DNA of 64,000 bases from positions 32,001-96,000 of the IMG/VR virus record IMGVR_UViG_3300043821_000026. The stretch is one strand, 5' to 3'. Below the pieces are notes generated by a model. It had not been told where the DNA came from. It did not search any database and saw only the letters and a list, made by a program, of their open reading frames with translations. How positions within the stretch are numbered: the first letter of the stretch is position 1; each line of letters starts with the position of its first letter. The translations under genes were made by a program, and so were the position numbers. This DNA is from a virus (lineage: Duplodnaviria > Caudoviricetes). Shown here piece after piece: positions 1 to 64,000 of this stretch.

Positions 1-1
1 A

Positions 2-3000
2 CCTGCTGGAAAGATTAGTATAATGTTACATCAATATACAAATTCCACTTTAACAACATGGGATAAGGGTATAGAGATTGATACAATTGATGTAGAAGAA
101 GTTGGATATAATAATATATACTTTACAATACCAGAAAATGTTAGTGAAAATAAATTTTTCTTAACTGCTGAATATGAAGGAAATGAATATATCGCAGATA
201 CCTATTATGAAAATGCAGGAGATAATAAATTTGCTTTAAATTTAGCTCAAGTTAAAACTATTATTAATTTACCAGAAAAGCAAGTAGCATTAGGTAATAA
301 AACACATATACCAATTACATTAAGCCCAGAAGATAATGATATCATTAATGAAGGAACTATTAAGCTATATATAAGTACTGATTATTCATCTTATGCAAAT
401 GATATATTTATTGGAGAAAAAAATGTTGTTAATAATGAAGTAATTTTTGATTACACAGTTCCAGCTGATTTATATATAAAAGATAAACAATATATACTAA
501 AGGCAAAATATAATGGAATTAATTATGTAGCTACAGATGTAGCAAAAAATATTAAAATTATTGAAGGATTAGAAGAAATATATGTATCTAATAAAAATGG
601 TGATGATATAAATAATGATGGTTCTGAAGGTAAACCATTTGCAACTATATCAAATGCTTTATCTTGTTTAAAAAATAAAGGAACTATTTATATTAAAAAT
701 GGCGTATATGAAACAGAAGATATTAATTTCAATAAAGATGTAACTATTATTGGGGAAAATGATGTTATTATCAAAGGTAAAAATAAACAAGAAATAACTT
801 TTAATGTTCTAGAAGGATTTGATGTAAGATTAAAATCTTTATATTTTGACCAAATAGATATGAAATATTATTTTATTATCAGCGGAGATAAATTAGGACA
901 AAATAAAGGAGCTTTAACATTTAATGAGTGTTTATTAGATAAAATGGTTACCATACATAATCTAAATGGTTTCTTAACTATAAATAAATCAGCAATATTA
1001 GGAACAATTGAAGCAACAACTGGTACAAATGATTTAAATAATAATTGGTGGGGAACTAATACTCCTGATACTTCTTTAAATTTAGATAATTGGGTTACAG
1101 CTAAATTAAGTACATCATTAAATACTTATCCAACAGTTGGAGATACTTTTGATATCAATGTTGACTTTGTCAACGCTAATAGTGAAGATATATATATACC
1201 AAGAAGAGTTTCATTTACTTCACCATATGGTGAGTTCTCAATATATAGTGGAATGATAGTAAACAATCATATTTCAACAGAGTATTCAAATACTACAAGT
1301 ACCTGTGAAGTAAATGCTATAGTTGATAATGAAGTATTAAAATTATCAATCGAAGATTATATTAAAAACATAGAGATTAAGTTACAAAATATTGAAACAC
1401 CAATTGGGTATAATACACCAATAAAGGCTATGGTAATAAATACAGCAAATAAACTTATTGATTATGGTAGAGTTGAATTTTATTTAGATAGCAATCTTAT
1501 TAGAAATATTAACGTTGTAGATGGTATAGCTCAATTCCAATTATTTATAGATAGTCGTTTTAATCTTAATCAAATATATCAAATTACAGCTAAATATTAT
1601 GATGATAAAGATAGATATAATTCATCAACTGTTTCTAATTTAAAAGTAATAGAAGATAAAGATATTTGTTTTGTAGATACAGTTAAAATTTCTGGAGATG
1701 GGTCTTTTAGAAAACCATTTAATAGTGTTAAATTAGCATTAAAATCAGATAATAAAATAATATACATTAAGTCAGGTATATATAATGAAAAAGACTGGCT
1801 TATTGATAAAGATGTTACTATTAAAGCATATGACGACCCAGTTGTATTTAATAAAGGAAGTAAAATTTTCTCAACTGGTATTAATAAAAATATCATCATA
1901 GAAGGAATTGAATTTAGTGATTATGATTCAACTAATAGCATTGATAAAAGTTTAATATATAACAATGGTAATTTAACTTTAAAAGAAGTTATTATAGATA
2001 ATAATAAAGCCCAAGATAATATTATACAAAATGATGGAGTTTTAAATATAGTTAACTCTGCTATTGTTAAAAATACTGGATACGTCCTAAACAATGAAGG
2101 TACAGCTACACTTGATTATAATTGGTGGGGAGTTAATAATCCTGACTTTAGTTTATTACTTAAGAATGGAACTGTTAAATATTGGATTACAATGACATTT
2201 AATAGCTCTATATCCCCAATTAAGATAAATGACGTTACATTATTAACTGCTGCACTATCTAAATACACAGATGGTTCAAAAATTTATGATTTAGAAAATA
2301 CGAATATTCCTTCAAGAAAAGGTATCTTTAAAATCGATTCATATAAAGATTATGTTGATGTATTTAAATATGGTTCATTAACACCTTTAATTGATTATAC
2401 AGATTTAAACAATGAAGCAAAAAGCTTATACAACAGTATAGAGTTACCAAATTCATTAAAGGTATATTTAACATTAAATAAAAATACTAATTATTATAAT
2501 GATAATAAATTAGTGTTATCTTGTAATGTTTTAGATGGATACAATGAAAACGTAACAAGAGGAGAGGTTGAATTTGTAATAGATGGAGATGTTGCTGGTA
2601 GTGTTAATGTTAATAATGGTTTAGCGACATTAACAATATCTAATAATCTTAATTTATCATTAGGAGCGCATAATATAGAATGTATATTTAGTGATACTAT
2701 ATTAAGCCCAGCTTCTATTAAAGGAACATTTAATATTCAATTATTACCTATTATAATTCAAAATGAAGATATAATACCTTCAATTTATGATTTAACATAT
2801 AAAGCAAACGCTGTTGATAATAATGGTAATATTATATCCGATGAACAAATATTCTTTTATATAGATGATGAAGAGATAACTTCAACAAGTGATGATAGTA
2901 GTGATTATATTATAAAAGATGGTGTTATTAATTATACATTATCATATAATAAAAAAATAGCAGGAACACATAAACTTACTATAAAGGTAAATCCTAAAAA

Positions 3001-6000
3001 CACATATGACAAATTAGATTATACAACAGTATTTAATATACCTTTAAGCCCAACACATATAAGATATAAAGATACTTTATTATCAGAAATATTCGTTCCT
3101 ATTAACTCTACTGATAATATATTTAAAATAACTGACGAAAAAGGTATGTTAGTTAATGATGGATATATTAATGTATATAAAGATGATATTAAATTAAATG
3201 ATAATACAATTAAAATAACTGATGGTATGGTTAATATTGATGGAGTTACAAGTAATAAAGGAAGCTATACTATTACATTTGTTTATGATACAGATGGTAA
3301 GTATTACGCTTCAAATATTACAGCATTTACATTAAATGTTGGTGTTTACAATGTTGATATTAATATTGATAACATAAATTGTCAATATCTTGATAATGTG
3401 TCAATTAAAGGAAATATTTATGATAAAGATGGTGAAAAAGTTTCTAAAGGATTGTTAGATATTTATAAAGTAGATATTAATAATAATAATGAAGAGTTAA
3501 TCGCAGAAAACCTTCAATGTATTGATGGTAATTTTAATTATAACTATAATGTATTACTGAATGCAGGAATATATCATTTAAAACTTATTTATAAAAATAT
3601 TGAAGGAAGTAATGATTACGCTATTACTTCAAAAGTTATATCAATAACTGTATATCCTAGAGATGTTAGTTTTAATAAAAACAATGTTATCAACACAATT
3701 TCTAATACTTTATTATCTAATGAGCAATTCGATATCACAACTACAAAAGGTGTTCTTAATGAAGGAGTAGTTATAGCATCTATTAAAAATGGAGATAAGT
3801 ATGAACAAATTAGTGTATCTAATCTTGGAGTTAATAATGTTGTAAATAATATAGCAACATTAAATTTACAAATACCAGTTTTAGAAGTTGGTACATATCT
3901 TATTAGATTAGAATATATTAATAATAATCATTATGGAAAATCAAATGGAACTAGTATATCAGATAATGTATATGAGGATATTAAATTAAATATTACACCA
4001 AATTATACAAATATAGAATTACAACATATAAGATATGAAAAATTAACAAATAGTGTTGATGATACTGTTTATTATCCTATCACAACTACATTTGAAGCTA
4101 TAGTAAAAGATTCTCAAAAAATACCTGTTAATGTTACAACAGGAAAGATTACAATTTTTGAAAACGGAAAACAAACACAAGAAAAAATACTTACAAATGG
4201 TATGTGTAGATTTGATATTACACCTACTATATTAGGAAATATTGAATTGATTGCAAAATATTCGGATGATACTGGATTATATTCACAATCAAGTATTACG
4301 AAAGATATATTAGTATCACCATTACCAGTTGATATAAGTGTAACTGATATATCAGCATATAACGGTGATATAATCAATATTCCATACACTATTGATTCAA
4401 ATTATGATATTAAATCAAATGGTGAATTAGATGTTGTTATAAATGGGCAAGTATTAACAACTTCATATATATCAAACGGTGCAGGAACTATAAGTTTTGA
4501 AGCACCATTATTGCCAATTAAGAATAATCAAGATACATCATATCCATTATCATTGGTATTGAAAAAATCTAAACTATATGCAGACAATATATACAATGAA
4601 CAATATATTGTTAAGCCTAAAATTATCGATATTATAATGAATGATATTACAGCATCAATATCTGATACAATATTAATAAATCCAACATTTGATAGAAATA
4701 TTACAGGAATTATATATATCTATATAAATAATAATTTTATTGGATTACAAAAAATAGATAATGCTGATAGTATTGAGTATAAATATATCTTACCTGATAA
4801 TATTGATTTAGCAAACAACATAATAACAATTAAATTTAGTGGTAATGAATATTATAAAGAAAGTAGTGAAAACTTTAATCTAAACATTGATAAAAAAACA
4901 AAAAATATTACACTAGAAAATATTAGTGCTAATGTTGGAGGTATTATTACATTCAACTCAACAACAGATTTACCAGATGGTAAAAGAGTTGATTTCTATA
5001 TAGGTGATTCCGCAGTAAGCGAAGGTATTGTTAAAGATGGCAAAGTTAGTGGTACATATACATTACCTTATGAATATAAAAAGAATGAATATATTATTAA
5101 AGCTGTATTTAATGGTTCTGCTGTATTATCAGCTATTCAAAATACTGCTGTATTAAATTTATCTGTTGTTGATATATTATCTGTCGAAACTAGTGGATTA
5201 GAATGTTATAAAGCTGGAAATTTATCTTTATTATCTAAAATTACTGATAAAAATAATCATGCTGTAACAAGTGGTTTTATTGTCTATATGATTAATGATA
5301 ATACATTAGGAACCGTACCAGCTGGTACAGAATTTAACACTACATTACCTAATACATTATTAGACGACTCATATACACTTACTATTAAATATACTACCGA
5401 AGATTCAGATGCTTCTAATTTATATAATAATTATAACACAACTGATACTTTAATATTAAATAAAAATCCATTTAAAATAACTACAAATGCTATTATTGGC
5501 AATATTGGAGATGATATATCATTTAATAATATTACTATACAACACCCAACAACTCAAGAACCAATTAATGGAAATATTGAATACCAAATATTAAATGGAA
5601 CAGAAATATTAGATAGTTTTACAACAACAGTTAGTAATAATATATTTTCTTTAGATTTTATTATACCTACTAATTTAGTACCTAATACATATAGTACACG
5701 ATTTTCATTAAGTAGTGATATTTTTGAAGCAATAACTGGTTCTAATAATTTAATTATTAAATCTATAGATACTGTTTATGTAGATAATACAACTACAACA
5801 AGTAAATTATATGGTACAGTTGATAATCCATTCAATAATATTAGTGATGGTATTAAATCAGTATCAAATAACGGTATTATAAATATTAAAGGAGCATATA
5901 ATACACCATTAACTATTGACAAAAACATCACAATGAATGGTACTGACTGCGTTATATCTGGAGATAATAATGCTCCTATTATAACAAATAACGCAATTGT

Positions 6001-6907
6001 AAGTTTAAATAATATTACATTAAAAGATAATAAAACTACTAATTTAAGTTCCGGAATTGTAAATAATTCCAACATTAATGTACAAAATTGTACATTTGAA
6101 AACTTAAATAGTAAATTTGGTGGAGCTATATATTCAAATAATATTATTAATGTACAAAATTGTACAATTAAAAATAATGTAGGAATAAGTGGTGGAGCTA
6201 TTTATTTAGGTAGACAATCCGTAACTTCACTAATATCTGATAATATATTTAGTAATAATACTGCACAAGATGGTGGAGCTATTTATTCATATAATGCAAA
6301 TAATATTGTAATTGAAAATAATACTTTTGATACTAATATTTGTAGTAATAATGGTGGAGCTATATATGTTAGTGGAAATGGTAATATAGTTAAAAATATA
6401 TTTAAATCTAATAGTACAACAGCATCAACCAGAAACGGTGGAGCTATTGCATTAACTGATGGTTCAATTAATGTAGAATATAATATATTTACTAATAATA
6501 CATATCATGATGGAGATAATATTATATATAATGGTATTGGTGATTTTAACCTATCTAATAATTACTTTGGTAGTAATTTAATTAAATCCGAAATAATGTT
6601 ATTAATTAATGGTTCAGTTAATTTAACAAATTGGGTTAAATGTAGTTATTCAATAAATCCAAATCCAATGATTATTAATAATGATAATGAAATTAATATT
6701 ATATTTAATTCATATGATGGAACTTCGACATCATCTTTGGTAAAATCATTACCTGATTATAATATAGACACTAATTGTACTAATGGTACAATAACTCCAA
6801 CTATTAATAAAATATCAAATAACAATTGCAGTATAATATATAATACTACAGATGTAATTAATTTAAGTATTAAAGTTGGAAACGAGGAAATTAAATTTGG
6901 AGAATAA
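2..6907 (+). CDS. Giant adhesin-like virion protein with Ig-like repeats and right-handed beta-helix (pectin-lyase-like) domains; 5'-partial
   Basis: Frame is open from position 2, upstream of the ATG at 23. Three YV..GS..(K/N)PF motifs, NWWG/NYFG beta-helix caps, GGAIY repeats and many G.V.F...G.A Ig-like repeats, as in Methanobacteriales adhesin-like proteins. Confidence 0.8.
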   Translation, partial: PAGKISIMLHQYTNSTLTTWDKGIEIDTIDVEEVGYNNIYFTIPENVSENKFFLTAEYEGNEYIADTYYENAGDNKFALNLAQVKTIINLPEKQVALGNKTHIPITLSPEDNDIINEGTIKLYISTDYSSYANDIFIGEKNVVNNEVIFDYTVPADLYIKDKQYILKAKYNGINYVATDVAKNIKIIEGLEEIYVSNKNGDDINNDGSEGKPFATISNALSCLKNKGTIYIKNGVYETEDINFNKDVTIIGENDVIIKGKNKQEITFNVLEGFDVRLKSLYFDQIDMKYYFIISGDKLGQNKGALTFNECLLDKMVTIHNLNGFLTINKSAILGTIEATTGTNDLNNNWWGTNTPDTSLNLDNWVTAKLSTSLNTYPTVGDTFDINVDFVNANSEDIYIPRRVSFTSPYGEFSIYSGMIVNNHISTEYSNTTSTCEVNAIVDNEVLKLSIEDYIKNIEIKLQNIETPIGYNTPIKAMVINTANKLIDYGRVEFYLDSNLIRNINVVDGIAQFQLFIDSRFNLNQIYQITAKYYDDKDRYNSSTVSNLKVIEDKDICFVDTVKISGDGSFRKPFNSVKLALKSDNKIIYIKSGIYNEKDWLIDKDVTIKAYDDPVVFNKGSKIFSTGINKNIIIEGIEFSDYDSTNSIDKSLIYNNGNLTLKEVIIDNNKAQDNIIQNDGVLNIVNSAIVKNTGYVLNNEGTATLDYNWWGVNNPDFSLLLKNGTVKYWITMTFNSSISPIKINDVTLLTAALSKYTDGSKIYDLENTNIPSRKGIFKIDSYKDYVDVFKYGSLTPLIDYTDLNNEAKSLYNSIELPNSLKVYLTLNKNTNYYNDNKLVLSCNVLDGYNENVTRGEVEFVIDGDVAGSVNVNNGLATLTISNNLNLSLGAHNIECIFSDTILSPASIKGTFNIQLLPIIIQNEDIIPSIYDLTYKANAVDNNGNIISDEQIFFYIDDEEITSTSDDSSDYIIKDGVINYTLSYNKKIAGTHKLTIKVNPKNTYDKLDYTTVFNIPLSPTHIRYKDTLLSEIFVPINSTDNIFKITDEKGMLVNDGYINVYKDDIKLNDNTIKITDGMVNIDGVTSNKGSYTITFVYDTDGKYYASNITAFTLNVGVYNVDINIDNINCQYLDNVSIKGNIYDKDGEKVSKGLLDIYKVDINNNNEELIAENLQCIDGNFNYNYNVLLNAGIYHLKLIYKNIEGSNDYAITSKVISITVYPRDVSFNKNNVINTISNTLLSNEQFDITTTKGVLNEGVVIASIKNGDKYEQISVSNLGVNNVVNNIATLNLQIPVLEVGTYLIRLEYINNNHYGKSNGTSISDNVYEDIKLNITPNYTNIELQHIRYEKLTNSVDDTVYYPITTTFEAIVKDSQKIPVNVTTGKITIFENGKQTQEKILTNGMCRFDITPTILGNIELIAKYSDDTGLYSQSSITKDILVSPLPVDISVTDISAYNGDIINIPYTIDSNYDIKSNGELDVVINGQVLTTSYISNGAGTISFEAPLLPIKNNQDTSYPLSLVLKKSKLYADNIYNEQYIVKPKIIDIIMNDITASISDTILINPTFDRNITGIIYIYINNNFIGLQKIDNADSIEYKYILPDNIDLANNIITIKFSGNEYYKESSENFNLNIDKKTKNITLENISANVGGIITFNSTTDLPDGKRVDFYIGDSAVSEGIVKDGKVSGTYTLPYEYKKNEYIIKAVFNGSAVLSAIQNTAVLNLSVVDILSVETSGLECYKAGNLSLLSKITDKNNHAVTSGFIVYMINDNTLGTVPAGTEFNTTLPNTLLDDSYTLTIKYTTEDSDASNLYNNYNTTDTLILNKNPFKITTNAIIGNIGDDISFNNITIQHPTTQEPINGNIEYQILNGTEILDSFTTTVSNNIFSLDFIIPTNLVPNTYSTRFSLSSDIFEAITGSNNLIIKSIDTVYVDNTTTTSKLYGTVDNPFNNISDGIKSVSNNGIINIKGAYNTPLTIDKNITMNGTDCVISGDNNAPIITNNAIVSLNNITLKDNKTTNLSSGIVNNSNINVQNCTFENLNSKFGGAIYSNNIINVQNCTIKNNVGISGGAIYLGRQSVTSLISDNIFSNNTAQDGGAIYSYNANNIVIENNTFDTNICSNNGGAIYVSGNGNIVKNIFKSNSTTASTRNGGAIALTDGSINVEYNIFTNNTYHDGDNIIYNGIGDFNLSNNYFGSNLIKSEIMLLINGSVNLTNWVKCSYSINPNPMIINNDNEINIIFNSYDGTSTSSLVKSLPDYNIDTNCTNGTITPTINKISNNNCSIIYNTTDVINLSIKVGNEEIKFGE

Positions 6908-6909
6908 AA

Positions 6910-8316
6910 ATGGCAGAAGAAAATATATCTTATCAATATATAGGTCAAATAAAAGCAACTATTGATGGTCAAGAAGAATCTATAGGTGTTGAAGATATAG
7001 TTAAAACACCTACAACAATTACTATGAATAATATCACACAAGTATATGGTAGAAATATTATATTAGATGCAATAGTTACTGATAATAAGAATATTGGCGT
7101 TAATATTGGAGAAGTATTGTTTGAAATTAAAAAAATTGATGAAGATGTGTCCCAATATAAAACATTAGGATATTCAACAAATAATGATAATGGAAAATTT
7201 ACATACAATATAGAGAATATATCATCTTATTATGAGGGTAGTTATAATATTAGAGCAACATATATTCAAAATAGATATTATAAAGAATCTACCATTACAG
7301 ATGTTGTTTTAAAAATTAAAAAATTAGATATTGAAATATTAATTAACGATACAAATAATGAATATAAAATAGAAAATAATATACTAAATAAATATGTTAA
7401 GCCAAATCATGTCGTTGATATTAGTTTTAACATAAATTTATTAGATAATGGAAATATTGTTGATTCTGACGTTAATAAAATAAGTAATGAAGAAATTAGT
7501 TTTATTATTGATGATGTTGAATATAAAACAAATATTATAGATAATATTGCGCAATATTCTTTTAATAGTAATGATATTGGAGATATTGATAAATTAGAAA
7601 CTATGATAGTTAAAGTATCATTTAAAGGAACTTCTCAATATATTTCTTGTAATAAAATTAGTTATATTAATACAAGTATGACAGAAAAATTGTTATTTGA
7701 TTATATTAATATAATAATAAGCCCACTTAATACTAATATAAAAATTAAAGATATTTATAGTAAATATAATCAACAAACATATATCGGTGCAAATATTATT
7801 GATGAAAATGCTGTTAATGTTAAATTTGGAAACGTTATATACACGATTACTAAAGATGTTGATATTATTACAGATGGAGTAACAACTACTCAAAAACAAA
7901 CTATAGAAACTGGAGAAGGAAAAGTACAAGATGGATATTTTTATGTAATTACATCTATTAAAGACGATATCACAAATACAGAACAGTCTGATATTATAGA
8001 ACTTCCTGATTTAATTCCAACTAAAATAGAATTAACTATATCTCCATCTACAACTGTATCAGCAAATAGTAATGTTGTATATACAGCTCATGTTTATAAT
8101 AGTGGTGATAATACTATAAATATAACCGAAGGTGTAGTGATATTTTTAATGGATGATATTATCCAAAAAACTGTAGAATTAAATGAAGATGGTATAGCTA
8201 CATATCAAGATACTTTAACAAGTAAGGCAACTCATAAAATTAAAGCTATTTATAAAGGTATTTTTGAATATAATAGTTCAGAAAGTGATGTACAAAATTT
8301 AACTGTAGGAGATTAA
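6910..8316 (+). CDS. Ig-like (Big_3-type) repeat structural protein
   Basis: Repeated G.V.F / G.ATY / I.A.Y.G..Y.SS Ig-like pattern; GGAG RBS; coupled to neighbours. Confidence 0.7.
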   Translation: MAEENISYQYIGQIKATIDGQEESIGVEDIVKTPTTITMNNITQVYGRNIILDAIVTDNKNIGVNIGEVLFEIKKIDEDVSQYKTLGYSTNNDNGKFTYNIENISSYYEGSYNIRATYIQNRYYKESTITDVVLKIKKLDIEILINDTNNEYKIENNILNKYVKPNHVVDISFNINLLDNGNIVDSDVNKISNEEISFIIDDVEYKTNIIDNIAQYSFNSNDIGDIDKLETMIVKVSFKGTSQYISCNKISYINTSMTEKLLFDYINIIISPLNTNIKIKDIYSKYNQQTYIGANIIDENAVNVKFGNVIYTITKDVDIITDGVTTTQKQTIETGEGKVQDGYFYVITSIKDDITNTEQSDIIELPDLIPTKIELTISPSTTVSANSNVVYTAHVYNSGDNTINITEGVVIFLMDDIIQKTVELNEDGIATYQDTLTSKATHKIKAIYKGIFEYNSSESDVQNLTVGD

Positions 8317-8320
8317 GTAT

Positions 8321-9331
8321 ATGGTAGAAGATTTAACTAATAATGAAAAGAAAATAGATATTAAAATTTTTAAAGACATGAAATCCCGTGTCAACAAATA
8401 TATAGAACAAGGCGGAAAACCAATTGATGAAAGAAGAATTTATTTAGATTATGACACAAAAGCAGAATATGTATTATATTACAAATATAAAAATATGCTT
8501 GTTAGATATAACGCATATGTACAAAAATATAAAAAAGAACCAGAAAGTTTACAAATATCAGTTAATGCTAGAGCTATTGATAGCTTAAGTATTAAAATAC
8601 CTGTAAGTACATTTTTAGATATGAAGGCTAGAGTTGATGCTTATACTGGAAAATTAAATGATACCACTCATGTATATCTTGATATGACAACAATGTATGA
8701 TTATATAAACTATTCAACATATAAATATATGTTATTTAAATACAATGCTTTTATAAAAAAATATGGTAGACAACCTAATTATATAACAACAGCAATAGAA
8801 TCTACACAACCAAATACTACAGTAACAACTAAAAATTGTTATTCAAGTCCTAGATGGTTCTCTGGTACAGAAATGCGCCAAAATACATTGTGGTATTGCG
8901 GAGTAAATATTACACAACAAATATTAAGAGAAATAACAGGTGTATATTATTCAGAATCTGTATTAGCTAAATATTTAGGAACTACTAAAAGTGGTACTGG
9001 TCCAGATATGATTATATCTGTATTAAAGAAAATTTTAACTAATAATGGATATACTGTAAAACGAGCTGAATGGTTATATAAAAGTGATATAAGCTGGGAT
9101 GAAATAGGTAAGGCTATAGAAAACCCTAAAGTAGGATTAGGACTTCATGATTTGTATAGAATGCGCTGGGGCCATTATGAATATCCTGTTAAGCTATGTA
9201 AATCATCAGAAGTCATTACAATAGCAAATAGTTTATCTGGTGGATATTTAGAGGCTAGAAGTTTTTCAACAATGTTAAAATATATAAATGGTCAATCAGG
9301 TAAATCTATTCTAATTGTCGAAGTAGAATAA
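8321..9331 (+). CDS. Endolysin: pseudomurein endoisopeptidase-like (pseudomurein-binding repeats + C39-like cysteine peptidase, PeiR-like)
   Basis: About four N-terminal PMBR-like repeats (FKDMKSRVNKYIEQGGKP; YKYMLFKYNAFIKKYGRQPNYI), a Thr-rich linker, then QNTLWYCG (Cys), WGHY (His) and IANSL. Confidence 0.8.
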   Translation: MVEDLTNNEKKIDIKIFKDMKSRVNKYIEQGGKPIDERRIYLDYDTKAEYVLYYKYKNMLVRYNAYVQKYKKEPESLQISVNARAIDSLSIKIPVSTFLDMKARVDAYTGKLNDTTHVYLDMTTMYDYINYSTYKYMLFKYNAFIKKYGRQPNYITTAIESTQPNTTVTTKNCYSSPRWFSGTEMRQNTLWYCGVNITQQILREITGVYYSESVLAKYLGTTKSGTGPDMIISVLKKILTNNGYTVKRAEWLYKSDISWDEIGKAIENPKVGLGLHDLYRMRWGHYEYPVKLCKSSEVITIANSLSGGYLEARSFSTMLKYINGQSGKSILIVEVE

Positions 9332-9340
9332 GTGATATAA

Positions 9341-10606
9341 ATGGCAGATGTAGCTAATAAACAGAAAATAAATTTAGGTACTGTTAAGGGGGATGATGGT
9401 AACATATACGTTCCTACCTTTGATGGTACAAGACTTAATTTTATTAAAAAACATAATCCACCTGAAGAAACAATTCAAGGTATGGATTTAAAAGGTCAAC
9501 AAGGAAATCAAGGTATTCAGGGTAACCCACCTGCTATTCATGGTACTTTAGATTCTCCATCTAAATTACCTACTTCTAATAATAAAGATGGTGATATTTA
9601 TTTAGTCAATGATGGGGTTACTCAAGGAATAGTATATCAATGGTATGAAAACGCATGGCATAATGTAGGTAATATTGTAGGACCACAAGGTGAACAAGGA
9701 CCTATGGGTACTAGTTATGCATTAGATAATTTATTTACATTGTCTGTAGATGATAACGGTGATTTGTATGTAATATATCCTACAGATAGTAAATTAACTG
9801 ATAAAAATTTTAGCTTCACTAAAGATGGCGATTTGTATTTTATATTAGACCCAGAAAATGGAGATTCCGCTACAAAATTATTTTTAGGTAACGCTAAAGG
9901 ACCTAAAGGTGATACTGGTATATCTATTAAAGCAGATAATTTTTATTATTTCACGATGGATTCAGATGGTAATTTATATGTTGTAGATGATAACGCTAAT
10001 GATTTTGGATACGACCCAGCAACAGGTAATTTGTATAAAAATTATACAGGAACTAATCCTATACTTATAGGAAATGTTCGTGGACCTAAAGGTGATACAG
10101 GAAATAGTTTAATTCATGCTGCAATTGTTACAGAATTACCAGACCCAAATTCGGCTGATATTAGTACTTTATATTTTATTAAAAATAGTGCTTCATCAGG
10201 AACAGACCAATATGATGAATATATTCTTGTTGATAATAACGGAACTAAAACATTTGAACAATTAGGAACTAAACAAATAGATTTGAGTAATTATTTTACT
10301 AAAACTGAAATAAATACTATGTTAGGTAGTTATTTATTAAAAACAGATAATATATCTGATAGTAAAATATTAGTTACTACAGAAAATTATGGTGCTGGAT
10401 TAACTCAAAACCAATTTAATGCTTTTGTATCTTCAGATATATTAACAGTTAAATCTACATTAACAAATAAAGCGAATAGTAGTGATGTTTATACAAAAAC
10501 ACAAGTAGATGCTATGTCTAGTGGTAAGGCTGATAAAACTGATGTATATTCTAAGGCTGAGATTGATGCTTTACTTGGTACAGCTAATGATATTATAACA
10601 GGGTGA
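9341..10606 (+). CDS. Tail fibre/adaptor protein with short collagen-like repeats (module 1 adaptor)
   Basis: GQQGNQGIQG, GPQGEQGP and GPKGDTG x2; DLSNYFTKTEI and KADKTDVYSKAEID fibre-shaft motifs. Confidence 0.7.
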   Translation: MADVANKQKINLGTVKGDDGNIYVPTFDGTRLNFIKKHNPPEETIQGMDLKGQQGNQGIQGNPPAIHGTLDSPSKLPTSNNKDGDIYLVNDGVTQGIVYQWYENAWHNVGNIVGPQGEQGPMGTSYALDNLFTLSVDDNGDLYVIYPTDSKLTDKNFSFTKDGDLYFILDPENGDSATKLFLGNAKGPKGDTGISIKADNFYYFTMDSDGNLYVVDDNANDFGYDPATGNLYKNYTGTNPILIGNVRGPKGDTGNSLIHAAIVTELPDPNSADISTLYFIKNSASSGTDQYDEYILVDNNGTKTFEQLGTKQIDLSNYFTKTEINTMLGSYLLKTDNISDSKILVTTENYGAGLTQNQFNAFVSSDILTVKSTLTNKANSSDVYTKTQVDAMSSGKADKTDVYSKAEIDALLGTANDIITG

Positions 10607-10612
10607 TTAATT

Positions 10613-11059
10613 ATGAGTTTAATGACTAATTTAACAACACTTAGAGAAACAATAGTAACAAACCTACAAAACAAGGGAATAACCGAAGCAAGTAATAGTA
10701 TGGGATTAACAACCTTAGCAAACAAGATTACAAGCATTAGTACTGGAGAAACATACACAATAAGCACAATTACACCTTTTACAACAACAGGATTCATTGA
10801 CGAACAAATTCCTATTACAATTACTGCAGTGGATAGTAAAAATAAACCTGCTGCTGTTAAAATTTATCTTAAAATTGATAATATTGTACAAGAAAAAACC
10901 GTGCAAACCTTAAAAAATGGTAGGGCTGTATTAAATTTTTCTTCAAATGTAGTAGGAGAACATACTATTCAAGCATTCATAAATGAAACAAGTGTTAGTT
11001 CTCCTATTACTATTACGTTAAGTAATCCTAATTATTATGTTAATCCTGCAGGGAAGTGA
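10613..11059 (+). CDS. N-terminal part of receptor-binding adhesin (docking motif + Ig-like domain), split from 11037..12821 by a +1 G
   Basis: Ends YYVNPAGK*; removing one G at 11051-11053 gives YYVNPAGSDSNAGTSSTAPFKT, a contiguous beta-helix start motif. Confidence 0.7.
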   Translation: MSLMTNLTTLRETIVTNLQNKGITEASNSMGLTTLANKITSISTGETYTISTITPFTTTGFIDEQIPITITAVDSKNKPAAVKIYLKIDNIVQEKTVQTLKNGRAVLNFSSNVVGEHTIQAFINETSVSSPITITLSNPNYYVNPAGK

Positions 11060-12821
11060 TAGTAATGCTGGTACAAGCAGTACTGCACCATTTAAGACTT
11101 TGAATAAAGCAATTAGTACTGCAACAGATAAGAGTAGTATTTATGTTCAAGCAGGATACTATGTAGGAACAAGTAATACTGTATTAAGTATATCAAAAAA
11201 TTTAACAATTTACTGTAATGGTTCTGCACTATTTGATGGGGAGAATGTTAGACAATCCGGATTCACAGTAGCAAGTGGTTATAGTGTTACTTTGAATGGT
11301 TTAAAGTTTATTAATGGTTCAGGTAATGCTGGTGCTGTAACTGTGAATGAAAATTGTAGTATAATAAATTGTAATTTCACAAACAATGAGAAAAGTACTT
11401 CAACCGATGATGCGACAGGTTGGGGTGGTGCTGTTTATTGTATTGGTTCAAATAATTATATTTTTAATTCCGATTTTTATAGTAACAAAGCTTATAATGG
11501 TGGGGCTATTTATAACAATTCCTCAAATACTGTGACTGATTGTACATTTTCAGGTAATAATGCTTCAACTCATGGTGGGGCTATTTGGAACGATTCCTCA
11601 AATATTGTGACTGATTGTACATTTTCAGGTAATAATGCTTCAACTGATGGTGGGGCTATTTATAACAATTCCTCAAATAATACTGTGACTGATTGTACAT
11701 TTTCAAGTAATAATGCTTCAAGGAATGGTGGGGGTATTTATAACAGTTCCTCAAATAATACTGTGACTGATTGTACATTTTCAGGTAATAATGCTTCAAC
11801 TGATGGTGGGGCTATTTATAACAGTTCCTCAAATATTGTGACTGATTGTACATTTTCAGGTAATAATGCTTCAACTGATGGTGGGGCTATTTATAACAAT
11901 TCCTCAAATAATACTGTGACTGATTGTACATTTTCAAGTAATAATGCTTCAAGTAGTGGTGGGGGTATTTGTAACAATTCCTCAAATAATACTGTGACTG
12001 ATTGTACATTTTCAGGTAATAATGCTTCAGCTTATGGTGGGGCTATTTATAACGATTCCTCAAATATTGTGACTGATTGTACATTCAGTAATAATGCTTC
12101 AAATAAGGGTGGGGGTATTTGTAACAATTTCTCAAATAATACTGTGACTGATTGTACATTTTCAGGTAATAATGCTTCAAGTAATGGTGGGGGTATTTGT
12201 AACAATTTCTCAAATAATACTGTGACTGATTGTACATTTAGTAATAATGCTTCAACTGATGGTGGGGCTATTTATAACAATTTCGCAAATAATATTGTGA
12301 CTGATTGTACATTTTCAGGTAATAATGCTTCAAGTAATGGTGGGGGTATTTATATTGATGATGATAATGATAATGTTAAAAATTGCAGTTTCAAAAACAA
12401 TACACCAACAAATCTTTATATTATAGAAGAAACTTATTCTGGTACAGTAACAAACTGTTACTGGGGAACAGACACACCAACAACAAGTGATTATGGAACA
12501 ATCAATAATTATACCGTAACAAATAATGCAACTAGTAAAACCGTGTACAACATAATAAAATACACTAAAGCCTCTGCAACAACAGGCACAAACATACCAT
12601 TAACCTTTAAATGTTTAGATTGCAATGGTAATCCTTTAAGTAACATGGAAATAGTACTTAAAAATGGTACAACCACATTAGCAACACTCACAACGGATAA
12701 TTATGGAATAGCAACTTATACAGTAACAGTAACAGCAAACATGAGTTTAACAATCACAAATACTGCAACAAATAATTATAATTCATGTACAAGCGAAACA
12801 AGAACAATAACAGTGGCATAA
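11037..12821 (+). CDS. C-terminal part of beta-helix (pectin-lyase-like) adhesin / receptor-binding protein with terminal Ig-like domain
   Basis: GGAIY-type beta-helix repeats, NCYWG cap, C-terminal Ig-like domain. Confidence 0.75.
   Translation: MLILQGSDSNAGTSSTAPFKTLNKAISTATDKSSIYVQAGYYVGTSNTVLSISKNLTIYCNGSALFDGENVRQSGFTVASGYSVTLNGLKFINGSGNAGAVTVNENCSIINCNFTNNEKSTSTDDATGWGGAVYCIGSNNYIFNSDFYSNKAYNGGAIYNNSSNTVTDCTFSGNNASTHGGAIWNDSSNIVTDCTFSGNNASTDGGAIYNNSSNNTVTDCTFSSNNASRNGGGIYNSSSNNTVTDCTFSGNNASTDGGAIYNSSSNIVTDCTFSGNNASTDGGAIYNNSSNNTVTDCTFSSNNASSSGGGICNNSSNNTVTDCTFSGNNASAYGGAIYNDSSNIVTDCTFSNNASNKGGGICNNFSNNTVTDCTFSGNNASSNGGGICNNFSNNTVTDCTFSNNASTDGGAIYNNFANNIVTDCTFSGNNASSNGGGIYIDDDNDNVKNCSFKNNTPTNLYIIEETYSGTVTNCYWGTDTPTTSDYGTINNYTVTNNATSKTVYNIIKYTKASATTGTNIPLTFKCLDCNGNPLSNMEIVLKNGTTTLATLTTDNYGIATYTVTVTANMSLTITNTATNNYNSCTSETRTITVA
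11499..12353 (+). repeat. Coding tandem repeat, 11 units of 72-78 bp
   Basis: Eleven copies of gtgactgattgtacatt...aataatgcttca encoding VTDCTFS(G/S)NNASxxGG(A/G)I. Confidence 0.95.
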
Positions 12822-12829
12822 AATATGTA

Positions 12830-12996
12830 CAAAAATTACAAACCATTACATGATTTGTTGTATCTCTTGTATGTGTTCCATTATAATCAATCCATCTATC
12901 TGTTGAACTTGTGAAATCATCATAGAATATATAATCTTTAACTGTTACACTCACAGTATCAGAATAATCATAGGTAGCTACACCACTACTGTTCAT
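12830..12996 (-). pseudogene. Inverted relic of an adhesin/RBP gene (Ig-like end fused to start of a lectin-like domain)
   Basis: Minus strand reads NSSGVATYDYSDTVSVTVKDYIFYDDFTSSTDRW, resembling + strand RBP motifs (GIATY; YYILTDDASTD). Confidence 0.5.
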
Positions 12997-13089
12997 TAAA
13001 CTTTCATATAATGAACAAAAAATCTGTTATTTTATTAAGGATAAAATACAGAATAATATAGAAATAATAACTAATGATATAGTGATAAC

Positions 13090-13386
13090 ATGGTAGAACA
13101 AAAACAGTTTTTAGGAAATTTTAAAGTAGATATATCAAGCAAAGCCGATAAGGCTGATGTATATACTAAAACAGAAATAAATACAATGATGAATCATACA
13201 GGTGCTAATAGTAATACTTTAGTTCCTTTTATTAATATTAATAGTAAAGGTGTATTAAGTGTTAAATATGAATTATTTAATAATACTGATATACTAACCT
13301 TTAATACAATTATAGATAATGATACAACATATTCACCTAGTGATATGGAAGATATACCTTTATTAAATACAGTAATGGGAGAATAA
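13090..13386 (+). CDS. Small fibre adaptor protein (module 2 adaptor)
   Basis: KADKADVYTKTEIN motif shared with 9341..10606. Confidence 0.6.
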   Translation: MVEQKQFLGNFKVDISSKADKADVYTKTEINTMMNHTGANSNTLVPFININSKGVLSVKYELFNNTDILTFNTIIDNDTTYSPSDMEDIPLLNTVMGE

Positions 13387-13388
13387 AA

Positions 13389-14237
13389 ATGACTTTAAAA
13401 CAAAAAATAGTAAATTTACAAAATAAAATGGCAGATAATTTAGCACGAAAAGGAATATCTGACTTAGAAAAAACAGTAGTTGATAGTGACAATAATGTAA
13501 CTTCTAAAGGAAGTAGTTTAATAGATATGGTCAATCAAATACCAAATACATGGGAATATATTAAATTTAATTTTACAGGTGATTTACCAGAAATAGTTGA
13601 TACAGGTTCAGATGTGATTAGTCAATATATTATTGGATTAAATAATTTAACTATTTCAAGTTCAGATATTAAATTTCCAGTACTACAATTTTGTACTAAT
13701 TCAGTATTTAAAAGTACTGCTATATTATGTGAATGTCCAGAATTAATATATGCTAAAAATATTAAATTTAGCGATGGAAAAGCAGCTGGAAATATTATAG
13801 GAAGTTGTGGTAAATTAGAATATGTTGAAGATATTGATACCTCCTTATTAGTAGACTATGAGGGAAGTGGTATAACAGATAATGCAGTTTTAAAAAGAAT
13901 TTCAAATCTTATATTACCAAATGCCGCATTATGTCAGTTTTATATATCAGCATGTCCTTTGTTAGAAACTATTGAAGGCATTGATTTATCATCTACAGAT
14001 TTTAATGGTTGGGTACCTACTACTTGTCCTGCACTTACTACTTTAAAAGTTTCCGGTCTTCATTTAGATACAAATTTAAGTACATTAACAACATTAAATC
14101 ATGAAAGTTTAGTTTATATAATTAATAATGCAAAAACAGTTACTGGGAAAACATTAACTTTAGGAGCAGTTAATTTAGCTAAACTTACAGATGCAGAAAA
14201 AAAAGTTGCTACAGATAAAGGTTGGACCTTAGCTTAA
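13389..14237 (+). CDS. Receptor-binding protein with leucine-rich-repeat-like C-terminus
   Basis: N-terminal docking motif (NLARKGI...SLIDMVNQI); C..L..(I/L) LRR-like repeats; phage-type ending TLTLGAVNLAKLTDAEKKVATDKGWTLA. Confidence 0.6.
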   Translation: MTLKQKIVNLQNKMADNLARKGISDLEKTVVDSDNNVTSKGSSLIDMVNQIPNTWEYIKFNFTGDLPEIVDTGSDVISQYIIGLNNLTISSSDIKFPVLQFCTNSVFKSTAILCECPELIYAKNIKFSDGKAAGNIIGSCGKLEYVEDIDTSLLVDYEGSGITDNAVLKRISNLILPNAALCQFYISACPLLETIEGIDLSSTDFNGWVPTTCPALTTLKVSGLHLDTNLSTLTTLNHESLVYIINNAKTVTGKTLTLGAVNLAKLTDAEKKVATDKGWTLA

Positions 14238-14238
14238 G

Positions 14239-15753
14239 GTGATTATTATGGATTGGAATCTTCCAGAGATTCTAGATGTTGAATTTTTAACTGACGAAGA
14301 AGTTGAAGAATTAATTAAAATTAAAGCAAACATTGATGATATTTATACTAAATTAGAAACAGATAATAAAATTATCGAAAAGTTACAACCATATATAACT
14401 TCTGATGCTATCGATACTAAATACATAAGTAAGGATTTGTTGAATACCAAATTAGATTTATATTTATTAAAAAGTGAAGCTGGGATTACCTATGTTAATA
14501 ATTCACAACTTACTGGTGCTTTAAATTCATATATGAATACGGTAGATTTATATGATAATTTTTACAATAAAGGACGAACTGATGGTAAGATAGCAACTTT
14601 AGAGGGTACTATTAATAATAAACTAAGTACTTGTATGAAAATATCTGATGCTTATTCTGCATTTGTTACTATGGAGCAATATACAGGTCAAAGCCTTGTT
14701 GGAATAAATAACTTAGAAAAAAAAATAATATATCTTTTCGAAAATAATAATATTTTATTTAATCAATATATGGATTCAACTGTATTATCAAGTTCAGAAT
14801 GGACCGTTACAAATTGTACTGCAACTGATTATTCTAGTAATGGATATGGAGAAGTTACTATTGGAACATCAAAAACAGTTGGTTCTTTAATTATGAATAA
14901 TTTTATTAAGGTAGATAATAATTGTTCTATTAGTATTAATACATATAATCCATTTAACATTATTTACAATAAAGGACGAACTGATGGTAAGATAGCAACT
15001 TTAGAGGGTACTATTAATAATAAACTAAGTACTTGTATGAAAATATCTGATGCTTATTCTGCATTTGTTACTATGGAGCAATATACAGGTCAAAGCCTTG
15101 TTGGAATAAATAACTTAGAAAAAAAAATAATATATCTTTTCGAAAATAATAATATTTTATTTAATCAATATATGGATTCAACTGTATTATCAAGTTCAGA
15201 ATGGACCGTTACAAATTGTACTGCAACTGATTATTCTAGTAATGGATATGGAGAAGTTACTATTGGAACATCAAAAACAGTTGGTTCTTTAATTATGAAT
15301 AATTTTATTAAGGTAGATAATAATTGTTCTATTAGTATTAATACATATAATCCATTTAACATTATTACAGATACTAATAAAATACTTGCAGTATCTCCTA
15401 CTTATTCATCAGGAACAAGTATTACATATAAATCTTCAGATGGTACAGTTATATCAACAGCACAAGATAGTACTGCAAGTAAGCCATCAATTATTATTAT
15501 AACCATTATAAATAATAATATTACTTGTAATATTGATGGTAAGAAAATAACATTAACAAATGATGATATAATTAATAATTTTACAAATATCAAACTTTCA
15601 GTTACTAGTAATGGAACAAGTGCGTTTTATATTAATGATATTTTTACTATATCAAAATTAACCACTCCACAAACAGATATAGATTCATTACAATCAAGAG
15701 TAACTGCCCTCGAACAAGGTCTTACAACTTTAGATACCTACTTAAAGAGCTAA
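14239..15753 (+). CDS. Fibre/adaptor protein with lectin-like beta-sandwich and internal duplication (module 3 adaptor)
   Basis: KANIDDIYTKLETD shaft motif; 134-aa exact duplication; C-terminal coiled coil. ATG at 14248 after AGGTGA is the likelier start. Confidence 0.6.
   Translation: MIIMDWNLPEILDVEFLTDEEVEELIKIKANIDDIYTKLETDNKIIEKLQPYITSDAIDTKYISKDLLNTKLDLYLLKSEAGITYVNNSQLTGALNSYMNTVDLYDNFYNKGRTDGKIATLEGTINNKLSTCMKISDAYSAFVTMEQYTGQSLVGINNLEKKIIYLFENNNILFNQYMDSTVLSSSEWTVTNCTATDYSSNGYGEVTIGTSKTVGSLIMNNFIKVDNNCSISINTYNPFNIIYNKGRTDGKIATLEGTINNKLSTCMKISDAYSAFVTMEQYTGQSLVGINNLEKKIIYLFENNNILFNQYMDSTVLSSSEWTVTNCTATDYSSNGYGEVTIGTSKTVGSLIMNNFIKVDNNCSISINTYNPFNIITDTNKILAVSPTYSSGTSITYKSSDGTVISTAQDSTASKPSIIIITIINNNITCNIDGKKITLTNDDIINNFTNIKLSVTSNGTSAFYINDIFTISKLTTPQTDIDSLQSRVTALEQGLTTLDTYLKS
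14561..15364 (+). repeat. Exact in-frame 402-bp tandem duplication
   Basis: 14561-14962 and 14963-15364 appear identical (tttacaataaaggacgaac...catttaacatta). Confidence 0.95.
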
Positions 15754-15756
15754 AAA

Positions 15757-16635
15757 ATGACAGATATAAACACAGTAGCGACTGACCTTAAGTCAGTCAG
15801 AGATAAACTTGCTAATAAACTTACAGAATGTGGGGTTAATGTAAGTAGTGCCGATGGGCCTACGACATTAGCAAAGAAGATATCTTTTATTGGTACATCA
15901 GAAACTGAAATAGATAGTACTGATATTTATAATGGCAGTACCGATATTCAACAAAATAAAATAACTTTTAGAAATTATTTAGCAAACCAAGTAACTAAAC
16001 AAGGAACTACGGTATCTGATACTGATTCTATTTTAGATTAATTAATAAAATCGAAAACAAAACACCTCCTAATTATTATATTTTAACAGATGATGCTTCT
16101 ACTGATATGACAAGTAATTATGAATCTAGCGTAGGATTAAGAAATAGTGGTACTGGTACTATAACTCATAATAGTAATGGATACTATGTATTAGCTAACA
16201 CTAAAGCAAGTTCTATGAGTTATATACCAATTCAAGGTATTACATGGAAAGCAAAAATTTATTATTGAATTTGATAGCTATTTTCCAACAAGTAATTCAA
16301 ATGTAAGTACAGGATTCGTGGTTTGTCAAAGTAGTACAGATTGGTGTAGTCATTACGCTAATGATATGAATCTTTATTATTGGGGAACAATGTTAAGTAA
16401 TGTTTTAACTAAGTCATCAGTTAATTATACTTCACTTATAGCTGATTGGACGCATAATAAATATGTTATAGACAACGGATGGTTTAGTATGGTATTAACA
16501 AAACAAAGTGGAGAGAGTATTTATAGTACATCACAACAATTAGATAGTAGATTTAATACAACGACTAATGATTATGGTTTTCCGATTTTATGGGCTGCTA
16601 ATAGTTATTATATTAAGAATATTAAAATCTATTAA
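15757..16635 (+). pseudogene. Receptor-binding protein (two docking motifs + ConA/lectin-like domain) broken by two compensating frameshifts
   Basis: -1 at ~16038 (gattaatt instead of gatttaatt) and +1 at ~16245 join ORF 15757..16041, an intermediate frame (LINKIENKTPPNYYILTDD...) and ORF 16318..16635 into ~292 aa. Confidence 0.7.
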
Positions 16636-16677
16636 AAATTTTTATATATATATACTCAAAAATACATATTAATTAAC

Positions 16678-17082
16678 ATGAATCAAAAATTAGATAAAAC
16701 TCAACATTCAGTATACAAACTAACATATCATTTAGTATTAGTAACCAAATATAGGAGAAAAGTAATTGATACACCTATCTATAATAGATTAATGAATATT
16801 TTTCAAAATATTGGTTTTAAATATAATGTTGTAGTTTTAGAATCTAATTTTGAATCAGACCATATACATATATTGTTTAAAAGCTTTCCTAATATTAATC
16901 TACAAAAATTTGTTAATTCATATAAAAGTGCAAGTAGTAGATTAATTAAAAAAGAATATCCAAAAATAAAAAGAAAGTTGTGGAAATCTCAATTTTGGAA
17001 AAGAGGGTATTTCATAACAATTACTGGTGGGGCAAGTATCGAAACTATAAAACAATACATAGAAAAACAACAAAGGAGGTGA
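16678..17082 (+). CDS. tnpA: IS200-type Y1 HUH transposase
   Basis: YHLVLVTKYRRKV, HUH motif DHIHIL, FWKRGYF, catalytic Tyr in IKQYIEKQ. Confidence 0.95.
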   Translation: MNQKLDKTQHSVYKLTYHLVLVTKYRRKVIDTPIYNRLMNIFQNIGFKYNVVVLESNFESDHIHILFKSFPNINLQKFVNSYKSASSRLIKKEYPKIKRKLWKSQFWKRGYFITITGGASIETIKQYIEKQQRR

Positions 17083-17086
17083 GATA

Positions 17087-18226
17087 TTGAAAATAGTGAA
17101 TAAAGGAATTAAAGTTAGAATATATCCTAATAAAAAACAAAGAGAATTATTTCAACAAAACTTTGGTTGTTCTAGATTGGTATACAATCAAATATTAGAT
17201 AAATTAAACAATTTATATACTCAATATCCAAGAATGTATAAATTAAATATTAAACTAATCAATACATTGTTGAATCAAATTAAAGTAGAGTTTCCTTTTT
17301 TAAAAGAAGTTGAATCTACTAGCCTTCAACAAGCTAGTCGTGATTTGTTAAAATCTTATCAAATGTTTTTTAAAAACCCTAAATCAAATTTTCCTAAATT
17401 CCATACTAGAAAAAATACTAGATTAAGTTTCAGACAAACTGTAACTAAAAATTTAGTACAAGGAAATCATTTAAAAATAAGAAAATATGGTTTAATTAGA
17501 TTTGGAACTAGTAAGGAATATATTAACTTACTCAATTCAGAAGATATTAAAATTAATAATATAACAATTAGTTGTGATAATTTTAAATACTTTGCTATAA
17601 TCAATATTGAAGCTCCTGTTAATAAATTCAAATTAACTGGTATTAAAAAAGGCTTTGACTTAAATAGTAATAGAAATGGTTTTCTTGTTAGCAATACTGG
17701 TGAAAAATATCAATTTGATATTAATCATGAAATCCAAATGATTAAACAATTGAATAAATCATTAAGTACTAAGAAGAAAGGAAGTCGGAGTTTTAAGTAC
17801 TATACTAAAAGATTGAATAAATGGTATTGCAAAATCAAGAATAAATTAAATGATTTTGCACAAAAACTATCAACTAGTTTAGTTAAAGAATGTGATACTA
17901 TTGTAATTGAAAATAATTGGGTTAATATTCTTAAATCATTGACTAAAGGTGAACAAAATATTCGTTTTCCTTTAAGTAGATTTAAAGATATGATTCAATA
18001 TAAATTTGATTGGCATAAACCTGAAGCGACTGGTTTAGTTGAGGTTAACCCTGCGTATACTAGTCAAATTTGCCATGTGTGTGGTAGTATTAATTCTGTA
18101 CTAACATGTGATAATAGAGAATGGGTTTGTGTTAATTGTCAATCTGTACTTGACAGAGATATTAATGCAGCAATAAACATTCTGAACCGTTGGGACGACG
18201 GGGATTGCCTTTCAGCTCGAAGTTAG
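17087..18226 (+). CDS. tnpB: RNA-guided endonuclease TnpB
   Basis: KVRIYPN..Q, FGCSRLVYN, RuvC-I GFDLN, RuvC-II IVIEN, zinc finger CHVCG/CVNC, RuvC-III DRDINAAINIL. Confidence 0.95.
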   Translation: MKIVNKGIKVRIYPNKKQRELFQQNFGCSRLVYNQILDKLNNLYTQYPRMYKLNIKLINTLLNQIKVEFPFLKEVESTSLQQASRDLLKSYQMFFKNPKSNFPKFHTRKNTRLSFRQTVTKNLVQGNHLKIRKYGLIRFGTSKEYINLLNSEDIKINNITISCDNFKYFAIINIEAPVNKFKLTGIKKGFDLNSNRNGFLVSNTGEKYQFDINHEIQMIKQLNKSLSTKKKGSRSFKYYTKRLNKWYCKIKNKLNDFAQKLSTSLVKECDTIVIENNWVNILKSLTKGEQNIRFPLSRFKDMIQYKFDWHKPEATGLVEVNPAYTSQICHVCGSINSVLTCDNREWVCVNCQSVLDRDINAAINILNRWDDGDCLSARS

Positions 18227-18280
18227 GAATCCACCACTTCTATAAGTGGTGGTAGTTCAAGCTTATATAATACAAAAATT
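18100..18280 (+). ncRNA. Putative TnpB omega (reRNA) guide scaffold spanning the IS right end
   Basis: GC-rich structured 3' end of tnpB plus right-end hairpin; guide inferred as flanking gcttatataatacaaaaatt. 5' boundary approximate. Confidence 0.55.
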
Positions 18281-18309
18281 AGATTTTATTTAAAAGAGGT
18301 AGTATATAA

Positions 18310-19062
18310 ATGACTGAATTGAATAAATTAAAAATAGCTAATATAAAAGGCCCACAAGGTAATGGAGCAGTAATTCGAGGTTCTTTAACAAATATCACAG
18401 AGCTACCTACAGAAACTCCAGAAGGAGCAATTTATGCAGTTGGTGACACTAATATAATTTATATTTATAAAAACAAAAAATGGGTACAATTGTATAAAAT
18501 TTTAGGACATGTTGATACAGTTGAAACATTACCAACTGGTACAGAAAATGCTATTTATACAGTAGGAACAGATAATAATGTGTATATCTTTACTACTACA
18601 TGGGAATTATTAGGAAAATTATTAGGAAATAAAGCATCAGTTAGTGAATTACCAAACTTACAAGAAGGGGATTTATATCTTGTAGGTGATAATAATACAT
18701 TATATAGTTATAGTAAAAGTACATGGATTAATTGTGGAAATATTCAAGGCAAACAAGGGGAACAAGGAATACAAGGGATATCTAAACTTAATTTATTAAT
18801 TGTTTCAAAACTTCCAGATGTAGGGCAAGAGGATACAGAATACTTTATTAAATCAACTGATGGTTCTGGAGATAACTTATATGATGAATATGTTTGGATT
18901 CATCCTGAAGGTGAAAGTGCTAAATTTGAAAAGATTGGACAATCTAAAATTGATTTTTCAAACTTTTATACTAAAACAGAAAGTGATAATAAATATGCTA
19001 CAATATCACAGTTACAAACTATTGAAAACAAAATAAATTCAATAATATCAAGAATAGGATAA
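18310..19062 (+). CDS. Fibre adaptor with collagen-like motifs (module 4 adaptor), paralogue of 9341..10606
   Basis: KGPQG, GKQGEQGIQG, three LP..G.IY.VG repeats, YDEY...FEKIG..KIDFSNFYTKTESD as in module 1. Confidence 0.7.
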   Translation: MTELNKLKIANIKGPQGNGAVIRGSLTNITELPTETPEGAIYAVGDTNIIYIYKNKKWVQLYKILGHVDTVETLPTGTENAIYTVGTDNNVYIFTTTWELLGKLLGNKASVSELPNLQEGDLYLVGDNNTLYSYSKSTWINCGNIQGKQGEQGIQGISKLNLLIVSKLPDVGQEDTEYFIKSTDGSGDNLYDEYVWIHPEGESAKFEKIGQSKIDFSNFYTKTESDNKYATISQLQTIENKINSIISRIG

Positions 19063-19063
19063 T

Positions 19064-21079
19064 ATGACAATTAGAAGCGAACTAATATCACAACTACAAA
19101 ACAAAGGAATGAATGTAGACACATTATTAAATGGAGAAGATAAACAAAATGTTAGTTTATTTAAATTAGTTGATTTAGTCGCTAAAATTCCATCTAAATA
19201 TAATATAGAAATTTCTAAAACTCCTGAAGTTTTATACTCTCCTGATACTATAGATAATTATAAACTAGTACATTTAGAAGAGTTGATACAAAATCTACAA
19301 ATAAGATTAAGTAATACTTTATTAATAAAAGGTATTACTGATATTACTTACATGACTTCATTAACAAAATTAATAGAAAAAATACAATATATTGAACTAG
19401 CTTTACCAGTTACTATAGAAATAGTTACAGCTCCTCAATCTTTAAATATTAATGAACAAAGTACTATATCTGCTAAACTAAGTTCAGATACAACTATATT
19501 ATCTGATAAAACTGTAGTACTTAAATGTGATAATGTTAAAATAGGACCACAAACACAAAAAACAAATAGCAAAGGTGTTGCTACATTCGTAATTTCAAGC
19601 ACAGATGCAGGAACTTTTAAATATACAGTAGAATTTACATCTATAAACGAATATGCTAGTCAAACATTAGATATTAATATTACATATAAAAAATTAACTA
19701 CTACTATTATACAATCTGTACCTGATACAATTCAAGCTTATACTGATTTTACAATTACAGCTACATTAGGACAAAAAATAAATGATGGAACTATTACTAT
19801 ACATATTGGAAATGATAAATATACTGGTACGCCAATTGATGGAGTATTTAGTAAAACAATAACAAAAGAAGTATATAGCGTTGGTACATATAGTATTTAC
19901 GTTGAATGGAGTGGTGATGATACTTATCAACAACTTCAAACAATTAGTAAAACAGTTTCAATTCAAAAAAGTAATAGTTCAATAAACTTTAATCTTAAAA
20001 ATTCAACAATATCATTAGCAAATCAAGCAAGTACAACAATTACTGCAAGTGGAATTGGAGAAATTTATTTATACGATAAGATAAATGGTACTAATACACT
20101 TATTACTCATGCACCAAATTCTGTAAGTGTAACTCGAAGTTTTACAGATGGTACGCATACTATAACAGCTACATCTTCTGGAAATCAATCATATAATGGA
20201 GATACAGCTACAGGAACTATTTATGCTTATACATCGATACCAGTAAATACCTCTCTATCTCCATCACAAGGAAGTATTACTCTTGGTCAATCTATAACAC
20301 TATACGCATCTGTAAGCCCTTCAGTATTAGGTACTGTAACATTTAAAGATAATCAAAATAGACTTAATCAAACTGTAAGTCTATCTAATGGTAATGCTAC
20401 AATTTCATACACACCAGCTAACACTAGTAATAATACATTTTATGCACAATTCAATAATTCGGGTGTATATTACGCCAATAATCAAGCAAATACTTCAATT
20501 AGTATTAACGAACCAATATCATATGCAAAACCTACTTTAAATATTACTTATAATAGTAATGATTTATATTATAAAAAAACATGCACTTTTACTATTACAT
20601 CAAATGTTAGTGGTTTATCATATAGTGTTGATGGTAGTAATATTAATGGTAATACATTTAGTAAAACTTTCTCTTCTGCTGGAAATATTACAATTAACGT
20701 AAAACAAGTAGGAAGTATACAAACTGGAAATACTATATATACCGGAGGTAGTGCCTCTATTACCATAACAATTAATAAATTACCTATATATATAACACCT
20801 ACATCAGATGATTCATGGGTAACAAGTTCTGTAGATAAATATGGTTGGAATTACTATATAAGAGCTACTACTATAGATGGTGCTCCTTTAAGTGGATTAA
20901 CATTCTTTTGGGTATTTAGTAGTGGACATTCTGGCTATGTAACTTGTGATACAAATGGATATATAGGTATTGGATTAAAGGGTACTACTAATCATACATA
21001 TAACTTTGATATAAGTAGAGATGAAGATAATAATTATCTTTATACTAGCTTACATAGACAAATAACAATTAAATATTAA
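19064..21079 (+). CDS. Receptor-binding/adhesin protein with Ig-like repeats
   Basis: Two N-terminal docking motifs (LQNKGM; LLIKGITD...SLTKLIEKI) followed by several Ig-like domains. Confidence 0.65.
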   Translation: MTIRSELISQLQNKGMNVDTLLNGEDKQNVSLFKLVDLVAKIPSKYNIEISKTPEVLYSPDTIDNYKLVHLEELIQNLQIRLSNTLLIKGITDITYMTSLTKLIEKIQYIELALPVTIEIVTAPQSLNINEQSTISAKLSSDTTILSDKTVVLKCDNVKIGPQTQKTNSKGVATFVISSTDAGTFKYTVEFTSINEYASQTLDINITYKKLTTTIIQSVPDTIQAYTDFTITATLGQKINDGTITIHIGNDKYTGTPIDGVFSKTITKEVYSVGTYSIYVEWSGDDTYQQLQTISKTVSIQKSNSSINFNLKNSTISLANQASTTITASGIGEIYLYDKINGTNTLITHAPNSVSVTRSFTDGTHTITATSSGNQSYNGDTATGTIYAYTSIPVNTSLSPSQGSITLGQSITLYASVSPSVLGTVTFKDNQNRLNQTVSLSNGNATISYTPANTSNNTFYAQFNNSGVYYANNQANTSISINEPISYAKPTLNITYNSNDLYYKKTCTFTITSNVSGLSYSVDGSNINGNTFSKTFSSAGNITINVKQVGSIQTGNTIYTGGSASITITINKLPIYITPTSDDSWVTSSVDKYGWNYYIRATTIDGAPLSGLTFFWVFSSGHSGYVTCDTNGYIGIGLKGTTNHTYNFDISRDEDNNYLYTSLHRQITIKY

Positions 21080-21091
21080 ATGAGGTAAAAA

Positions 21092-23512
21092 ATGGATATT
21101 AACGTACATTATGAAAAAAATAATAATTATAATGAGAGCGAAAGTACTGCTCATATTATAATGGATAAAACAGATACTAGTACTCAATTATATACCAATA
21201 AACAAACACCTGATGGTATTTTTATTTCATATAATAGTTATATTATTGTAACAGCTAAAATAACTGATAATGTTGGACAAAATGTAAAATATGGAACTGT
21301 ACAATTTTATAATAATAATCAACCTATAGGAAAACCAGTACTTGTTAATGCAGATGGTACAGCTACTATTAAATATAGTCCAAAAAAAAGAGGTATTTTA
21401 AGTGCTATTTATTTGGATAATGAATATTTTAACAAAAGTACATCTAATACCAAAATATACAAAATGGTAAATATCGATACTGATACTGTAATAACTATTA
21501 AAAATGATAATCAAAGTTATACAGATGCTCCCCAATTTATTGAAAAAAATCTTCCAGTAACATTATATGCTGAAGTTAAACAACTACAAACAAAATATCA
21601 CAAAGAAACAAAAACAGAAACAAATGAATTAATTCCTGTCACAAATGGAGTTGTTACATTTTATTCTTTAGTAAATTTAAATGGTGAAAGTCGAAAGATA
21701 GGTACGGCAAGTGTTAATAATGATGGTATAGCAACATTAAATTATGCACCAACACAAGATTATTTAACAGACCCTAATGACCCAAACAAATCAATATCTA
21801 CAGAATATATTGAGGCAGTATATAATAATAATAGTGAATTTAAATATTATAATCCGTCTTATGGATTTAGTCATATAACAGTTATACAAAATGCTCAACC
21901 ATATATATCAATAGACCCACTATATGGATATGGTGACGATGATTTTAAATTAACTTATAAAATTTTAGATACTAACAAAAATATTATAACTGATAAAGGT
22001 ATTTTGAAAATATATGTCAAAAATTCAACACAAACCTTTTTATATACTACAATAGATAGTAGCGCAACAGATAAAATTTGGAACTCATCAATAAATATTA
22101 ATTTAAAAGATGATATATATCCATTAGGTAAATATACTGCATATATTGTTTATAACGGAACAGCATATAGTGGCGTAGAAAGTAATTACGTTGATTTTAC
22201 AACACTTAAAAAGAATATTAACATAACACCGATTATTAATATAAAAAAATATGATTCTGTTGAGTTTGGTAAACCTTATAGATTACAAGCAAATATAGAC
22301 CAAAAAGATTTAATTGGCGAAACATTATTTTTCTGTATCAATAATAATAGTATAATTAAAAGCTCTAAAATTGAAAATGACGGAACAGCTACATTTGATT
22401 TCTATGGAAGTCCCGGAGATTATATATTTTATGCAAAAGTAGATATGAAACAAATTTCCAATAAAAATGCAGATTATACATTTAATGAATCAAAAAGTTC
22501 TATTTCTACTTTTAGTATATACTCTAATGTTAAGTTAAATCTTAATCCTATTAGTTCACCAAGTGATAGGTTATCATGGAGAGGTAAGATTACACCATTA
22601 GTTACTGTTGAAAACGCATATGGTTCTGGTATACTACATTTAAAAGTAGGTAATTATGAAGATAGTACAACTGATACTTCATTATCATTTGAATGCAAAA
22701 ATTTAGAACCGGGTTCATATAAAGTGAAAGCATGGACAGATGGTAATAATTTTGGTAAAGGACAACCATCTACAATTTCAACTACAATTAATATATCAAA
22801 ACAAACTCCATTATTAGTTGGTTGGGCAGAAGCTAGACAAACTGCTGATTGGGGCAATGCCCCATTATGGTTACATTTAGAAGATTTATATCATGAAGGA
22901 TTTGATTTTGAAAATGGTGGAGGAGAATTTTGTTTTGAGCTTCATAAAAGTGGAAAAACTAAATATATTAAATATTATAATAACAAACGTCCACAGCTAT
23001 ATGATGGTAACAATAATCCACTTAATTCAGATTATTCAGGAAGAATTACTTATGAAGATAATTATGCAAGATTGCCTGTAAATTTAAATGCTGGAAATTA
23101 TTATATCAATTATTACTTTAAAAATAGTAAATATTATGAAGATGTATCTATTACTCATAATAATACATTAATAAGAATAAAGCGTAAAACTTGTTTATTA
23201 ATTAAAAATTATCCTACAAAAACTGCAACACAAGGTGATGATAGTATTCGTGTACAATTAAGTACATTATTACAATGGGAAGCAGTAGATGTAAATTATC
23301 AATATGGTATAGATAACGCTAATATTAAAATTAAATTAGTATTAAGTGGTAAAGAAACTATATATGATTTAACAACACGTGATGGCGGATATGCCGAATT
23401 ACCTATTACATATTCACATAAAGATGGGAGAATTAAAACATATATTACATATAACGGTGATGAAAAATATGAGTCATGTGAATGGAAAGATGAAACAGGA
23501 TTTTTACGGTGA
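21092..23512 (+). CDS. Ig-like domain virion protein
   Basis: GTVQFY...VNADGTATI and GVVTFY...GIATL Big_3-like repeats; GAGGT RBS. Confidence 0.65.
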   Translation: MDINVHYEKNNNYNESESTAHIIMDKTDTSTQLYTNKQTPDGIFISYNSYIIVTAKITDNVGQNVKYGTVQFYNNNQPIGKPVLVNADGTATIKYSPKKRGILSAIYLDNEYFNKSTSNTKIYKMVNIDTDTVITIKNDNQSYTDAPQFIEKNLPVTLYAEVKQLQTKYHKETKTETNELIPVTNGVVTFYSLVNLNGESRKIGTASVNNDGIATLNYAPTQDYLTDPNDPNKSISTEYIEAVYNNNSEFKYYNPSYGFSHITVIQNAQPYISIDPLYGYGDDDFKLTYKILDTNKNIITDKGILKIYVKNSTQTFLYTTIDSSATDKIWNSSININLKDDIYPLGKYTAYIVYNGTAYSGVESNYVDFTTLKKNINITPIINIKKYDSVEFGKPYRLQANIDQKDLIGETLFFCINNNSIIKSSKIENDGTATFDFYGSPGDYIFYAKVDMKQISNKNADYTFNESKSSISTFSIYSNVKLNLNPISSPSDRLSWRGKITPLVTVENAYGSGILHLKVGNYEDSTTDTSLSFECKNLEPGSYKVKAWTDGNNFGKGQPSTISTTINISKQTPLLVGWAEARQTADWGNAPLWLHLEDLYHEGFDFENGGGEFCFELHKSGKTKYIKYYNNKRPQLYDGNNNPLNSDYSGRITYEDNYARLPVNLNAGNYYINYYFKNSKYYEDVSITHNNTLIRIKRKTCLLIKNYPTKTATQGDDSIRVQLSTLLQWEAVDVNYQYGIDNANIKIKLVLSGKETIYDLTTRDGGYAELPITYSHKDGRIKTYITYNGDEKYESCEWKDETGFLR

Positions 23513-23516
23513 TTAA

Positions 23517-25754
23517 ATGTTTTTATCTGAAATTAAAGAATATAATCATAAAATTAATAAATTAGAAATAACCAATAATAATAAAGCTAGTGTTAATAAT
23601 TATGTTATTGCTAAATTTACATTAGATAATATACCTGCAAATACTACCGTTAGATTTAGTTTTAATGAAAATTCTGACTACATTCCTCATCAACAAATTG
23701 GTAATGATTTTTTTATGCAAATTCCAAATGAACTAAATTCTGTGTCATATATATATGTTCATTATTTCCTGAAAGAATTATATACATATGATGGAGATAA
23801 AATTGTTCATGTTAATTTAGATTTAAATACATTATTTAATAGTAATAATAAAGGCGGTACTAATTATTCATTATCAATGAATGATAAAAACTTAAGAATT
23901 GATTATGTTTTAAATAACGGCAATAAACAAATCGTACGTGACCCTAATTGGAAAGATTGTGTATTAGGAGATAAAGAAACTCAAAATATGACAGAAAAGG
24001 GTGAATATCCTTTAGATTCAAAATTTAGAAATACTTTTCACTTCTTTGATATTCCTAATCTTGATTCTAATAACTTATATCGTTGGAAAGTTACGGATAC
24101 ATCATCAATTGCTAAATATAATATTAAATTAGATGCTATAAATATATCAAGCTATGTAATTGATAAAAACGACCCATTAAATATTTATATGCAATATAGA
24201 TACTTACCAAGTAGTTCTAAATCACACGAACATTATATTGGTATGATAGGTGAAGAAAAAGATACCGATTCATTATTATTACATGGTGATAATTTAAATA
24301 TGGTTAATGAACATTTTTCAAATAATACACATAGATTAATATATAGAGATTATCCTACAGATGAAAATACTGCTTTTCGATTAAATAAAGAAAATGATAT
24401 AGGATTTATTTTCAATCCATTACCATATAAAATTAACAATAAAGATTGTTGTGAGATAATTAAAGATGGTTGTGATGATTATTATAAAATTAAATATAAT
24501 GGATATAATGATAAACCAAATAAAGGATATCAAAAAATTACATTAAATCCTGATTATAATTATACATTAAGCTATTATATATACTTACCACATAATACTG
24601 ATGTAAATAATATTGGAAATTATTATTATCTTGAAATTGATGGTAATAAACCTGATTCAACATTTTTAGATAATGATAAAAAATTTAATGGACAATGGCA
24701 TTATCACGAAATAAACTTTAAACCAAAGCAAGAAAATGTTGTTTTGGATATATATGGACCATATGATTTAGATATTGAGAATCCAATGTTTTTATATAAT
24801 ATAATACTAACTAAAGACCCGATATATAATCCATTAATTAAATACAATAGAACTAGTATGATTGTTCAAGAAGAGAGCAGTAGTGTATCTCAACATCTTG
24901 TTGGTAGTTATGCGAAAAAAAATCTTGAAAACGCAGAAGAAACATATACACCGAAAATAAATATACCAGTTCCATTTATAGATGCTTATAGCATACCTGA
25001 CATGAGTAATTGTGTATCTCATTTTTTAGGTAGACAATTAGAGCCACCAACATCAGCACAAAGTGCTAACAAAGATGAAGGAGTATATTGTGCAACTGAT
25101 AAATGTTTATATAAATTCGATGGCAGTAATTGGATTAAAACTACATTAGATTTTTCAAAAATGTTAAATGCAATTAACATTCATACATTAAATACATCTG
25201 AACAAGTTATTAATTCTGGAAATGTTACTATATCTGTTATTGATAAAAGTAATAATGTAGTATGCCAACCAATAACAGCAAGTATTAAAAGTAATGGTCT
25301 ATGCACTTCTTTTCTAAATTTTTCAGAATTACAAAAAGATTCAGAATATTATTTAGTAATGGAATATAATGACCCAATATGTTCTAATAGACAATCTAAG
25401 TCAGAAATTCTTATTAAGGTTATAGAACCTAATATAACAATTACACCATATTTAGATGATACAGTTCTTCCAAATTCTAGTAATTTAAGTACATGGTCTA
25501 TTCCATATCAAAATTTTAATATTAATGTTACTGTTGTAGATTCTATATCAAATATTAATATAACAGCAGGTAGTATGAATTTAGAAATTGGAGATAAATT
25601 AATACAATCTACATTAAGTAATGATAAAAATACATATCAATTCTTTATTAACGTTACTAACGAAAATTTATCTTCAGGGTCATATACTTTCGAATTTAAT
25701 TATATTAATGAAAATACAAAAATTACTAAAACAAAAAACGTAACTATTGTATAG
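23517..25754 (+). CDS. Putative virion protein with carbohydrate-binding-like and Ig-like segments
   Basis: 745-aa ORF in structural operon; YQKITL...YTLSYY...QWHYHEINF resembles a CBM/galactose-binding-like fold. Confidence 0.45.
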   Translation: MFLSEIKEYNHKINKLEITNNNKASVNNYVIAKFTLDNIPANTTVRFSFNENSDYIPHQQIGNDFFMQIPNELNSVSYIYVHYFLKELYTYDGDKIVHVNLDLNTLFNSNNKGGTNYSLSMNDKNLRIDYVLNNGNKQIVRDPNWKDCVLGDKETQNMTEKGEYPLDSKFRNTFHFFDIPNLDSNNLYRWKVTDTSSIAKYNIKLDAINISSYVIDKNDPLNIYMQYRYLPSSSKSHEHYIGMIGEEKDTDSLLLHGDNLNMVNEHFSNNTHRLIYRDYPTDENTAFRLNKENDIGFIFNPLPYKINNKDCCEIIKDGCDDYYKIKYNGYNDKPNKGYQKITLNPDYNYTLSYYIYLPHNTDVNNIGNYYYLEIDGNKPDSTFLDNDKKFNGQWHYHEINFKPKQENVVLDIYGPYDLDIENPMFLYNIILTKDPIYNPLIKYNRTSMIVQEESSSVSQHLVGSYAKKNLENAEETYTPKINIPVPFIDAYSIPDMSNCVSHFLGRQLEPPTSAQSANKDEGVYCATDKCLYKFDGSNWIKTTLDFSKMLNAINIHTLNTSEQVINSGNVTISVIDKSNNVVCQPITASIKSNGLCTSFLNFSELQKDSEYYLVMEYNDPICSNRQSKSEILIKVIEPNITITPYLDDTVLPNSSNLSTWSIPYQNFNINVTVVDSISNINITAGSMNLEIGDKLIQSTLSNDKNTYQFFINVTNENLSSGSYTFEFNYINENTKITKTKNVTIV

Positions 25755-25977
25755 TCATATATATTAAACCATTCTTTTTTTTATATTTTTATATAACATA
25801 TCATTTAATCAAAGAAGTGATTAATATAATTGAATATAACAATTGTTATATCATTTTAATTAATCGTTTATTCAATTAAAACATATTTATTTTCGATACA
25901 AAATATGAAAATAAAAAAATTTTCTTTTTATATAGTACAAAAAATAAAAACTTTTATAATTATTAATGAGGTATTAA

Positions 25978-28900
25978 ATGTTTGAATCTTACAAAACACT
26001 TCCAACGGTTATAGAGGGAACAACTGGGCATAGTACAAAATATGCAACACAGATGTTAACTAATCCAAATAACTTAACATCTACAGATATTAATTTAGCT
26101 TATTGGGGTGTAAAAAGACCTAAATATATGGGAAATTATTTACGAGATTGGCCAGATGCTGTATCTAGTAGAAATGGAAGTTTTTTTACACCAGAAAAAA
26201 TTATAGCAAAAGGTTTTAATAAACCAAGTAATGTTAATGATGATGGTATAATCAAATCAATTAAAGTTATATATAAAATTGGAAAAATTTCTTATTCATC
26301 TAAAACAGCACATGGTACTTTTAAAGCGCCTACTATCGAGCTAAAAAATGGTAATACATCATTAAGTAGTATCAAAGGTCATGCACCTCCAGAAGATGGT
26401 ATACAAAATAATAGTGGGGAAAATGTAAACGCAAAAGAATTAAAAAATACATATACTGAACCTTTTGATATTACAAATAAAATTTTACATATAAAAGATA
26501 TACCAAATCTTACAGTAAGTTTTGCAAATACAAATAATACATCAACAAACCATTGTCGTGTTGTAATGCAATATTTGCAATTAGAAATAGAATATGAAGA
26601 TACACCATGTTTTAGAACTTCTATAGCCTATAGTGGAGATAGGGAAAAACAATTAGATTCTGAATTTAATGTATGGGTACAAGTCGAAGGGCAAAATTCA
26701 ATTAGTAAAAATACTCATTGTGAAATAAAATTACCAACTGGATTAGAATTTGATAGAAATAATATCAAAACACAATATGGAGATGCTAATAATGATGTTT
26801 ATCGTATCATGGAAAAAGATGGATATAATGTTATAGATTGGGAGGTAAATCAGTTAAATGATACTACTGTTGGTACTGATATTGTTGGAAATATTAATAA
26901 AATTGCAACAGCAAAAATATTTATACCAGTTAAAGCTACAAAGACTGGAGAATATACTATATCATCAGAAGTTATGGAATTTGCAGATGCAAATTATAAA
27001 GGAAAAGATTCTCGTAATTTTTTAGTATATAAGACAACTAGAACTGAAAATTTAAGTCTTAAACTTAGTCAACATTTAGTTAATATTGGAGAGAATGTTG
27101 AATTAGATGTATTTTATACAACAAATAAGGGAATAAATGGTACAGTTGGTATTAGAAGTGATACATTTAATGTTAAATGGTACACATATATTAACGGAAT
27201 CGAAACACCGATTGAATTACCATATACAAATAATACATATTATTTTGAAGTCAAAACCGAAGAAGCAACTACTTACGTATATAAGGGTATAGTAGATACT
27301 TCTCATAGTGCAAACGGTAGCTTTTCGGCGTTTAAAAATGATAATACTGGAGCAACAAATACTAATGCACCATCCGTATCACTAACAGTTCAAGCACCAC
27401 TATTTGATAGAGAGAATTTATCATTAACAGTTGAAGATGGTACATCTGTTGAATATAATCATATAATATTTACAAAGGGTGATGATTTAGAGAAACCTTT
27501 AATCTATAAAGAATATGAATTAGATAATAGTCCTGTTAATAAAATACGTATTGAAGGGCATAATAAACACATACCACTTAACCAAGTACAATATGTTACT
27601 TTTGATGTATCTTTACCCAAAGTAGATAATATACAAGATGTTATAAGTTATAAAAATTTATTATTCGAACCTGAAATTATTAATCAAACAGATGGTACTG
27701 TAGATAATATAATTGTTGGCTGTAATTCTGATATTTCATTATTAGATTCAAAATATATAGTATTAAACTCTATTTCAAGCGGAGAAACTAAAGAAATTAA
27801 ATTAGCTGTTCATTCTGATGTTATTAAAACAGATAATATCACATTACTATTATATGGCAAAAGAACCAGAATGGTCAAAGTTACAAACACACAAAAAGTA
27901 ACTGATGATACAGCAAATAATATAGAAAAAACAACATATACAGAATATGAAGAAACCTTTTCAACTCCAGCTAAAGTATTATTTGAAGATTTAGCTAGTT
28001 TAAAATTAAATATTTATAATGAACAAAATATTTATGATTTCACTTATAATATTGATAAATACGGAGATTTATTTTATACACCATTTGATTTAATATATAC
28101 TGTACAAAATGTATCCAATATTGAAGCAAAAAATGTTAAAATAAAAATAAATGAACCTCAATTTTTCAAAATAGATAATGATAAATCAAGTAGTAATTAT
28201 AATCATGAAACAAATATTTGGAACATTGGAAATCTAAGTGTTAATGAAATAAAACAATTAGTTATTACATACACACCAACAAGAAAAGGAATATATCAGT
28301 TTAGTAGCCAAACAATCGATTCAGATAAAACATTTGATGATGATATTTATCAAAATGAGTATAGATGCAATGTTATGGTTGATTATGTTGCAAAAACTAA
28401 TATAGTACAAAATATATCTAACACACAACCAAATGTTAATGAATTACTCGATTATACTATTGAGGTTACAAATAATACAAAAACACGAAATATATTAACA
28501 ATTAATATAGATGATATAGGCAACTTCAATGACAATCATTTAGGTAATCATTATCAAATAGAATCAATTGATTGTGAATATGGTAAATTTACAAAAGGAA
28601 CTAACAAATTAATCGGTACTTGGGTTTTAGAAAATTTAGGTATTAATAAAACTTATTATCTTAATTTAACTTTACGACCAATTAGTACTGGTAGTCATGA
28701 TATTCGTATAACTTCATCAGAGATAGATTATTCTAATACTTTAATTATTAATATTTTAAAAAATAAAGCAAAAGTTAATATGAATGCATATCAAGGTATA
28801 GATTTAAGAACAAATAAAAATACTCCAGCATTATGTACAGATTATACACAATTTTGTGATGATGATTTCCTATCTTTAGGTGATGAATTTGGATATGTGA

Positions 28901-31900
28901 TTAATGTTACTAATAATAGTAAAAATGATAATGATGAATTTGGAGATTTATATTTAGATATTATACTACCTAAAGAATTAAGTGACTGTGTTATAGATGA
29001 TAAATACTTTAACTATCGAGATACTACATATCACAACATTATTACACTTAAAATACCTATACTAGATAAATGTAAAACTAATACTGTTTGCTTAGGTATT
29101 AAACCAAAAACAAAAGGTTCTTTCTCTACATTAATTGTATTATATGGAGATAATATTGACGTACAAACAAAAAGATTAACTATAAATGTTGATGATGTAT
29201 TTCCAGAATATCAACTAGAACATTATTTAAGTATATATAACTTTGAACGTAGTAATAAATATTATACATATCAAAGTATCTATGGAGCAACCGATTTACA
29301 AAAACTATTCCATAAAGGTGATAGGTCACTTCGTATGATTGAAAGAAATCCATATAGTGTCAAAACAAGTGAAACATATACTGGATTTAATTTAAAAGAT
29401 TTATGTTCAGACATTGAAAATTCTCGTTATATTAAACCAGTATTTTTACGTGAAGGAACTAATCAGTTAAAGAATGACTTATACCAAATATATCCTGATG
29501 GATTTATTCGTAGATTTGGTTTATTACAATCAGAGATATATCATAATACTGGAGTATTACCAAAAACAGTTGACATGATTGATAGTGTTATGAAATGGGA
29601 TGTCGACAATTGGGATTCTAAATTATGGGGAGGAGATATTTGGGATAGTGGTGTATTTAAAATTAGTATTGACTATTCTAAAATCCCATCTAATTTTAAT
29701 AGAATTAAAATGCCTCAATTACAAAATATTGTTAATGAAACAAAACCATATGGATTAAAAGGTATTGCATATTATTCTGATACTGAAGAATTTAGATTAA
29801 AAATAAAAATGAAAGATATTGCAACTACATTAATAAATAGCTGTAAATTTTTATTATCAAATATTGATATGGGTATACTTTCAAAATATATATATTCAGA
29901 TGGTAGATTAATAATGAATGATAACTCTGTAACATTTGATATGAATAAAATTAATTTAATATTCAATGATATTAAATATAAAACATATTCTCAAACATCA
30001 AGTAAAAATAATCGTAATGCATTTGGATTATTACCAAAAATGGATGTTAGTGCTTATTATTTCCAAACAAAATATTATCAAAACAAAATATCTGAATATA
30101 ATGATATTTTTAATTTTAATAATTTATCTAAATTTACTTTAACAAAAATCGTTAATAATAAAAAAGATTCAAAATATCATTACAGTATTGATAAAAAGTC
30201 ATATAATATTAATAATGCAAGTAATGATATTCATTCAACTGTTAAAAGTGAATTGATTAAAGACCCATTATTATCAAATGAATATCAATTATTATATGCA
30301 TTCAATGAAGATATAGTAAATAATACTGAATTTGGTGTGTATTTAGAGGATGATAGTGGAAAAAATATATTAAGAGCTTGTAGATTTAGAGATTTAGTTT
30401 CTGGACAAGATGGATTTAGATTAATGTTAAATGATGATGTTTTAAATCTAGTTAATATTAATAATAAAGTATATAGCTTCCAAATATTAGTACAAAGAAG
30501 TCAAGATGATTATTTACATTTCTTTTATATAATCAATAATGAAAACATAGCATATCATTTTGGTTTTTATAAAGATTATAATAGAATGAATAATCAAGGA
30601 GTTTATACATTAAAAACACGTAATATACCATCTACTAATAATTATAATTTTGATAATATATATGTTATATATGATGATTCAGATGTTACAGTTTCATTAT
30701 CAAATAATTATAAGACAATAACAAAATCTAATGATAATTGTATTCAAATTAAAGACGATATTATTTGGGATAATTTTAATAATTTATACAATAGTGGAGA
30801 ATATATTTCTTGTAAGTATTCTAATGATAAAGATAAAGAATGTATTTTAGGTAATAGTAAAAAATACACAAGCCCAATAGTTGCATGTTTTGATAATATT
30901 GATATTGATGATTCAGTACAAATTAAAGATATAGGAATAAAATTAAAGGCAGAAAGTAATAAATCAAACTTTATGAATGATATTGATGCAAGTATTATTT
31001 TAGATGGTAATTCTTACATACCAAAAGACGTTGGAAATAAAATCATTTATCCTAATAATGTTGCAAATATAGGGAAAGAATATTATCCATCAATTGATAT
31101 TGAAGAAGATAATGTTACATATTGTAATAATTGTGGTTCTAAATCAAATGGTATACATTCTTATTGTCCAGTATGCGAATCAACAGATGTTAAATTACTT
31201 ATAAGTACATATACTACTTGTCATCATTGTGGATTAAGTTCTAAAGGCTATTATACATTATGTCCTAATTGTAAGTCAAGCGATGTTACATATAATAATA
31301 TAAACAAAACATCTACATATTGTAATAATTGTAAAGATTTAATTGATGGATATTATGATATCTGTCCTCATTGTAAAAGTTCTGATACAGAAATTATAGG
31401 GGTAACATCAAATATAACACAATGTGATAATTGTGGACGTTTATCAGGTGGATTTTATTCATTATGTCCATTCTGTTTTTCACCAAATGTAGAATATAAA
31501 AATAGATTATCACAACAAGAATATAATTATAAGTTATATAGCAATGACGTAAAATATCCTTTTAACACTATACATTTTGATACAGATATTAATAAAGTAC
31601 AAGTTTGTGATTTAAAAATTAATATGAACAAAGATAGTCTTAATTTAGATAAATTATCATCTATGATATTACATATAAAAGGTAAAAATAATTTAGATTA
31701 CCAATTCCATGTATGTGGGGACTGTAATAATATCGGAGATGGTAAGCAAGATTACTGTTCATATTGTAATTCAGATAATGTTCAAAACTATGGAACTGAT
31801 TTTATTAAATTAATAGGATATGCAGTATTTGATGGTGTAATAAGTAATTTAAATATTGATTCACCTATTATTAATTATGGAGATTTTGATATATCTATTG

Positions 31901-34752
31901 ATATATTAAATTTAATAAAAAAGAATAAGAAAGAATCCTTTACTCTTAGATTCTTTATTCAAAATAATTATGAAAAATCATTATTACCTATTATTAATGG
32001 ATTAAATATTATACAAGAAGATAAGGACTTATTAAAAGCTATTATTCAAAATATTAATATAGATATTACAGACATTGGTACTAAATCAGAATATATAGAA
32101 AGTACATCATGGAGTAATACAGCAGGGTTATTAGATAAAACAAAACCTCCATTAACATTTATAACTTCATATAATAAAAATCAAACAGATATTATTAAAT
32201 TAAATAATTTTAATTTTAATAACATTTCATCAATAGAAACATCAACGTTAAAAATACATGGAATAAATTATTCAGAACATAATATTAGTTTATATTTAAA
32301 AACAAATCTTAATAATGAATATGAATTATTAACAACTGAAATTGAAAACGGTATTTTTAATTATGAATATAATTTATTAAATCTATTATCAGAAAAAGAA
32401 ATAAATAATAATTTAGAAATTTCTCTATATTTTGACAATATTGATGTTGATACTAAATTAGAAATTTTAGATATATATATAGATACAGATTATCAGAAAA
32501 ATATATTATCTTTACCTGTTATTACTAATAATGTTTATAATAAAGTAAATTATGATAATTATTATTTATTAACATCTAATAATGTATGGGGACTATTAGA
32601 TAATGTACCAAAACAAATAGATGGGTATAATATTAATAATAGAATATTGGGTGTTATCGATTTTAATAAATTAGATTATAATGAATATATAAAATTATAT
32701 AATATTAGTTTAGTTATTAAATATATCGATAAAAAAGGAACTTTTGTTACTAAATATATTGAGAATCAAGATAATGATAGTACCAAAATACAAGTACAAG
32801 GTAATATTATTAATAATAATGGTGAATATTTCGGAAATTTAACTCAAGACTATCAAATGATTACTAATGATGAATCTATTAATGAAGATGTTAATGGTGA
32901 ATATTTAAACTATATAGAGTTACATAAAGGATTATATCAATCATTTATTCCATCATATAATGAAATAAATAGTATTGAAATTAATACATTAGGTAGAATC
33001 GGATATCCAGATGATAAAATTAAGATATCAATATATAGTGATAACAACAATAAACCTGATAAAATTTTAACTTCAACTTATATTGATGGTTGGGGTAGTC
33101 AATCAAATTGCTTAATAAGATATGATTTATTAGCAACAGAATTAGATATTGATAAACAATATTGGATTGCTCTCGAATTAGATAATTACGATAAATATAA
33201 TTACTATACTTTAAAATTTAATAAAAATAAAATAGGAAGTTTATTAGAAAGTAATGATGGAACTTCATATAAAAATATTAGTAATATATCATTAAGTTTT
33301 AATTTATATCAACCTATATATAGATATTCATTTAATAACTTACCTACTACAGTAGATGGTGATTATAGTTTTAGAATTAAAAATACCATATTCAGACACA
33401 ATATAAATGATAATATATATTTATCTAATATTAAAGCATTATTAGGAAAGGATTATACAAAAGATTATCAAACATCAGTAACTCTTCAACCTCAATATGA
33501 GGCTAGAGCAGGTACTCATTTTGTTTTATCTGCTAATGTGATAAATAATGATAATACAGGATATGTAGAGTTCTTTGTAAAAGATATTAGTATTGGTAAA
33601 GTTAGATATGACCCAGAAGAAAATGCATATGTATGTATTTGTCCAACCAATTCAAGTGAATTAGGATTAAAAATTAGTTCTACATATGATTATGAAGTAA
33701 AAGCAGTATTTATTCCAGATAATGAAACTCCATATAAGAGTTCAAGCGCTACGTCAGTTTTAAAAATTATTCCATTTGAAAAACCAAAAATAACAACATT
33801 ATTTAATGATAACGTTCTTTATAATGATGATTTAAATATTAGAGTTTTATTAGAAAATTTAAATGGAGATAGCGTTAGCGATGGACAGGTTAATATTAAA
33901 ATTTTAGATACCTATGATAAATACAATACCAAATATCAAATAAATGAAAATATTATAGTTAAAAATGGTGTTGCAGAATTAACCGTAAATACTAAAAATA
34001 TAGATTTAGTTCCATATAATAGTATTACTAATCAAAATAATAACAGATATAAATTAATAACATATTATAAACCAAATGAATATAGTATATATTCTGAATC
34101 AGATGTTCAATCTCAATATATTAATATTAAACAACGAGAAACTGAATTATCTACAAATGCTGATAGTAGTTTTGTAGGATATAGTGGACAGCATTTAACA
34201 ATTACTTTAAGTGAAAAAGATACTCATAAAAAAATAACAGGTCAAGTTATCAGTATTAACTATCATGAAGAAGGTAATACTGCAATGAATTATGATATGC
34301 TTATTAAAGATGGGTCTTCATCCACTCTTACAAACTTAACTAAAGATATCGATAATCAATTAAATGGTTTATATGTAATCAGTTTATCACTCGCTCCTAA
34401 AAATTGGATTTTTACAATTGAATATCCGGGAAATGAATATTATACTGGCTCAAAATTAATAGTTCCAATTAATGTAAGTAAAATATTAGCTCAAATTAAT
34501 AGAGAAGAAAATTCAATGAAAATTGAACTTACAACATTAGTTAGTGATAAAAGTTTATTAAAAAATCAAACAGTTATTATGTATGAAGTAGATAATGATT
34601 ATGTGGTGGCATCAATACCTACAACTTTATATGGTAGTATTGGTATTGCTGATTTTAGTGCTTATAAATTAGATGGTAATACTCATGTAAAATATAAGTT
34701 AGCAGATGATAGTATCTTCTATACTGAAAATGAATTAGATGGATATAGGTGA
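25978..34752 (+). CDS. Giant (2924 aa) baseplate/tail-associated protein with DUF11-like Ig domains and tandem zinc ribbons
   Basis: DUF11-like YTIEVTNN / WNIGNL motifs; five CxxC-x10-CxxC units; C-terminal Ig-like repeats; GAGGT RBS. Confidence 0.6.
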   Translation: MFESYKTLPTVIEGTTGHSTKYATQMLTNPNNLTSTDINLAYWGVKRPKYMGNYLRDWPDAVSSRNGSFFTPEKIIAKGFNKPSNVNDDGIIKSIKVIYKIGKISYSSKTAHGTFKAPTIELKNGNTSLSSIKGHAPPEDGIQNNSGENVNAKELKNTYTEPFDITNKILHIKDIPNLTVSFANTNNTSTNHCRVVMQYLQLEIEYEDTPCFRTSIAYSGDREKQLDSEFNVWVQVEGQNSISKNTHCEIKLPTGLEFDRNNIKTQYGDANNDVYRIMEKDGYNVIDWEVNQLNDTTVGTDIVGNINKIATAKIFIPVKATKTGEYTISSEVMEFADANYKGKDSRNFLVYKTTRTENLSLKLSQHLVNIGENVELDVFYTTNKGINGTVGIRSDTFNVKWYTYINGIETPIELPYTNNTYYFEVKTEEATTYVYKGIVDTSHSANGSFSAFKNDNTGATNTNAPSVSLTVQAPLFDRENLSLTVEDGTSVEYNHIIFTKGDDLEKPLIYKEYELDNSPVNKIRIEGHNKHIPLNQVQYVTFDVSLPKVDNIQDVISYKNLLFEPEIINQTDGTVDNIIVGCNSDISLLDSKYIVLNSISSGETKEIKLAVHSDVIKTDNITLLLYGKRTRMVKVTNTQKVTDDTANNIEKTTYTEYEETFSTPAKVLFEDLASLKLNIYNEQNIYDFTYNIDKYGDLFYTPFDLIYTVQNVSNIEAKNVKIKINEPQFFKIDNDKSSSNYNHETNIWNIGNLSVNEIKQLVITYTPTRKGIYQFSSQTIDSDKTFDDDIYQNEYRCNVMVDYVAKTNIVQNISNTQPNVNELLDYTIEVTNNTKTRNILTINIDDIGNFNDNHLGNHYQIESIDCEYGKFTKGTNKLIGTWVLENLGINKTYYLNLTLRPISTGSHDIRITSSEIDYSNTLIINILKNKAKVNMNAYQGIDLRTNKNTPALCTDYTQFCDDDFLSLGDEFGYVINVTNNSKNDNDEFGDLYLDIILPKELSDCVIDDKYFNYRDTTYHNIITLKIPILDKCKTNTVCLGIKPKTKGSFSTLIVLYGDNIDVQTKRLTINVDDVFPEYQLEHYLSIYNFERSNKYYTYQSIYGATDLQKLFHKGDRSLRMIERNPYSVKTSETYTGFNLKDLCSDIENSRYIKPVFLREGTNQLKNDLYQIYPDGFIRRFGLLQSEIYHNTGVLPKTVDMIDSVMKWDVDNWDSKLWGGDIWDSGVFKISIDYSKIPSNFNRIKMPQLQNIVNETKPYGLKGIAYYSDTEEFRLKIKMKDIATTLINSCKFLLSNIDMGILSKYIYSDGRLIMNDNSVTFDMNKINLIFNDIKYKTYSQTSSKNNRNAFGLLPKMDVSAYYFQTKYYQNKISEYNDIFNFNNLSKFTLTKIVNNKKDSKYHYSIDKKSYNINNASNDIHSTVKSELIKDPLLSNEYQLLYAFNEDIVNNTEFGVYLEDDSGKNILRACRFRDLVSGQDGFRLMLNDDVLNLVNINNKVYSFQILVQRSQDDYLHFFYIINNENIAYHFGFYKDYNRMNNQGVYTLKTRNIPSTNNYNFDNIYVIYDDSDVTVSLSNNYKTITKSNDNCIQIKDDIIWDNFNNLYNSGEYISCKYSNDKDKECILGNSKKYTSPIVACFDNIDIDDSVQIKDIGIKLKAESNKSNFMNDIDASIILDGNSYIPKDVGNKIIYPNNVANIGKEYYPSIDIEEDNVTYCNNCGSKSNGIHSYCPVCESTDVKLLISTYTTCHHCGLSSKGYYTLCPNCKSSDVTYNNINKTSTYCNNCKDLIDGYYDICPHCKSSDTEIIGVTSNITQCDNCGRLSGGFYSLCPFCFSPNVEYKNRLSQQEYNYKLYSNDVKYPFNTIHFDTDINKVQVCDLKINMNKDSLNLDKLSSMILHIKGKNNLDYQFHVCGDCNNIGDGKQDYCSYCNSDNVQNYGTDFIKLIGYAVFDGVISNLNIDSPIINYGDFDISIDILNLIKKNKKESFTLRFFIQNNYEKSLLPIINGLNIIQEDKDLLKAIIQNINIDITDIGTKSEYIESTSWSNTAGLLDKTKPPLTFITSYNKNQTDIIKLNNFNFNNISSIETSTLKIHGINYSEHNISLYLKTNLNNEYELLTTEIENGIFNYEYNLLNLLSEKEINNNLEISLYFDNIDVDTKLEILDIYIDTDYQKNILSLPVITNNVYNKVNYDNYYLLTSNNVWGLLDNVPKQIDGYNINNRILGVIDFNKLDYNEYIKLYNISLVIKYIDKKGTFVTKYIENQDNDSTKIQVQGNIINNNGEYFGNLTQDYQMITNDESINEDVNGEYLNYIELHKGLYQSFIPSYNEINSIEINTLGRIGYPDDKIKISIYSDNNNKPDKILTSTYIDGWGSQSNCLIRYDLLATELDIDKQYWIALELDNYDKYNYYTLKFNKNKIGSLLESNDGTSYKNISNISLSFNLYQPIYRYSFNNLPTTVDGDYSFRIKNTIFRHNINDNIYLSNIKALLGKDYTKDYQTSVTLQPQYEARAGTHFVLSANVINNDNTGYVEFFVKDISIGKVRYDPEENAYVCICPTNSSELGLKISSTYDYEVKAVFIPDNETPYKSSSATSVLKIIPFEKPKITTLFNDNVLYNDDLNIRVLLENLNGDSVSDGQVNIKILDTYDKYNTKYQINENIIVKNGVAELTVNTKNIDLVPYNSITNQNNNRYKLITYYKPNEYSIYSESDVQSQYINIKQRETELSTNADSSFVGYSGQHLTITLSEKDTHKKITGQVISINYHEEGNTAMNYDMLIKDGSSSTLTNLTKDIDNQLNGLYVISLSLAPKNWIFTIEYPGNEYYTGSKLIVPINVSKILAQINREENSMKIELTTLVSDKSLLKNQTVIMYEVDNDYVVASIPTTLYGSIGIADFSAYKLDGNTHVKYKLADDSIFYTENELDGYR

Positions 34753-34756
34753 GTAA

Positions 34757-34909
34757 ATGAGTGATTTTGATTTAGGTAAAATAAAAATAACAGAAATAAT
34801 GAAAATTAAAAATAATGATACTGATGAAATTTTCTATTTAACTCAAATAAATGATGAATGGAAAAGCATAACAGAAAATGAATATAAAAAACTAATAGAG
34901 GTTGAATAA
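34757..34909 (+). CDS. Small hypothetical protein (50 aa), not in ORF track
   Basis: AGGTGA RBS; MSDFDLGKIK...KKLIEVE*; stop overlaps next ATG (TAATG). Confidence 0.6.
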   Translation: MSDFDLGKIKITEIMKIKNNDTDEIFYLTQINDEWKSITENEYKKLIEVE

Positions 34910-35313
34910 TGGTAAGTACATATATAACAGATACAGGTAAAACAGATATGCTTAAAATGGCATTTGGAGATGGTAGTACCACAACTCGTTTTGGATACTT
35001 AGCTTTAGGCGGAAGTGATAGCAATGGAGTAAGTAATCAAAGTGCAAAAAGTTTTGCAGAGTTAAGTGGTGATGGATATGAGAGAGTGGCATTAAGTACA
35101 GATACATCTGTTACCAAAGGAATTAAATTAACAGCCACCTTTAACGAAAGCAATTATGCTCCAGTCAATGGTGGTACTATAAAAGAAATTGCAATAATAA
35201 ATAATAAAGATAAGTCTAGTAATGATGTTATTTTTGGTATAGCAGAAGTACCTGAAATTATTAAAAAAGATAATATATCTATATCATATGATATTCTTAT
35301 AGAAATAGAATAG
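34909..35313 (+). CDS. Baseplate/tail-fibre attachment-like protein
   Basis: ITDTGK...YLALG...EL....R...ATF...IKEIAI pattern typical of phage tail-fibre N-terminal/baseplate small proteins. Confidence 0.5.
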   Translation: MVSTYITDTGKTDMLKMAFGDGSTTTRFGYLALGGSDSNGVSNQSAKSFAELSGDGYERVALSTDTSVTKGIKLTATFNESNYAPVNGGTIKEIAIINNKDKSSNDVIFGIAEVPEIIKKDNISISYDILIEIE

Positions 35314-35321
35314 GTGAGAAT

Positions 35322-38300
35322 ATGACTGGATATTATCAAAAAATTGATAATGACCTAAAACCGGGACATATCGCAAGGTCTGGAGATATTAACTTAATTC
35401 AGTCCTCAATAAATAACGCTATAAGTGATTTAGCTGTAGATATAGAAGGTCCAGCTGTCATTATCGGTGGAGATGAAAATTCTTTTAAACTAACACCATC
35501 TCCAGAAAAATATGACCAATTAAATACAACAACAGATGAAAATAATCAATGGATTTCATTTCATGAAAAATACCTAAGACAAAAAATAAGAATAGAAAAA
35601 AGTGAAATAAATTCTATCACAGTATCTGTGCAAAATAATTCAACATATCCTATTACAATTGTAGGTGAAATAAGAGATTGTGAAACATATAATTTACTAT
35701 CTGAAAAAAATACAAAATTAACACCAAAAACTAGTAAAGAAGTTACCTTTAATTTTGACTTACAACATATTAAAATAGGTGATTATTATTTTATTATCCG
35801 ACCTATTAGTTTATCTAGTATCGATGTAGCTTTAAATGGAGATGAAACTGCTATTATTGGTACTGAAGAAATTAGTGATGATAGTTTTCAAATTAAATTT
35901 GATTGTAATGGAACATATACCACATCACAAAAATGGACAGAATCTGGGTTAAAATATAGTTATAATGGAAATGAATATAACTCTTTATATGATACAGAAA
36001 TATCTGATATTATTTATGCTGACCTTTGGTTTAAGGAAAAATTTGCATCAACAGATAATACATATAGTATAGAACCCGGAACTGCTTTAATTTCAGGTCA
36101 AAAAGTTTATCTATTAGACACTCACGTTAATATAGATGGACCAAGTCAAAAAGGAGATAGGGCTGATTTAGTAGCATTAATGTCTAATGGACATGTTGAG
36201 GTAATTAAGGGTCACGCATCAAAGGGTATATTAGAAGTTCCAGTTTTAAATAATGCTTTGCAGTTAGCGTATATTATCACATACGAAGATAGTGTTGATT
36301 GGAAATGTTCAAATTGTGGAAATATTAATGCATTTACATCAGAAACTTGTCAAAAATGTGGTAAAGGAAAAAATAAAAAATTACCAGCAATAATACAAGA
36401 TGATACAAATGGTCTTACGCGTAAAAGAGATTTGCGAGAAGAGGTAAGACGTTTAAAAAAATATACTGAATATAATGAAGACAGAAATGCACCATCTAGG
36501 ATACATTATAATTGTGTATTAGACGCTATACCTGAAGCAAATCCTGATGAATTAAAAAATATGGTATTAGGTATTAATGATAGTGGAGATATTTCATATA
36601 TAGCTAATGACAGTACTGTCGAAGAATTTTATTGGACTATAAAAGATTTTAAAAATAATATAACTGATGACTTAGTTATTGGTAATTTTAGTGTAAAATA
36701 TTCTAAAGGAAATACTGTTGACGGATATATTGCAGGTGTTAATAGTTATCATAGATGTTGGACAAATAAATGTCCTAATTGTGGTACAAAAGGTTCATTA
36801 AATATTCAAACATTGGGTAGTGATGATAATCAAATTGTTTGTGATAAATCTTTAGGTGGTTGTGGAAATACATTTTGTGGTTTTTCAGGATATCAAATAT
36901 TACCTTCTGAAGATACTACTAAAAAATTAACAGCTGATAAAGAACCTGATAATCCAAACGCTTCTTTAGTAAACTTTAATGAACATAGTATAGGTGAAGC
37001 TAAGAGCTTATCAGGTGTAGCTGGAGCTATGGCACTTGTTCATACTGATGGTACATTAGTTAGTGATGATGATTTAGCAAAAGGTAAGAAGGCAATGGAA
37101 GAGCCACCAGAAGACGCTAAAAGTACATCTAAGAAAAAACCTAAAACATTTAGTAAAGAGGATAATGTATTTCATGGATTATTACAAATAGATAGTAATT
37201 CAACTGATGGTATTGATATTGATACTACAAGAGGAACAGTATCTTTAAAACTAAATAAATATGATGATGAAATTGTTAAAAATGAACCATTAAGTAATAG
37301 TTTAAAAATAAGTGGAGAATCTAATAAAGTTGCATATACTATTAATAACAATCCAGAAACATATGGGCAACAATTAAGTGAATATCCTGCTTTGAATTTT
37401 GCATTAGATAAACCAATGTATGTTAAAACATTAACTCCGTATATTACTGAATTCCAAAATATGAAAAATTTTTCTGTATTATTATTTAAAGATGATGCGG
37501 TATTTAATCCCCCAACAGATAAATTTGTATGTTATACAAAAAAATTCAAAGACGATAGTACATTCCCAAATGTGTTTGAAGGAGAGTTAATTGATATTCC
37601 TAGTAATTCAACACGTAGTGGCGAATCACAAGTTTTAAATAGTGAACATAGCTTTGAAATTAATCAAGAACTACCAGCAGGTAAATATACTTTATTAGTA
37701 TATGGAACACCTATGGATAATGCAACATCAGGTACTATATATGTTAATTGTTATAGTACTACAAGTAGTTTAAAATTTGGTAATGCTATGACATGTAGAG
37801 GACCTTCTCATCCTGATGTTTTATATATAGAACCAACTAATGTAAAAGATTATACTTGGGATTTAGTATTAGAACATAAAGGTGCAAAATATGCCGAAAC
37901 TGGTACATTATACTCACAATCTATTCCAACACAGCTTCCAATAAAAGCTGTTTCAAAATCTATTAATTATGATGCTGGTAGTGGATGTAGCGTAGATATA
38001 TATGTTTCCAATAATGGTGGAAGAACTTATACGCAAATTGAAAACGAACCAATTAAATTTAATGGTACTGGAAAACTATTTAAATGGAAAATTGTATTAA
38101 AAGGTACTGGTGAAACTACACCTGTCGTTAAATATTCTGATGATAAAGGTTTCGGTTTATTATTCAATGTTGGAGAAGCTGTTAGTGATGTTCAATCAAC
38201 AGATTACAAACGAAGAATAGAAACTAGAATAATAGATGCTGGATGGATTAATGCAAATTTATTAGGAGATTCGTATACTTATAAAAACTTTAGTGAATGG

Positions 38301-40289
38301 GAATTTGTTCGTGTATGGGCAGAAGAAAATGATGGAAATTTAGATATTGATATTTTTGTATCATATAGCGAAACACCATTAATTCCAATTACAGCTAAAC
38401 CTAGTACAACTTGGGATAAAGTATTTTATTCAACAGTATTTGCTGATTTAAAATTAAGTGATTTCTCAACTAATTCTGTAGATTATTCAGTTAATAATGA
38501 AGAAGTAGAATTTGACGAGCATAATTATCGTATGGCTTTAGATACAGACGTAAATTACAATGAAGCACAAGGTGTTGTTATATCATATGGTATAGATGGT
38601 ATGGGAGATATTAATTCTCATAAAACAGAAGATGAACGAAATATTGATGGCGTATTTACATATTCCGAATCACCAAAAGTTGATGATAATAATAACACAA
38701 TAAGTACATTAAATAGATATGAAATAGCAACATTTAATCCAACATCTGGTTCTATATTATCTACAATTATATCAGGCGATTTTAGTCCTAAATATTCAAA
38801 ATCTAGTACTTTATCAGGATATACCGATGGGATTAAAACATATAGTAAATCTTGGTTAAATTATTGTCCTCATTGTGGAAAATCTAATACTTTAGTTACC
38901 GAAGATGATAGCGACGGAACTAATCATATAAAATGTACCAATACTGCTTGTAATTATTCATATTGTGGTTTTTCAGGATACGCTTATGCTCCTACTGAAA
39001 CAACTGAAATACAGTTAATACCAAAAAACAGATATGCAACATATTATAACTCTAGTTATAGTGAATACAATCCTAGTACTATTATTATTGGTAAAGCCTT
39101 CCCATCAGGTATAGATATGACAAATTATAATAAATTAGTTTTAGATATCGTACCTCATTTAGAAACAACAGAAACTGATACTGCAAAAAGAACTAAAATA
39201 CCTAGTGGTGTCTTAGAAGTAGTAGTATCTTTAAATGTTAATGGTTCTATTGAAGATGAAAAATATGTCGAAGAGGTAGATGAAAATAATAACCCAACTG
39301 GTGTTGTTAAATTAGTTAAAACTTCAAATGTTACTTATGGAAAAGCTTATACTATTAACCAAGAACTTTTAACTGATGTTCACAATGAAGTTGTTATATC
39401 TAGTATAAGAGATGATGTTTATGCTTATGGTAATGTAAAAAGTATAGGTATTAGAGTTAAAGATGTTGATTCTGATAATACTTTAAGATGTATTGCAAAT
39501 GGAGATAATAATTATTGTGATTCTATTGGAGTTGCAAATATTAGATTAGAATCAGATAATATTTATAGTCTTATTCCTTCATTAAATAAAGAAAGACGTA
39601 AATGGGTTATTAATAAAGATTTCGATACTACTCAAGTGTCTTATCAACTTGCAGATAATACTGCTACTGATGAAGATTATTGGGGACTTATGGACTTTAA
39701 TATTATGGGAAATAACATTATAGGTGATATTGCAACATATACTAGAGATATTGATGTTAGTACAACTAATTGGTATTATATTAGTTTCTTCTGTAATAAA
39801 ACTTTTAATAAAGGTGAATTTATAATTAATCTTTATGGTGATACTGATGGTAATGACTTAATAGAAAGTTTTTATCTTCCTGCATGGGATTATACAACAT
39901 TATCCGACAATGCTTGGAAAATGTTGTGGGATATTGACAGAAGAGAACGTTTACCTACAGATAAAGATGTTGTAGACCCAACAAAAGAATCTACTACAGG
40001 AACTCCGGGTCATTCATTCTTTATGGGTGCATGGTTTAAACGTAGAAATTACGATAACTACAACATTAAAATGATAAAACTTATCAGACAAGATGTGGAT
40101 GATGATAAAAACACAAAAGAAGATGGTTTTGTAGGAAAAGAATTAATGATACAAACCATAAGAGGTTATAGAAGTAAAACTATCCCATCTTTTGGACCTA
40201 AATTAAAATTAAGAATGTATCCAAAAAGTATTGAAAATCTTAAAGCACCAACAATACGTAAGTTTGGTGTTGTATATACATTATCATAG
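35322..40289 (+). CDS. Large virion structural protein with zinc-binding inserts
   Basis: 1655 aa; CxxC-x10-CxxC unit and two W..xCPxCG...C...C...CGFSG repeats; structural context. Confidence 0.5.
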   Translation: MTGYYQKIDNDLKPGHIARSGDINLIQSSINNAISDLAVDIEGPAVIIGGDENSFKLTPSPEKYDQLNTTTDENNQWISFHEKYLRQKIRIEKSEINSITVSVQNNSTYPITIVGEIRDCETYNLLSEKNTKLTPKTSKEVTFNFDLQHIKIGDYYFIIRPISLSSIDVALNGDETAIIGTEEISDDSFQIKFDCNGTYTTSQKWTESGLKYSYNGNEYNSLYDTEISDIIYADLWFKEKFASTDNTYSIEPGTALISGQKVYLLDTHVNIDGPSQKGDRADLVALMSNGHVEVIKGHASKGILEVPVLNNALQLAYIITYEDSVDWKCSNCGNINAFTSETCQKCGKGKNKKLPAIIQDDTNGLTRKRDLREEVRRLKKYTEYNEDRNAPSRIHYNCVLDAIPEANPDELKNMVLGINDSGDISYIANDSTVEEFYWTIKDFKNNITDDLVIGNFSVKYSKGNTVDGYIAGVNSYHRCWTNKCPNCGTKGSLNIQTLGSDDNQIVCDKSLGGCGNTFCGFSGYQILPSEDTTKKLTADKEPDNPNASLVNFNEHSIGEAKSLSGVAGAMALVHTDGTLVSDDDLAKGKKAMEEPPEDAKSTSKKKPKTFSKEDNVFHGLLQIDSNSTDGIDIDTTRGTVSLKLNKYDDEIVKNEPLSNSLKISGESNKVAYTINNNPETYGQQLSEYPALNFALDKPMYVKTLTPYITEFQNMKNFSVLLFKDDAVFNPPTDKFVCYTKKFKDDSTFPNVFEGELIDIPSNSTRSGESQVLNSEHSFEINQELPAGKYTLLVYGTPMDNATSGTIYVNCYSTTSSLKFGNAMTCRGPSHPDVLYIEPTNVKDYTWDLVLEHKGAKYAETGTLYSQSIPTQLPIKAVSKSINYDAGSGCSVDIYVSNNGGRTYTQIENEPIKFNGTGKLFKWKIVLKGTGETTPVVKYSDDKGFGLLFNVGEAVSDVQSTDYKRRIETRIIDAGWINANLLGDSYTYKNFSEWEFVRVWAEENDGNLDIDIFVSYSETPLIPITAKPSTTWDKVFYSTVFADLKLSDFSTNSVDYSVNNEEVEFDEHNYRMALDTDVNYNEAQGVVISYGIDGMGDINSHKTEDERNIDGVFTYSESPKVDDNNNTISTLNRYEIATFNPTSGSILSTIISGDFSPKYSKSSTLSGYTDGIKTYSKSWLNYCPHCGKSNTLVTEDDSDGTNHIKCTNTACNYSYCGFSGYAYAPTETTEIQLIPKNRYATYYNSSYSEYNPSTIIIGKAFPSGIDMTNYNKLVLDIVPHLETTETDTAKRTKIPSGVLEVVVSLNVNGSIEDEKYVEEVDENNNPTGVVKLVKTSNVTYGKAYTINQELLTDVHNEVVISSIRDDVYAYGNVKSIGIRVKDVDSDNTLRCIANGDNNYCDSIGVANIRLESDNIYSLIPSLNKERRKWVINKDFDTTQVSYQLADNTATDEDYWGLMDFNIMGNNIIGDIATYTRDIDVSTTNWYYISFFCNKTFNKGEFIINLYGDTDGNDLIESFYLPAWDYTTLSDNAWKMLWDIDRRERLPTDKDVVDPTKESTTGTPGHSFFMGAWFKRRNYDNYNIKMIKLIRQDVDDDKNTKEDGFVGKELMIQTIRGYRSKTIPSFGPKLKLRMYPKSIENLKAPTIRKFGVVYTLS

Positions 40290-40297
40290 GTGATAAA

Positions 40298-40651
40298 ATG
40301 AGTAACGAATTTACTATTCAAAGTGAAGCTCAAGTAACAAATATAAAGAATAGACAAGCTACCAAAGACATCGTTACGGATATTGTTAGTAATATACAAA
40401 ATGATTTAGTAAACACAGATGAAATAAATAATAAATTAGATACAATTATTAATGCAACAGCACAAGTTGGTGCTGTTGCTACAGATTTATCTAATACCCA
40501 ATCTGTAACAAATCAAACAAATATTAGTAATCCGCAAATTGATACCTTAGGTGAGCAAAATAAAGATATTTTAATAAAATTAGCAAATCAAAATACAAGA
40601 ATAAATGAATTAGAAAATAAATTAGATTTAATATTAGAAAAATTATCATAG
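40298..40651 (+). CDS. Coiled-coil hypothetical protein
   Basis: Heptad-like C-terminus RINELENKLDLILEKL; AGGTGA RBS. Confidence 0.55.
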   Translation: MSNEFTIQSEAQVTNIKNRQATKDIVTDIVSNIQNDLVNTDEINNKLDTIINATAQVGAVATDLSNTQSVTNQTNISNPQIDTLGEQNKDILIKLANQNTRINELENKLDLILEKLS

Positions 40652-40658
40652 TGATTAG

Positions 40659-41375
40659 ATGGGGGATTTAGAGCAAGAAATAAAATTAATACATAATGAT
40701 ATTAAATCACTTAAAGATGAAACCAATAAGGGGCTAACAAACGGTGATAGGTATCAAATGATAAAATTAATTGAATCAGAAATTAATCCATTAGACGAAA
40801 AGATTCAATTATTAGAAACAGAAATTGTACGCCAAGAAGGAGTTGATAATAAGATTTATGAAAATTATCAATCAATGTTAAAAGCAATGACTGAATTACG
40901 TAATTTTAAAAGTGAATTACGAGAAAAAATAGATACTGAAAATGACCATAGTAGGCAATATACTAATGAACAATTAAAATCATTTATTAGTGAAACTTTT
41001 GAACCATTTAAAGGAGATGTTTCAAGTTTGGAAAGTAAAGTTGATGAATTATATAACGAAATAGCAAAAAATCATGATGAAATTGAAAAATTAGATAAAA
41101 AAATTGATAGACATGAAGCTCAACGCCAAATTGATGAAACGAATCGTACTAAAGTAATGGAACAAAACGAAGCTCGTAGGCAGATTTGTGAAAGTCAAAT
41201 CATGCAGAAAATTGATGAAAATGAGAATAATAGAAAAGTGGCAGAAGCAGAAAGGTTTAATAAAACTTGGAAAATTTTAATCGCTATATCTGGATTAATA
41301 TTAACACTTATTACATTAAACACTTATCTTGACCCACCAATTCATCATCTATTCCATATATTATTTGGAATTTAG
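40659..41375 (+). CDS. Coiled-coil protein with C-terminal transmembrane helix (holin/XhlA-like, lysis-associated?)
   Basis: Long coiled coil then WKILIAISGLILTLITL; last gene of + block. Confidence 0.45.
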   Translation: MGDLEQEIKLIHNDIKSLKDETNKGLTNGDRYQMIKLIESEINPLDEKIQLLETEIVRQEGVDNKIYENYQSMLKAMTELRNFKSELREKIDTENDHSRQYTNEQLKSFISETFEPFKGDVSSLESKVDELYNEIAKNHDEIEKLDKKIDRHEAQRQIDETNRTKVMEQNEARRQICESQIMQKIDENENNRKVAEAERFNKTWKILIAISGLILTLITLNTYLDPPIHHLFHILFGI

Positions 41376-41746
41376 ATGATATAAAATTTATTTTTTTTAC
41401 ATTGACTTATAAAGAATTTATATTCATCATAAGTCCAATTATATTTAATTAAAAAAGATGGTAATGTTTTCCAAATTGGTTCTAACATATTAGGTAAATC
41501 ATACATTTGAATCCTAGTATTAATAACCTTATTTTTGTCTAAACCATCAATTGGAATATTTTTCTTTTTTAATAATTCAATAATAAGTTCGTCATTATTT
41601 TTATATTGTTTATTAATAGCTGACAGATATTGTTGTTTTTTTGTACAATCTTTACAATAATAACTATACCCATCTTTATTGTTTTTATTTTTAGTAAAAT
41701 TTGATATATCTTTTACTTGATTACATCTATTACATTGTTTTTGCAT
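41372..41746 (-). CDS. Zinc-finger protein (CxxC...CxxC as found N-terminal to phage HNH nucleases)
   Basis: KQCNRCNQVKDISNF...KDGYSYYCKDC. Confidence 0.55.
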   Translation of the reverse strand: MQKQCNRCNQVKDISNFTKNKNNKDGYSYYCKDCTKKQQYLSAINKQYKNNDELIIELLKKKNIPIDGLDKNKVINTRIQMYDLPNMLEPIWKTLPSFLIKYNWTYDEYKFFISQCKKNKFYII

Positions 41747-41971
41747 TTAATCATTTTTATCAGCTATCTTACGATATGTCATACTACCAATTACACTATA
41801 TGATAATAAAGTTATTACAATACTTGATAGCCAAAAATTAAATCCTGATAGGTTTAATAATATTGCTATTTGAGCAACAAATAACCAAATTCCATACAAT
41901 GTAATAAAAGATATTATGATAAATATAAGATATATTGCTGTTATCGTTGGGGCATTCATTTTATCTTTCAA
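41747..41971 (-). CDS. Small two-TM membrane protein
   Basis: Two long hydrophobic stretches; packed in operon. Confidence 0.5.
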   Translation of the reverse strand: MKDKMNAPTITAIYLIFIIISFITLYGIWLFVAQIAILLNLSGFNFWLSSIVITLLSYSVIGSMTYRKIADKND

Positions 41972-42185
41972 CCTTAAAACCTTTGTTTTTCATTATTTTT
42001 ATTGAGTTTTCTAAATTATCTTTAGATGAATATATTGTTAGTTTATCACCATTTTCTAATATAACGACAAAACTTTCTTCTTGGCTTTTTAAGCTATCTT
42101 TTATATCGTTACATATTCTTTCAATTTTATCAATTTGTTCAATTTCGTAATCGAATCGTCCTTGTTTTAATTCCATTTTATACAC
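41961..42185 (-). CDS. Hypothetical protein
   Basis: 74-aa ORF overlapping neighbours. Confidence 0.5.
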   Translation of the reverse strand: MYKMELKQGRFDYEIEQIDKIERICNDIKDSLKSQEESFVVILENGDKLTIYSSKDNLENSIKIMKNKGFKVER

Positions 42186-42414
42186 CTTGTTTTAATTGTT
42201 CTTCATTTTTTCTAAACCATTTTTTTGCAAATCTCATATATGCACGAAATTCCTCATCAGACGTATCTTCATCATCTAAAAACTCATATAATAAAGATAA
42301 AACTGTAGCCGACGCAAATCTTTGTACTTGTGCCATGTCACGATACATATTATTACTTTTAAGTAAATTATAGGTATTCCATAATTTACTATCAAAATCA
42401 TCTCCTTTAATCAT
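42178..42414 (-). CDS. Hypothetical protein (probably leaderless mRNA)
   Basis: ATG lies ~25 nt below a BRE-TATA promoter. Confidence 0.55.
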   Translation of the reverse strand: MIKGDDFDSKLWNTYNLLKSNNMYRDMAQVQRFASATVLSLLYEFLDDEDTSDEEFRAYMRFAKKWFRKNEEQLKQGV

Positions 42415-42437
42415 ATTATATATTTAATAAGTATTAC

Positions 42438-42453
42438 CTTTATAAACTTTTCG
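42438..42453 (-). promoter_or_regulatory. Archaeal BRE-TATA promoter
   Basis: CGAAAAG-TTTATAAAG on minus strand. Confidence 0.7.
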
Positions 42454-43170
42454 CTATAACTTTGTATATTTTGTATTATTTTTTCTTAAAAAATGGTATA
42501 TAGATGATTTTGGTAAATTAAAATCTTTTTCTATACCAGATATAAAGTATCCATTATTCTTTAAATCAATCAATTTATTTATTCCACCAATATTTTCGAT
42601 ATATTCATTTGTAAATGTTATTTTTGGATGTTGATAGTAATTTGAGTAAAAAATAAAAGCTTCTTCTTCTGTGTCAAATCCTTTTACTATATCCATTTTT
42701 TTATATTGCTCTATTCTTACTTCATATTTACAATCTTCATTTAATATAATAGAGTCTTTAACATTATTAAATGTGTGTTTTTTTATATATATATTATCTG
42801 ATAAATAAACATTTTTTAATCTAAAATCTTTATAGTTATTATTTAAATAATGAACATATTTATCAGAACCATTTTTATATAATAAAGATAAATATGTTGG
42901 TTTACAATTAATATTAGTTATTAATCTTTTTCTATAAATATTCCATAAATTATTTTCAACAATATCTTTGACACCATTGCAATATTTGAATACAACATGA
43001 GCTTTATCTCGTGGTTTTGGTTTATCATAAGTATAAAACTTACATACATCACAATGTTTACATTCATTAAATTTATTAATATAATTATTATATTCCTTTA
43101 TAATATCTTTTGCATCTTTTCCATGATTAAATGTAACAAAATCTACAAAAGGTATCTTTGCATCTTCCAT
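42454..43170 (-). CDS. Degenerate HNH-AP2 endonuclease-like DNA-binding protein with C-terminal HTH
   Basis: VHYLNNNYKDFRLKNV (eroded HNH), YEVRI...GFDTEEEAF (AP2-like), ISGIEKDFNLPKSSIYHFL (HTH); AGAGGTG RBS. Confidence 0.55.
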   Translation of the reverse strand: MEDAKIPFVDFVTFNHGKDAKDIIKEYNNYINKFNECKHCDVCKFYTYDKPKPRDKAHVVFKYCNGVKDIVENNLWNIYRKRLITNINCKPTYLSLLYKNGSDKYVHYLNNNYKDFRLKNVYLSDNIYIKKHTFNNVKDSIILNEDCKYEVRIEQYKKMDIVKGFDTEEEAFIFYSNYYQHPKITFTNEYIENIGGINKLIDLKNNGYFISGIEKDFNLPKSSIYHFLRKNNTKYTKL

Positions 43171-43183
43171 TATAACACCTCTT

Positions 43184-43219
43184 AAAAAAAATAATCTAAG
43201 AGGTCGTTCCTCTTAGATT
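43184..43219 (-). terminator. Hairpin + U-tract terminator
   Basis: 11-bp stem AATCTAAGAGG/CCTCTTAGATT then ATTTTTTTT. Confidence 0.75.
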
Positions 43220-43443
43220 TAATTCAAATATGAACAATTGTCTAATCTATTTTGGATGAACACTATTTGAATTTAACAAGCAAGTATTAGGTTAATAACT
43301 CCTAATAATATATTCTAGAAATATATATACTTACAGGGAGCCTTTCGCTATCGATTTACATTGACTAGAAGACGATATTTAAACCTTTGTCTACACGGTA
43401 CTGACTCAATAGATTTTTATAGTGAAATCTGTCACTCGTCAAT
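43184..43443 (-). ncRNA. Candidate structured ncRNA (~255 nt), unknown family
   Basis: ORF-free, bounded by BRE-TATA (43463-43477) and terminator; several nested stems. Confidence 0.5.
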
Positions 43444-43462
43444 ATAATATTATACAACATAG

Positions 43463-43477
43463 TATATAAAATTTTCC
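43463..43477 (-). promoter_or_regulatory. Archaeal BRE-TATA promoter
   Basis: GGAAAAT-TTTATATA(CTA). Confidence 0.65.
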
Positions 43478-43479
43478 AT

Positions 43480-43519
43480 AAAAAAAGACCCCAACTTGAA
43501 TACATGAAGAAGTTGGGGT
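43480..43519 (-). terminator. Terminator of the tRNA operon
   Basis: ACCCCAACTT/AAGTTGGGGT 10-bp stem followed by CTTTTTTT. Confidence 0.75.
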
Positions 43520-43548
43520 AATCGCACACAAATTTAAATCAATGAAAA

Positions 43549-43622
43549 TCCCCCCTGCCGGACTCGAACCAGCAACATTTCGGTCTACAGCCGAATGCTC
43601 TACCAAATTGAGCTAAGAAGGG
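43549..43622 (-). tRNA. tRNA-Tyr(GTA)
   Basis: Cloverleaf; anticodon arm TTCGG-CTGTAGA-CCGAA; C1:G72 and short variable loop (archaeal type); no CCA. Confidence 0.95.
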
Positions 43623-43625
43623 TTA

Positions 43626-43713
43626 CGCCAGTAACAGGATTTGAACCTGCGATATCGCAATGGATAACAAGATTTCAAGTCTTGCGTCTTTGGCCGAACT
43701 AGACTATACTGGC
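43626..43713 (-). tRNA. tRNA-Ser(TGA)
   Basis: CAAGA-CTTGAAA-TCTTG arm, long variable arm, G73. Confidence 0.95.
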
Positions 43714-43740
43714 CTATATTTGTCAGTCTATAAATGACAA

Positions 43741-43824
43741 CGCTGATAGCAGGATTCGAACCTGCGAGGTTCTATTGAACCATCAGGGTAGCAACCTGAC
43801 GCCTTACCGCTAGACTATACCAGC
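43741..43824 (-). tRNA. tRNA-Ser(GCT)
   Basis: TCAGG-TTGCTAC-CCTGA arm, long variable arm, G73. Confidence 0.95.
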
Positions 43825-43827
43825 AAA

Positions 43828-43899
43828 TAGCTCCATCAGGAGTCGAACCTGAATCTACAGGGCCAAAGCCTATAATGATTGCCATTACACCATAGAGCT
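43828..43899 (-). tRNA. tRNA-Gln(TTG)
   Basis: ATAGG-CTTTGGC-CCTGT arm; A1:U72 (archaeal Gln determinant). Confidence 0.93.
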
Positions 43900-43904
43900 A
43901 TAAT

Positions 43905-44092
43905 TAAGGGTTTTTAATAGGTGGACCCTCATAACCACCTTCTCTTTTAGGTGTGAATTTTTACGAACACCATCAAGATTTTACTCTTGAAATATGCAGA
44001 TTTATCATTGACCACTAGTAAGTCTAAAATCTGTGGGGTATTCTCACCAGCTTAAACTATCTTTCAATTGGATTTGAACCAATATCTCCCCT
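43905..44092 (-). ncRNA. Candidate ncRNA: circularly permuted tRNA-like domain + three hairpins + H-type pseudoknot
   Basis: T-arm precedes D-arm, closed by GGGG/CCCC; 3' pseudoknot AGGTGG/CCACCT and AGGGT/ACCCT; lies between two tRNAs. Confidence 0.65.
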
Positions 44093-44094
44093 AA

Positions 44095-44168
44095 AGGCAT
44101 TAGAGGGAATTGAACCCCCAACCTTAGCTTTACAGGAGCCACGCTCTGCCTAGTTGAGCTATAATGCC
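44095..44168 (-). tRNA. tRNA-Thr(TGT), atypical (C33)
   Basis: GGCATTA/TAATGCC acceptor, TGGCT-CCTGTAA-AGCTA arm, GGTTCAATTCC T-arm. Confidence 0.8.
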
Positions 44169-44256
44169 ATCAGGATATATTAAATATCCTGACTCATATT
44201 AAAATTGTAGTCACCCCTATCATGAGGAGGTGTATATTTTATTATAATTTATGTAG

Positions 44257-44272
44257 TATATAAACTTTTCGG
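44257..44272 (-). promoter_or_regulatory. Archaeal BRE-TATA promoter of tRNA operon
   Basis: CCGAAAAG-TTTATATA(CTAC). Confidence 0.75.
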
Positions 44273-44273
44273 T

Positions 44274-47213
44274 TTAATCATTATGATTGACTCTATCTTT
44301 AAGCTCTTGTTTTTTACCTGCATTCCATTTTTGTGTTACAGTAAAATATCCTGTAATTCTACTCATACTATAAACATTTTCAGAGCCACAATAAATACAA
44401 GAGTCATTATCACCATTTGCTTGTTTACCACATTCTTTGCATACTGTGAAAGCAGAAGTATATGCCCAAAATTGTATATTTTGTTTTTTAATTTTCTTAG
44501 TTAAACTCATAAGAGATTGTGGGTCCATATAAGCCTCACCTAAGAAACAATTAAGGATACAACCTGCTGGTTCATATTTATGATAAGTATTAGCGTTTTT
44601 AATATGTTCAATAATACTTCCTTGAGAATCTACAGGTAAGTGATTACTATTTGTATAATAATATCCACCTTCAACTCCTTTACATAATATATCAGGATAT
44701 ATTTTTTTATCAATTTCTGCAAAACGATGAGAACATGATTCAGCAGGAGAACCTAAACAAGCAAATCTTAATCCATATTTAGCTTTTTGTTTTTTAGAAT
44801 ATTCATTCATAAATTCTAAAATTTCTTCTCCATATTTATTACCTTCAGGAGTATCTAAATCATATCCTGTAAGCATTTTAACAGCTTCATATAATCCACA
44901 AGTACCAAATGTAAATGAAAAGTTACTAATATCATATAATGGTTTACCAGTATATTTATCTTCTTGTAATAAAAACCCTAAATATCCTTCTGTATTAGCT
45001 CTATCTTCAAAGTTTTGTTTTCTATCCAACATAGACATTGTCCCAATATTCATAAAATGTTCAAGATATTGTTTAAATTCATCCATATTATTACTGATAT
45101 AAGCCATTCTTGGAAGATTAAAAGTTATGTAAGCAAAGTTTCCTACATTAAGAGTATCTATTTCCCAATTACCAGTCCAATTAGTTCCGTTAGCAGTTCT
45201 ACAATTTTCACTATGTATACCACCTAATCCACAAACATAATTATGATTATTTTCTATTGTTAAATCATATACATTATCATCATTATTTACAACTTCAATA
45301 TCTTTAATAATAGTATTATTTTTTGGAGAATAATTAATACCGAATGTAACTCTATAATTTGGTTTCCAATTATTTGTTTTACCTTTTCTATTATCAATAT
45401 AAAGAGTGTTTTGTCTTCCTATATATGATAAAGCATATAATACATCGGTTACTAAATTTTTATCAGAACAAGACCAAACATAGTTATTAGATTGTTTATG
45501 AGCATCTAACATTAAACCTTTAATAATATTAGCTATTTTATTTTTATCAGACCAACATTGAGGAAATGTTTTCTCCCCGTTTTTAGTATATAGTTGTACT
45601 AATTTATCTCTTATATTTAATTCTCTAATATTAATAGAGTAAGTACCATTATTTTGTTTAGTAATATCATATTTATAACCTAATTTATCGCATAAATTAG
45701 TAATATATTCTTTTTTCCAATTTAATTTTATATGAAATTCTATAGCATTACTATTTCGCAAAGCTCGTTCATTACTTCGTATATAACCATCAGCTAAAAA
45801 AGCACCTATAAATTCATATTCTAAATCATCAACTGGGATAAATGGTTCGTCAATATAGTTATATAATTCCATACCTACTTTTAAATTTTCAGATTTAATA
45901 ATACCATCTTTAGTTGGTAATTTATGATTATCGGTTACTTTAAAAATATATCCATTATTACAAGTAATCTTAAATACCTTTTCAGAAACTGGTTTTTTAA
46001 TAATATTAATAACTTTATTCCATTCCTTTGTACCATCTTTATTATATGTCATTACATTATCATTTAATTGTAACTCTTGAGGATATTTAAAACCTTTATC
46101 TGTCATAACAGGGGTATCAGAAGTTAATGCCCCCATTACAGTTGTTGCTGTACCGTTTTGAGGAAGGTCTTGATTTATAAAATATGGAGTAGGGAATTTA
46201 GCTATTAATTCATGAATATTTAATAATAATTCATCATATTCTTCACCCATAAATTCATCACGAAGATTAAATAAAGTATTTGGGAAAATATGACATTTAC
46301 CCTTAGCGTCACCTTCATATAAGACTTCTATAAAAGCGTCTATAATCATACGAGCTTCTTTTTTATAGTCATTATATACACCAACTTCACGACCACCGGG
46401 ACCATATGCTGTTAAATCTCGCATAAATGGTGGAACATCTAATTCTAACCCAACAGATGAAAATACTACTTGACCTTTTGATATTAAAGACATATTACAA
46501 TTAAAAATAAAATTTTGAATACATTGTTTTACTTCTTCATATGTTAATCCTTCTGCAAATGGCGCTAAGAATATATTAAAGTATGGATACCCTTGACCTC
46601 CACTAAGAACCGTAGAGCCAGCCATAAAAGCTTGTAAGAGATGATTGAGAAGTACATTTAAGCTTTTAGCTGGTGAAGCACAAGAACAGTTTATACCTTG
46701 ACCATCAATTTTTAAACCATTTTTAATGAAAAATCTGATATCATAGCTAATACAGTTTGCAGGACGAATATTATATGCTTCCATATCATGTATATGAATA
46801 TATCCATCTGTATATGCTTTGCTACATTCTTCGGGCATAGTTAATAGTGCATATTCTTTTAATACAGCATCTGATGCGTATTTAACCACTTGTTCAGGAC
46901 CAAAATTAATATTAGCATTATCTTTATTACCACTATCGATTAAATTTTCTAAAGCAGATACGGATAATCCCAATTTTCTACTTTGTTTTTCTGTATCAAA
47001 TAACCCATCTTTAGTTAAATGATAATTAATCATATCTCTTATTTGTGCTGTGGAGATTTGATTAATTCCATCAATATTATTAACTTTTCTAGCTATTCTA
47101 TTCTTAATATTTTCTGCTTTTTCTTCATCTAAATCAGTTTCATATAATATATGTTCTTTTATTATTTTTGGTTGAAATTTAGATATATCACCTGTACTAT
47201 TTACGACATCCAT
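44274..47213 (-). CDS. nrdD: Anaerobic (class III) ribonucleoside-triphosphate reductase with intein
   Basis: N-terminal ATP cone (MDVVNSTG; start at 47213 preferred to 47288), IHIHD, FPNT, MG-[intein]-CRT, PAES, YYTNS, CxxC zinc site, glycyl-radical SRITGY. Confidence 0.95.
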   Translation of the reverse strand: MDVVNSTGDISKFQPKIIKEHILYETDLDEEKAENIKNRIARKVNNIDGINQISTAQIRDMINYHLTKDGLFDTEKQSRKLGLSVSALENLIDSGNKDNANINFGPEQVVKYASDAVLKEYALLTMPEECSKAYTDGYIHIHDMEAYNIRPANCISYDIRFFIKNGLKIDGQGINCSCASPAKSLNVLLNHLLQAFMAGSTVLSGGQGYPYFNIFLAPFAEGLTYEEVKQCIQNFIFNCNMSLISKGQVVFSSVGLELDVPPFMRDLTAYGPGGREVGVYNDYKKEARMIIDAFIEVLYEGDAKGKCHIFPNTLFNLRDEFMGEEYDELLLNIHELIAKFPTPYFINQDLPQNGTATTVMGALTSDTPVMTDKGFKYPQELQLNDNVMTYNKDGTKEWNKVINIIKKPVSEKVFKITCNNGYIFKVTDNHKLPTKDGIIKSENLKVGMELYNYIDEPFIPVDDLEYEFIGAFLADGYIRSNERALRNSNAIEFHIKLNWKKEYITNLCDKLGYKYDITKQNNGTYSINIRELNIRDKLVQLYTKNGEKTFPQCWSDKNKIANIIKGLMLDAHKQSNNYVWSCSDKNLVTDVLYALSYIGRQNTLYIDNRKGKTNNWKPNYRVTFGINYSPKNNTIIKDIEVVNNDDNVYDLTIENNHNYVCGLGGIHSENCRTANGTNWTGNWEIDTLNVGNFAYITFNLPRMAYISNNMDEFKQYLEHFMNIGTMSMLDRKQNFEDRANTEGYLGFLLQEDKYTGKPLYDISNFSFTFGTCGLYEAVKMLTGYDLDTPEGNKYGEEILEFMNEYSKKQKAKYGLRFACLGSPAESCSHRFAEIDKKIYPDILCKGVEGGYYYTNSNHLPVDSQGSIIEHIKNANTYHKYEPAGCILNCFLGEAYMDPQSLMSLTKKIKKQNIQFWAYTSAFTVCKECGKQANGDNDSCIYCGSENVYSMSRITGYFTVTQKWNAGKKQELKDRVNHND
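45204..46130 (-). mobile_element. Intein (309 aa) with LAGLIDADG homing endonuclease; begins with Ala
   Basis: ALTSDTPV...VTDNHKL (block B)...FIGAFLADG...VYDLTIENNHNY...HSEN/C; removal restores MGCRT. Confidence 0.9.
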
Positions 47214-47323
47214 ATAATCATCTCTTAATTTGTTTAATTTTAAAAAAAATTTTAATAAAATAAGTTTAATTTTATATTTTATTTTCAATTATAATGTATA
47301 TTTTTTAAAGTATATAAAGATTT

Positions 47324-47515
47324 TTATTTTTTTCTTTGTTTTTGCAAATCTTTATCAACTTGACTTGCAGTTCTCTTTCTGCAACTATCAAAGTATCTAC
47401 AATCCCAGTCACACTTCATTAATGAAATATCTTTATCTCTTTTTTTACAATAACATTTATTCTTTATTAGCTTCTTGATTGTTGTCTTTTTCATCTTGCT
47501 CTTTCTCCAATTCAC
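47324..47515 (-). CDS. Small Cys-rich hypothetical protein
   Basis: CYC...CDWDC....C; start uncertain. Confidence 0.35.
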   Translation of the reverse strand: MNWRKSKMKKTTIKKLIKNKCYCKKRDKDISLMKCDWDCRYFDSCRKRTASQVDKDLQKQRKK

Positions 47516-47590
47516 AATCTTCCATATTAATAATTTTTCTTAATTTATTACAGTAAACTTTTCCTTGTTTCGCTAACTCTATTAAATCCA

Positions 47591-48217
47591 TTATATAGCC
47601 TCATTTAATCTTATTTTTATAAGATAATTATTAATATCTTCATAATAATTATCAGATATATTGTTAACTTTATCATTTGATAATTGAAATTTTATATCAA
47701 GCAACTTTTTATTTAAAGCAAAATATTCATCTATCGAATTTACACTTTTTGGTTTAAATTCTTTATCATATAAAAAACAATAATCTTCCATTATTTTATT
47801 ATATTCATCTATATCGTAATTTTTAGAATCAATGATAGAATCAATTCTATTAATTAATTCATCATTAAAATAAAACATTGGTACTGTATCATTTAAAATA
47901 GAAAGAATATCTAATCGTTTTTGATTATATTTTGTTTTAACATCTGTATCATGTGATAGTAGTTTGTAAAATGATATATCTCCTTTATTATATATATTTC
48001 TTAATACAATGCCTATTTCAAAAAAATTAAATATAACATTACTATTTATTTGACTATTTAAAGTAGGTGATGGTTCATGTGTAACATCTAAAAAATTTTT
48101 TGTATTATCTATATATACACCAGTAATATAATCATCAATCTGATAAATATTAAAAAAATAACGTTTCTGTTCAGAAAAATGATTAACAATAGAATCTAAA
48201 ATAGCAGGAGAAATCAT
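47591..48217 (-). CDS. Hypothetical protein, possibly a degenerate nucleotidyltransferase-fold protein
   Basis: ITGVYID...FFEIG...KGD.SFYKLL resembles phage nucleotidyltransferases but lacks GS/DxD. Confidence 0.35.
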   Translation of the reverse strand: MISPAILDSIVNHFSEQKRYFFNIYQIDDYITGVYIDNTKNFLDVTHEPSPTLNSQINSNVIFNFFEIGIVLRNIYNKGDISFYKLLSHDTDVKTKYNQKRLDILSILNDTVPMFYFNDELINRIDSIIDSKNYDIDEYNKIMEDYCFLYDKEFKPKSVNSIDEYFALNKKLLDIKFQLSNDKVNNISDNYYEDINNYLIKIRLNEAI

Positions 48218-48723
48218 TAAATCTCTCCTTTATGTTTATCATCTTGATAATCACCATCATATTTTATATCACAATTATTTAAATCAAAGCTCATCATTTG
48301 AGCAAATCTTTCATTCATTTCGATACAAAAATTATTTTGACTATGATTTATCATCATAAAAGTTAATGTACCATTGTATCCAGCATCACCAACGCAAGTA
48401 CGAACATCTACCCCACATCTTAATAATGTACTACGAGGGAAATATAATTGTACTTGGTCTTTTGGAATATTCATTGGTTCTGATACTTCTGCAATATATA
48501 CTATGTCAGGATATAAAGTATATATTCCATTTTTAGTATTAACGGGTTTATATATTGGTAAGTTTTTATGTCCATTATAAATACCTGTAGGACATCCATC
48601 ATTATCTTCAATAATATATAATTGTCCTAATCTTAAATCTACACCATTTGGTTGTAAAGTTTCACTATCTGTTTCGTAATTATCTTTTAAATATAAATTT
48701 CCATTAATCATATTGTTCACCAT
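48217..48723 (-). CDS. dut: Archaeal-type trimeric dUTPase / dCTP deaminase family
   Basis: QPNGVDLRL, PRSTLLR.G, DAGYNG, ERFAQ, YDGDYQ. Confidence 0.85.
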   Translation of the reverse strand: MVNNMINGNLYLKDNYETDSETLQPNGVDLRLGQLYIIEDNDGCPTGIYNGHKNLPIYKPVNTKNGIYTLYPDIVYIAEVSEPMNIPKDQVQLYFPRSTLLRCGVDVRTCVGDAGYNGTLTFMMINHSQNNFCIEMNERFAQMMSFDLNNCDIKYDGDYQDDKHKGEI

Positions 48724-49378
48724 TTTCTATTTTATAAAATTCTGTATATAAAAATCTTGCAAATTTAACTGCTATCTTTCTTTGTGTCATATATTTAATA
48801 TGTTTCATTGTATAATTCGAATGTTTAAATAAATATTTATCAAAATATTCGTTATACATTTGTTTATATTCAGGGTTGTATTTAATTAACTTTTTAACAA
48901 CTTTTAATATAACTTTATTTAATCTATCATTATATTGAATTTTTGAAGTATCCTGTTTAGGATTACCAATTATTTCACCATATTGTTTATTTTTTTTAGT
49001 AATTTTTTGATATGAATTTCCCATTTTATTGACTGGAGATAATCCACAATAATATATGAATGAATTTTTATTCTTAAATCTATTAATATCTTTAATTAAA
49101 ACAATTAACTCACCTGCATCATAAATAGATATTCCGTCTATATGTTCTAAGCAATCATAGTATTCTGGAATAAATGATATTGTTTGTTTAATTTTTTTAT
49201 ATAATAAATCTAATGGAGCGTCTAACGAATTAATACTAATATTAATTAAAGAATTTCTTGCATCATTTGTTAAACCTATAAAATTATTAATTCTAGATTT
49301 ATTTGATTTTTTAGCTTCAAATAATGTTTTATTAGTATTGATTAAGATATTTAATACTTGTAATTGTGCATCATCCAT
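48704..49378 (-). CDS. IS110-C-terminal/Nop-like domain protein lacking RuvC (TasA-like)
   Basis: Coiled coil then IDGISIYDAGELI..IKDINRF.....F..YCGLSP and Y..Y....HI..M..RKIA.KF; no N-terminal DEDD domain; no IS ends. Confidence 0.7.
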   Translation of the reverse strand: MDDAQLQVLNILINTNKTLFEAKKSNKSRINNFIGLTNDARNSLINISINSLDAPLDLLYKKIKQTISFIPEYYDCLEHIDGISIYDAGELIVLIKDINRFKNKNSFIYYCGLSPVNKMGNSYQKITKKNKQYGEIIGNPKQDTSKIQYNDRLNKVILKVVKKLIKYNPEYKQMYNEYFDKYLFKHSNYTMKHIKYMTQRKIAVKFARFLYTEFYKIENGEQYD

Positions 49379-50019
49379 TATCTCACCTTATTAATTCCAT
49401 TAACAGTTTTTTGTCCTATACCTTTTATATTAAGTAGTTCTTCATCTGTTGCTTGTAATACACCTAATGGTGTTTTAAATTCTTTTAGTAATAATTTAGC
49501 TGTTTTTTTACCAACATAATCAATACCTAAAAGAACTTGAATTTTCGAACTAGCGTCTTTCTTTTGAACAATAGGAGGTTCAATTGGTTCAGTATTTTTA
49601 TTAACAGTATTAATTATACTTTCAATTAACAATGGCATTGATTTTTTTGTTTCACATTGTAATACTGGAACTTTATATCTAACAGATAAAGAAGCTATAT
49701 TACTATAGTATTGTTTTCTAGTAAAATTTTGATATTTATAATTAATATCGTCTAATTTGCCATAAATAATAATATAACAAAAATCATATTTTTCTTTCAT
49801 CCTTAATGCTTGGTCTTGAATGTGTCTACTATTAAAGCTAGACACGAAATCACTTACACTTTTAAGTTCAATCATAATATTAGATAAATCTTGTCTTTTA
49901 ATTAAAACATCACCATCTTCATTATGAGATACGGAGCAAATGCCTGAAAAGTATTCATCAATTATTTTTATTGTACTTGAATCTTCTCTATCATCTATTA
50001 AAATTTTTAAATCATTCAT
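49378..50019 (-). CDS. ERCC4/XPF-family structure-specific nuclease with HhH2
   Basis: IDDRE, GDVLI, IELKSVSDFVSS, IDYVGKKTA and IKGIGQKT HhH motifs. Confidence 0.9.
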   Translation of the reverse strand: MNDLKILIDDREDSSTIKIIDEYFSGICSVSHNEDGDVLIKRQDLSNIMIELKSVSDFVSSFNSRHIQDQALRMKEKYDFCYIIIYGKLDDINYKYQNFTRKQYYSNIASLSVRYKVPVLQCETKKSMPLLIESIINTVNKNTEPIEPPIVQKKDASSKIQVLLGIDYVGKKTAKLLLKEFKTPLGVLQATDEELLNIKGIGQKTVNGINKVR

Positions 50020-50618
50020 TTATAATCATCTTCCGTTATACGATACCAATCATACTTATCATTAACGTATAAGGAATGATAAGCTGTGGCTTCTATAGCT
50101 TTTTTTATTCTATTACTTGGTTTATTTCTTTTAGTAGAATATAATGAACCAAGAGCTAATTCTTTACCGACTCCTATAGCTACATAATCTCCATCAGGTT
50201 CAAATAAACCAAGATTATCTTCAATCTCAAATATATCACCATTATATACTATTAAAAAATTACTATTAGTTTTAATTTGAGTACCATTCATATCTACTAG
50301 TCCTGATAGTTCTAATTCAGTTTTTAAACAATATAGGAAAGAATTAATTAAATATGTTCTAAAATCTGTTCCTTGTATATAATCAGGAGCTTTATAAGAA
50401 TATCTAATAAAATTGAAAATTGAAAATATACCTGAAAAACCGATAATTAAATGTCTTGTATCAATCTTATTTCCATTTTCATCTACCATATTAAATGGTT
50501 TAGAACAAATTTTAGGATTTTTTGATATTTCTATATTATTTCCTGAACTGATTGCACTATCACTACCAATATATACATCACCTGTTTTTTTATATTTAAT
50601 TGCTACAATTACTGTCAT
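50016..50618 (-). CDS. Ntn-hydrolase, proteasome-beta/HslV-like protease
   Basis: N-terminal M-T-VIVAI, GSDS, PKI, GFSG, AIGVG..LALG. Confidence 0.75.
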   Translation of the reverse strand: MTVIVAIKYKKTGDVYIGSDSAISSGNNIEISKNPKICSKPFNMVDENGNKIDTRHLIIGFSGIFSIFNFIRYSYKAPDYIQGTDFRTYLINSFLYCLKTELELSGLVDMNGTQIKTNSNFLIVYNGDIFEIEDNLGLFEPDGDYVAIGVGKELALGSLYSTKRNKPSNRIKKAIEATAYHSLYVNDKYDWYRITEDDYK

Positions 50619-50626
50619 ATTTTACC

Positions 50627-51568
50627 TCATATATATAAATAATTTCCATTACAACTTTCATCACATAATCCTTCTAATTTTAATCTTGCACAACTTGGGA
50701 ATAAAACATCAGTTCTATCATATAAATATTCTATTTGATGTTCTGAATTAACACAATGATTAAATTTATTTTCACTAAGAAATCCTTTCATGATATTATG
50801 AATATCTTCTATTGAGTATCCCATATCCCTCAAGTATGTTATTATATAACCTCTTTCTTGATAGCCAAGATTAGGTTCTAACATCATTTTTGATACACAA
50901 GGTATATAAGCATTACTAAATATGATTTTATTATTTTTATTGATAGGTTGATGTATATTATCAGCTTCAGTATCATATTTTTGTAAATCAAGTTTGTTTA
51001 AATATAATGTAGGGTGAATATTTCGAGGACTTGTTGCTAAACTTTTAATTTCCTGCAAGGTAAGTTTGATTATTTCATCACTAAATAATGGTATACAATA
51101 CCTTCCTGTTTTTAAATTAATTGTATTAGGACAACGACGCACTCTCATTAAGTCACCAATTACAGAATTATCACTTAAAGTATTTGTTTTATGATGAAGT
51201 TCTGTTACGAAGTTTTTAATAGCTTTTTTAGGATTTTTCAATGAAACAGATGTATCAACATCTATTAATATATGAAATCCTCTACCTGAATATAATACAT
51301 TATGTGCTATATTATTATCTCTTAAATATTTAACAACAATTTGGCAATTATTATATGCCACTATATCATCATTATTTATTGGGTCAAAATCTAAAAATAC
51401 ATATTTTACAATTGCATTATACGCTTTTGGGTCTTCGTTAAAATTATAAACTGAAATATATAAATCTTTCCAACCATTATTGTTGTTAATTATAGTATCC
51501 CATTTTGTGTCATCAATTGGTAATGTAATTCTAACGTTTGGTTTTAGAAATATCTGACCAACTATCAC
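50627..51568 (-). CDS. priS: Archaeo-eukaryotic primase, PriS catalytic domain fused to PriL-like C-terminal domain
   Basis: FLDFD, SGRGFH, D..RVRRCPNTIN.KTG; C-terminal PC...ER...FPSC..L...GLC...C. Confidence 0.85.
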   Translation of the reverse strand: MIVGQIFLKPNVRITLPIDDTKWDTIINNNNGWKDLYISVYNFNEDPKAYNAIVKYVFLDFDPINNDDIVAYNNCQIVVKYLRDNNIAHNVLYSGRGFHILIDVDTSVSLKNPKKAIKNFVTELHHKTNTLSDNSVIGDLMRVRRCPNTINLKTGRYCIPLFSDEIIKLTLQEIKSLATSPRNIHPTLYLNKLDLQKYDTEADNIHQPINKNNKIIFSNAYIPCVSKMMLEPNLGYQERGYIITYLRDMGYSIEDIHNIMKGFLSENKFNHCVNSEHQIEYLYDRTDVLFPSCARLKLEGLCDESCNGNYLYI

Positions 51569-51986
51569 TTACATCACCGACATATAGTTCTAATCTTCTA
51601 TCTAAAACTTCATATATTAATCGTCTAATATAATCACATTCTGGTGATAGATATATTCCTCTACCATTCATAATATCAATATATGGCCAATCACGACATT
51701 CTCGCCATCTATCTTTCCATATATCACATACATATAATTTATAATTATCTTCATCATGTTGTAAATGTTCACATTCCATACTTGAACAGCAATTACCACA
51801 TCTAATACAGTAATCTTTTGATTGTATATAATCATAGGTAAATTCAATCGGTGTAGTAACTATAGCTTCTTCAATTATATCTGCTAAAATATCAGTATCT
51901 AAATCTGGAAATTTATTATGATAATAGTCTAATAATTCTTTTAATAATTTAAGATAGTTAGCAAATTTAGAAATTTTTTCTTCCAT
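51531..51986 (-). CDS. YkgJ-family cysteine-cluster (Zn/Fe-chelating) protein
   Basis: CIRCGNCC...CEHL...CDIWKDRWRECRDWP. Confidence 0.75.
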   Translation of the reverse strand: MEEKISKFANYLKLLKELLDYYHNKFPDLDTDILADIIEEAIVTTPIEFTYDYIQSKDYCIRCGNCCSSMECEHLQHDEDNYKLYVCDIWKDRWRECRDWPYIDIMNGRGIYLSPECDYIRRLIYEVLDRRLELYVGDVSDSWSDISKTKR

Positions 51987-52717
51987 TAGAAACCACCTTC
52001 AATACTACATCTAGGTTTATATGGACAATATTTACATAAAAATTGTCTATTGGGTTGAAAATTATTTTCTTTAATTTTATTATTAATAAAATCTAATAAT
52101 TTTAAACTTGCATTTATATCCTCTTGAGTTAATAAAGTACCTTTGTTAATTTCCCCTCTAACTTTTGCAAACCTAAAATTATTATCTCTTGTAAAAAATA
52201 TACCAACATATGAAACTGGTAACTCAAATTCGTCTTCTAATAAAACAACATAATATGAAAGTTCTAATAAATATTTTTTAACTCCACCTGTTTTACCAGT
52301 TTTATAATCTACTACCACTAGCTCCCCATCTTTAATTAATACTAAATCTGCTAAACCTGATAGGTTATATTTTAAATTATGAATATAATATTCTGCTGTA
52401 TATATTCTAAAACCTTCAGCAAAACAATCATATATAAAATCTGCAAAATGTGAAAGATGATTTTTAAATTCACTTGCTCTATCATATTGCATTAAAGCAT
52501 TATTTATATCATCGATTGACATATTTTCTATCTCTTTATTAGAATATTGTTTAACAAATAATTCAAATATTTTATGTATAGCAAGTCCTATATCTAATGC
52601 AGAGCCTTTTTCAGGACTTGGTTGTGGTAAGTTATCTATATTTTCATATTTAAATCGTCTAGGACATTGTAAATATGTATTAACCTTACTTTTTGATAAT
52701 TTCATGTATATCACCAT
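51986..52717 (-). CDS. Cas4-like/RecB-family PD-(D/E)XK exonuclease with Fe-S cysteines
   Basis: LSKSK..YLQCPRRF, GLADLV, DYKTG, CKYCPYKPRC. Confidence 0.85.
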   Translation of the reverse strand: MVIYMKLSKSKVNTYLQCPRRFKYENIDNLPQPSPEKGSALDIGLAIHKIFELFVKQYSNKEIENMSIDDINNALMQYDRASEFKNHLSHFADFIYDCFAEGFRIYTAEYYIHNLKYNLSGLADLVLIKDGELVVVDYKTGKTGGVKKYLLELSYYVVLLEDEFELPVSYVGIFFTRDNNFRFAKVRGEINKGTLLTQEDINASLKLLDFINNKIKENNFQPNRQFLCKYCPYKPRCSIEGGF

Positions 52718-55148
52718 TTAATTTATCATTCTTCTTAACATTGGCGAACGGTTTTTTTGAGAACTTAAATTCAATATAATCAGACGCTACAATATCTTTT
52801 TCTATGTTATTATAAGCATTTGAACAACTCATAATAACAATATTTTTACCATCGTACCCATCAATTCTTAAACAGTCGTTTCCTTTTTTACTTTTAAAGT
52901 ATGTAATTTTTTTTACAACTGCATATTTTGCTTGATGTTCGTTTAAGCTTTTAATTATTGTTATATATGAATTACTAATATATTGGTACTCATTTATAAA
53001 CATTTCTTTATCCATTTCTAAATTAATAAAAAAATGTGCATAAAATTTACCCTTCCATGTATGGCATTTAACAATATATGGGTCACCAACTTTAAGGTTA
53101 TCAATATATCGATTTAATACATTTTGATTTACACTAATAGATATATTATTACCTTTATCTTGAATATGGATAATACTGTATCCTTTTTTGTTATCTATAT
53201 CTATACATATTCCTTTAATATATACTTCATCAACATCAATGTTGGGATTGATATCATCAGTATTTGTTATATATCTATCATATTCGGTTTCATATTTATT
53301 AATCAACTCTTCATGAGGGCTAAATTTTAATACTGCATATTCATATTTTAGCCTATCTTTATCAGACCAATCTTCATCAACTTTATCTTGATTAAATGTG
53401 TTATATATTTCATTTCTGTTCCCAAATCTATCAAATGCACCTGCATATATTAGATTATTAACTACAGATTTATTAACTTTTCTTGGTCGTCTTTTTTGTA
53501 AAAATAAATCAAATGAAAAATAAGGCTGATGTAGTAAAATTTCTTCAATAGCTTTATCTCCAACTTTATCAATAGTTGATAGTCCCATATAAATATTTTT
53601 TCCCATAAATATAGTATCTCTTTGAGATATATTAATATCAGGATTATGTAAAACTAAATCCATATTTTTTATTTCAGATAATATTTTATTCTTTTTTTCA
53701 TCATCTTTTGTATGATTTAAACAAGCTACAGAAAATTCTGCTGGATAATATGTTTTTAAATACCCTGTATAATAACTTATTACTGCATAATTTTTAGCAT
53801 GAGCTTTATTAAAACTATATGAACTAGATTTTTCAATCTTATCCCATATTAATTCTGCTGTTTCTTTAGATACGTTATTATTAAGACAACCATCAATAAA
53901 CTTTGGTTTATATTCAGTAAAAATATAATCTAATTTCTTACCAATACCTTTTCTTATATTATCTGCATCAACATCAGTTAATCCTGCTAATACCATACAT
54001 ATTTTCATTGCTTGTTCTTGATAAACAATTGCACCTTTTGTTTCTTTTAATATAGGCTCTAATCTTGGGTCATCATATTCAATTTCCTCTTCACCAAATT
54101 TTCGTGCAATATATCTATCTGCATCACCAGAATCCTGTGAACCGGGTCTTACTAAAGCTAAAGCCGCAATTAAATCATTAAAGCAATCTGGTTTCATCTT
54201 TTTAATATATGATGATGCTGATGGAGTTTCTAATTGAAATATATTTAATGGATTTTTTAGTATTGTATTATAAACTTTTTTATCTTCATATTCTGTTGGT
54301 AATTTAAAGGTATCATTATTAATTAATTTAATTGTATCTTCAATAATAGATAATGTATTTAATCCTAATGTATCATTTTTTAAAAATTTTAAACTATCAC
54401 ATCTATGACCATCATAGGATACACAATCTACACCATTAACTCTTACTGTTGATGAATAATTCTCTATTGAATCAGGGAATAATAATGTCCCACCTGCGTG
54501 AATACCATATGCCTTTATTAATCCATTAATTTTTTTAAAATTTTGTTCAACTTTTGGATATTTATTAAAGAAATCCTGTACTTTTTTGATTTCGTATATA
54601 TCATCAACAGTCATATCATCAGTTATTAGAGATGTTATTTGATTTACTTCTTTAAATGGTACATTAAATACTCGTGATACATCTTTAATACTAGTTTTAA
54701 TTGTGAATCTTATTAAATTTGGAATACTAAATGCACAATCTCTACCAAATTTATCTTTAATTAAATCTAATGCTTCTTGTCTTCTTGTTTTAGGAATATC
54801 TGTATCTATATCAGGCATTGAGTTTTTAATTCTAGTTTTATTTATAAAACGAGAAAACATTAATCCTTCTTTTAATGGGTCAGTAGAAACTATATTAAGA
54901 CAATAACATAATAAACTACCACCTGCTGAACCTCTACCGGGACCTAAAAACATTCCTTCAGATTTTAAAAGATTGCATATATAAGAAGTGTTTAAAAAAA
55001 AGTCAGATAGATTTGCATCAGTAATAATATCAAGTTCCATTCTTAATCTATCTTCGTATTCTTTACCTGATAAATGTCTTTTCTTAAAGCCTTTTAAAGC
55101 CATTTTTCTTAAATAATCATCATTGTTTATATTAAATGTTTGTTGCAT
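52686..55148 (-). CDS. dnaE: DNA polymerase III alpha-like (family C) catalytic subunit lacking PHP
   Basis: GPGRGSAGGSL, PDIDTD, GIHAGG, KNDTLGL, IFQLE, RPG, YQEQ, YSFNKAHA, PDINIS; ATG at 55148 overlaps PHP stop (TAATG). Confidence 0.95.
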   Translation of the reverse strand: MQQTFNINNDDYLRKMALKGFKKRHLSGKEYEDRLRMELDIITDANLSDFFLNTSYICNLLKSEGMFLGPGRGSAGGSLLCYCLNIVSTDPLKEGLMFSRFINKTRIKNSMPDIDTDIPKTRRQEALDLIKDKFGRDCAFSIPNLIRFTIKTSIKDVSRVFNVPFKEVNQITSLITDDMTVDDIYEIKKVQDFFNKYPKVEQNFKKINGLIKAYGIHAGGTLLFPDSIENYSSTVRVNGVDCVSYDGHRCDSLKFLKNDTLGLNTLSIIEDTIKLINNDTFKLPTEYEDKKVYNTILKNPLNIFQLETPSASSYIKKMKPDCFNDLIAALALVRPGSQDSGDADRYIARKFGEEEIEYDDPRLEPILKETKGAIVYQEQAMKICMVLAGLTDVDADNIRKGIGKKLDYIFTEYKPKFIDGCLNNNVSKETAELIWDKIEKSSSYSFNKAHAKNYAVISYYTGYLKTYYPAEFSVACLNHTKDDEKKNKILSEIKNMDLVLHNPDINISQRDTIFMGKNIYMGLSTIDKVGDKAIEEILLHQPYFSFDLFLQKRRPRKVNKSVVNNLIYAGAFDRFGNRNEIYNTFNQDKVDEDWSDKDRLKYEYAVLKFSPHEELINKYETEYDRYITNTDDINPNIDVDEVYIKGICIDIDNKKGYSIIHIQDKGNNISISVNQNVLNRYIDNLKVGDPYIVKCHTWKGKFYAHFFINLEMDKEMFINEYQYISNSYITIIKSLNEHQAKYAVVKKITYFKSKKGNDCLRIDGYDGKNIVIMSCSNAYNNIEKDIVASDYIEFKFSKKPFANVKKNDKLNGDIHEIIKK

Positions 55149-56053
55149 TAGCACCACCAATCCTCATCAAATAAAGCATCTAATTCTTCGTATCGATTAA
55201 ATTCAGGTATACGAACTTGAGGTTCTTCTAATTGAGCATTACATTTATTTGTAATATCAATTGTATTTTTAAATGATTTCTTTAATATATCCTCATGTTC
55301 AAAGCCACTTTGTTCTGCCCATAATTTTATCCTATCAGGACTTCCTAAAGAATTAGATTCCATTGATTGATAAACATCTTCGATATTTTTATGATATCCA
55401 ATTGCTTCTATAATATTTCTAACATTAGCGTCTTCAGGATTTAAAAAATGTGAATCAGATGTTACTATTGTTGGAATACCTAATTCATCATTTAAAGTTA
55501 CAATACCTTCATTAATTTTTGCTTGAGCTTCAAATTTAGGGTGCATTTGTAATTCAAGATAATAATCTTCACCAAATTTTTCATAAAAATTTTCTGCAAT
55601 TTTATATGCTTTTTGATAATCATCTTTCATTAATGCTTCTCCTATATCACCTAATGCACAAGCAGAAGTGATAACTAATCCATCAGGATTTTTCCATAAT
55701 TCTTCATATGATAATATTGGTTTGTAATAAAAATTATCGTTAGCTATTTTATTTAATTTTCGAATATTATATAATCCTTGTTGATTTTTTGCTAATACTA
55801 TTAAATGTCTTCTATCTTTTGTCTTCTCTCCAGTATATGTAGTTCTACAATAAAATTCACAACCAAATATAGGTTTTATATTTTTTTCTTTAAAAGCATC
55901 ATTAATATCATACCATGCACCAATAGACGCATGGTCTGTTATAGCACAAGCTTGTTGATTAAAATCACTTAATAATGAAGCTAAGTCATTTGGTTTAATT
56001 ATTGCGTCTAATATACTCCATGTTGAATGTAAATGTAAGTTTGTAAAATTCAT
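55148..56053 (-). CDS. dnaE: Stand-alone PHP domain of DnaE (putative proofreading exonuclease)
   Basis: LHLHSTWSILD, AITDH, GCEFY, HLIVLAKN..G..N, TSAC, YLELQ, TSDSH. Confidence 0.92.
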   Translation of the reverse strand: MNFTNLHLHSTWSILDAIIKPNDLASLLSDFNQQACAITDHASIGAWYDINDAFKEKNIKPIFGCEFYCRTTYTGEKTKDRRHLIVLAKNQQGLYNIRKLNKIANDNFYYKPILSYEELWKNPDGLVITSACALGDIGEALMKDDYQKAYKIAENFYEKFGEDYYLELQMHPKFEAQAKINEGIVTLNDELGIPTIVTSDSHFLNPEDANVRNIIEAIGYHKNIEDVYQSMESNSLGSPDRIKLWAEQSGFEHEDILKKSFKNTIDITNKCNAQLEEPQVRIPEFNRYEELDALFDEDWWC

Positions 56054-56251
56054 TTATATACCTTTTAATTGTTTAACTGTAACACCAAATAGTACTGTCG
56101 GTTCAGGTATAATTATACTTATTATATTTTCGTATATATCTAAGCCAACTTCTATACCATAAGAATACCGACGCTCAACTATTGTAGTGTCTACGTTTTT
56201 TATAAATCTTAATTCATCAAATTCTTCATTATATTCGATGTTCCAATTCAT
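56054..56251 (-). CDS. Small hypothetical protein (DUF2283-like)
   Basis: IEYNEEFDELRF...GIEVGLD....IISIII. Confidence 0.45.
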   Translation of the reverse strand: MNWNIEYNEEFDELRFIKNVDTTIVERRYSYGIEVGLDIYENIISIIIPEPTVLFGVTVKQLKGI

Positions 56252-57147
56252 TCATCATCATTCTCACCATCATCTTCGTTGGGGATATTTGAAAAAAGTG
56301 AATTAATTTTACCAGCGTCCCAAACATATTTATTAAGTTTGTTATTAACTGTAGCGAAAACCACTTTCTTTTTTATATTTAAAATATTTGAACGGTCTTT
56401 ATCCATCATTGCAATAAAGTTAATAACATGAGGATTTTTTTCATCTTGTTCTTTGGAATATATTAATCTATGAGAACAGGAACTATGTAGTCTTTGTTTA
56501 ACAGATGCAAATTTTTCATCATCAGGTTGTCTAATGAAATCATCATGTCCAATAAAGAAACAATCAATTGGTAATTGTAAAAATACTTCAGTACATTCAC
56601 GGAAATTTTTAGCTCTAATTTTCCAGAATTGAGTATTTGCACCTGAATCAGGAGCTATATTTTTTTCTTCTCTCATTAAATTTTCACATGATTCAAGTAA
56701 AAAACTAATTCCATCAATGATAATAGCTCTAATTTTCATTCCTTCATCTGATAGTTCAGATATAGCTTGTGCGGCAGACCTAAGATTATCTACAAGACCT
56801 TGATGGTCAATAACTGATACACCTTTTGCATTAACCATTGTTGCATATGGGTTGTAATGTTTTATCATATCTTTTTGATATGAATCAAAATTAAATTCTT
56901 TAATAATTTCTAATGCACTATTATCAATATCAATAACAATGATTTTTTCATCTTCGCTCATATCTTGTAATAACATTGATATAACACTACCAGTTTTGCC
57001 TGTAGAATCTGCTCCTAAACATAATACATTTTTAGGAGTTTTAGGATTCATTACTACATTACTTTGTTCAAATATTTCTTTAATTTCATCTTTCAATGTT
57101 TTTCTTGGTTTTCTTGTTGCTTCTGCTTTCTCTTTAAACATTATCAT
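56248..57147 (-). CDS. P-loop ATPase, AAA_24/Sak4-like recombination protein
   Basis: Walker A GADSTGKT, VIDID, Walker B IIIDG, FIGH. Confidence 0.7.
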   Translation of the reverse strand: MIMFKEKAEATRKPRKTLKDEIKEIFEQSNVVMNPKTPKNVLCLGADSTGKTGSVISMLLQDMSEDEKIIVIDIDNSALEIIKEFNFDSYQKDMIKHYNPYATMVNAKGVSVIDHQGLVDNLRSAAQAISELSDEGMKIRAIIIDGISFLLESCENLMREEKNIAPDSGANTQFWKIRAKNFRECTEVFLQLPIDCFFIGHDDFIRQPDDEKFASVKQRLHSSCSHRLIYSKEQDEKNPHVINFIAMMDKDRSNILNIKKKVVFATVNNKLNKYVWDAGKINSLFSNIPNEDDGENDDE

Positions 57148-57254
57148 TCACCTCATTACGAACTTTTTGTAATCGTTCGTATATAAAACCTCTTAATTGT
57201 GGAGTTTGTATATATTTTAAATCATCTTCAAGCATTTCTATTTCTTTTAAATTA

Positions 57255-57503
57255 TTATTCTTGTTGCTCATTATTTTCACCTTCTTTTTTAGGTGGGTTT
57301 AAAAACATTAATCGTTCAAACATATCATTTTGATACTTCCACAATAAATTTTCTGCATATGCATATACCATAGGATGTTTGATATTTTGCATATCAATTC
57401 TTAAAATTTGTATTTTAGAGCGAAGACTTCTTGTCATATTACTCATTATGACAAGAGGGTCTTCAAATTCGCTATCTCCCATTCTAACCAACTGGATTAA
57501 CAA
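57255..57503 (-). CDS. Hypothetical protein
   Basis: ORF packed in operon; start probably MGDSEF. Confidence 0.45.
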   Translation of the reverse strand: MLIQLVRMGDSEFEDPLVIMSNMTRSLRSKIQILRIDMQNIKHPMVYAYAENLLWKYQNDMFERLMFLNPPKKEGENNEQQE

Positions 57504-58485
57504 ATGGTAATATACCTAATAAATTACAGCCAACTTCTCCATCGGATTTAACATAAACTGATAAAATAGCAATTACATCAGCTTCTTCTGAAAATATTGG
57601 TAATGTTTTACGAACTTCAGGACTAATCCAACAGTTAAAATCACTCATATCATTATCTGCTAATCTAATAAATGTTGATTTATTTGGGTCATTACTATTA
57701 CCTTTTTCTAATACAGAGCCTTGCATAATAACACAATTATTTCTTGGTAAATCTCTTTGCTCTGCAAATTCAATTAATTCATCATAATTTTCAACAAACC
57801 ATTCTTTAGGTAATACACTAGATAATTCATCATATACTTCATTCATAGCAGTAAAAGTTAATGGCATTTCGTTATTATCTAATACTGTATAATTATTTAA
57901 TAAAAACATATTGGATTTAAACATCTTATCTTCGTTACCATCTTTTTTACATAACTCAATAGGTTGGAATAATGGAACATTAGTATCTACATTAAAAGGA
58001 GCTAAAAATATACTATGAGGTTCTAATTCATCATTTTTATTCATGAATACACCATAATATTTACCTTTAGCAGTTTCTTCAGGTATAATACCATCATTAA
58101 ATGGGTCGCTTTCATCATAAAGATAATTACCTTCAGAATCTACATAACCTACATTTTGAGCTTCTTCTGTAGTATGGTTTTTAAGATATTCTGTAATTTC
58201 TTGTCTACGTCTAGCAGAAAAATCTTTATTTCTTTCACGTGCAAAAAGATATCCCTTAATACTGTCGCAATCTGATGTTTTTCTTTTTCTTAAAGAACCT
58301 ATAAATCTACGATATACTCTTCTTTCTTTTTCACTATCATCAATATTATCGTCTTTAATATCACTAAAAAGTGCTTGACATCTATTAACAAAGTCGTCTT
58401 CATTTATATTATTATCTTCAGCAACTTTCATTGCTTGTGCTTTTAATTCATCGTTGCTAATAATTTTTATTGGCATATATTTCAC
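57484..58485 (-). CDS. Putative OB-fold ssDNA-binding (RPA-like) protein
   Basis: C-terminal beta pattern VIMQGSV...FIRLAD...CW...VIAI...CNLLGI; adjacent to Sak4-like ATPase. Confidence 0.4.
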   Translation of the reverse strand: MKYMPIKIISNDELKAQAMKVAEDNNINEDDFVNRCQALFSDIKDDNIDDSEKERRVYRRFIGSLRKRKTSDCDSIKGYLFARERNKDFSARRRQEITEYLKNHTTEEAQNVGYVDSEGNYLYDESDPFNDGIIPEETAKGKYYGVFMNKNDELEPHSIFLAPFNVDTNVPLFQPIELCKKDGNEDKMFKSNMFLLNNYTVLDNNEMPLTFTAMNEVYDELSSVLPKEWFVENYDELIEFAEQRDLPRNNCVIMQGSVLEKGNSNDPNKSTFIRLADNDMSDFNCWISPEVRKTLPIFSEEADVIAILSVYVKSDGEVGCNLLGILPFVNPVG

Positions 58486-58626
58486 CTCGATTTTTATACA
58501 TGAAAAAATTTATATTAGAAATTTCTTCACATAATTAATATCTATCTGTTAGTATATAAAGGTATCGATTAAAATATTTTTTCTTTATATACTACATAAA
58601 ATAACTATAGTTAATGGGGTGTTAAT

Positions 58627-59160
58627 ATAAAAAAAAGAGAATTAACTGAAGATGAAATTAACTTCATAAAAAGTAATTATTCATTTTATGGTAAAAACAT
58701 CGCATCTAAAATAAAAAACTATAGTTTTAAGGATATTGAGAATGTGAAAAAGGAAATGAATGAAGAAGAAGAATATTTACTACCTAAAACAACATTTAAT
58801 TCTGACTTAACAAATCCAAAACATGGTAGACAACGATTATTAGAAATATCTTTACAAGCATTAACTGAAGATGATAGACAACAAATATATCAAATTGCAA
58901 AAAATGTTCCAGAACCTAAAGATTTAATTGATAATGTTATCACTATACAACATTATAGATTAAATAAGGGATTAGAAAGAGAAGAGGAACTAGGAACATT
59001 AACTGAAGAAACAGAAACTGCTATTCAAAATTTAGTTACAATGATAACTGCAAAAAAACAAATAGAAGATGGTTCTGATATTAATCTTAATGTACAAAAT
59101 ACCTTTGATAATTTAATAGAAAAGGCTAAAAAAGAAGAGAATGAAATAAAATATGAATGA
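58627..59160 (+). CDS. Possible terminase small subunit / HTH protein
   Basis: Frame extends 39 codons above GTG 58744 to ATA after GGGGTG RBS; LTEDEINFIKSNY helix, NPKHG motif, helical C-terminus. Confidence 0.35.
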   Translation: MKKRELTEDEINFIKSNYSFYGKNIASKIKNYSFKDIENVKKEMNEEEEYLLPKTTFNSDLTNPKHGRQRLLEISLQALTEDDRQQIYQIAKNVPEPKDLIDNVITIQHYRLNKGLEREEELGTLTEETETAIQNLVTMITAKKQIEDGSDINLNVQNTFDNLIEKAKKEENEIKYE

Positions 59161-59169
59161 GGTAATAAA

Positions 59170-59427
59170 ATGGAAAAACAGAATTTTACAGAAAAAGAGA
59201 TTGAAGAAATGAAAGATGAATTTGATAAATCTTTAAAAGAATTTCATGATAAAGCAGTTCCTGATATTATTAAAACATTAGGAACTTACCCACCAATTGT
59301 TGCATTATTTGGTATTGGCTCTATAGCTAATGCAATTATTAAACAACAATTTGAAAACGATGAAGACTTAAGAGAACAATTTATGATGTATATGTCTTCA
59401 ACAAATATTGATGAAGTTAATCAGTAA
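59170..59427 (+). CDS. Hypothetical protein
   Basis: GAGGT RBS, 85 aa. Confidence 0.55.
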   Translation: MEKQNFTEKEIEEMKDEFDKSLKEFHDKAVPDIIKTLGTYPPIVALFGIGSIANAIIKQQFENDEDLREQFMMYMSSTNIDEVNQ

Positions 59428-59665
59428 TCTTTAATACTTGATTAACTGTCTTAATTTTTTTTACCCAAAATTGAAAATCAGTATATATTTTTTTTCTTTT
59501 AACAATAAAATGAGTATCCATATCTGTTATTAAATAACAAATATAGTCATCGTAAAAATAGATAATTTCTTTACTTTTTTTTAAATCAGATTCATTAATT
59601 TTTCTATTATAAATAATCATAACAACACCTTTTTTATATATGTAATTTACCTCGACTTTCCCCAA
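59417..59665 (-). CDS. Hypothetical protein
   Basis: Likely start MIIYNRK after AGGTG. Confidence 0.45.
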   Translation of the reverse strand: MGKVEVNYIYKKGVVMIIYNRKINESDLKKSKEIIYFYDDYICYLITDMDTHFIVKRKKIYTDFQFWVKKIKTVNQVLKITD

Positions 59666-59739
59666 TTATAATGAAGCCACGAGCTTTCTTTTATATTGCA
59701 AATACAATAGCGAGGTGTATTATCGTGGTTTCAATTGAA

Positions 59740-60054
59740 TTACATTGAATTTATTTGTTCTGCTTTTTCTAATAATATTTTATTTAATGTTGTCTGAAAA
59801 TTATAATAATCAGATACAATTTTACTATCAAAATTTAAGAAAAATTGATTATCTGATATTTTTATTAAAATATCAAAATCTGTTAAAATTTCAGGCATAA
59901 CAGTATAAAAATCTAAATCATTTTTATATAAATCTGAAATTTCTTTTCGAGATAATACATCATAACGATTATGATATTCACTATCAAGAAGAGTTAAAAT
60001 ATCCTCTGGGTAGAGGGTATTTTTTTCTCTTGATTTTTTTAAAAAGGAAAATAT
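59740..60054 (-). CDS. Hypothetical protein (104 aa) with probable ATA start, not in ORF track
   Basis: AAGGAGAG RBS then 105 open codons filling the gap. Confidence 0.5.
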   Translation of the reverse strand: MFSFLKKSREKNTLYPEDILTLLDSEYHNRYDVLSRKEISDLYKNDLDFYTVMPEILTDFDILIKISDNQFFLNFDSKIVSDYYNFQTTLNKILLEKAEQINSM

Positions 60055-60068
60055 AAAAATACTCTCCT

Positions 60069-60308
60069 TTAAACCCCAATTTGGGTAGTTAATTCTTCAG
60101 TCTTTAATTGTTCAGCAACATCAATTCTTTTTTCTTCACTCAATTGTGTAGCAATATATCCAATAATTGCAACAATAGTTGGAGCAAAAACCTTTAATTC
60201 AGTAGGTAATAATGGTAATAGTTGGTCTACTGTCACATAGCTTAAAATAGTTGCTATGAAAGAAATGATATTGATTGTTCGACTTTTCCATTTATATGTT
60301 TCTGTCAT
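60069..60308 (-). CDS. Holin-like two-TM membrane protein
   Basis: YKWKSRT + two hydrophobic helices + charged tail; GAGGT RBS. Confidence 0.5.
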   Translation of the reverse strand: MTETYKWKSRTINIISFIATILSYVTVDQLLPLLPTELKVFAPTIVAIIGYIATQLSEEKRIDVAEQLKTEELTTQIGV

Positions 60309-60358
60309 GATTAATTACCTCTAAATTAAAACTATTTTTTTTGTAGTATATAACTATA

Positions 60359-60667
60359 TTAAATTTTTATTATTATCGGAAATGGTTGTATATTTCCTAC
60401 TTGTACATAAAATATTACTTTATTACCATTATCTGTACAATCATATTGCGTATTAATAACACTAATATTACCTTGTACAGGAAAATTAAGTTGTTTTTGA
60501 ATATGTGGACAAACTATTCTAATAATATTACCATCAGTTGTATATTCAATATTAGCACCATTACACATTTTAGCACATACTATATCGTCATCATTATGTT
60601 CTAAATTAATATGTAATTCATCTAAATAATCAACATATTCTACTTCTTTGATTGACAACTTTGACAA
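60359..60667 (-). CDS. Hypothetical protein
   Basis: GAGG + TTG start; N-terminus resembles 56054..56251. Confidence 0.45.
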   Translation of the reverse strand: MSKLSIKEVEYVDYLDELHINLEHNDDDIVCAKMCNGANIEYTTDGNIIRIVCPHIQKQLNFPVQGNISVINTQYDCTDNGNKVIFYVQVGNIQPFPIIIKI

Positions 60668-61221
60668 CCTCTTTGTTTAATCTTTGTTTCTATATTATAT
60701 TTATACTCTATATCTTCATTAAAACTACTTGCCTCTTCATACATAAGATTTAATACTCGATTTTTATCTTCATCACTAACTGATGGGTCAAATCCAATAA
60801 TATAAGTTATTTCATATGGTTCTTGATGGAAATATTTATGGGAAAATTCAGTTACAATATCACTATTAATAACCTGCACATTAAAAATTGCACTTGTAAT
60901 TTCACTATATTTTGTAGCTAAATTAGCATAAAATTCAGTAGCTTCCTGTAAAGTACTAACTATAGATTCTATACTATTAACAACTGATTTATCATACCCA
61001 TCATAAAGATAATATTTAAATTTACCGTCCATTAAGTACATACATACAGATTGTACCCCTTGAGTAAATTCTATATCTTCAGGTTTTTTATTTCCGTCAA
61101 GCATCATAAGTCTTACGCGAAAATTATTTTCATTTAATTCTTCAACTAATCTTTGAGTATATTGATAACATTTTTCACAACCAAATTTATGTAAAATATA
61201 TAATCTTATACTTCTATACAT
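60640..61221 (-). CDS. Thioredoxin/glutaredoxin-like protein
   Basis: LYILHKFGCEKC N-terminal CxxC; C-terminal GCQSC. Confidence 0.55.
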   Translation of the reverse strand: MYRSIRLYILHKFGCEKCYQYTQRLVEELNENNFRVRLMMLDGNKKPEDIEFTQGVQSVCMYLMDGKFKYYLYDGYDKSVVNSIESIVSTLQEATEFYANLATKYSEITSAIFNVQVINSDIVTEFSHKYFHQEPYEITYIIGFDPSVSDEDKNRVLNLMYEEASSFNEDIEYKYNIETKIKQRGCQSCQSKK

Positions 61222-61484
61222 TCTTTAACCTCAAATTTATTAATAAAGTTTTTAGTACCTACAGTTTTGGGTAAGCATGATGAAAATCTATCTAATACGT
61301 ATTTATTTACATATACAGTACCCGGATTGATTAACCATATATATTCTTGATAAAAATCATTACAAAATTCATCAGTAATATTTGTAATATTAGTAAAATC
61401 AAAAGCTACAACAGAAACTTTATTAATACTATCAAAAATTTTACTAACATCTTTATTAATATATTTATCCATTATTAAAAGCAT
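61206..61484 (-). CDS. STAS-like (DUF4325-like) protein
   Basis: VAFDFTNITNITDEFCNDF pattern. Confidence 0.45.
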   Translation of the reverse strand: MLLIMDKYINKDVSKIFDSINKVSVVAFDFTNITNITDEFCNDFYQEYIWLINPGTVYVNKYVLDRFSSCLPKTVGTKNFINKFEVKECIEV

Positions 61485-62161
61485 TATATCAGCTCTCTAC
61501 CTATATGATATCCGATAATTGGAGGTATTGAATCTGCTATTTGCTGATAACTATCTTCAGTTAATTTATAACTAGCAGGAAATCCTTGTAATATACCTGC
61601 CTCTCGTGGTGTAAGTATTCTATCTTCAGTTGGGTGTATGATAATATCTTTTTTTGCGTTACTCATAATTGGAGCAAAGCTATAAGGTTTTAATCTACGA
61701 TAAGCATTAAAGGTTTTATTTTGTAGATTATAATCAGGTATATCAATCCAACAACCACCAGCAGGAACTCTTTTTATTCTTTCGGATACTGATTTAGGCA
61801 TATCTATAATAATATGACCTTGTTTTGTAGCAGTAAATTGTTGATAAAAAGTTAATGGTTCATGATTAATAGCATCTAGACTATCTTTCACAATTGGAGA
61901 TGGATATGAAAAATGATATAGGTCTACTATATTTGATTCCCATGCTAATACTCTATTTTGAGGTATTCCAAAATTTCTAATATTAAAAATTTTATCTCCT
62001 TTAGCATCATGTTTTATATATAAATAAGAATTTTCTGGAAAACCATTAGGTGGCACTTCGTGAAAAATCGACAAGTCTTCGTTTTTATCAACAATTTTAT
62101 GTCCTGCTATTTCAAATCCTATTGATAATTGAGGTGTTAAACAATATTCTTTAATTTTCAT
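61484..62161 (-). CDS. C5 cytosine methyltransferase homologue, apparently catalytically dead
   Basis: LSIGFEIAGHKIV, PPNGF (Cys lost), ENS, FGIPQNR, IHPTEDRILTPREAGILQGFP, QQIADSIPP; start at 62161 after AGGTG. Confidence 0.75.
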   Translation of the reverse strand: MKIKEYCLTPQLSIGFEIAGHKIVDKNEDLSIFHEVPPNGFPENSYLYIKHDAKGDKIFNIRNFGIPQNRVLAWESNIVDLYHFSYPSPIVKDSLDAINHEPLTFYQQFTATKQGHIIIDMPKSVSERIKRVPAGGCWIDIPDYNLQNKTFNAYRRLKPYSFAPIMSNAKKDIIIHPTEDRILTPREAGILQGFPASYKLTEDSYQQIADSIPPIIGYHIGRELI

Positions 62162-62378
62162 ATTGAACACCTTCATGAACTTGTAATGAATAAAAATAAA
62201 ATAATCTAAACCATTCATCCTCATAATCTAATCGAAAAAGTGATGGATAAGTCATCATTAAATATCCATAACCCCATTGATTATTAATTTCTGTATAATC
62301 TTTTGTCATAATTAATGGGTATGTGTGACGCTTATTACCATATTCAGAATCAATTACCCTAGTATCCAAAATTCTCAT
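62151..62378 (-). CDS. Hypothetical protein
   Basis: 75-aa ORF overlapping neighbours. Confidence 0.45.
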   Translation of the reverse strand: MRILDTRVIDSEYGNKRHTYPLIMTKDYTEINNQWGYGYLMMTYPSLFRLDYEDEWFRLFYFYSLQVHEGVQYEN

Positions 62379-62559
62379 CTATTTCACCATATAAATTATC
62401 AATATCACTATAATTAATAGTAATATCATCAATATCTACTTTAGTATCATGAAAATTGAAATGTGTTCTATCAATATCTTCAATAATCATATCATTAATA
62501 TATATAATATCATAATTATTCATTAAGTCTTTAATTTGTAATTCTCTTTCACATATCAT
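62359..62559 (-). CDS. Hypothetical protein
   Basis: GAGGT RBS; ATGA overlap with thyA. Confidence 0.5.
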   Translation of the reverse strand: MICERELQIKDLMNNYDIIYINDMIIEDIDRTHFNFHDTKVDIDDITINYSDIDNLYGEIDENFGY

Positions 62560-63272
62560 ATTTTTACCTCATTCTTAATATATTTACGTGCTTCAGGAAT
62601 ATCATTTTCATATATATGAATACTAGCACTAAGTGTTGTTATACTTCCAAAATCAATTAATTCGTTATATGATTTATCTTTGTTATAATTTCTCATAATA
62701 GATTGAACCATATATTGGACTGCAAAAAGATTACTATAATATCCTAAAAACCCATCATGAGAACGCCATATACCTGTAGTATATAATTTATTATCTCTAA
62801 TTTTACAATCAAGCATCATAAAGCATGGAATTTCGTCGCATTGAGTATCAATAAAAGGGTCATATGTGATAGCAACAGCTCTATTAGTATTACTATTTTT
62901 ATTTAATCTTTTTACAATTTCTTCAATTTGGTCTACTGCAAAATGACTTCTTAATCTATTACCATAAGTATATGTAAATCCATTATTCATTGGATTCATA
63001 AATTCCGTAATATATTCTGCAACTAATGTTGGTTTAAATGGATAATCGTCATTATCATAAATATGAGATTGTAGGCCATTAAAAATTGCATGTGGTAATA
63101 ATCGTTTATAAGACTCGCTTCTATCTAAATTTAATGGATTTGTTAGTCTTGTAACTACATCTAAGCACTCAAGCCATTTACCTCCACGCTCATTATCATG
63201 CATAACGCCATTATCCAATATATACTTAACCAATGTTTTATGAACGTTTTGTATAGTATCTCCTTCAATCAT
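62556..63272 (-). CDS. thyA: Thymidylate synthase, archaeal-type
   Basis: FTYTYGNRL, DQI, NRAV, IPC, RSHD, N, SIHIY. Confidence 0.9.
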   Translation of the reverse strand: MIEGDTIQNVHKTLVKYILDNGVMHDNERGGKWLECLDVVTRLTNPLNLDRSESYKRLLPHAIFNGLQSHIYDNDDYPFKPTLVAEYITEFMNPMNNGFTYTYGNRLRSHFAVDQIEEIVKRLNKNSNTNRAVAITYDPFIDTQCDEIPCFMMLDCKIRDNKLYTTGIWRSHDGFLGYYSNLFAVQYMVQSIMRNYNKDKSYNELIDFGSITTLSASIHIYENDIPEARKYIKNEVKI

Positions 63273-63571
63273 TATTCATCTCCCTGTTTTATATAAATAT
63301 CAATACTATCAATATCGTTATATAAAACTTCCATATACATATTATTTAAATTTTTTGTTAAAATTTTAATTTTTAAATATTCATTACCTAATATACATTT
63401 TACTATATCCCCTTTATTTATATAATAAAAAATATTGTTAATAGTGATATATTGAACATCTAAAAATGTATAACTATAATCCAACATCTTTGGTGATAAT
63501 TCACCACTTTTTTGCATTATACTTATATTATCAAGAAATTCAAATTTTTTAATAAAATTACTTTTTTCCAT
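63272..63571 (-). CDS. Hypothetical protein
   Basis: 99-aa ORF coupled to thyA (TAATG). Confidence 0.5.
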   Translation of the reverse strand: MEKSNFIKKFEFLDNISIMQKSGELSPKMLDYSYTFLDVQYITINNIFYYINKGDIVKCILGNEYLKIKILTKNLNNMYMEVLYNDIDSIDIYIKQGDE

Positions 63572-63628
63572 ATTATCACATACATAGTTATCTCAACTAC
63601 AATATATAAATGTTACTATTTTTTATTA

Positions 63629-63644
63629 CCGAAAACTTTATAAG
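63629..63644 (+). promoter_or_regulatory. Archaeal BRE-TATA promoter
   Basis: CCGAAAAC-TTTATAAG, ~24 nt above ATG 63668. Confidence 0.7.
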
Positions 63645-63667
63645 TATTATCACTTGTATACTGTATT

Positions 63668-64000
63668 ATGAATGGAATCTATGCTTGGAAAAATATACAA
63701 AACGGTAAAATGTATATTGGACAAACTAAGTATATTGTAGATAGACCTTATGACCATTTTAAATGTTCTACAAGTCATGGTCAAAAATTTGAGAACGCAA
63801 TAAAAAAATATGGAAAAAAAAGTTTTAAATTAATAATTTTAGATAAAAATGTATCAAATTTAAACATTATGGAAAAGCATTATATAAGAGTATATAGCTC
63901 TTATATTAATGGATATAATTCAACATTAGGAGGAAATGGTATATATCCTGATATTATTGAGTGTCCTCATAATATATTATGGAATTGTCGTTATACCCAT
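63668..64000 (+). CDS. GIY-YIG homing endonuclease (3'-partial), not in ORF track
   Basis: MNGIYAWKNIQNGKMYIGQT...R...H...E..YI...GYN...GG; open to the window end. Confidence 0.9.
   Translation, partial: MNGIYAWKNIQNGKMYIGQTKYIVDRPYDHFKCSTSHGQKFENAIKKYGKKSFKLIILDKNVSNLNIMEKHYIRVYSSYINGYNSTLGGNGIYPDIIECPHNILWNCRYTH

What the first reader, a model, noticed from the sequence alone, without database searches (positions are those of the whole stretch)
9341..21079. Four repeated two-gene adaptor + receptor-binding modules with a shared docking motif and unrelated tips
Seen: pairs 9341/10613, 13090/13389, 14239/15757 and 18310/19064. Each first gene carries a Y(T/S)K.E(I/T/S)(D/N) shaft motif, two also with collagen triplets. 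Each second gene starts with a helical L..(K/C)G(I/M/V)...L..(L/M)..(K/Q)I motif (doubled in modules 3 and 4), followed by a different C-terminus: beta-helix, LRR-like, lectin-like or Ig-like. Inference: a plug-and-socket, multi-tip adsorption apparatus whose tips are swapped as cassettes to change host range.
Basis: partly seen in the sequence, partly recalled or inferred. Interest (0 to 1): 0.7.

Follow-up and report, generated by a model that had tools for sequence, protein, structure and literature searches.

The report
Four fibre-plus-tip gene sets, methanogen virus
A large virus of a methane-producing archaeon carries four side-by-side pairs of "fibre shaft" and "binding tip" genes, joined by a short junction signature that thousands of bacterial viruses also use, so separately made tips probably plug onto fibre ends and move between viruses as cassettes.

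Summary
Four tightly coupled gene pairs (gaps of 1-6 nt) lie at 9341-21079, downstream of the head, sheath and baseplate genes of a 138.5-kb virus. A pseudomurein-binding lysin marks its host as a methanogen.

The second genes share a ~45-residue N-terminal helix-KG-helix module. No Pfam family covers it, yet it is very widespread: 11,084 protein clusters match, nearly always at residue 1. In 24 of 24 other viral loci the gene directly upstream ends in a short conserved helix. Some phages chain three such proteins.

The conserved partner is the extreme C-terminal helix of the first gene.

Cassette exchange is shown directly. The B1 gene is 85-89% identical in DNA to a gene in an otherwise unrelated 50-kb virus.

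- Physical docking, presence in virions and any host-range effect remain inferred.
- Two of the four tips are frameshifted in this assembly.
- An IS200/IS605 element sits in the array.

Earlier notes of this scan (e1-1094208, e1-5341871) describe similar fibre/tip junctions on other DNA. This is a new variant of a known kind.

The parts
9341..10606 (+). A1, fibre shaft protein (421 aa). It has collagen-like Gly-X-Y runs, three Y(T/S)K beta-layer motifs and ends ...YSKAEIDALLGTANDIITG*.
   Evidence: ORF and sequence. PHROG tail-fibre families (phrog_3904, 8.6e-14). Its end scores 11.9 bits with the external A-end profile, against a maximum of 3.9 for 93 other ORF ends. Relatives P0058 and P0060 share the same last residues.
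10613..12821 (+). B1, tip gene. It is split into 10613-11059 and 11037-12821 by one extra G (GGG at 11051-11053). Order of parts: N-terminal module (10613-10765), Big_1, an 11-unit PMP-type beta-helix (repeats 11495-12354), Ig-like end.
   Evidence: Pfam. Frames. Intact homologues P0112 and P0113 read ...NPAGSDSN... across the break. DNA alignment shows the extra G. Repeat array. 85-89% nucleotide identity to L121.
12822..13089 (.). 268-nt gap between set 1 and set 2, the only sizeable non-coding gap apart from the IS site. Not analysed further.
   Evidence: ORF map.
13090..13386 (+). A2, small first gene (98 aa). Its YTKTEIN motif lies near the N-terminus. Its end (...DIPLLNTVMGE*) does not match the external A-end profile.
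   Evidence: A-end score 0.5 bits.
13389..14237 (+). B2, intact tip (282 aa). Order of parts: N-terminal module with a long loop, a low-confidence linker, an LRR-like solenoid, then a C-terminal cap ...LTLGAVNLAKLTDAEKKVATDKGWTLA.
   Evidence: Homologues with LRR_5, 74-79% identical over the last ~50 residues. AF2 model (pLDDT 74; helices 3-20 and 44-49; residues 121-282 confident). Top fold matches are all LRR chains, but weak.
14239..15753 (+). A3, first gene of set 3 (504 aa). It has YTKLETD near the N-terminus, a perfect in-frame 402-bp tandem duplication at 14561-15366, and a coiled-coil-like end ...LQSRVTALEQGLTTLDTYLKS*.
   Evidence: A-end score 4.2 bits (marginal).
15757..16635 (+). 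B3, broken tip gene. Piece 15757-16041 holds two N-terminal modules. The middle piece lies in another frame (~16036-16268). The C-terminal piece (16261-16635) is probably a concanavalin-like jelly roll. Breaks lie near 16037-16041 (-1) and at the A5 run 16253-16257 (+1).
   Evidence: Three-frame translation. DNA. The external-only B profile hits it at E 8e-8. Atlas lead.
16678..18226 (+). IS200/IS605 element between sets 3 and 4: tnpA at 16678-17082 and tnpB at 17087-18226.
   Evidence: Pfam Y1_Tnp 2.7e-41; OrfB_IS605, HTH_OrfB_IS605 and Cas12f1-like_TNB.
18310..19062 (+). A4, fibre shaft protein (250 aa) and paralogue of A1. It has Gly-X-Y runs and YTKTESD, and ends ...QLQTIENKINSIISRIG*.
   Evidence: BLASTP against A1, E 1e-20. 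PHROG tail fibre 4.1e-19. A-end score 8.8 bits.
19064..21079 (+). B4, intact tip (671 aa). It has two N-terminal modules (19064-19210 and 19265-19390), then Big_1 and three Big_3_5 Ig-like domains.

Best explanation
The region is the distal fibre cluster of a contractile-tailed virus of a pseudomurein-walled methanogen. It encodes four parallel two-gene sets.

The first gene of each set makes a fibrous, presumably trimeric protein. A1 and A4 are collagen-like with alpha/beta coiled-coil segments. These proteins end in a short amphipathic helix.

The second gene starts 1-6 nt later. It makes a separate adhesin-like tip that begins with a ~45-residue module: helix, Lys-Gly-(Val/Ile) turn, loop, helix.

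I infer that this module binds the C-terminal helix of the protein encoded just upstream, so the tip is mounted non-covalently on the fibre end. The same end-plus-start junction is used by thousands of tailed viruses of bacteria. In some phages it links three proteins in series.

Because the junction is conserved and the cargo is not, whole tip genes can be exchanged between viruses. This is shown for B1.

Shown: the gene order, both signatures, their spread, their co-occurrence and the cassette transfer. Inferred: the physical contact, the stoichiometry, virion incorporation and receptor binding.
For: Context:
- Major head, sheath and baseplate wedge genes lie upstream on the same strand.
- A PMBR plus Pei-like peptidase lies at 8321-9331.
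- The window is part of a 138.5-kb IMG/VR record estimated 95% complete.

The module is real and portable:
- Leave-one-out tests support it.
- A profile built only from other phages picks B3 (8e-8) and B1 (1e-6) as the top two hits in the six-frame genome.
- Profile A4 finds 11,084 representatives of 50%-identity clusters at E<=1e-3 and 2,226 at E<=1e-10. In nearly all of the top 150 the match starts at residue 1 or 2.
- Cargo is diverse and no Pfam family covers the module.

The junction:
- In 23 of 23 IMG/VR loci plus L121, the upstream ORF ends -14 to +18 nt from the tip's start. It ends with [LIV]G.[IV][ENQ]..L..[IV].
- In leave-cluster-out scoring, 20 of 24 such ends reach 5.2 bits or more, against 0 of 18 control ends.
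- A1, A4 and A3 are the three best of 97 ORF ends in this genome.
- The pairs are in different reading frames, or overlap as ATGA, so they are separate proteins and not read-through products.
- Adaptor proteins with the module at the N-terminus and the helix at the C-terminus sit between two such genes in L059, L119, L114 and L118.

Cassette transfer:
- L121 positions 10041-11812 match window 10653-12821 at 85-89% nucleotide identity. The flanking genes are unrelated or only ~30% identical in protein.
- L121 is a complete 50-kb genome with a single A-B pair.
Against: - No structural or biochemical evidence of contact exists.
- The single-sequence model of a tandem-module protein was useless (pLDDT 31.5).
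- The A-end profile finds nothing between the modules of tandem-module proteins, so there is no 'fusion' support.
- B2 and B4 match the external-only module profile only weakly (E about 2). The window-versus-LRR-family profile comparison is modest (P 0.0013).
- A2's end does not match the A-end profile and A3's match is marginal.
- B1 and B3 are frameshifted in this assembly.
- The external pairs are phylogenetically clustered: 17 clusters, most reached through LRR proteins. The 24/24 count therefore overstates independence.
Confidence: 0.6

Rival explanations
1. Synteny only. The N-terminal module anchors tips to some other virion part, such as the baseplate or another fibre protein. The upstream helix is merely the usual end of fibre genes that happen to precede tip genes.
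For: Fibre genes and tip genes are commonly adjacent in tail modules. Many fibre proteins end in coiled-coil-like helices. No contact has been demonstrated. A2's end lacks the signature yet B2 is intact.
Against: - Upstream proteins range from 44 to 697 aa and are otherwise unrelated, yet they share the terminal helix.
- Control LRR genes without the module lack it.
- Adaptor proteins carry both elements and sit in series.
- The tight coupling of -14 to +18 nt holds across genomes of 25-69% G+C.
Confidence: 0.17
2. The array is partly a graveyard. Only sets 2 and 4 are functional. Sets 1 and 3 are decaying paralogues, left over from cassette turnover and disturbed by IS insertion and duplication.
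For: - Three frameshifts fall within 6 kb (B1 and B3). About 33 kb of giant ORFs in the same record are uninterrupted.
- If indels fell at random, all three would land in that stretch with probability of about (6/39)^3 = 0.004.
- There is a perfect 402-bp duplication in A3 and an IS200/IS605 next to B3.
Against: - The breaks are single-base changes in short homopolymer runs (GG to GGG, an A5 run). The two in B3 compensate each other.
- They could therefore be assembly or population artefacts in a hypervariable region, or slippage variants.
- Coding potential is fully kept in all pieces.
- Reads were not available.
Confidence: 0.4
3. The second genes are not virion parts. They are accessory adhesin-like 'moron' proteins made in the infected cell, like host adhesin-like proteins or BspA surface proteins. 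The N-terminal module would then serve export or oligomerisation.
For: The cargo domains (PMP beta-helix, Big_3_5, BspA-type LRR) are typical of cell-surface adhesins of Methanobacteriales and gut bacteria.
Against: - The genes sit inside the morphogenesis block, on the same strand and translationally coupled to fibre-type genes.
- The module is charged and amphipathic, not signal-peptide-like.
- It occurs in tandem copies.
- The same arrangement sits in the tail modules of small phages.
Confidence: 0.07
4. Tip choice is switched within one genome by DNA rearrangement (invertible segment or shufflon), as in the Mu/P1 tail-fibre G segments.
For: There are several alternative tips in one locus.
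Against: - No long inverted repeats bracket the cassettes. The best pair is 38 nt at 74%.
- All genes lie on one strand.
- Each tip has its own shaft gene and its own start codon.
- No recombinase was seen in the array other than the IS transposase.
Confidence: 0.03

Closest known systems
Anchor-branch receptor-binding systems with a conserved N-terminal anchor on variable tips: Klebsiella phage depolymerases of KP32/KP34 type, E. coli phage G7C gp66/gp63.1, CBA120 tailspikes (from my own knowledge of the literature, not tested here)
   Same: A short conserved N-terminal part sits on otherwise unrelated binding domains. There are several tips per virion, and tips are exchanged horizontally.
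   Different: Those systems dock through T4 gp10-like or other beta-rich domains, or through short peptides of other sequence. Here the module is a ~45-residue helix-KG-helix unit with no Pfam family and no match in PDB sequences. Its partner seems to be a terminal helix of a separately encoded shaft. The host is an archaeon.
T-even phage distal fibre gp37 with the separately encoded tip adhesin gp38, as in Salmonella phage S16 (my own knowledge)
   Same: The adhesin gene lies directly downstream of the fibre gene. The adhesin's N-terminal part attaches to the fibre's distal end, and its C-terminal part is variable and determines the receptor.
   Different: No sequence relation was found (Pfam and PHROGs). 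The cargo here is LRR, Ig or beta-helix rather than a polyglycine sandwich. Here there are four sets rather than one.
Lactococcal phage TP901-1/Tuc2009 baseplate, BppU holding BppL trimers (my own knowledge)
   Same: A holder protein and a separately encoded receptor-binding protein are joined through the latter's N-terminal helical segment.
   Different: The sequence family is different, and those are siphovirus baseplate proteins rather than fibre ends.
Beta-layer (alpha/beta coiled-coil) segments of trimeric fibres, e.g. prophage hyaluronidase HylP1 (PDB 2C3F); Hartmann et al. 2016, PMC4786415
   Same: That paper lists HylP1 residues 69-99, which include ...ADKETVYTKAESKQE, as canonical beta-layers.
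   Different: It is a structural repeat of the shaft, not a docking element. Trimer formation by A1-A4 was not tested.
BspA-type leucine-rich-repeat proteins of uncultured gut phages (Pfam LRR_5 / DUF285); earlier scan note e1-1094208
   Same: B2 shares both termini with this family. The N-terminal modules aligned with it come from such LRR_5/DUF285 proteins. The last ~50 residues are 74-79% identical. LRR_5 is the commonest cargo of the module, in 36 of 84 representatives.
   Different: B2 itself gets no Pfam LRR hit. It lies in an archaeal virus of 25% G+C.
Adhesin-like proteins of Methanobacteriales (Big_3_5, PMP/beta-helix architectures; e.g. PMC11532034, listed but not read)
   Same: B1 and B4 are built from the domain types said to be typical of these host surface proteins (Pfam).
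   Different: They are encoded in a viral tail module and carry the viral N-terminal module. Descent from host genes was not tested. The named top hits for the B1 beta-helix are bacterial, and the two closest hits carry no source name and look viral.

Membership tests
Widespread 'terminal helix / N-terminal helix-KG-helix' two-gene junction of tailed viruses (unnamed; defined here) | The second protein starts with the ~45-residue module | tested here: met
   With an external-only profile: B3 8e-8, B1 1e-6, and B4 and B2 at E about 2. All four are linked by the window profile in leave-one-out tests.
Widespread 'terminal helix / N-terminal helix-KG-helix' two-gene junction of tailed viruses (unnamed; defined here) | The upstream protein ends with [LIV]G.[IV][ENQ]..L..[IV], within about 20 nt of the next start | tested here: inconclusive
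   Gaps are 1-6 nt for all four sets. Profile scores: A1 11.9, A4 8.8, A3 4.2 and A2 0.5 bits, against a background maximum of 3.9. Met for two sets, marginal for one, not met for one.
Widespread 'terminal helix / N-terminal helix-KG-helix' two-gene junction of tailed viruses (unnamed; defined here) | The two elements bind each other | not testable with these tools
   No multimer prediction was available. The proxy with a tandem-module protein failed.
Trimeric alpha/beta coiled-coil fibres with beta-layers (HylP1 type) | Sequence motif ...(A/S)D.Y(T/S)K.E.D... within heptad-like flanks | tested here: met
   Seven copies in A1-A4. The motif is listed for 2C3F in PMC4786415. Match to 7o9v at E 0.048.
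Trimeric alpha/beta coiled-coil fibres with beta-layers (HylP1 type) | Trimeric fibre structure | not testable with these tools
   Only monomer prediction was available.
BspA-type LRR proteins (Pfam LRR_5 / DUF285), for B2 | Pfam LRR_5 or DUF285 match above threshold | tested here: not met
   No Pfam family at E<=0.1 for B2. Homologues sharing its termini do carry LRR_5.
BspA-type LRR proteins (Pfam LRR_5 / DUF285), for B2 | LRR solenoid fold | tested here: inconclusive
   The AF2 model is confident over residues 121-282. The top Foldseek hits are all LRR chains, but E is 4.5e-3 or weaker and TM about 0.2-0.3.
Anchor-branch RBP systems with a T4 gp10-like docking domain | A gp10-like or other known docking domain in the holder or tip | tested here: not met
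   Pfam and PHROGs scans of A1-A4 and B1-B4 found no such family.
Invertible tail-fibre segments (Mu G / P1 C type) | Inverted repeats flanking alternative tips, plus an invertase | tested here: not met
   No suitable inverted repeats. No invertase was seen; the only recombination genes are IS200/IS605 tnpA and tnpB.
IS200/IS605 | Y1 transposase TnpA together with TnpB (OrfB_IS605 plus zinc-ribbon TNB domain) | tested here: met
   Pfam Y1_Tnp 2.7e-41; HTH_OrfB_IS605, OrfB_IS605 and Cas12f1-like_TNB. The element ends were not mapped.
Viruses of pseudomurein-walled methanogens | Pseudomurein-binding repeat or Pei-type endoisopeptidase | tested here: met
   Pfam PMBR 4.6e-12 and phrog_37889 'pseudomurein endoisopeptidase' 5.2e-15 for 8321-9331. 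The host was not confirmed by spacers or a provirus.

The most novel reading that the evidence does not exclude
The 'terminal helix plus helix-KG-helix' junction is a universal, portable connector. It would be a structural family not yet described, by which thousands of tailed viruses of both bacteria and archaea mount separately encoded tips, and chain adaptor proteins, onto fibre ends. The same connector would let tip genes pass between unrelated viruses and even between viruses of the two domains. This methanogen virus, with four sets, would be its most elaborate known user.
Probability: 0.45. Interest if true: 0.75.

Novelty: new variant of a known kind. Interest (0 to 1): 0.6.

Why it matters
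- Receptor-binding proteins of uncultured viruses are hard to recognise. A short N-terminal signature that marks more than 11,000 protein clusters as separately mounted fibre tips, plus the matching signature on their holders, would be a practical way to find them and to predict which tip sits on which fibre.
- It would show that viruses of methanogens and of gut bacteria draw on one pool of adsorption parts.
- It would also give a defined, testable interface for structural work and for ordinary host-range experiments with laboratory phage-host pairs.
- For methanogen virology, four parallel fibre sets built from host-adhesin-type domains suggest how one virus might cope with the variable surfaces of Methanobacteriales.

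Tried and rejected
Tool closure:
The contigs of the closest relatives could therefore not be fetched. These include P0055, a 98% identical A1 on a 137.5-kb contig, as well as P0002, P0057 and P0113. Whether B1 and B3 are intact in the sister genome remains unknown.

Searches that found nothing useful:
- Megablast of the region against INPHARED phages: no match.
- tblastn of an LRR homologue there: only generic LRR matches.
- The search for related loci with A4 and with P0055 in IMG/VR: no relatives.
- Alignments A1 and A4 were too divergent for pattern scans, so no genome contigs or metagenome scan was made.
- PDB sequence search with the module profile: nothing (best E 0.23).
- Three literature searches for this module, and for adhesin or fibre cassettes of Methanobrevibacter viruses, found no description.
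- The MSTV1 paper mentions no adhesins, tail fibres or receptor-binding proteins, and its only 'cassette' is a regulatory gene pair. My recollection of a switching fibre there was wrong.

Ideas tested and dropped:
- That natural tandem-module proteins carry an A-end-like helix before each module, which would be 'fusion' evidence: the A-end profile finds nothing there.
- That AF2 on the 12-module protein P0232 would show the unit fold: pLDDT 31.5, unusable.
- That the module caps the LRR domain: rejected. In B2 it is separated from the LRR by a ~60-residue low-confidence linker, and it occurs on non-LRR cargo and in tandem.
- Read-through or a single split gene: rejected because the frames differ and each tip has its own ATG.
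- Programmed frameshift in B1: unlikely. The site is GGG-AAG-TGA with an extra G relative to an intact homologue, not a known shifty stop.

Full report
**What the window is.** The window is bases 32001-96000 of a 138.5-kb IMG/VR virus record that CheckV estimates as 95% complete. Its G+C content is about 25%. Upstream on the same strand lie a major head protein, a tail sheath, and baseplate wedge and baseplate proteins. Next come an 11-kb gene rich in Ig-like domains and a 468-aa Big_3_5 protein. Then at 8321-9331 there is a protein with a pseudomurein-binding repeat (Pfam PMBR 4.6e-12) and a Pei-like peptidase (phrog_37889 5.2e-15). Pseudomurein is confined to Methanobacteriales and Methanopyrales (established knowledge). 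This is therefore a large contractile-tailed virus of a methanogen, and 9341-21079 lies where tail fibres are expected.

There are four gene pairs with stop-to-start gaps of 6, 2, 3 and 1 nt.
- The first-gene motif occurs only in these four ORFs of the whole genome. It is far above chance, at 0.06 expected per proteome shuffle.
- The second-gene N-terminal motif aligns in six copies. In leave-one-gene-out searches of the six-frame genome, the omitted gene is always the best remaining hit: 3e-7, 0.0035, 0.0016 and 0.066.
  - B1 has a Big_1 domain, a PMP-type beta-helix and an Ig-like end.
  - B4 has Ig-like arrays.
  - B2 has an LRR-like solenoid.
  - B3 probably has a concanavalin-like jelly roll, but this is only a weak lead.

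- B1 is split by one extra G. Intact homologues P0112 and P0113 read straight through.
- B3 is split by two compensating single-base shifts.
- A3 has a perfect in-frame 402-bp tandem duplication.
- An IS200/IS605 element (tnpA plus tnpB) sits between sets 3 and 4.
- About 33 kb of giant ORFs in the same record are uninterrupted. The lesions are therefore concentrated in the array. This agrees with scan note e1-5753514.

**The first-gene motif is known and generic.** Relatives of A1 include many fibre proteins with up to about 20 tandem copies of ...KA(N/D)xxDVY(T/S)KxE(V/I)D....
- Hartmann et al. 2016 (PMC4786415) list the prophage hyaluronidase HylP1 segment, which includes ...ADKETVYTKAESKQE, as canonical beta-layers of a trimeric alpha/beta coiled coil.
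- PDB 7o9v holds a similar repeat.
- The motif therefore marks a trimeric shaft, not a socket.
- A1 and A4 are paralogues (E 1e-20). They have short collagen-like runs and hit PHROG tail-fibre families. A2 (98 aa) and A3 are different proteins.

**The second-gene module is the interesting part.** Homologues of B2 are BspA-type LRR proteins of uncultured Caudoviricetes. They share its C-terminal cap, at 74-79% identity over about 50 residues, and most begin with the same kind of N-terminal module.
- I collected 23 such starts from IMG/VR loci. They align in register with the window's copies.
- A profile built only from the external sequences picks B3 and B1 as the two best hits in this genome.
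- The combined profile finds 11,084 representatives of 50%-identity clusters at E<=1e-3. Nearly all of the top 150 match from residue 1 or 2, and some carry 2, 3 or at least 10 tandem copies.
- No Pfam family covers the module. Cargo is LRR_5/DUF285 in about half of the representatives. Otherwise it is Metallophos, a GDSL lipase, PKD or nothing known.
- No PDB sequence matches, and I found no description in the papers searched.

**The junction.**
- In all 23 loci, and in L121, the ORF directly upstream stops -14 to +18 nt from the tip's start. It ends with a short helix of the form [LIV]G.[IV][ENQ]..L..[IV], often followed by G or by nothing.
- Those upstream proteins range from 44 to 697 residues and are otherwise unrelated.
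- With leave-cluster-out profiles, 20 of 24 ends score 5.2 bits or more. None of the 18 control ends, taken upstream of LRR genes that lack the module, does so.
- In this genome A1 (11.9 bits), A4 (8.8) and A3 (4.2) are the three best of 97 ORF ends. A2 (0.5) does not match.
- In L059, L119, L114 and L118 a middle protein starts with a module variant and ends with the helix, giving chains of three.
- The two genes are in different frames or overlap as ATGA, so they are separate polypeptides.
- This pattern is what a head-to-tail docking interface would produce. It is still inference: no contact was shown, and two attempts to get indirect structural support failed.

**Cassette exchange is shown directly.** L121 comes from a complete 50-kb virus of 34% G+C, with direct terminal repeats. 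It has one A-B pair.
- Its B gene matches window B1 at 85-89% nucleotide identity from codon 14 to the stop.
- Nothing else in the two genomes is similar at the DNA level beyond two patches of about 55 nt at 80% identity. One of these lies in the YTK-coding end of the shaft genes. The adjacent shaft genes are only about 30% identical in protein.
- The number of beta-helix units differs: 11 here and visibly fewer in the shorter homologues P0112 (603 aa) and P0113 (504 aa).
- B2 and P0002 share identical ends but different cores.
- No inverted repeats suggest switching within the genome.

**How unusual are four sets?** Of 13 external viral records that carry the module, 10 have one module-bearing gene, two have two (serial chains) and one 184-kb provirus record has three. 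The sample is small.

**Comparison with what is known.** The principle is established for several bacterial phage systems: a conserved N-terminal anchor on variable tips, tips encoded next to their holder, and horizontal exchange. Examples are anchor-branch depolymerases, gp37/gp38 and BppU/BppL (my own knowledge). Four things appear new:
- this particular junction family;
- its very wide spread without a name;
- its presence in an archaeal virus, with near-identical pieces shared with bacterial phages;
- the four-fold array.

Earlier notes of this scan, e1-1094208 and e1-5341871, reported similar fibre-plus-tip junctions on other DNA. I therefore class the finding as a new variant of a known kind, with interest 0.6.

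Noticed in passing
window 14090-14237 (B2 C-terminus): The last ~50 residues of B2, in a 25% G+C archaeal virus, are 74-79% identical to the C-terminal cap of BspA-type LRR proteins. Those proteins come from phage contigs of 32-69% G+C. The final 33 residues differ at one position from P0003. This suggests recent sharing of parts between viruses of archaea and of bacteria.
   Followed up: partly
window 14561-15366: A perfect (100%) in-frame 402-bp tandem duplication lies inside A3 and duplicates a 134-residue segment. It is either very recent or an assembly artefact.
   Followed up: partly
window 16678-18226: An IS200/IS605 element (tnpA plus tnpB) lies inside the fibre array, directly after the broken B3. 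Its ends and target site were not mapped here. Another scan note (e1-5753517) discusses them.
   Followed up: partly
window 11495-12354: The B1 beta-helix is an array of 11 units of 75-78 nt with 89-92% matches. The intact homologues P0112 (603 aa) and P0113 (504 aa) are shorter and carry visibly fewer units. Repeat number therefore varies between related viruses.
   Followed up: partly
L059 2676-5053; L119 1904-5704; L114 3187-4729; L118 2063-4555: In these bacterial phage loci three consecutive genes form a chain. The first ends ...GN(I/V)(E/N/D)ALLA(A/T)(I/V)*. The second starts with a module variant (…LGL… instead of KGV) and ends ...IE(T/E/A)ALAAI*. The third starts with the canonical module and carries LRR, Metallophos or SGNH-like cargo.
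   Followed up: partly
protein P0232 (745 aa): This protein consists almost entirely of at least 10 tandem copies of the module, spaced about 60 residues apart, with no Pfam domain. Its role is unknown.
   Followed up: partly
window 8321-9331: A pseudomurein-binding repeat plus a Pei-like peptidase is encoded between the baseplate/adhesin genes and the fibre sets. It may be a virion-associated wall-cutting enzyme rather than, or as well as, an endolysin.
   Followed up: no
window 12754-12996 (- strand) within the 12822-13089 gap: An 80-aa minus-strand ORF overlaps the end of B1 and the only large intergenic gap of the array. Another scan note calls it an inverted adhesin fragment. I did not examine it.
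   Followed up: no
window 9341-9400, 18310-18360; L121 9394-9440: The shaft proteins A1, A4, L121-A, P0058 and P0060 share an N-terminal pattern, ...(L/I)xN(I/V)KGxxGxxG, that leads into the collagen-like runs. It may be their own attachment end.
   Followed up: no

Follow-up and report, generated by a model that had tools for sequence, protein, structure and literature searches.

A nuclease-less Tas-family protein lacking a detectable canonical TIGR array is a core replication-module gene in tailed viruses of Methanobacteriales-type methanogens

Introduction

The TIGR-Tas proteins, a family described only recently, are compact and bind and cut DNA under RNA guidance. A tailed virus, of which a stretch of 64,000 nucleotides (the window) was analysed together with the rest of its 138.5-kb genome, encodes a Tas-family protein that has the architecture of TasA, in that a coiled-coil hairpin and a Nop/IS110-type C-terminal domain are present and a nuclease is absent. 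This TasA-like protein falls into a separate clade with a long branch, which is vertically inherited as a single-copy core gene of the viral replication/recombination module, and the lineage carrying the clade consists of tailed viruses of Methanobacteriales-type methanogens. As judged from sequence searches, the clade is without a canonical TIGR array. The explanation that we favour, although we regard the chances for and against it as about equal, is that an array-less Tas clade was recruited to replication or recombination, where it would probably act with the XPF nuclease encoded next to it, and that canonical guidance was lost or replaced.

Organization of the TasA-like gene and its neighbours

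A preliminary description of the window had reported a nuclease-less reading frame at the position of the TasA-like gene (Table 1). The reading frame is real, and the sole Pfam match of its product is PF02371 (Transposase_20; E 9.4e-9, score 36 bits with the cutoff at 21.3, residues 75-128); PF01548 is unmatched in Pfam, in keeping with the reported lack of a RuvC/DEDD domain. The motifs that had been quoted, DGISIYDAGELIVLIKDINRFKNKNSFIYYCGLSP and KHIKYMTQRKIAVKF, exist in the protein, the dot spacing given for them being sometimes one off.

Table 1. Features of the TasA-like gene region and of the genome segment examined for guides (window coordinates)
Feature	Position	Strand	Basis
TasA-like gene (Tas-family, Nop/IS110-type C-terminal domain), 224 aa	48704..49378	-	ORF, PF02371, profile and model matches
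Coiled-coil hairpin, aa 3-67	49178..49372	-	Modelled helices H3-32 and H38-67
Nop/Transposase_20-type C-terminal domain, aa 71-219	48722..49168	-	Pfam, model, structural alignment
Variable beta-hairpin/'wedge' insertion, aa 113-150	48929..49042	-	pLDDT 67-85, strands E116-137
XPF/ERCC4 nuclease with C-terminal (HhH)2	49378..50019	-	PF02732 2.7e-13, HhH_2/HhH_5
XPF/TasA-like junction AGGTGAGATAATG: Shine-Dalgarno-like AGGTGA, then TAATG	49376..49388	-	Sequence read directly
dCTP deaminase/dUTPase-like gene, overlaps TasA-like 3' end	48217..48723	-	PF22769 6.9e-22
tRNA cluster Tyr, Ser, Ser, Gln, Thr	43549..44168	-	Rfam RF00005 x5, ARAGORN
Sole TIGRFinder-style stem-loop unit in genome, CAA-N9-TG-GTGT-CAA-N9-TG	42957..42988	-	Judged chance

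The XPF gene ends in AGA TAA and the TasA-like gene starts with ATG GAT, so that the A at position 49378 is common to both; AGGTGA lies ahead of this start at 49388-49383 on the minus strand. The shared base supports the translational coupling through TAATG that had been proposed. At the other end, the stop codon TAA (48706-48704) falls within the start region of the downstream gene. The overlap had been described correctly; in Pfam the dCTP deaminase-like family PF22769 (7e-22) is a better match than dUTPase (3e-8), the two belonging to one superfamily. Because neighbouring genes overlap the TasA-like gene on both sides, there is no space for IS ends, the absence of which had also been noted, and a search of the 138.5-kb genome found one copy of the gene.

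Relationship to Tas, IS110 and Nop proteins

The AF2 model of the TasA-like protein has a pLDDT of 92.3 and a pTM of 0.86 (an earlier model, built from 3 sequences with a pLDDT of 64.6, was set aside). The coiled coil recognized earlier from the sequence is an N-terminal two-helix hairpin in this confident model; it aligns to the coiled coils of 9mty, 9w04 and 8wt6, and no domain precedes it. In Tas proteins this element mediates dimerisation and contacts the duplex. In comparisons of profiles, the subfamily profile (A3) matched TaTasR (9MTY) with an E-value of 9.6e-24 over both halves and IS621 with 8.9e-4, and the broader profile (A2) matched TaTasR (9MTY) with 4.4e-47, TasH with 8e-19 and IS621 with 8e-7. 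The preliminary description had called for a structural comparison with IS621, Nop5 and Tas proteins, and the order obtained was the same. VIA placed TaTasR (9mty_B) first with a Z of 20.1 and an rmsd of 2.4 over 193 residues, residues 2-224 of the model corresponding to TaTasR 108-302, followed by SpTasH (9W03/9W04) with a Z of 17.7, IS110-type proteins with 15.5-15.8 (IS621, 8WT6, 15.6) and Nop5/Prp31 with 7.4-8.4 over about 145 residues. The ranking by Foldseek, in which 9mty and 9w04 were the best matches, agrees. Thus, the TasA-like identity proposed earlier stands, and TaTasR and TasH are supported as closer relatives than either IS110 or Nop5, even though IS621 shares the coiled coil and the Transposase_20 domain.

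The low rank of Nop5 bears on the possibility that the protein is a Nop5 mimic which hijacks the archaeal box C/D sRNP machinery of the host (L7Ae, fibrillarin and host sRNAs). The likely methanogen host has box C/D sRNPs and the Nop fold is common to both proteins, but the Z of 7-8 for Nop5/Prp31 is far below the 18-20 for Tas proteins. Furthermore, the TasA-like protein begins at the coiled coil and hence lacks the N-terminal fibrillarin-binding domain of Nop5/Nop56/58, and we consider such mimicry very improbable.

Among the 47 homologues scanned, PF02371 was found in 40 and the DEDD domain (PF01548) in 0; P0063-P0065 from the same hit list do carry a DEDD domain. A phylogenetic tree places the protein in a clade of 19 rows (SH-aLRT 100, stem 0.9) nested within a nuclease-less Tas-like clade, which is itself apart from the DEDD-bearing IS110 proteins. 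The wedge insertion is missing from the 190-residue forms of the clade, being a gap in L010 and in P0008-P0020. In IS110-family transposases the catalytic serine lies in the loop that follows the A-G-L-x-P motif. In an HMM alignment to IS621, in which the placement of this loop is uncertain, the loop reads 'ESGSS', the clade has no conserved Ser there and L010 has no loop. A search for longer fused forms, including an XPF-Tas fusion, found none, which counts as weak evidence.

Conservation within the replication module

The TasA-like gene occupies a fixed position in the replication module of 10 virus genomes or contigs, the order of genes being DnaE, a Cas4-like nuclease, AEP primase, (an HslV-like protein), XPF, the TasA-like protein, dCTP deaminase and RNR. 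The same module is found in the related loci L002, L003, L004, L007, L008, L009 and L010, with amino acid identities of 29-86%, and the dCTP deaminase/dUTPase-like gene is downstream of the TasA-like gene in all loci. Among related loci the TasA-like protein diverges at the rate of XPF, Cas4 and primase, and the dN/dS of its gene, 0.09-0.2, shows purifying selection and is similar to that of the neighbouring genes. Codons 24-83 are the most diverged patch between strains (pN 0.205 and pS 0.67 between the window and L002).

These observations bear on whether the gene could be what is left of a decaying IS110 element, as the labels might suggest: Pfam and PHROG read 'transposase', and GenBank/NCBI give relatives the same name. 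A fragment of this kind is nearly inconceivable given a DEDD domain in none of the 47 homologues, a single copy with both ends overlapping its neighbours, synteny across viruses whose module proteins are about 30-45% identical and the low dN/dS. The protein further differs from IS110/IS621 in that a bridge-RNA-bearing flank is absent along with DEDD/RuvC and IS ends. A check of synteny across related viruses had been recommended earlier, and it found the TasA-like gene behind XPF in the same replication module, so that the gene is not a sporadic remnant.

A search of 185,579 species genomes returned one match only, and the 147-kb contig carrying it probably represents a virus binned in error. 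The host of the focal virus is most likely a methanogenic archaeon, to judge from the relatives of XPF and DnaE, which occur only, or have their best matches, in Methanobacteriales viruses. No match to the TasA-like protein was found in GenBank phages by tblastn; ORF53 of PhiF1 was missed because it is too diverged, and was reached through XPF. PhiF1 (GenBank MK994522) is a cultured Methanobacterium virus whose host is Methanothermobacter thermautotrophicus, and it has the same module as the focal virus (DnaE, a PD-(D/E)XK nuclease, ERCC4, a Transposase_20-like protein, an HslV-like protein and RNR), ORF54 encoding ERCC4 and ORF53 a 'transposase 20 superfamily-like protein'. In hhalign, ORF53 aligns with the clade profile (85%, E 6e-6); it also matches 9MTY (5.6e-7). 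It differs from the focal protein in being a short form of 206 residues that lacks the wedge insertion, and in PhiF1 a short coding-looking stretch lies between ORF54 and ORF53.

Search for a TIGR array and guide RNAs

The preliminary description had seen no 36-nt TIGR array in the window, and this extends to the whole genome and to its relatives. The recommended scan of the full 138.5-kb genome, made for both dual-repeat and stem-loop TIGR units, detected nothing above chance there or in 7 related loci, the stem-loop part being limited to TIGRFinder-like motifs. Neither PhiF1 nor any of 5 whole related records, two of which are at least 96% complete, contains the canonical two-interval pattern, and TRF found no array with a period of 18 or 36 nt in the window. 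As positive controls, the scanner found arrays in Salicola phage CGphi29 and in 15 of 19 loci from other Tas clades (L011 and L012, which have collagen-like repeats, are poor controls). Relaxed motifs gave 2-5 hits per kb throughout three (near-)complete genomes; in the focal genome, 0 of these lay near tas, and no conserved non-coding DNA was found beside the TasA-like gene in any locus compared. The suggestion that a guide lies elsewhere therefore fails for canonical guides. Since 6,685 arrays have been reported at 20,096 tas loci (bioRxiv 10.64898/2026.09.09.750476), a missing array is common and is not proof that a guide is absent.

Several candidate guide loci were rejected individually. 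The orphan RNAs at 43.2-44.1 kb that had been put forward as guides are five ordinary tRNAs according to Rfam and ARAGORN, two of which are separated by a 195-nt spacer. The sole stem-loop unit (Table 1) compares with 0.4 per genome in shuffled sequences and lies inside a 238-residue ORF (42454-43170); it is found in the 99.6%-identical copy of L002 and is absent from L003. A CCA/TG unit at 49021-49058 on the plus strand, antisense to tas, is one of 13 genome-wide, has no flanking stem and does not occur in L003. The gap between unk208 and RNR (47289-47590) is occupied by small ORFs, and the iteron-like CCCTCTTAAAGG repeats at 129.2 kb of the genome (G000) have a spacing of 26-65 nt, which is not TIGR geometry.

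Several known systems can be set beside the focal clade. TasA proteins (Faure et al. 2025, PMC12045711; Xu et al. 2026, 10.64898/2026.09.09.750476) likewise consist of a hairpin and a Nop-type C-terminal domain without an N-terminal nuclease and are encoded by viruses, and the profile and fold of the TasA-like protein best match solved Tas proteins. The focal genome and its relatives, however, have a TIGR array of neither architecture, and the gene, which is vertically inherited, forms part of the replication core behind XPF, unlike an accessory locus linked to an array. TaTasR and SpTasH use 36-nt dual-repeat tigRNAs, for which the focal clade has no array, and their nucleases are a fused RuvC or HNH as opposed to the separate upstream XPF gene found here. 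[quoted passage not shown] That branch has RuvC and lacks the coiled coil, whereas the focal clade is of the TasA type with the coiled coil intact and is tied to XPF and the replication operon.

Residues lost and retained

Conservation of residues was judged on an unbiased set of 25 Tas-like representatives. The clade has lost Q20, E56, G84, W108, G144 and K179, each of which is conserved in at least 72% of these representatives. In SpTasH, Y289 and H296 belong to a C-terminal loop that processes dual-repeat pre-tigRNA (PMC13421893). The TasA-like protein stops 5 residues past its last helix, and the Y/H processing tail is thus absent; none of the 18 clade members has the tail column P..Y..H, which 19 of the 25 other Tas-like representatives do have. 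The stem-loop TIGR class is also without this tail or loop. Loss of the tail and of several family-wide residues argues for an altered ligand, or for none. On the other hand, the clade keeps the general RNA-binding fold and the basic residues R23, R29, H193 and R200/K201, together with N26, which like R29 lies in the coiled coil, and PhiF1 ORF53 keeps the H..NRAKRK helix. From this pattern of retained residues, RNA binding by the clade may persist. An 'invariant NRAKRK' among the fetched loci was discounted, as this motif was itself the pattern used to fetch them. Four possible RNA runs, which are represented by contigs only, gave a fragmentary cover that is uninformative on small RNAs.

It is possible, though we doubt it, that the protein is a working RNA-guided TasA, acting as a site-specific DNA-binding repressor or regulator to which the adjacency of XPF is incidental. 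Its guide or guides would then be of a non-canonical kind, lone, situated within a gene or far away, or supplied by the host; host box C/D sRNAs and viral transcripts are examples. By fold and family it groups with RNA-guided effectors, it retains N26/R29 and the H193 and R200/K201 of the terminal helix, and other TasA proteins are RNA-guided repressors (bioRxiv 10.64898/2026.09.09.750476), a study in which array-less branches are acknowledged as an open question; stem-loop tigRNAs, moreover, may be few and may lie within genes. Against these points stand the failure of even relaxed motifs to bring out an above-chance unit in any of three (near-)complete genomes, the lack of a conserved non-coding flank, the lost tail and family-wide residues, and a position as a core gene of the replication module that is unlike that of accessory array-linked tas loci.

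The XPF neighbour and possible functions

D9, E12, G36, D37, E51, K53 and D57 of XPF are invariant in 8 orthologues, in which the motif GDx(n)E-R/x-K-x3-D is present with its middle R varying (L/V/T/R), and from these residues XPF appears catalytically intact. The stop and start codons of the XPF and TasA-like genes overlap as TAATG or TAGTG in 6 of 8 loci (the focal locus and L002, L003, L004, L007 and L009), and the overlap persists at only about 40% protein identity. Small ORFs part the two genes in L010 and PhiF1, and vir249 has an XPF homologue without an annotated Transposase_20 gene nearby. A predicted complex of two TasA-like chains and XPF, computed from our own alignments, had an ipSAE of 0.17 against a mark of 0.32, which speaks neither for nor against a complex, and a literature search for a connection between Tas and XPF found none. 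XPF, encoded separately and upstream, is the only nearby nuclease to set beside the fused RuvC and HNH. XPF or the Cas4-like nuclease may act as an effector in trans, as the preliminary description had suggested.

In the favoured explanation, recruitment of the clade to replication or recombination, the TasA-like protein would dimerise through its coiled coil, as other Tas proteins do, and would be a subunit that grips nucleic acid, whether unwound DNA, branched DNA or an RNA-DNA hybrid, during viral replication or recombination. XPF would be its most likely co-worker, the resulting 'nuclease + Nop' arrangement, split over two proteins, being the counterpart of the fused TasR (RuvC+Nop) and TasH (HNH+Nop), and canonical tigRNA guidance would have been lost or replaced. 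As a counterpoint to such a partnership, adjacency within one viral lineage can be mere inherited operon order. An unlikely alternative dispenses with both guide and partner, the protein being an architectural or origin-binding replisome protein that bends DNA, or an operon regulator, functionally apart from XPF. Its behaviour as a core gene within the replication module would suit such a role, the bend that Tas dimers impose on DNA is about 180 degrees (PMC12045711), the genome has a cluster of iteron-like repeats at another place, and the small ORFs of L010 and PhiF1 speak for independence from XPF; however, nothing links the TasA-like protein to the iteron-like repeats, and the overlap with XPF has been kept through considerable divergence. 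Less probable again is a split guided nuclease, encoded by two genes and composed of XPF and a TasA-like dimer, in which the Nop module would place XPF on DNA by means of RNAs that do not come from an array, candidates being short primase products, viral transcripts and host box C/D sRNAs. If true, the Tas scaffold would have, besides RuvC and HNH, a third nuclease partner, here one that acts in trans and serves viral replication or recombination and not conflict between elements.

The clade is conserved like the polymerase, primase and nucleases of the module, and this conservation, the coupling to XPF and the arrays not found in three (near-)complete genomes together suggest that the Tas/Nop scaffold has been put to a housekeeping use, which may be guide-less or differently guided. 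An evolutionary link joining IS110, box C/D RNPs and solo Nop proteins has been proposed, and the clade bears on it too. Since the cultured pair of PhiF1 and Methanothermobacter thermautotrophicus has the same gene pair, an array-less role for a Tas protein and an effector with a separate nuclease are both directly testable.

Family and architecture

The TasA-like gene (see table) had been described as encoding a nuclease-less protein of the Nop/IS110 type, with neither a RuvC/DEDD domain nor IS ends, and each of these points holds. The sole Pfam match of the protein is PF02371 (Transposase_20; residues 75-128, E 9.4e-9; score 36 bits, cutoff 21.3); the Pfam scan did not match the IS110 DEDD domain PF01548, and PHROGs returned weak 'transposase' families. 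A word-index search found just two close relatives, and an exhaustive profile search yielded 68 proteins, mostly of 190-300 amino acids. PF02371 occurs in 40 of the 47 homologues scanned and the DEDD domain in none of the 47; three true IS110 proteins with DEDD form the bottom of the match list.

A 12-sequence subfamily profile matched TaTasR (PDB 9MTY, identity confirmed in PMC12045711) across both protein halves with E 9.6e-24, compared with merely 8.9e-4 for IS621, and a broader profile gave 4.4e-47 for TaTasR, 8e-19 for TasH and 8e-7 for IS621. The AlphaFold2 model (47 sequences; pLDDT 92.3, pTM 0.86) comprises a two-helix coiled-coil hairpin (residues 3-67) followed by a helical C-terminal domain, a beta-hairpin insertion of lower confidence (residues 113-150) and a terminal helix that stops 5 residues short of the C-terminus. 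In VIA-align the best match is TaTasR (Z 20.1, rmsd 2.4 over 193 residues, model 2-224 on chain 108-302), followed by TasH (Z 17.7), ISCro4/IS621 (Z 15.5-15.8) and, weakest, Prp31/Nop5 (Z 7-8); Foldseek ranks them identically. That the protein is a Nop5 mimic, the lowest-ranked likeness in this series, is very improbable. Given the order of both fold and profile matches, the protein corresponds to a Tas protein stripped of the nuclease, the layout known as TasA, and it belongs to the Tas family by fold, sequence and architecture. The known proteins nearest to it are those of the TasA type and, in structural terms, TaTasR and SpTasH. In the tree, its clade (19 rows, SH-aLRT 100, stem of 0.9 substitutions per site) is nested within a nuclease-less Tas-like group, apart from the DEDD-bearing IS110 proteins.

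A fixed gene of a viral replication module

Direct reading of the junction bore out the proposed TAATG coupling to the ERCC4-type nuclease gene XPF: the XPF 3' end (AGA TAA) and the TasA-like start (ATG GAT) have the A at 49378 in common, and AGGTGA lies eight bases upstream of the start. The TAA stop (48706-48704) falls within the first part of the gene that follows; the reported overlap is thus real, and this gene, called dUTPase in the preliminary description, is better identified as dCTP deaminase-like. Because both neighbours overlap the TasA-like gene, there is no room for IS ends.

Features in the genome and in PhiF1 (coordinates of the window unless another record is named)
Feature	Position	Strand	Details
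tRNAs	43.5-44.2 kb		five, standard
Spacer	43900-44095	-	195 nt, between tRNA-Gln and tRNA-Thr; no Rfam or ARAGORN call
Anaerobic RNR gene	44274-47288	-	1004 aa
Cys-rich small ORF	47324-47515	-	63 aa; ORF of same length and position in L002
Small ORF	about 47459-47590	-	about 44 aa
dCTP deaminase-like gene	48217-48723	-	PF22769, 7e-22; weaker score as dUTPase
TasA-like ORF	48704-49378	-	224 aa, clean ORF
Divergent segment of TasA-like gene	about 48900-49310	-	compared with L002
HslV/proteasome-beta-like peptidase gene	50016-50618	-	phrog_1040, 8e-17; inside replication operon
CCCTCTTAAAGG repeats	G000 C1:129204-129440		seven direct copies
PhiF1 module	L034 (MK994522) 4977-7036		ORF54, coding-like stretch, ORF53, ORF52; from annotation and profile matches

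In tblastn searches with the replication genes, seven other viral contigs have the identical order: DnaE, Cas4-like, Cys-rich, AEP primase, (HslV-like), XPF, TasA-like, dCTP deaminase, unknown, RNR. Identity of the TasA-like protein across them is 86, 69, 44, 41, 38, 36 and about 30%, its divergence being in step with that of XPF, Cas4 and the primase. The XPF stop overlaps the TasA-like start (TAATG or TAGTG) in six of the eight loci; the two are 2 nt apart in contig L008, and two small ORFs separate the genes in L010. The catalytic motif of XPF is intact by sequence comparison. The TasA-like gene has a dN/dS of 0.09 against contig L002 and about 0.2 against L003, similar to its neighbours, and is under purifying selection at a fixed position. 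An origin as an IS remnant, suggested by the transposase-type profile matches, was rejected on its single copy in the genome, the lack of space for ends, the module shared by seven contigs and these dN/dS values, and its probability is negligible; the gene is not a sporadic, decaying IS110 fragment.

A scan of 185,579 species, one genome each, found a single relative, the sole match in a cellular genome: L033 (JAGAIU010000011.1, 146,781 bp), a contig of 147 kb in a 'Clostridia' MAG obtained from water deer cecum; the contig is probably a mis-binned virus. The entry P0003, labelled 'Candidatus Pacebacteria transposase', likewise looks like a viral contig binned into a bacterial MAG.

The TasA-like gene also displays mosaic allele exchange. 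Relative to L002, the flanks (XPF and the dCTP deaminase-like gene) have 97-99% nucleotide identity and codons 24-150 a pS of 0.5-0.67, and the tip of the coiled coil (codons 24-83, pN 0.2) accounts for most of the amino-acid change; on this comparison, codons 24-150 carry an imported divergent allele. The HslV-like gene is present in L002, L003 and PhiF1 (ORF52), and was not detected by tblastn in L004, L007, L008, L009 or L010.

Among GenBank phages, XPF homologues are confined to viruses of Methanobacteriales, and DnaE finds its best match in Methanobacterium virus PhiF1, both of which agree with a methanogen host. PhiF1 has the order ORF54 ('putative ERCC4-type nuclease'), a short coding-like stretch, ORF53, the HslV-like protease ORF52 and RNR. 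ORF53 (206 aa) is annotated solely as a 'transposase 20 superfamily-like protein'; hhalign pairs it with the clade profile (85%, E 6e-6), and alone it matches 9MTY (E 5.6e-7). Judged by these matches it is a Tas-family protein despite its annotation. Since PhiF1 has been cultured, it offers a culturable system for testing the pair of ERCC4 nuclease and Tas-family gene.

Guide arrays

Arrays were sought with a scanner rebuilt from the published TIGRFinder logic (bioRxiv 10.64898/2026.09.09.750476). The basic element of this logic, the interval, consists of box C (3 nt), a spacer and box D (2 nt). Intervals chained at distances of 4 nt count as a dual-repeat array, and a pair of intervals separated by no more than 15 nt and flanked by a stem of 5 bp or longer counts as a stem-loop unit. 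The same code recovers the array next to the gene at 14395-15324 of Salicola phage CGphi29. Of 19 metagenomic loci from other Tas clades, 11 proved to have canonical dual-repeat chains of the CCA/TG type and a further 4 to have stem-loop arrays, these 15 all on the gene's strand and within a few hundred bases of it; the four blank loci are contigs of 1.0-3.4 kb.

The preliminary description saw no 36-nt TIGR array in the window, and the 138.5-kb genome is blank as well. With box C and box D combined in all 1,024 ways (spacers 8-12, gaps 3-6), it contains just one 4-interval TAA/TA chain. A single stem-loop unit, against 0.4 expected per genome, lies inside an ORF and was discarded, and relaxed motifs occur at background density throughout with none near the TasA-like gene; nothing exceeded chance. 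Scans of the related loci were equally blank, and the canonical two-interval pattern was not found in PhiF1 or in five whole related records, which include genomes of 139 kb (96% complete) and 121 kb (100% complete). Since the positive controls pass, the absence is real: the clade lacks canonical TIGR arrays. The suggestion that a guide lies elsewhere found no support as far as canonical guides go, and the supposed orphan RNAs are standard tRNAs; the array scans showed no box C/D dual-spacer layout in the 195-nt spacer between two of them. The genome is about 92% coding and the replication operon dense, an apparent gap between RNR and an unknown 208-aa gene upstream being taken up by two small ORFs.

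The array defines a TIGR-Tas system, so these proteins are named an array-less Tas-family clade rather than a TIGR-Tas system. One array-less Tas branch was posed as an open question in a 2026 preprint (bioRxiv 10.64898/2026.09.09.750476); it consists of compact TasR proteins without a coiled coil, whereas the present clade, of TasA type, has its coiled coil intact and resides in a replication module with a link to XPF. No paper connecting Tas proteins with XPF was found in the literature.

Possible roles

The protein lacks the C-terminal loop bearing the Y/H dyad, which in dual-repeat Tas proteins (SpTasH Y289/H296) serves pre-tigRNA processing (PMC13421893). Compared with 25 other Tas-like representatives from an unbiased exhaustive search, the clade retains R23, R29, D97, Y110, G112, N150, Y171, Y175, H193, R200 and F206 and has lost Q20, E56, G84 (the second glycine of the HhH hairpin), W108, G144, K179 and the entire tail. 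At the sequence level these losses are signs of changed function. It is possible, if rather unlikely, that the protein is still an RNA-guided TasA, with many family residues retained and guides that escaped recognition by scans that recover arrays in other clades.

About evenly poised is a reading in which the protein, by analogy with all solved Tas proteins, would form a coiled-coil dimer, may grip nucleic acid in replication or recombination, and would cooperate with XPF, an arrangement that would parallel TasR and TasH, in which a RuvC or an HNH nuclease, respectively, is fused to the Nop part. A weak search for longer forms found no fused XPF-Tas protein. That the protein plays an architectural part without a guide and unconnected with XPF is improbable, the XPF overlap in six of the eight loci speaking against it.

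Other observations

The anaerobic RNR has 1004 residues in the window and L002, 1016 in L009, and 660-670 in L003, L007, L008 and L010, and tblastn of the window RNR to L010 breaks at about residues 372 and 696. The length difference and the split indicate a putative intein of about 320 aa in some strains only.

About 33 kb beyond the window end, the copies of CCCTCTTAAAGG sit in a 768-nt AT-rich intergenic gap. Their spacing of 26-65 nt is not TIGR geometry, and they were rejected as an array. One copy forms a terminator-like hairpin, a repeated AAAAATTGTATTT motif lies ahead of two copies, and the repeats look like iterons or operators.

Follow-up and report, generated by a model that had tools for sequence, protein, structure and literature searches.

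A family-C DNA polymerase encoded as separate PHP and core genes in a probable methanogen virus related to PhiF1

Cellular archaea replicate their DNA with polymerases of families B and D; the replicase of bacteria belongs to family C. A family-C enzyme in an apparently archaeal virus, encoded by two genes, raises the question of whether the split is real, how the two products would work together and which clamp might serve them. A survey from 2011 placed family-C enzymes in bacteriophages only (PMC3201878), and in the open full-text literature we found no paper on DnaE in methanogen viruses. The locus lies in a 64,000-nt stretch (the window) of a viral record of 138.5 kb with 27% GC and giant adhesin-like genes. 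It very likely encodes the replicase of a PhiF1-like methanogen virus, a family-C polymerase made as a PHP and a core polypeptide (Table 1).

Table 1. Positions in the window of the polymerase genes, their junction and other genes of the virus
Feature	Position	Strand	Evidence and remarks
Protein with pseudomurein-binding repeats (PMBR)	8321..9331	+	Pfam PMBR 45.8 bits (cut-off 24.9)
NrdD (anaerobic ribonucleotide reductase) with an inserted intein	44274..47288	-	NRDD 2e-129; Intein_splicing 6.6e-10; in the PhiF1-collinear module
Short archaeal-type XPF nuclease	49378..50019	-	ERCC4 and HhH2 (Pfam); no C-terminal PIP box
Primase candidate with PriL C-terminal-domain-like end	50627..51568	-	phrog_16345 'primase' 5e-12; homologue of PhiF1 ORF55, 39% identity
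PD-(D/E)XK / Cas4-like nuclease	51986..52717	-	PDDEXK_1 1.7e-26; homologue of PhiF1 ORF56, 31% identity
DnaE catalytic subunit gene, 820 aa	52686..55148	-	Palm/thumb, fingers, HhH, OB-like and a further C-terminal domain
PHP/core junction	55146..55158	-	GGTGGTG 55158-55152; TAA 55150-55148; ATG 55148-55146
PHP subunit gene, 301 aa	55148..56053	-	Pfam PHP 2.7e-33; putative metal-dependent 3'-5' proofreading exonuclease
Sak4-like / AAA_24 ATPase	56248..57147	-	AAA_24 1.7e-6; PHROG Sak4-like 1.7e-7; homologue of PhiF1 ORF60, 32% identity
Conserved 333-aa protein	57484..58485	-	Homologue of PhiF1 ORF61; SSB/RPA-like as a weak lead only

A sequence-only reading of the window had described DnaE as divided between a PHP gene and a catalytic gene, and Pfam domains in the two reading frames bore this out. 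The core frame (52686-55160, minus strand) matched DNA_pol3_alpha (E = 4.5e-57), DNA_pol3_finger (PF17657, 7.6e-44) and HHH_6 (PF14579, 3.2e-17; the HhH or beta-binding domain). For an OB fold after the HhH region there was only a weak tRNA_anti-codon match (5.6e-4), which at 20.2 bits stayed below the cut-off (27). The core also matched phrog_405 with an E-value of 1.4e-190; along this profile of full-length phage DnaE the PHP protein covered positions 42-339 and the core 336-1143, so that the halves abut without a gap. DnaE-type enzymes are otherwise defined as one polypeptide, and here, as in the relatives, two genes encode the enzyme. The motifs of a Pol-beta-like palm are present as a PDxDxD ... 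KxDxLGL pattern with three catalytic aspartates (D113 and D115 of PDIDTD, and D259), all of them unchanged in 16 cores, in agreement with the complete motifs reported earlier. Similarly, the metal ligands that the PHP domain had been said to keep (H7, H9, D16, H41, E66, H83, C132, D200 and H202) aligned with the PHP domains of Thermus aquaticus and Escherichia coli Pol III alpha, and all nine were unchanged across 16 diverse relatives.

Direct reading of the junction (...GAT TGG TGG TGC TAA) likewise confirmed the TAATG overlap and the GGTGG that had been read as its ribosome-binding site: the ATG of the core gene takes the last A of the PHP stop codon, and a Shine–Dalgarno-like GGTGGTG lies just 5′ of this one-base overlap. 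Motifs of the GGTG type were found upstream of 21% of the viral genes, compared with 2.5% in the background. This arrangement suggests that the PHP gene and the downstream gene, from which the polymerase core would be made, are translationally coupled.

The PHP and core frames are one base apart at a short overlap, a layout that a single indel could yield, and the split might then stem from an error of sequencing or assembly, or reflect recent pseudogenization, by frameshift, of what functions as one fused protein. This reading has next to no probability and is effectively refuted. The junction was identical in three independent assemblies (the window, L179 and L181) whose proteins share 100, 95 and 77% identity. 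More than 100 clusters of relatives (counted after clustering of the proteins at 90% identity; their contigs span 100–165 kb) have cores of ∼800–820 aa with 42–48% identity, all of them without PHP; a separate PHP gene stood directly 5′ of the core in every relative inspected (L003, L004, L015, L179 and L181), and the nearest clusters of the PHP protein were all free-standing, at ∼300 aa. PhiF1 is split as well, and junction layouts vary among these viruses. Furthermore, the junction carries ∼19 residues beyond those of fused enzymes, and every catalytic residue is kept in both halves. Cyanobacterial DnaE is a polymerase joined by a split intein. We rejected this possibility here, as neither half contains Hint motifs and Pfam found no Hint or intein match in the PHP protein or the core, in searches that did detect the inteins of NrdD and PhiF1 ORF57. 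Programmed recoding was rejected too: the two genes share a frame in L003 and lie in different frames in the window, which argues against any conserved recoding. By these comparisons the split of DnaE is genuine and conserved in relatives, as had been proposed.

The virus had been taken for an archaeal one, and our data agree. Judged by its genes, it is most likely a PhiF1-like, contractile-tailed virus of pseudomurein-walled methanogens, with a host very probably in the Methanobacteriales, because it has ∼30 collinear genes in common with PhiF1 and encodes pseudomurein-binding repeats, a host marker for Methanobacteriales and Methanopyrales. The collinear homologues, found with tblastn, are both structural and replicative: they include the sheath (E = 1e-72), large terminase (1e-88), portal (3e-85), capsid, tube, tape measure and baseplate J proteins as well as the entire replication module. 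Homology of both blocks to PhiF1 argues against a contig that is chimeric between them, a possibility left standing by the sequence-only reading. PMBR matches above the cut-off occurred in the window virus, its relative L095 and PhiF1 and in none of 14 control genomes; the Pei peptidase C71 domain had no match in the record.

Were the virus instead a phage whose host is a gut bacterium of low GC, its DnaE would be unremarkable. Scanning one genome per prokaryote species, we obtained no match with the core protein as query, and a scan with the alignment gave no close copy in archaeal genomes. The matches of the latter were bacterial fused DnaE and one 71.5-kb contig in a metagenome-assembled genome labeled Alistipes finegoldii, the sole close match among these species-representative genomes. 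That bin is without a PMBR match, and DnaE is otherwise an enzyme of bacteria and their phages (PMC3201878), both of which would fit a bacterial host. We nevertheless regard such a host as very unlikely: PhiF1, with which the collinear genes are shared, is a cultured Methanothermobacter virus, the PMBR matches were confined to the three related viruses, XPF is of archaeal type and the primase candidate has a PriL-like end. The DnaE on the Alistipes-bin contig is likewise split and falls within the clade of the window virus, and binning by itself is no proof of a host; this contig was probably assigned to the wrong bin.

A two-gene DnaE has a precedent among methanogen viruses, since the GenBank record of PhiF1 (MK994522; host Methanothermobacter thermautotrophicus) already annotates one, with ORF58 (UDG plus PHP) and ORF57 (a core with a Hint insert) both listed as 'putative DNA polymerase III DnaE superfamily protein'. 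As in the window, the PhiF1 enzyme is cut at the PHP-palm linker with the PHP gene 5′ of the core gene, the polymerase is followed in the same order by a PD-(D/E)XK nuclease, a primase-like protein and XPF, and PMBR repeats and structural genes are shared. The two viruses also differ. Identity between them amounts to only 31–34%, the Transposase_20-like gene and the HslV-like gene have exchanged places, and PhiF1 has its dCTP deaminase-like gene elsewhere. The PhiF1 PHP protein begins with a family-4 UDG and its core contains an intein, whereas the window virus has neither and no UDG in its record; its genome, at 138.5 kb, is almost double the 74 kb of PhiF1.

In our trees, whose deep branches are weakly supported (65) and whose root is arbitrary, the window enzyme, its relatives and PhiF1 formed a single clade (SH-aLRT 98) that fell outside the cellular DnaE clade (SH-aLRT 95). 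A comparable split is found in the Rhodococcus phage Peregrin (MH153807, Weaselvirus), where adjacent overlapping genes, gp99 and gp100, both annotated DNA polymerase III alpha, encode a PHP protein of 303 aa and a separate core of 959 aa. Peregrin is, however, an actinobacterial phage, its enzyme is cut ∼25 residues earlier, and its replisome has a DnaB-like helicase, with RecA and RuvC also encoded. In the tree its split enzyme falls inside a group of fused enzymes from actinophages, for instance gp80 of Streptomyces phage Pepperwood (100), so that Peregrin's split is independent. Among fully fused enzymes, the nearest to the PHP protein, at 37% identity, was a viral UDG-PHP-core fusion of 1,271 aa (cluster P0133) with the same core domains, but in a single polypeptide with an N-terminal UDG. 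Judging by these alignments and trees, the split in the window virus is probably old, shared with PhiF1 and independent in origin of the similar one in actinobacteriophages.

How might the two products act together? In a model of the PHP protein with core residues 1-620 the complex scored an ipSAE of 0.88, compared with 0.00 for the best of three controls, against a mark that was reached by 58 of 80 solved complexes and by 2 of 110 mismatched pairs, a calibration that is only rough here because we used our own alignments. At least 92% of the contacts agreed among three runs, with partner pLDDT of at least 91. Since full-length DnaE structures have been solved, this result may reflect memory, and it speaks to likeness rather than to binding. 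We expect the two products to reassemble through the normal PHP-palm interface, with likely help from an additional short helix near the PHP C-terminus, whose L291 and L294 pack in the model against core residues 49-59 at low expected error.

The PHP domain of E. coli Pol III alpha has no catalytic activity and acts as a docking site for the epsilon subunit. By that precedent the free PHP protein could be a structural or stabilizing subunit, or a pyrophosphatase, with fidelity coming from another source. We consider this unlikely, as the nine metal ligands are unchanged in all 16 diverse members, whereas several are no longer present in the E. coli enzyme (wild type compared with the engineered sequence of 4JOM), and no DnaQ-like exonuclease was found in the viral record. 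The separate PHP protein, its metal site intact, would most likely be a 3′-5′ proofreader, by analogy with T. aquaticus Pol III alpha (PDB 2HPI) and Mycobacterium tuberculosis DnaE1 (PDB 5LEW), both of which have an active PHP proofreader. The window enzyme has the nine PHP ligands, the palm aspartate triad, the fingers and the HhH region in common with these two. They differ from it in being one polypeptide of 1,180–1,220 aa that works with the beta clamp and tau.

The neighboring genes had been read as part of a hybrid replisome, a proposal that stood in part. XPF is solid, with Aeropyrum pernix XPF as its best match among solved structures (E = 9e-12). The Sak4-like ATPase is marginal (AAA_24, 28.4 bits; cut-off 27), and the PriL-like signal of the primase candidate is weak (DNA_primase_lrg 5.9e-4, below the cut-off; Sulfolobus solfataricus PriL 1.2e-3). 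For the conserved 333-aa protein, we found no Pfam, PHROG or PDB match and three homologues only; an Atlas search gave an SSB/RPA-like lead (0.75), and its AlphaFold model was unusable (pLDDT 46). The polymerase module also contains a dCTP deaminase-like protein with a dUTPase fold, and a D5-like SF3 helicase is encoded outside the module, elsewhere in the genome.

As to the clamp, across the 138.5-kb record Pfam gave no match to PCNA_N (PF00705) or to the beta-clamp N-terminal domain (PF00712), and no clamp appeared among 40 further ORFs of ∼140–670 aa searched by Pfam or PHROGs (10 of them through both). PolB, PolA, DnaQ and UDG likewise had no match in the record, and the split DnaE is its only recognizable DNA polymerase; the record is linear and an estimated 95% complete, and a clamp or second polymerase could sit in the missing part or in unannotated small ORFs. 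In a regex scan no replication protein showed a PIP box at a terminus, nor was a conserved QL[SD]LF-like or PIP motif found in the core or the replication proteins. Compared with the E. coli enzyme, the core presumably has a shortened internal clamp-motif segment that lacks a QL[SD]LF-like motif, and an unrelated region after the OB fold. With neither a clamp nor a clamp-binding motif recognizable, replication is probably clamp-independent or relies on an unrecognized factor.

Alternatively, the C-terminal helix of the PHP protein could be a degenerate PCNA-interacting peptide, on which the polymerase would ride the archaeal clamp of its host. The helix motif, [HY]xx[LFM]xx[LIFMVK]F, reads YEELDALF in the window virus, with DEDWWC next to it; it is PIP-like in spacing and is kept in the PHP-only gut clade, and the failure to find a viral clamp would suit this explanation. 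The canonical glutamine is missing, however, the two leucines of the helix pack on the core in the complex model, neither the UDG-PHP forms nor PhiF1 have the motif, and the extreme tail of the PHP protein is not conserved. We therefore hold a PIP role to be improbable; if true, it would mean that in a large lineage of uncultured viruses of gut methanogens a replicase of bacterial origin has been rewired to work on the clamp of archaea. There is a similarly slim chance for the broader idea that a bacterial-type family-C polymerase, as two free subunits without beta-clamp or tau contacts, is the sole replicase in an archaeal cell, either clamp-free or with the PHP helix as a degenerate PIP for host PCNA.

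The value of the window locus by itself is limited, as PhiF1 already documents the arrangement. The lineage offers more: it holds a natural two-piece DnaE in which the cooperation of PHP proofreader and core can be studied, and it is useful for asking what stands in for the beta clamp and how a bacterial-type polymerase pairs with an archaeo-eukaryotic-type primase. A lineage of methanogen viruses with DnaE-type replication, spanning more than 100 clusters, would mean that polymerase family is not bound to host domain.

The IMG/VR source record, of which the window covers bases 32001–96000, is linear (138,502 bp, 27% GC, estimated completeness 95%) and carries DnaE as two adjacent genes, encoding a PHP protein and, directly downstream, a catalytic core whose OB match was sub-threshold in Pfam. 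Read directly, the PHP gene ends in TGG TGG TGC TAA, and the final A of its stop codon is the first base of the core ATG, confirming the TAATG overlap noted in the sequence-only reading. The GGTGG ribosome-binding site proposed there was also supported: GGTGGTG sits 3–9 nt upstream of the core start and fits the ribosome-binding sites of this genome, since GGTG-type motifs are enriched upstream of its genes (21% vs 2.5% background). Matched to phrog_405, a profile of full-length phage DnaE, the PHP protein takes up positions 42–339 and the core 336–1143, with no part absent or doubled.

Features of the polymerase locus and of the surrounding genome (window coordinates unless stated)
Feature	Coordinates	Strand	Details
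PHP protein gene, 301 aa	55148-56053	minus	Pfam PHP, E 2.7e-33
DnaE core gene, 820 aa	52686-55148	minus	DNA_pol3_alpha 4.5e-57, DNA_pol3_finger 7.6e-44, HHH_6 3.2e-17
NrdD, anaerobic ribonucleotide reductase, 1,004 aa	44274-47288	minus	intein-interrupted; Intein_splicing 6.6e-10
Transposase_20 (IS110 C-terminal)-like protein	48704-49378	minus	inside replication module
HslV-like peptidase	50016-50618	minus	inside replication module
D5-like SF3 helicase, 667 aa	genome 103070-105073		outside window
Protein with pseudomurein-binding repeats (PMBR)	8321-9331		PMBR 45.8 bits, cut-off 24.9
IS605-type TnpB	17087-18226	plus	Cas12f1-like TNB, OrfB_IS605 and HTH domains
Five tRNA genes	43549-44168	minus	Tyr-GTA, Ser-TGA, Ser-GCT, Gln-TTG, Thr-TGT
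Giant ORF, 3,778 aa	1-6907	plus	begins before window
Giant ORF, 2,924 aa	25978-34752	plus	
Giant ORF, 1,655 aa	35322-40289	plus	
GIY-YIG/HNH homing-endonuclease-like gene	63668-64000	plus	free-standing
GIY-YIG/HNH homing-endonuclease-like gene	L010 5723-6199	minus	free-standing
Partial C-5 cytosine DNA methylase match	61484-62224	minus	model positions 140-322 of 324 only

Judged by the sequences of its relatives, the division of DnaE into two genes is real. Among 5.8 billion proteins searched, more than 100 clusters matched the core at 42–48% identity, none of them with a PHP domain; all except three were 794–820 aa long, and the three longer ones (1,226–1,229 aa) contained an intein. Of the 50%-identity clusters, the seven closest to the PHP protein were all stand-alone (282–318 aa), and a separate PHP gene of ∼300 aa lay directly upstream of the core in every related viral contig whose context was read (L003, L004, L015, L179 and L181). 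The junction GGTGGTGCTAATG was identical in contigs from three different sequencing runs, which had differing flanks and protein identities of 100, 95 and 77%. Recoding was ruled out because the junction frames vary between relatives: in L003 the two genes share a frame and are separated by a single TAA, whereas in the window they lie in different frames, which argues against a conserved read-through or frameshift device and for two polypeptides as the product. A split intein was likewise rejected, as Hint/intein models matched neither the PHP protein nor the core; the same searches detected the inteins in the virus's NrdD and in the polymerase of Methanobacterium virus PhiF1 (GenBank MK994522). 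The initial interpretation as a genuine split, rather than a frameshift or split intein, therefore held.

Both halves retain their key residues. Alignment to Thermus aquaticus Pol III alpha pairs each of the nine PHP metal ligands (H7, H9, D16, H41, E66, H83, C132, D200 and H202) with its counterpart there, and all nine are unchanged across a diverse set of 16 PHP proteins, in agreement with the intact metal site described from the sequence. The palm aspartates D113, D115 and D259 are kept in all of 16 cores compared. In Thermus and Mycobacterium DnaE1, PHP is the proofreading exonuclease. By analogy, the PHP protein is most likely a proofreading exonuclease; a DnaQ-like exonuclease is absent from the whole record.

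When the PHP protein was modelled in complex with core residues 1–620, the ipSAE was 0.88 (best of three controls, 0.00); the three runs agreed on at least 92% of contacts, and the partner pLDDT was at least 91. In calibration of the tool the ipSAE mark was reached by 58 of 80 solved complexes and 2 of 110 mismatched pairs, counts that are only rough for this model because our own alignments were used. As full-length DnaE structures have already been solved, the pass may stem from the predictor having learned them, and the prediction shows likeness, not binding. At the C-terminus of the PHP protein, the model shows an additional helix (YEELDALF; gut-clade consensus [HY]xx[LFM]xx[LIFMVK]F) packed on core residues 49–59. 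These ∼19 junction residues are missing from fused enzymes.

The assignment to an archaeal virus was supported by a tblastn comparison of all ORFs of the record with PhiF1, a cultured virus of Methanothermobacter, which gave ∼30 matches in the same order. These include capsid, tail sheath (E 1e-72), tube (45% identity), tape measure, baseplate J, large terminase (1e-88), portal (3e-85) and the entire replication module. Structural and replication blocks are thus both PhiF1-like, which argues against the chimeric contig that had been considered a possible source of error. PMBR were also found in PhiF1 and in L095, the closest IMG/VR relative (154.7 kb), and exceeded the cut-off in none of 14 control genomes. 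The low GC may point to a host resembling Methanobrevibacter or Methanosphaera. In the species-representative set, close copies were absent from archaeal genomes; its sole close match was L015 (CAVFGN010000005.1), a 71.5-kb contig in an 'Alistipes finegoldii' MAG, which is probably mis-binned since its DnaE is divided in the same way and falls within this virus clade.

Of the hybrid replisome envisaged earlier, XPF stood, as a short protein closest to that of Aeropyrum pernix, while the Sak4-like ATPase match was only marginal and the primase candidate gave a weak match to the PriL C-terminal domain. The 333-aa protein proposed as RPA-like is at most a putative component. Other neighbours of the polymerase are a PD-(D/E)XK nuclease, a dCTP deaminase-like protein (dUTPase fold) and NrdD. 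The Transposase_20-like and HslV-like genes are conserved in PhiF1 (ORF53 and ORF52) and so appear lineage-typical rather than chance insertions. Neither PolB nor PolA was found in the record. The search for a clamp, extended to the rest of the genome as had been suggested, gave no PCNA or beta clamp match and no clamp-binding motif. Among phage genomes with a C-family polymerase, only one had a clamp homologue (Kazlauskas and Venclovas, PMC3201878), making clamp-independent synthesis a reasonable default hypothesis.

The NrdD intein has a LAGLIDADG-like region, and PhiF1 NrdD (597 aa annotated) is without such an extension. Inteins and free-standing homing-endonuclease-like genes point to heavy selfish-element traffic in the lineage. 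TnpB is located among tail-fibre/adhesin genes, and the tRNA cluster between the structural and replication blocks. The giant ORFs adjoin several proteins with Big_3_5, Chlam_PMP and beta-helix domains, an ensemble that recalls gut-methanogen adhesin-like proteins. The methylase match covers only the C-terminal half of the model, and the corresponding ORF may encode a methyltransferase that is truncated or split.

In an IQ-TREE phylogeny, the window, eight relatives and PhiF1 formed one clade (SH-aLRT 98) outside the cellular DnaE clade (95), in a tree with weak deeper branches (65) and an arbitrary root. The PhiF1 DnaE is broken at the same linker, into ORF58 (UDG+PHP, 447 aa) and ORF57, a core into which a Hint domain is inserted; GenBank lists both products as DnaE-superfamily proteins. 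In ORF57 (L001, the PhiF1 genome, 10654-14184), this Hint/intein insert of ∼350 aa sits within the palm. The ORF is annotated from a start that gives an 80-nt overlap with ORF58, and its first residues align to nothing, so the true start probably lies further downstream. Rhodococcus phage Peregrin also encodes PHP (303 aa) and the core (959 aa) separately, but the tree places it with fused actinophage enzymes (100) and its cut lies ∼25 residues earlier, which marks its split as independent. PHP-less cores are present in other IMG/VR lineages too.

In a 2011 survey, family-C polymerases were reported from bacteriophages only (Kazlauskas and Venclovas, PMC3201878), and we found no discussion of DnaE in methanogen viruses in the open literature. 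Among fully fused enzymes, the PHP protein comes closest to a UDG-PHP-core protein of 1,271 aa, and the whole record has no UDG. As the PhiF1 GenBank record (2019) already shows the two-gene layout, the locus is not the first of its sort; it is a further case of a known, little-discussed arrangement. These forms suggest a series from a fused enzyme, through a UDG-PHP/core split as in PhiF1, to the PHP/core split of this virus, in which UDG would have been lost.
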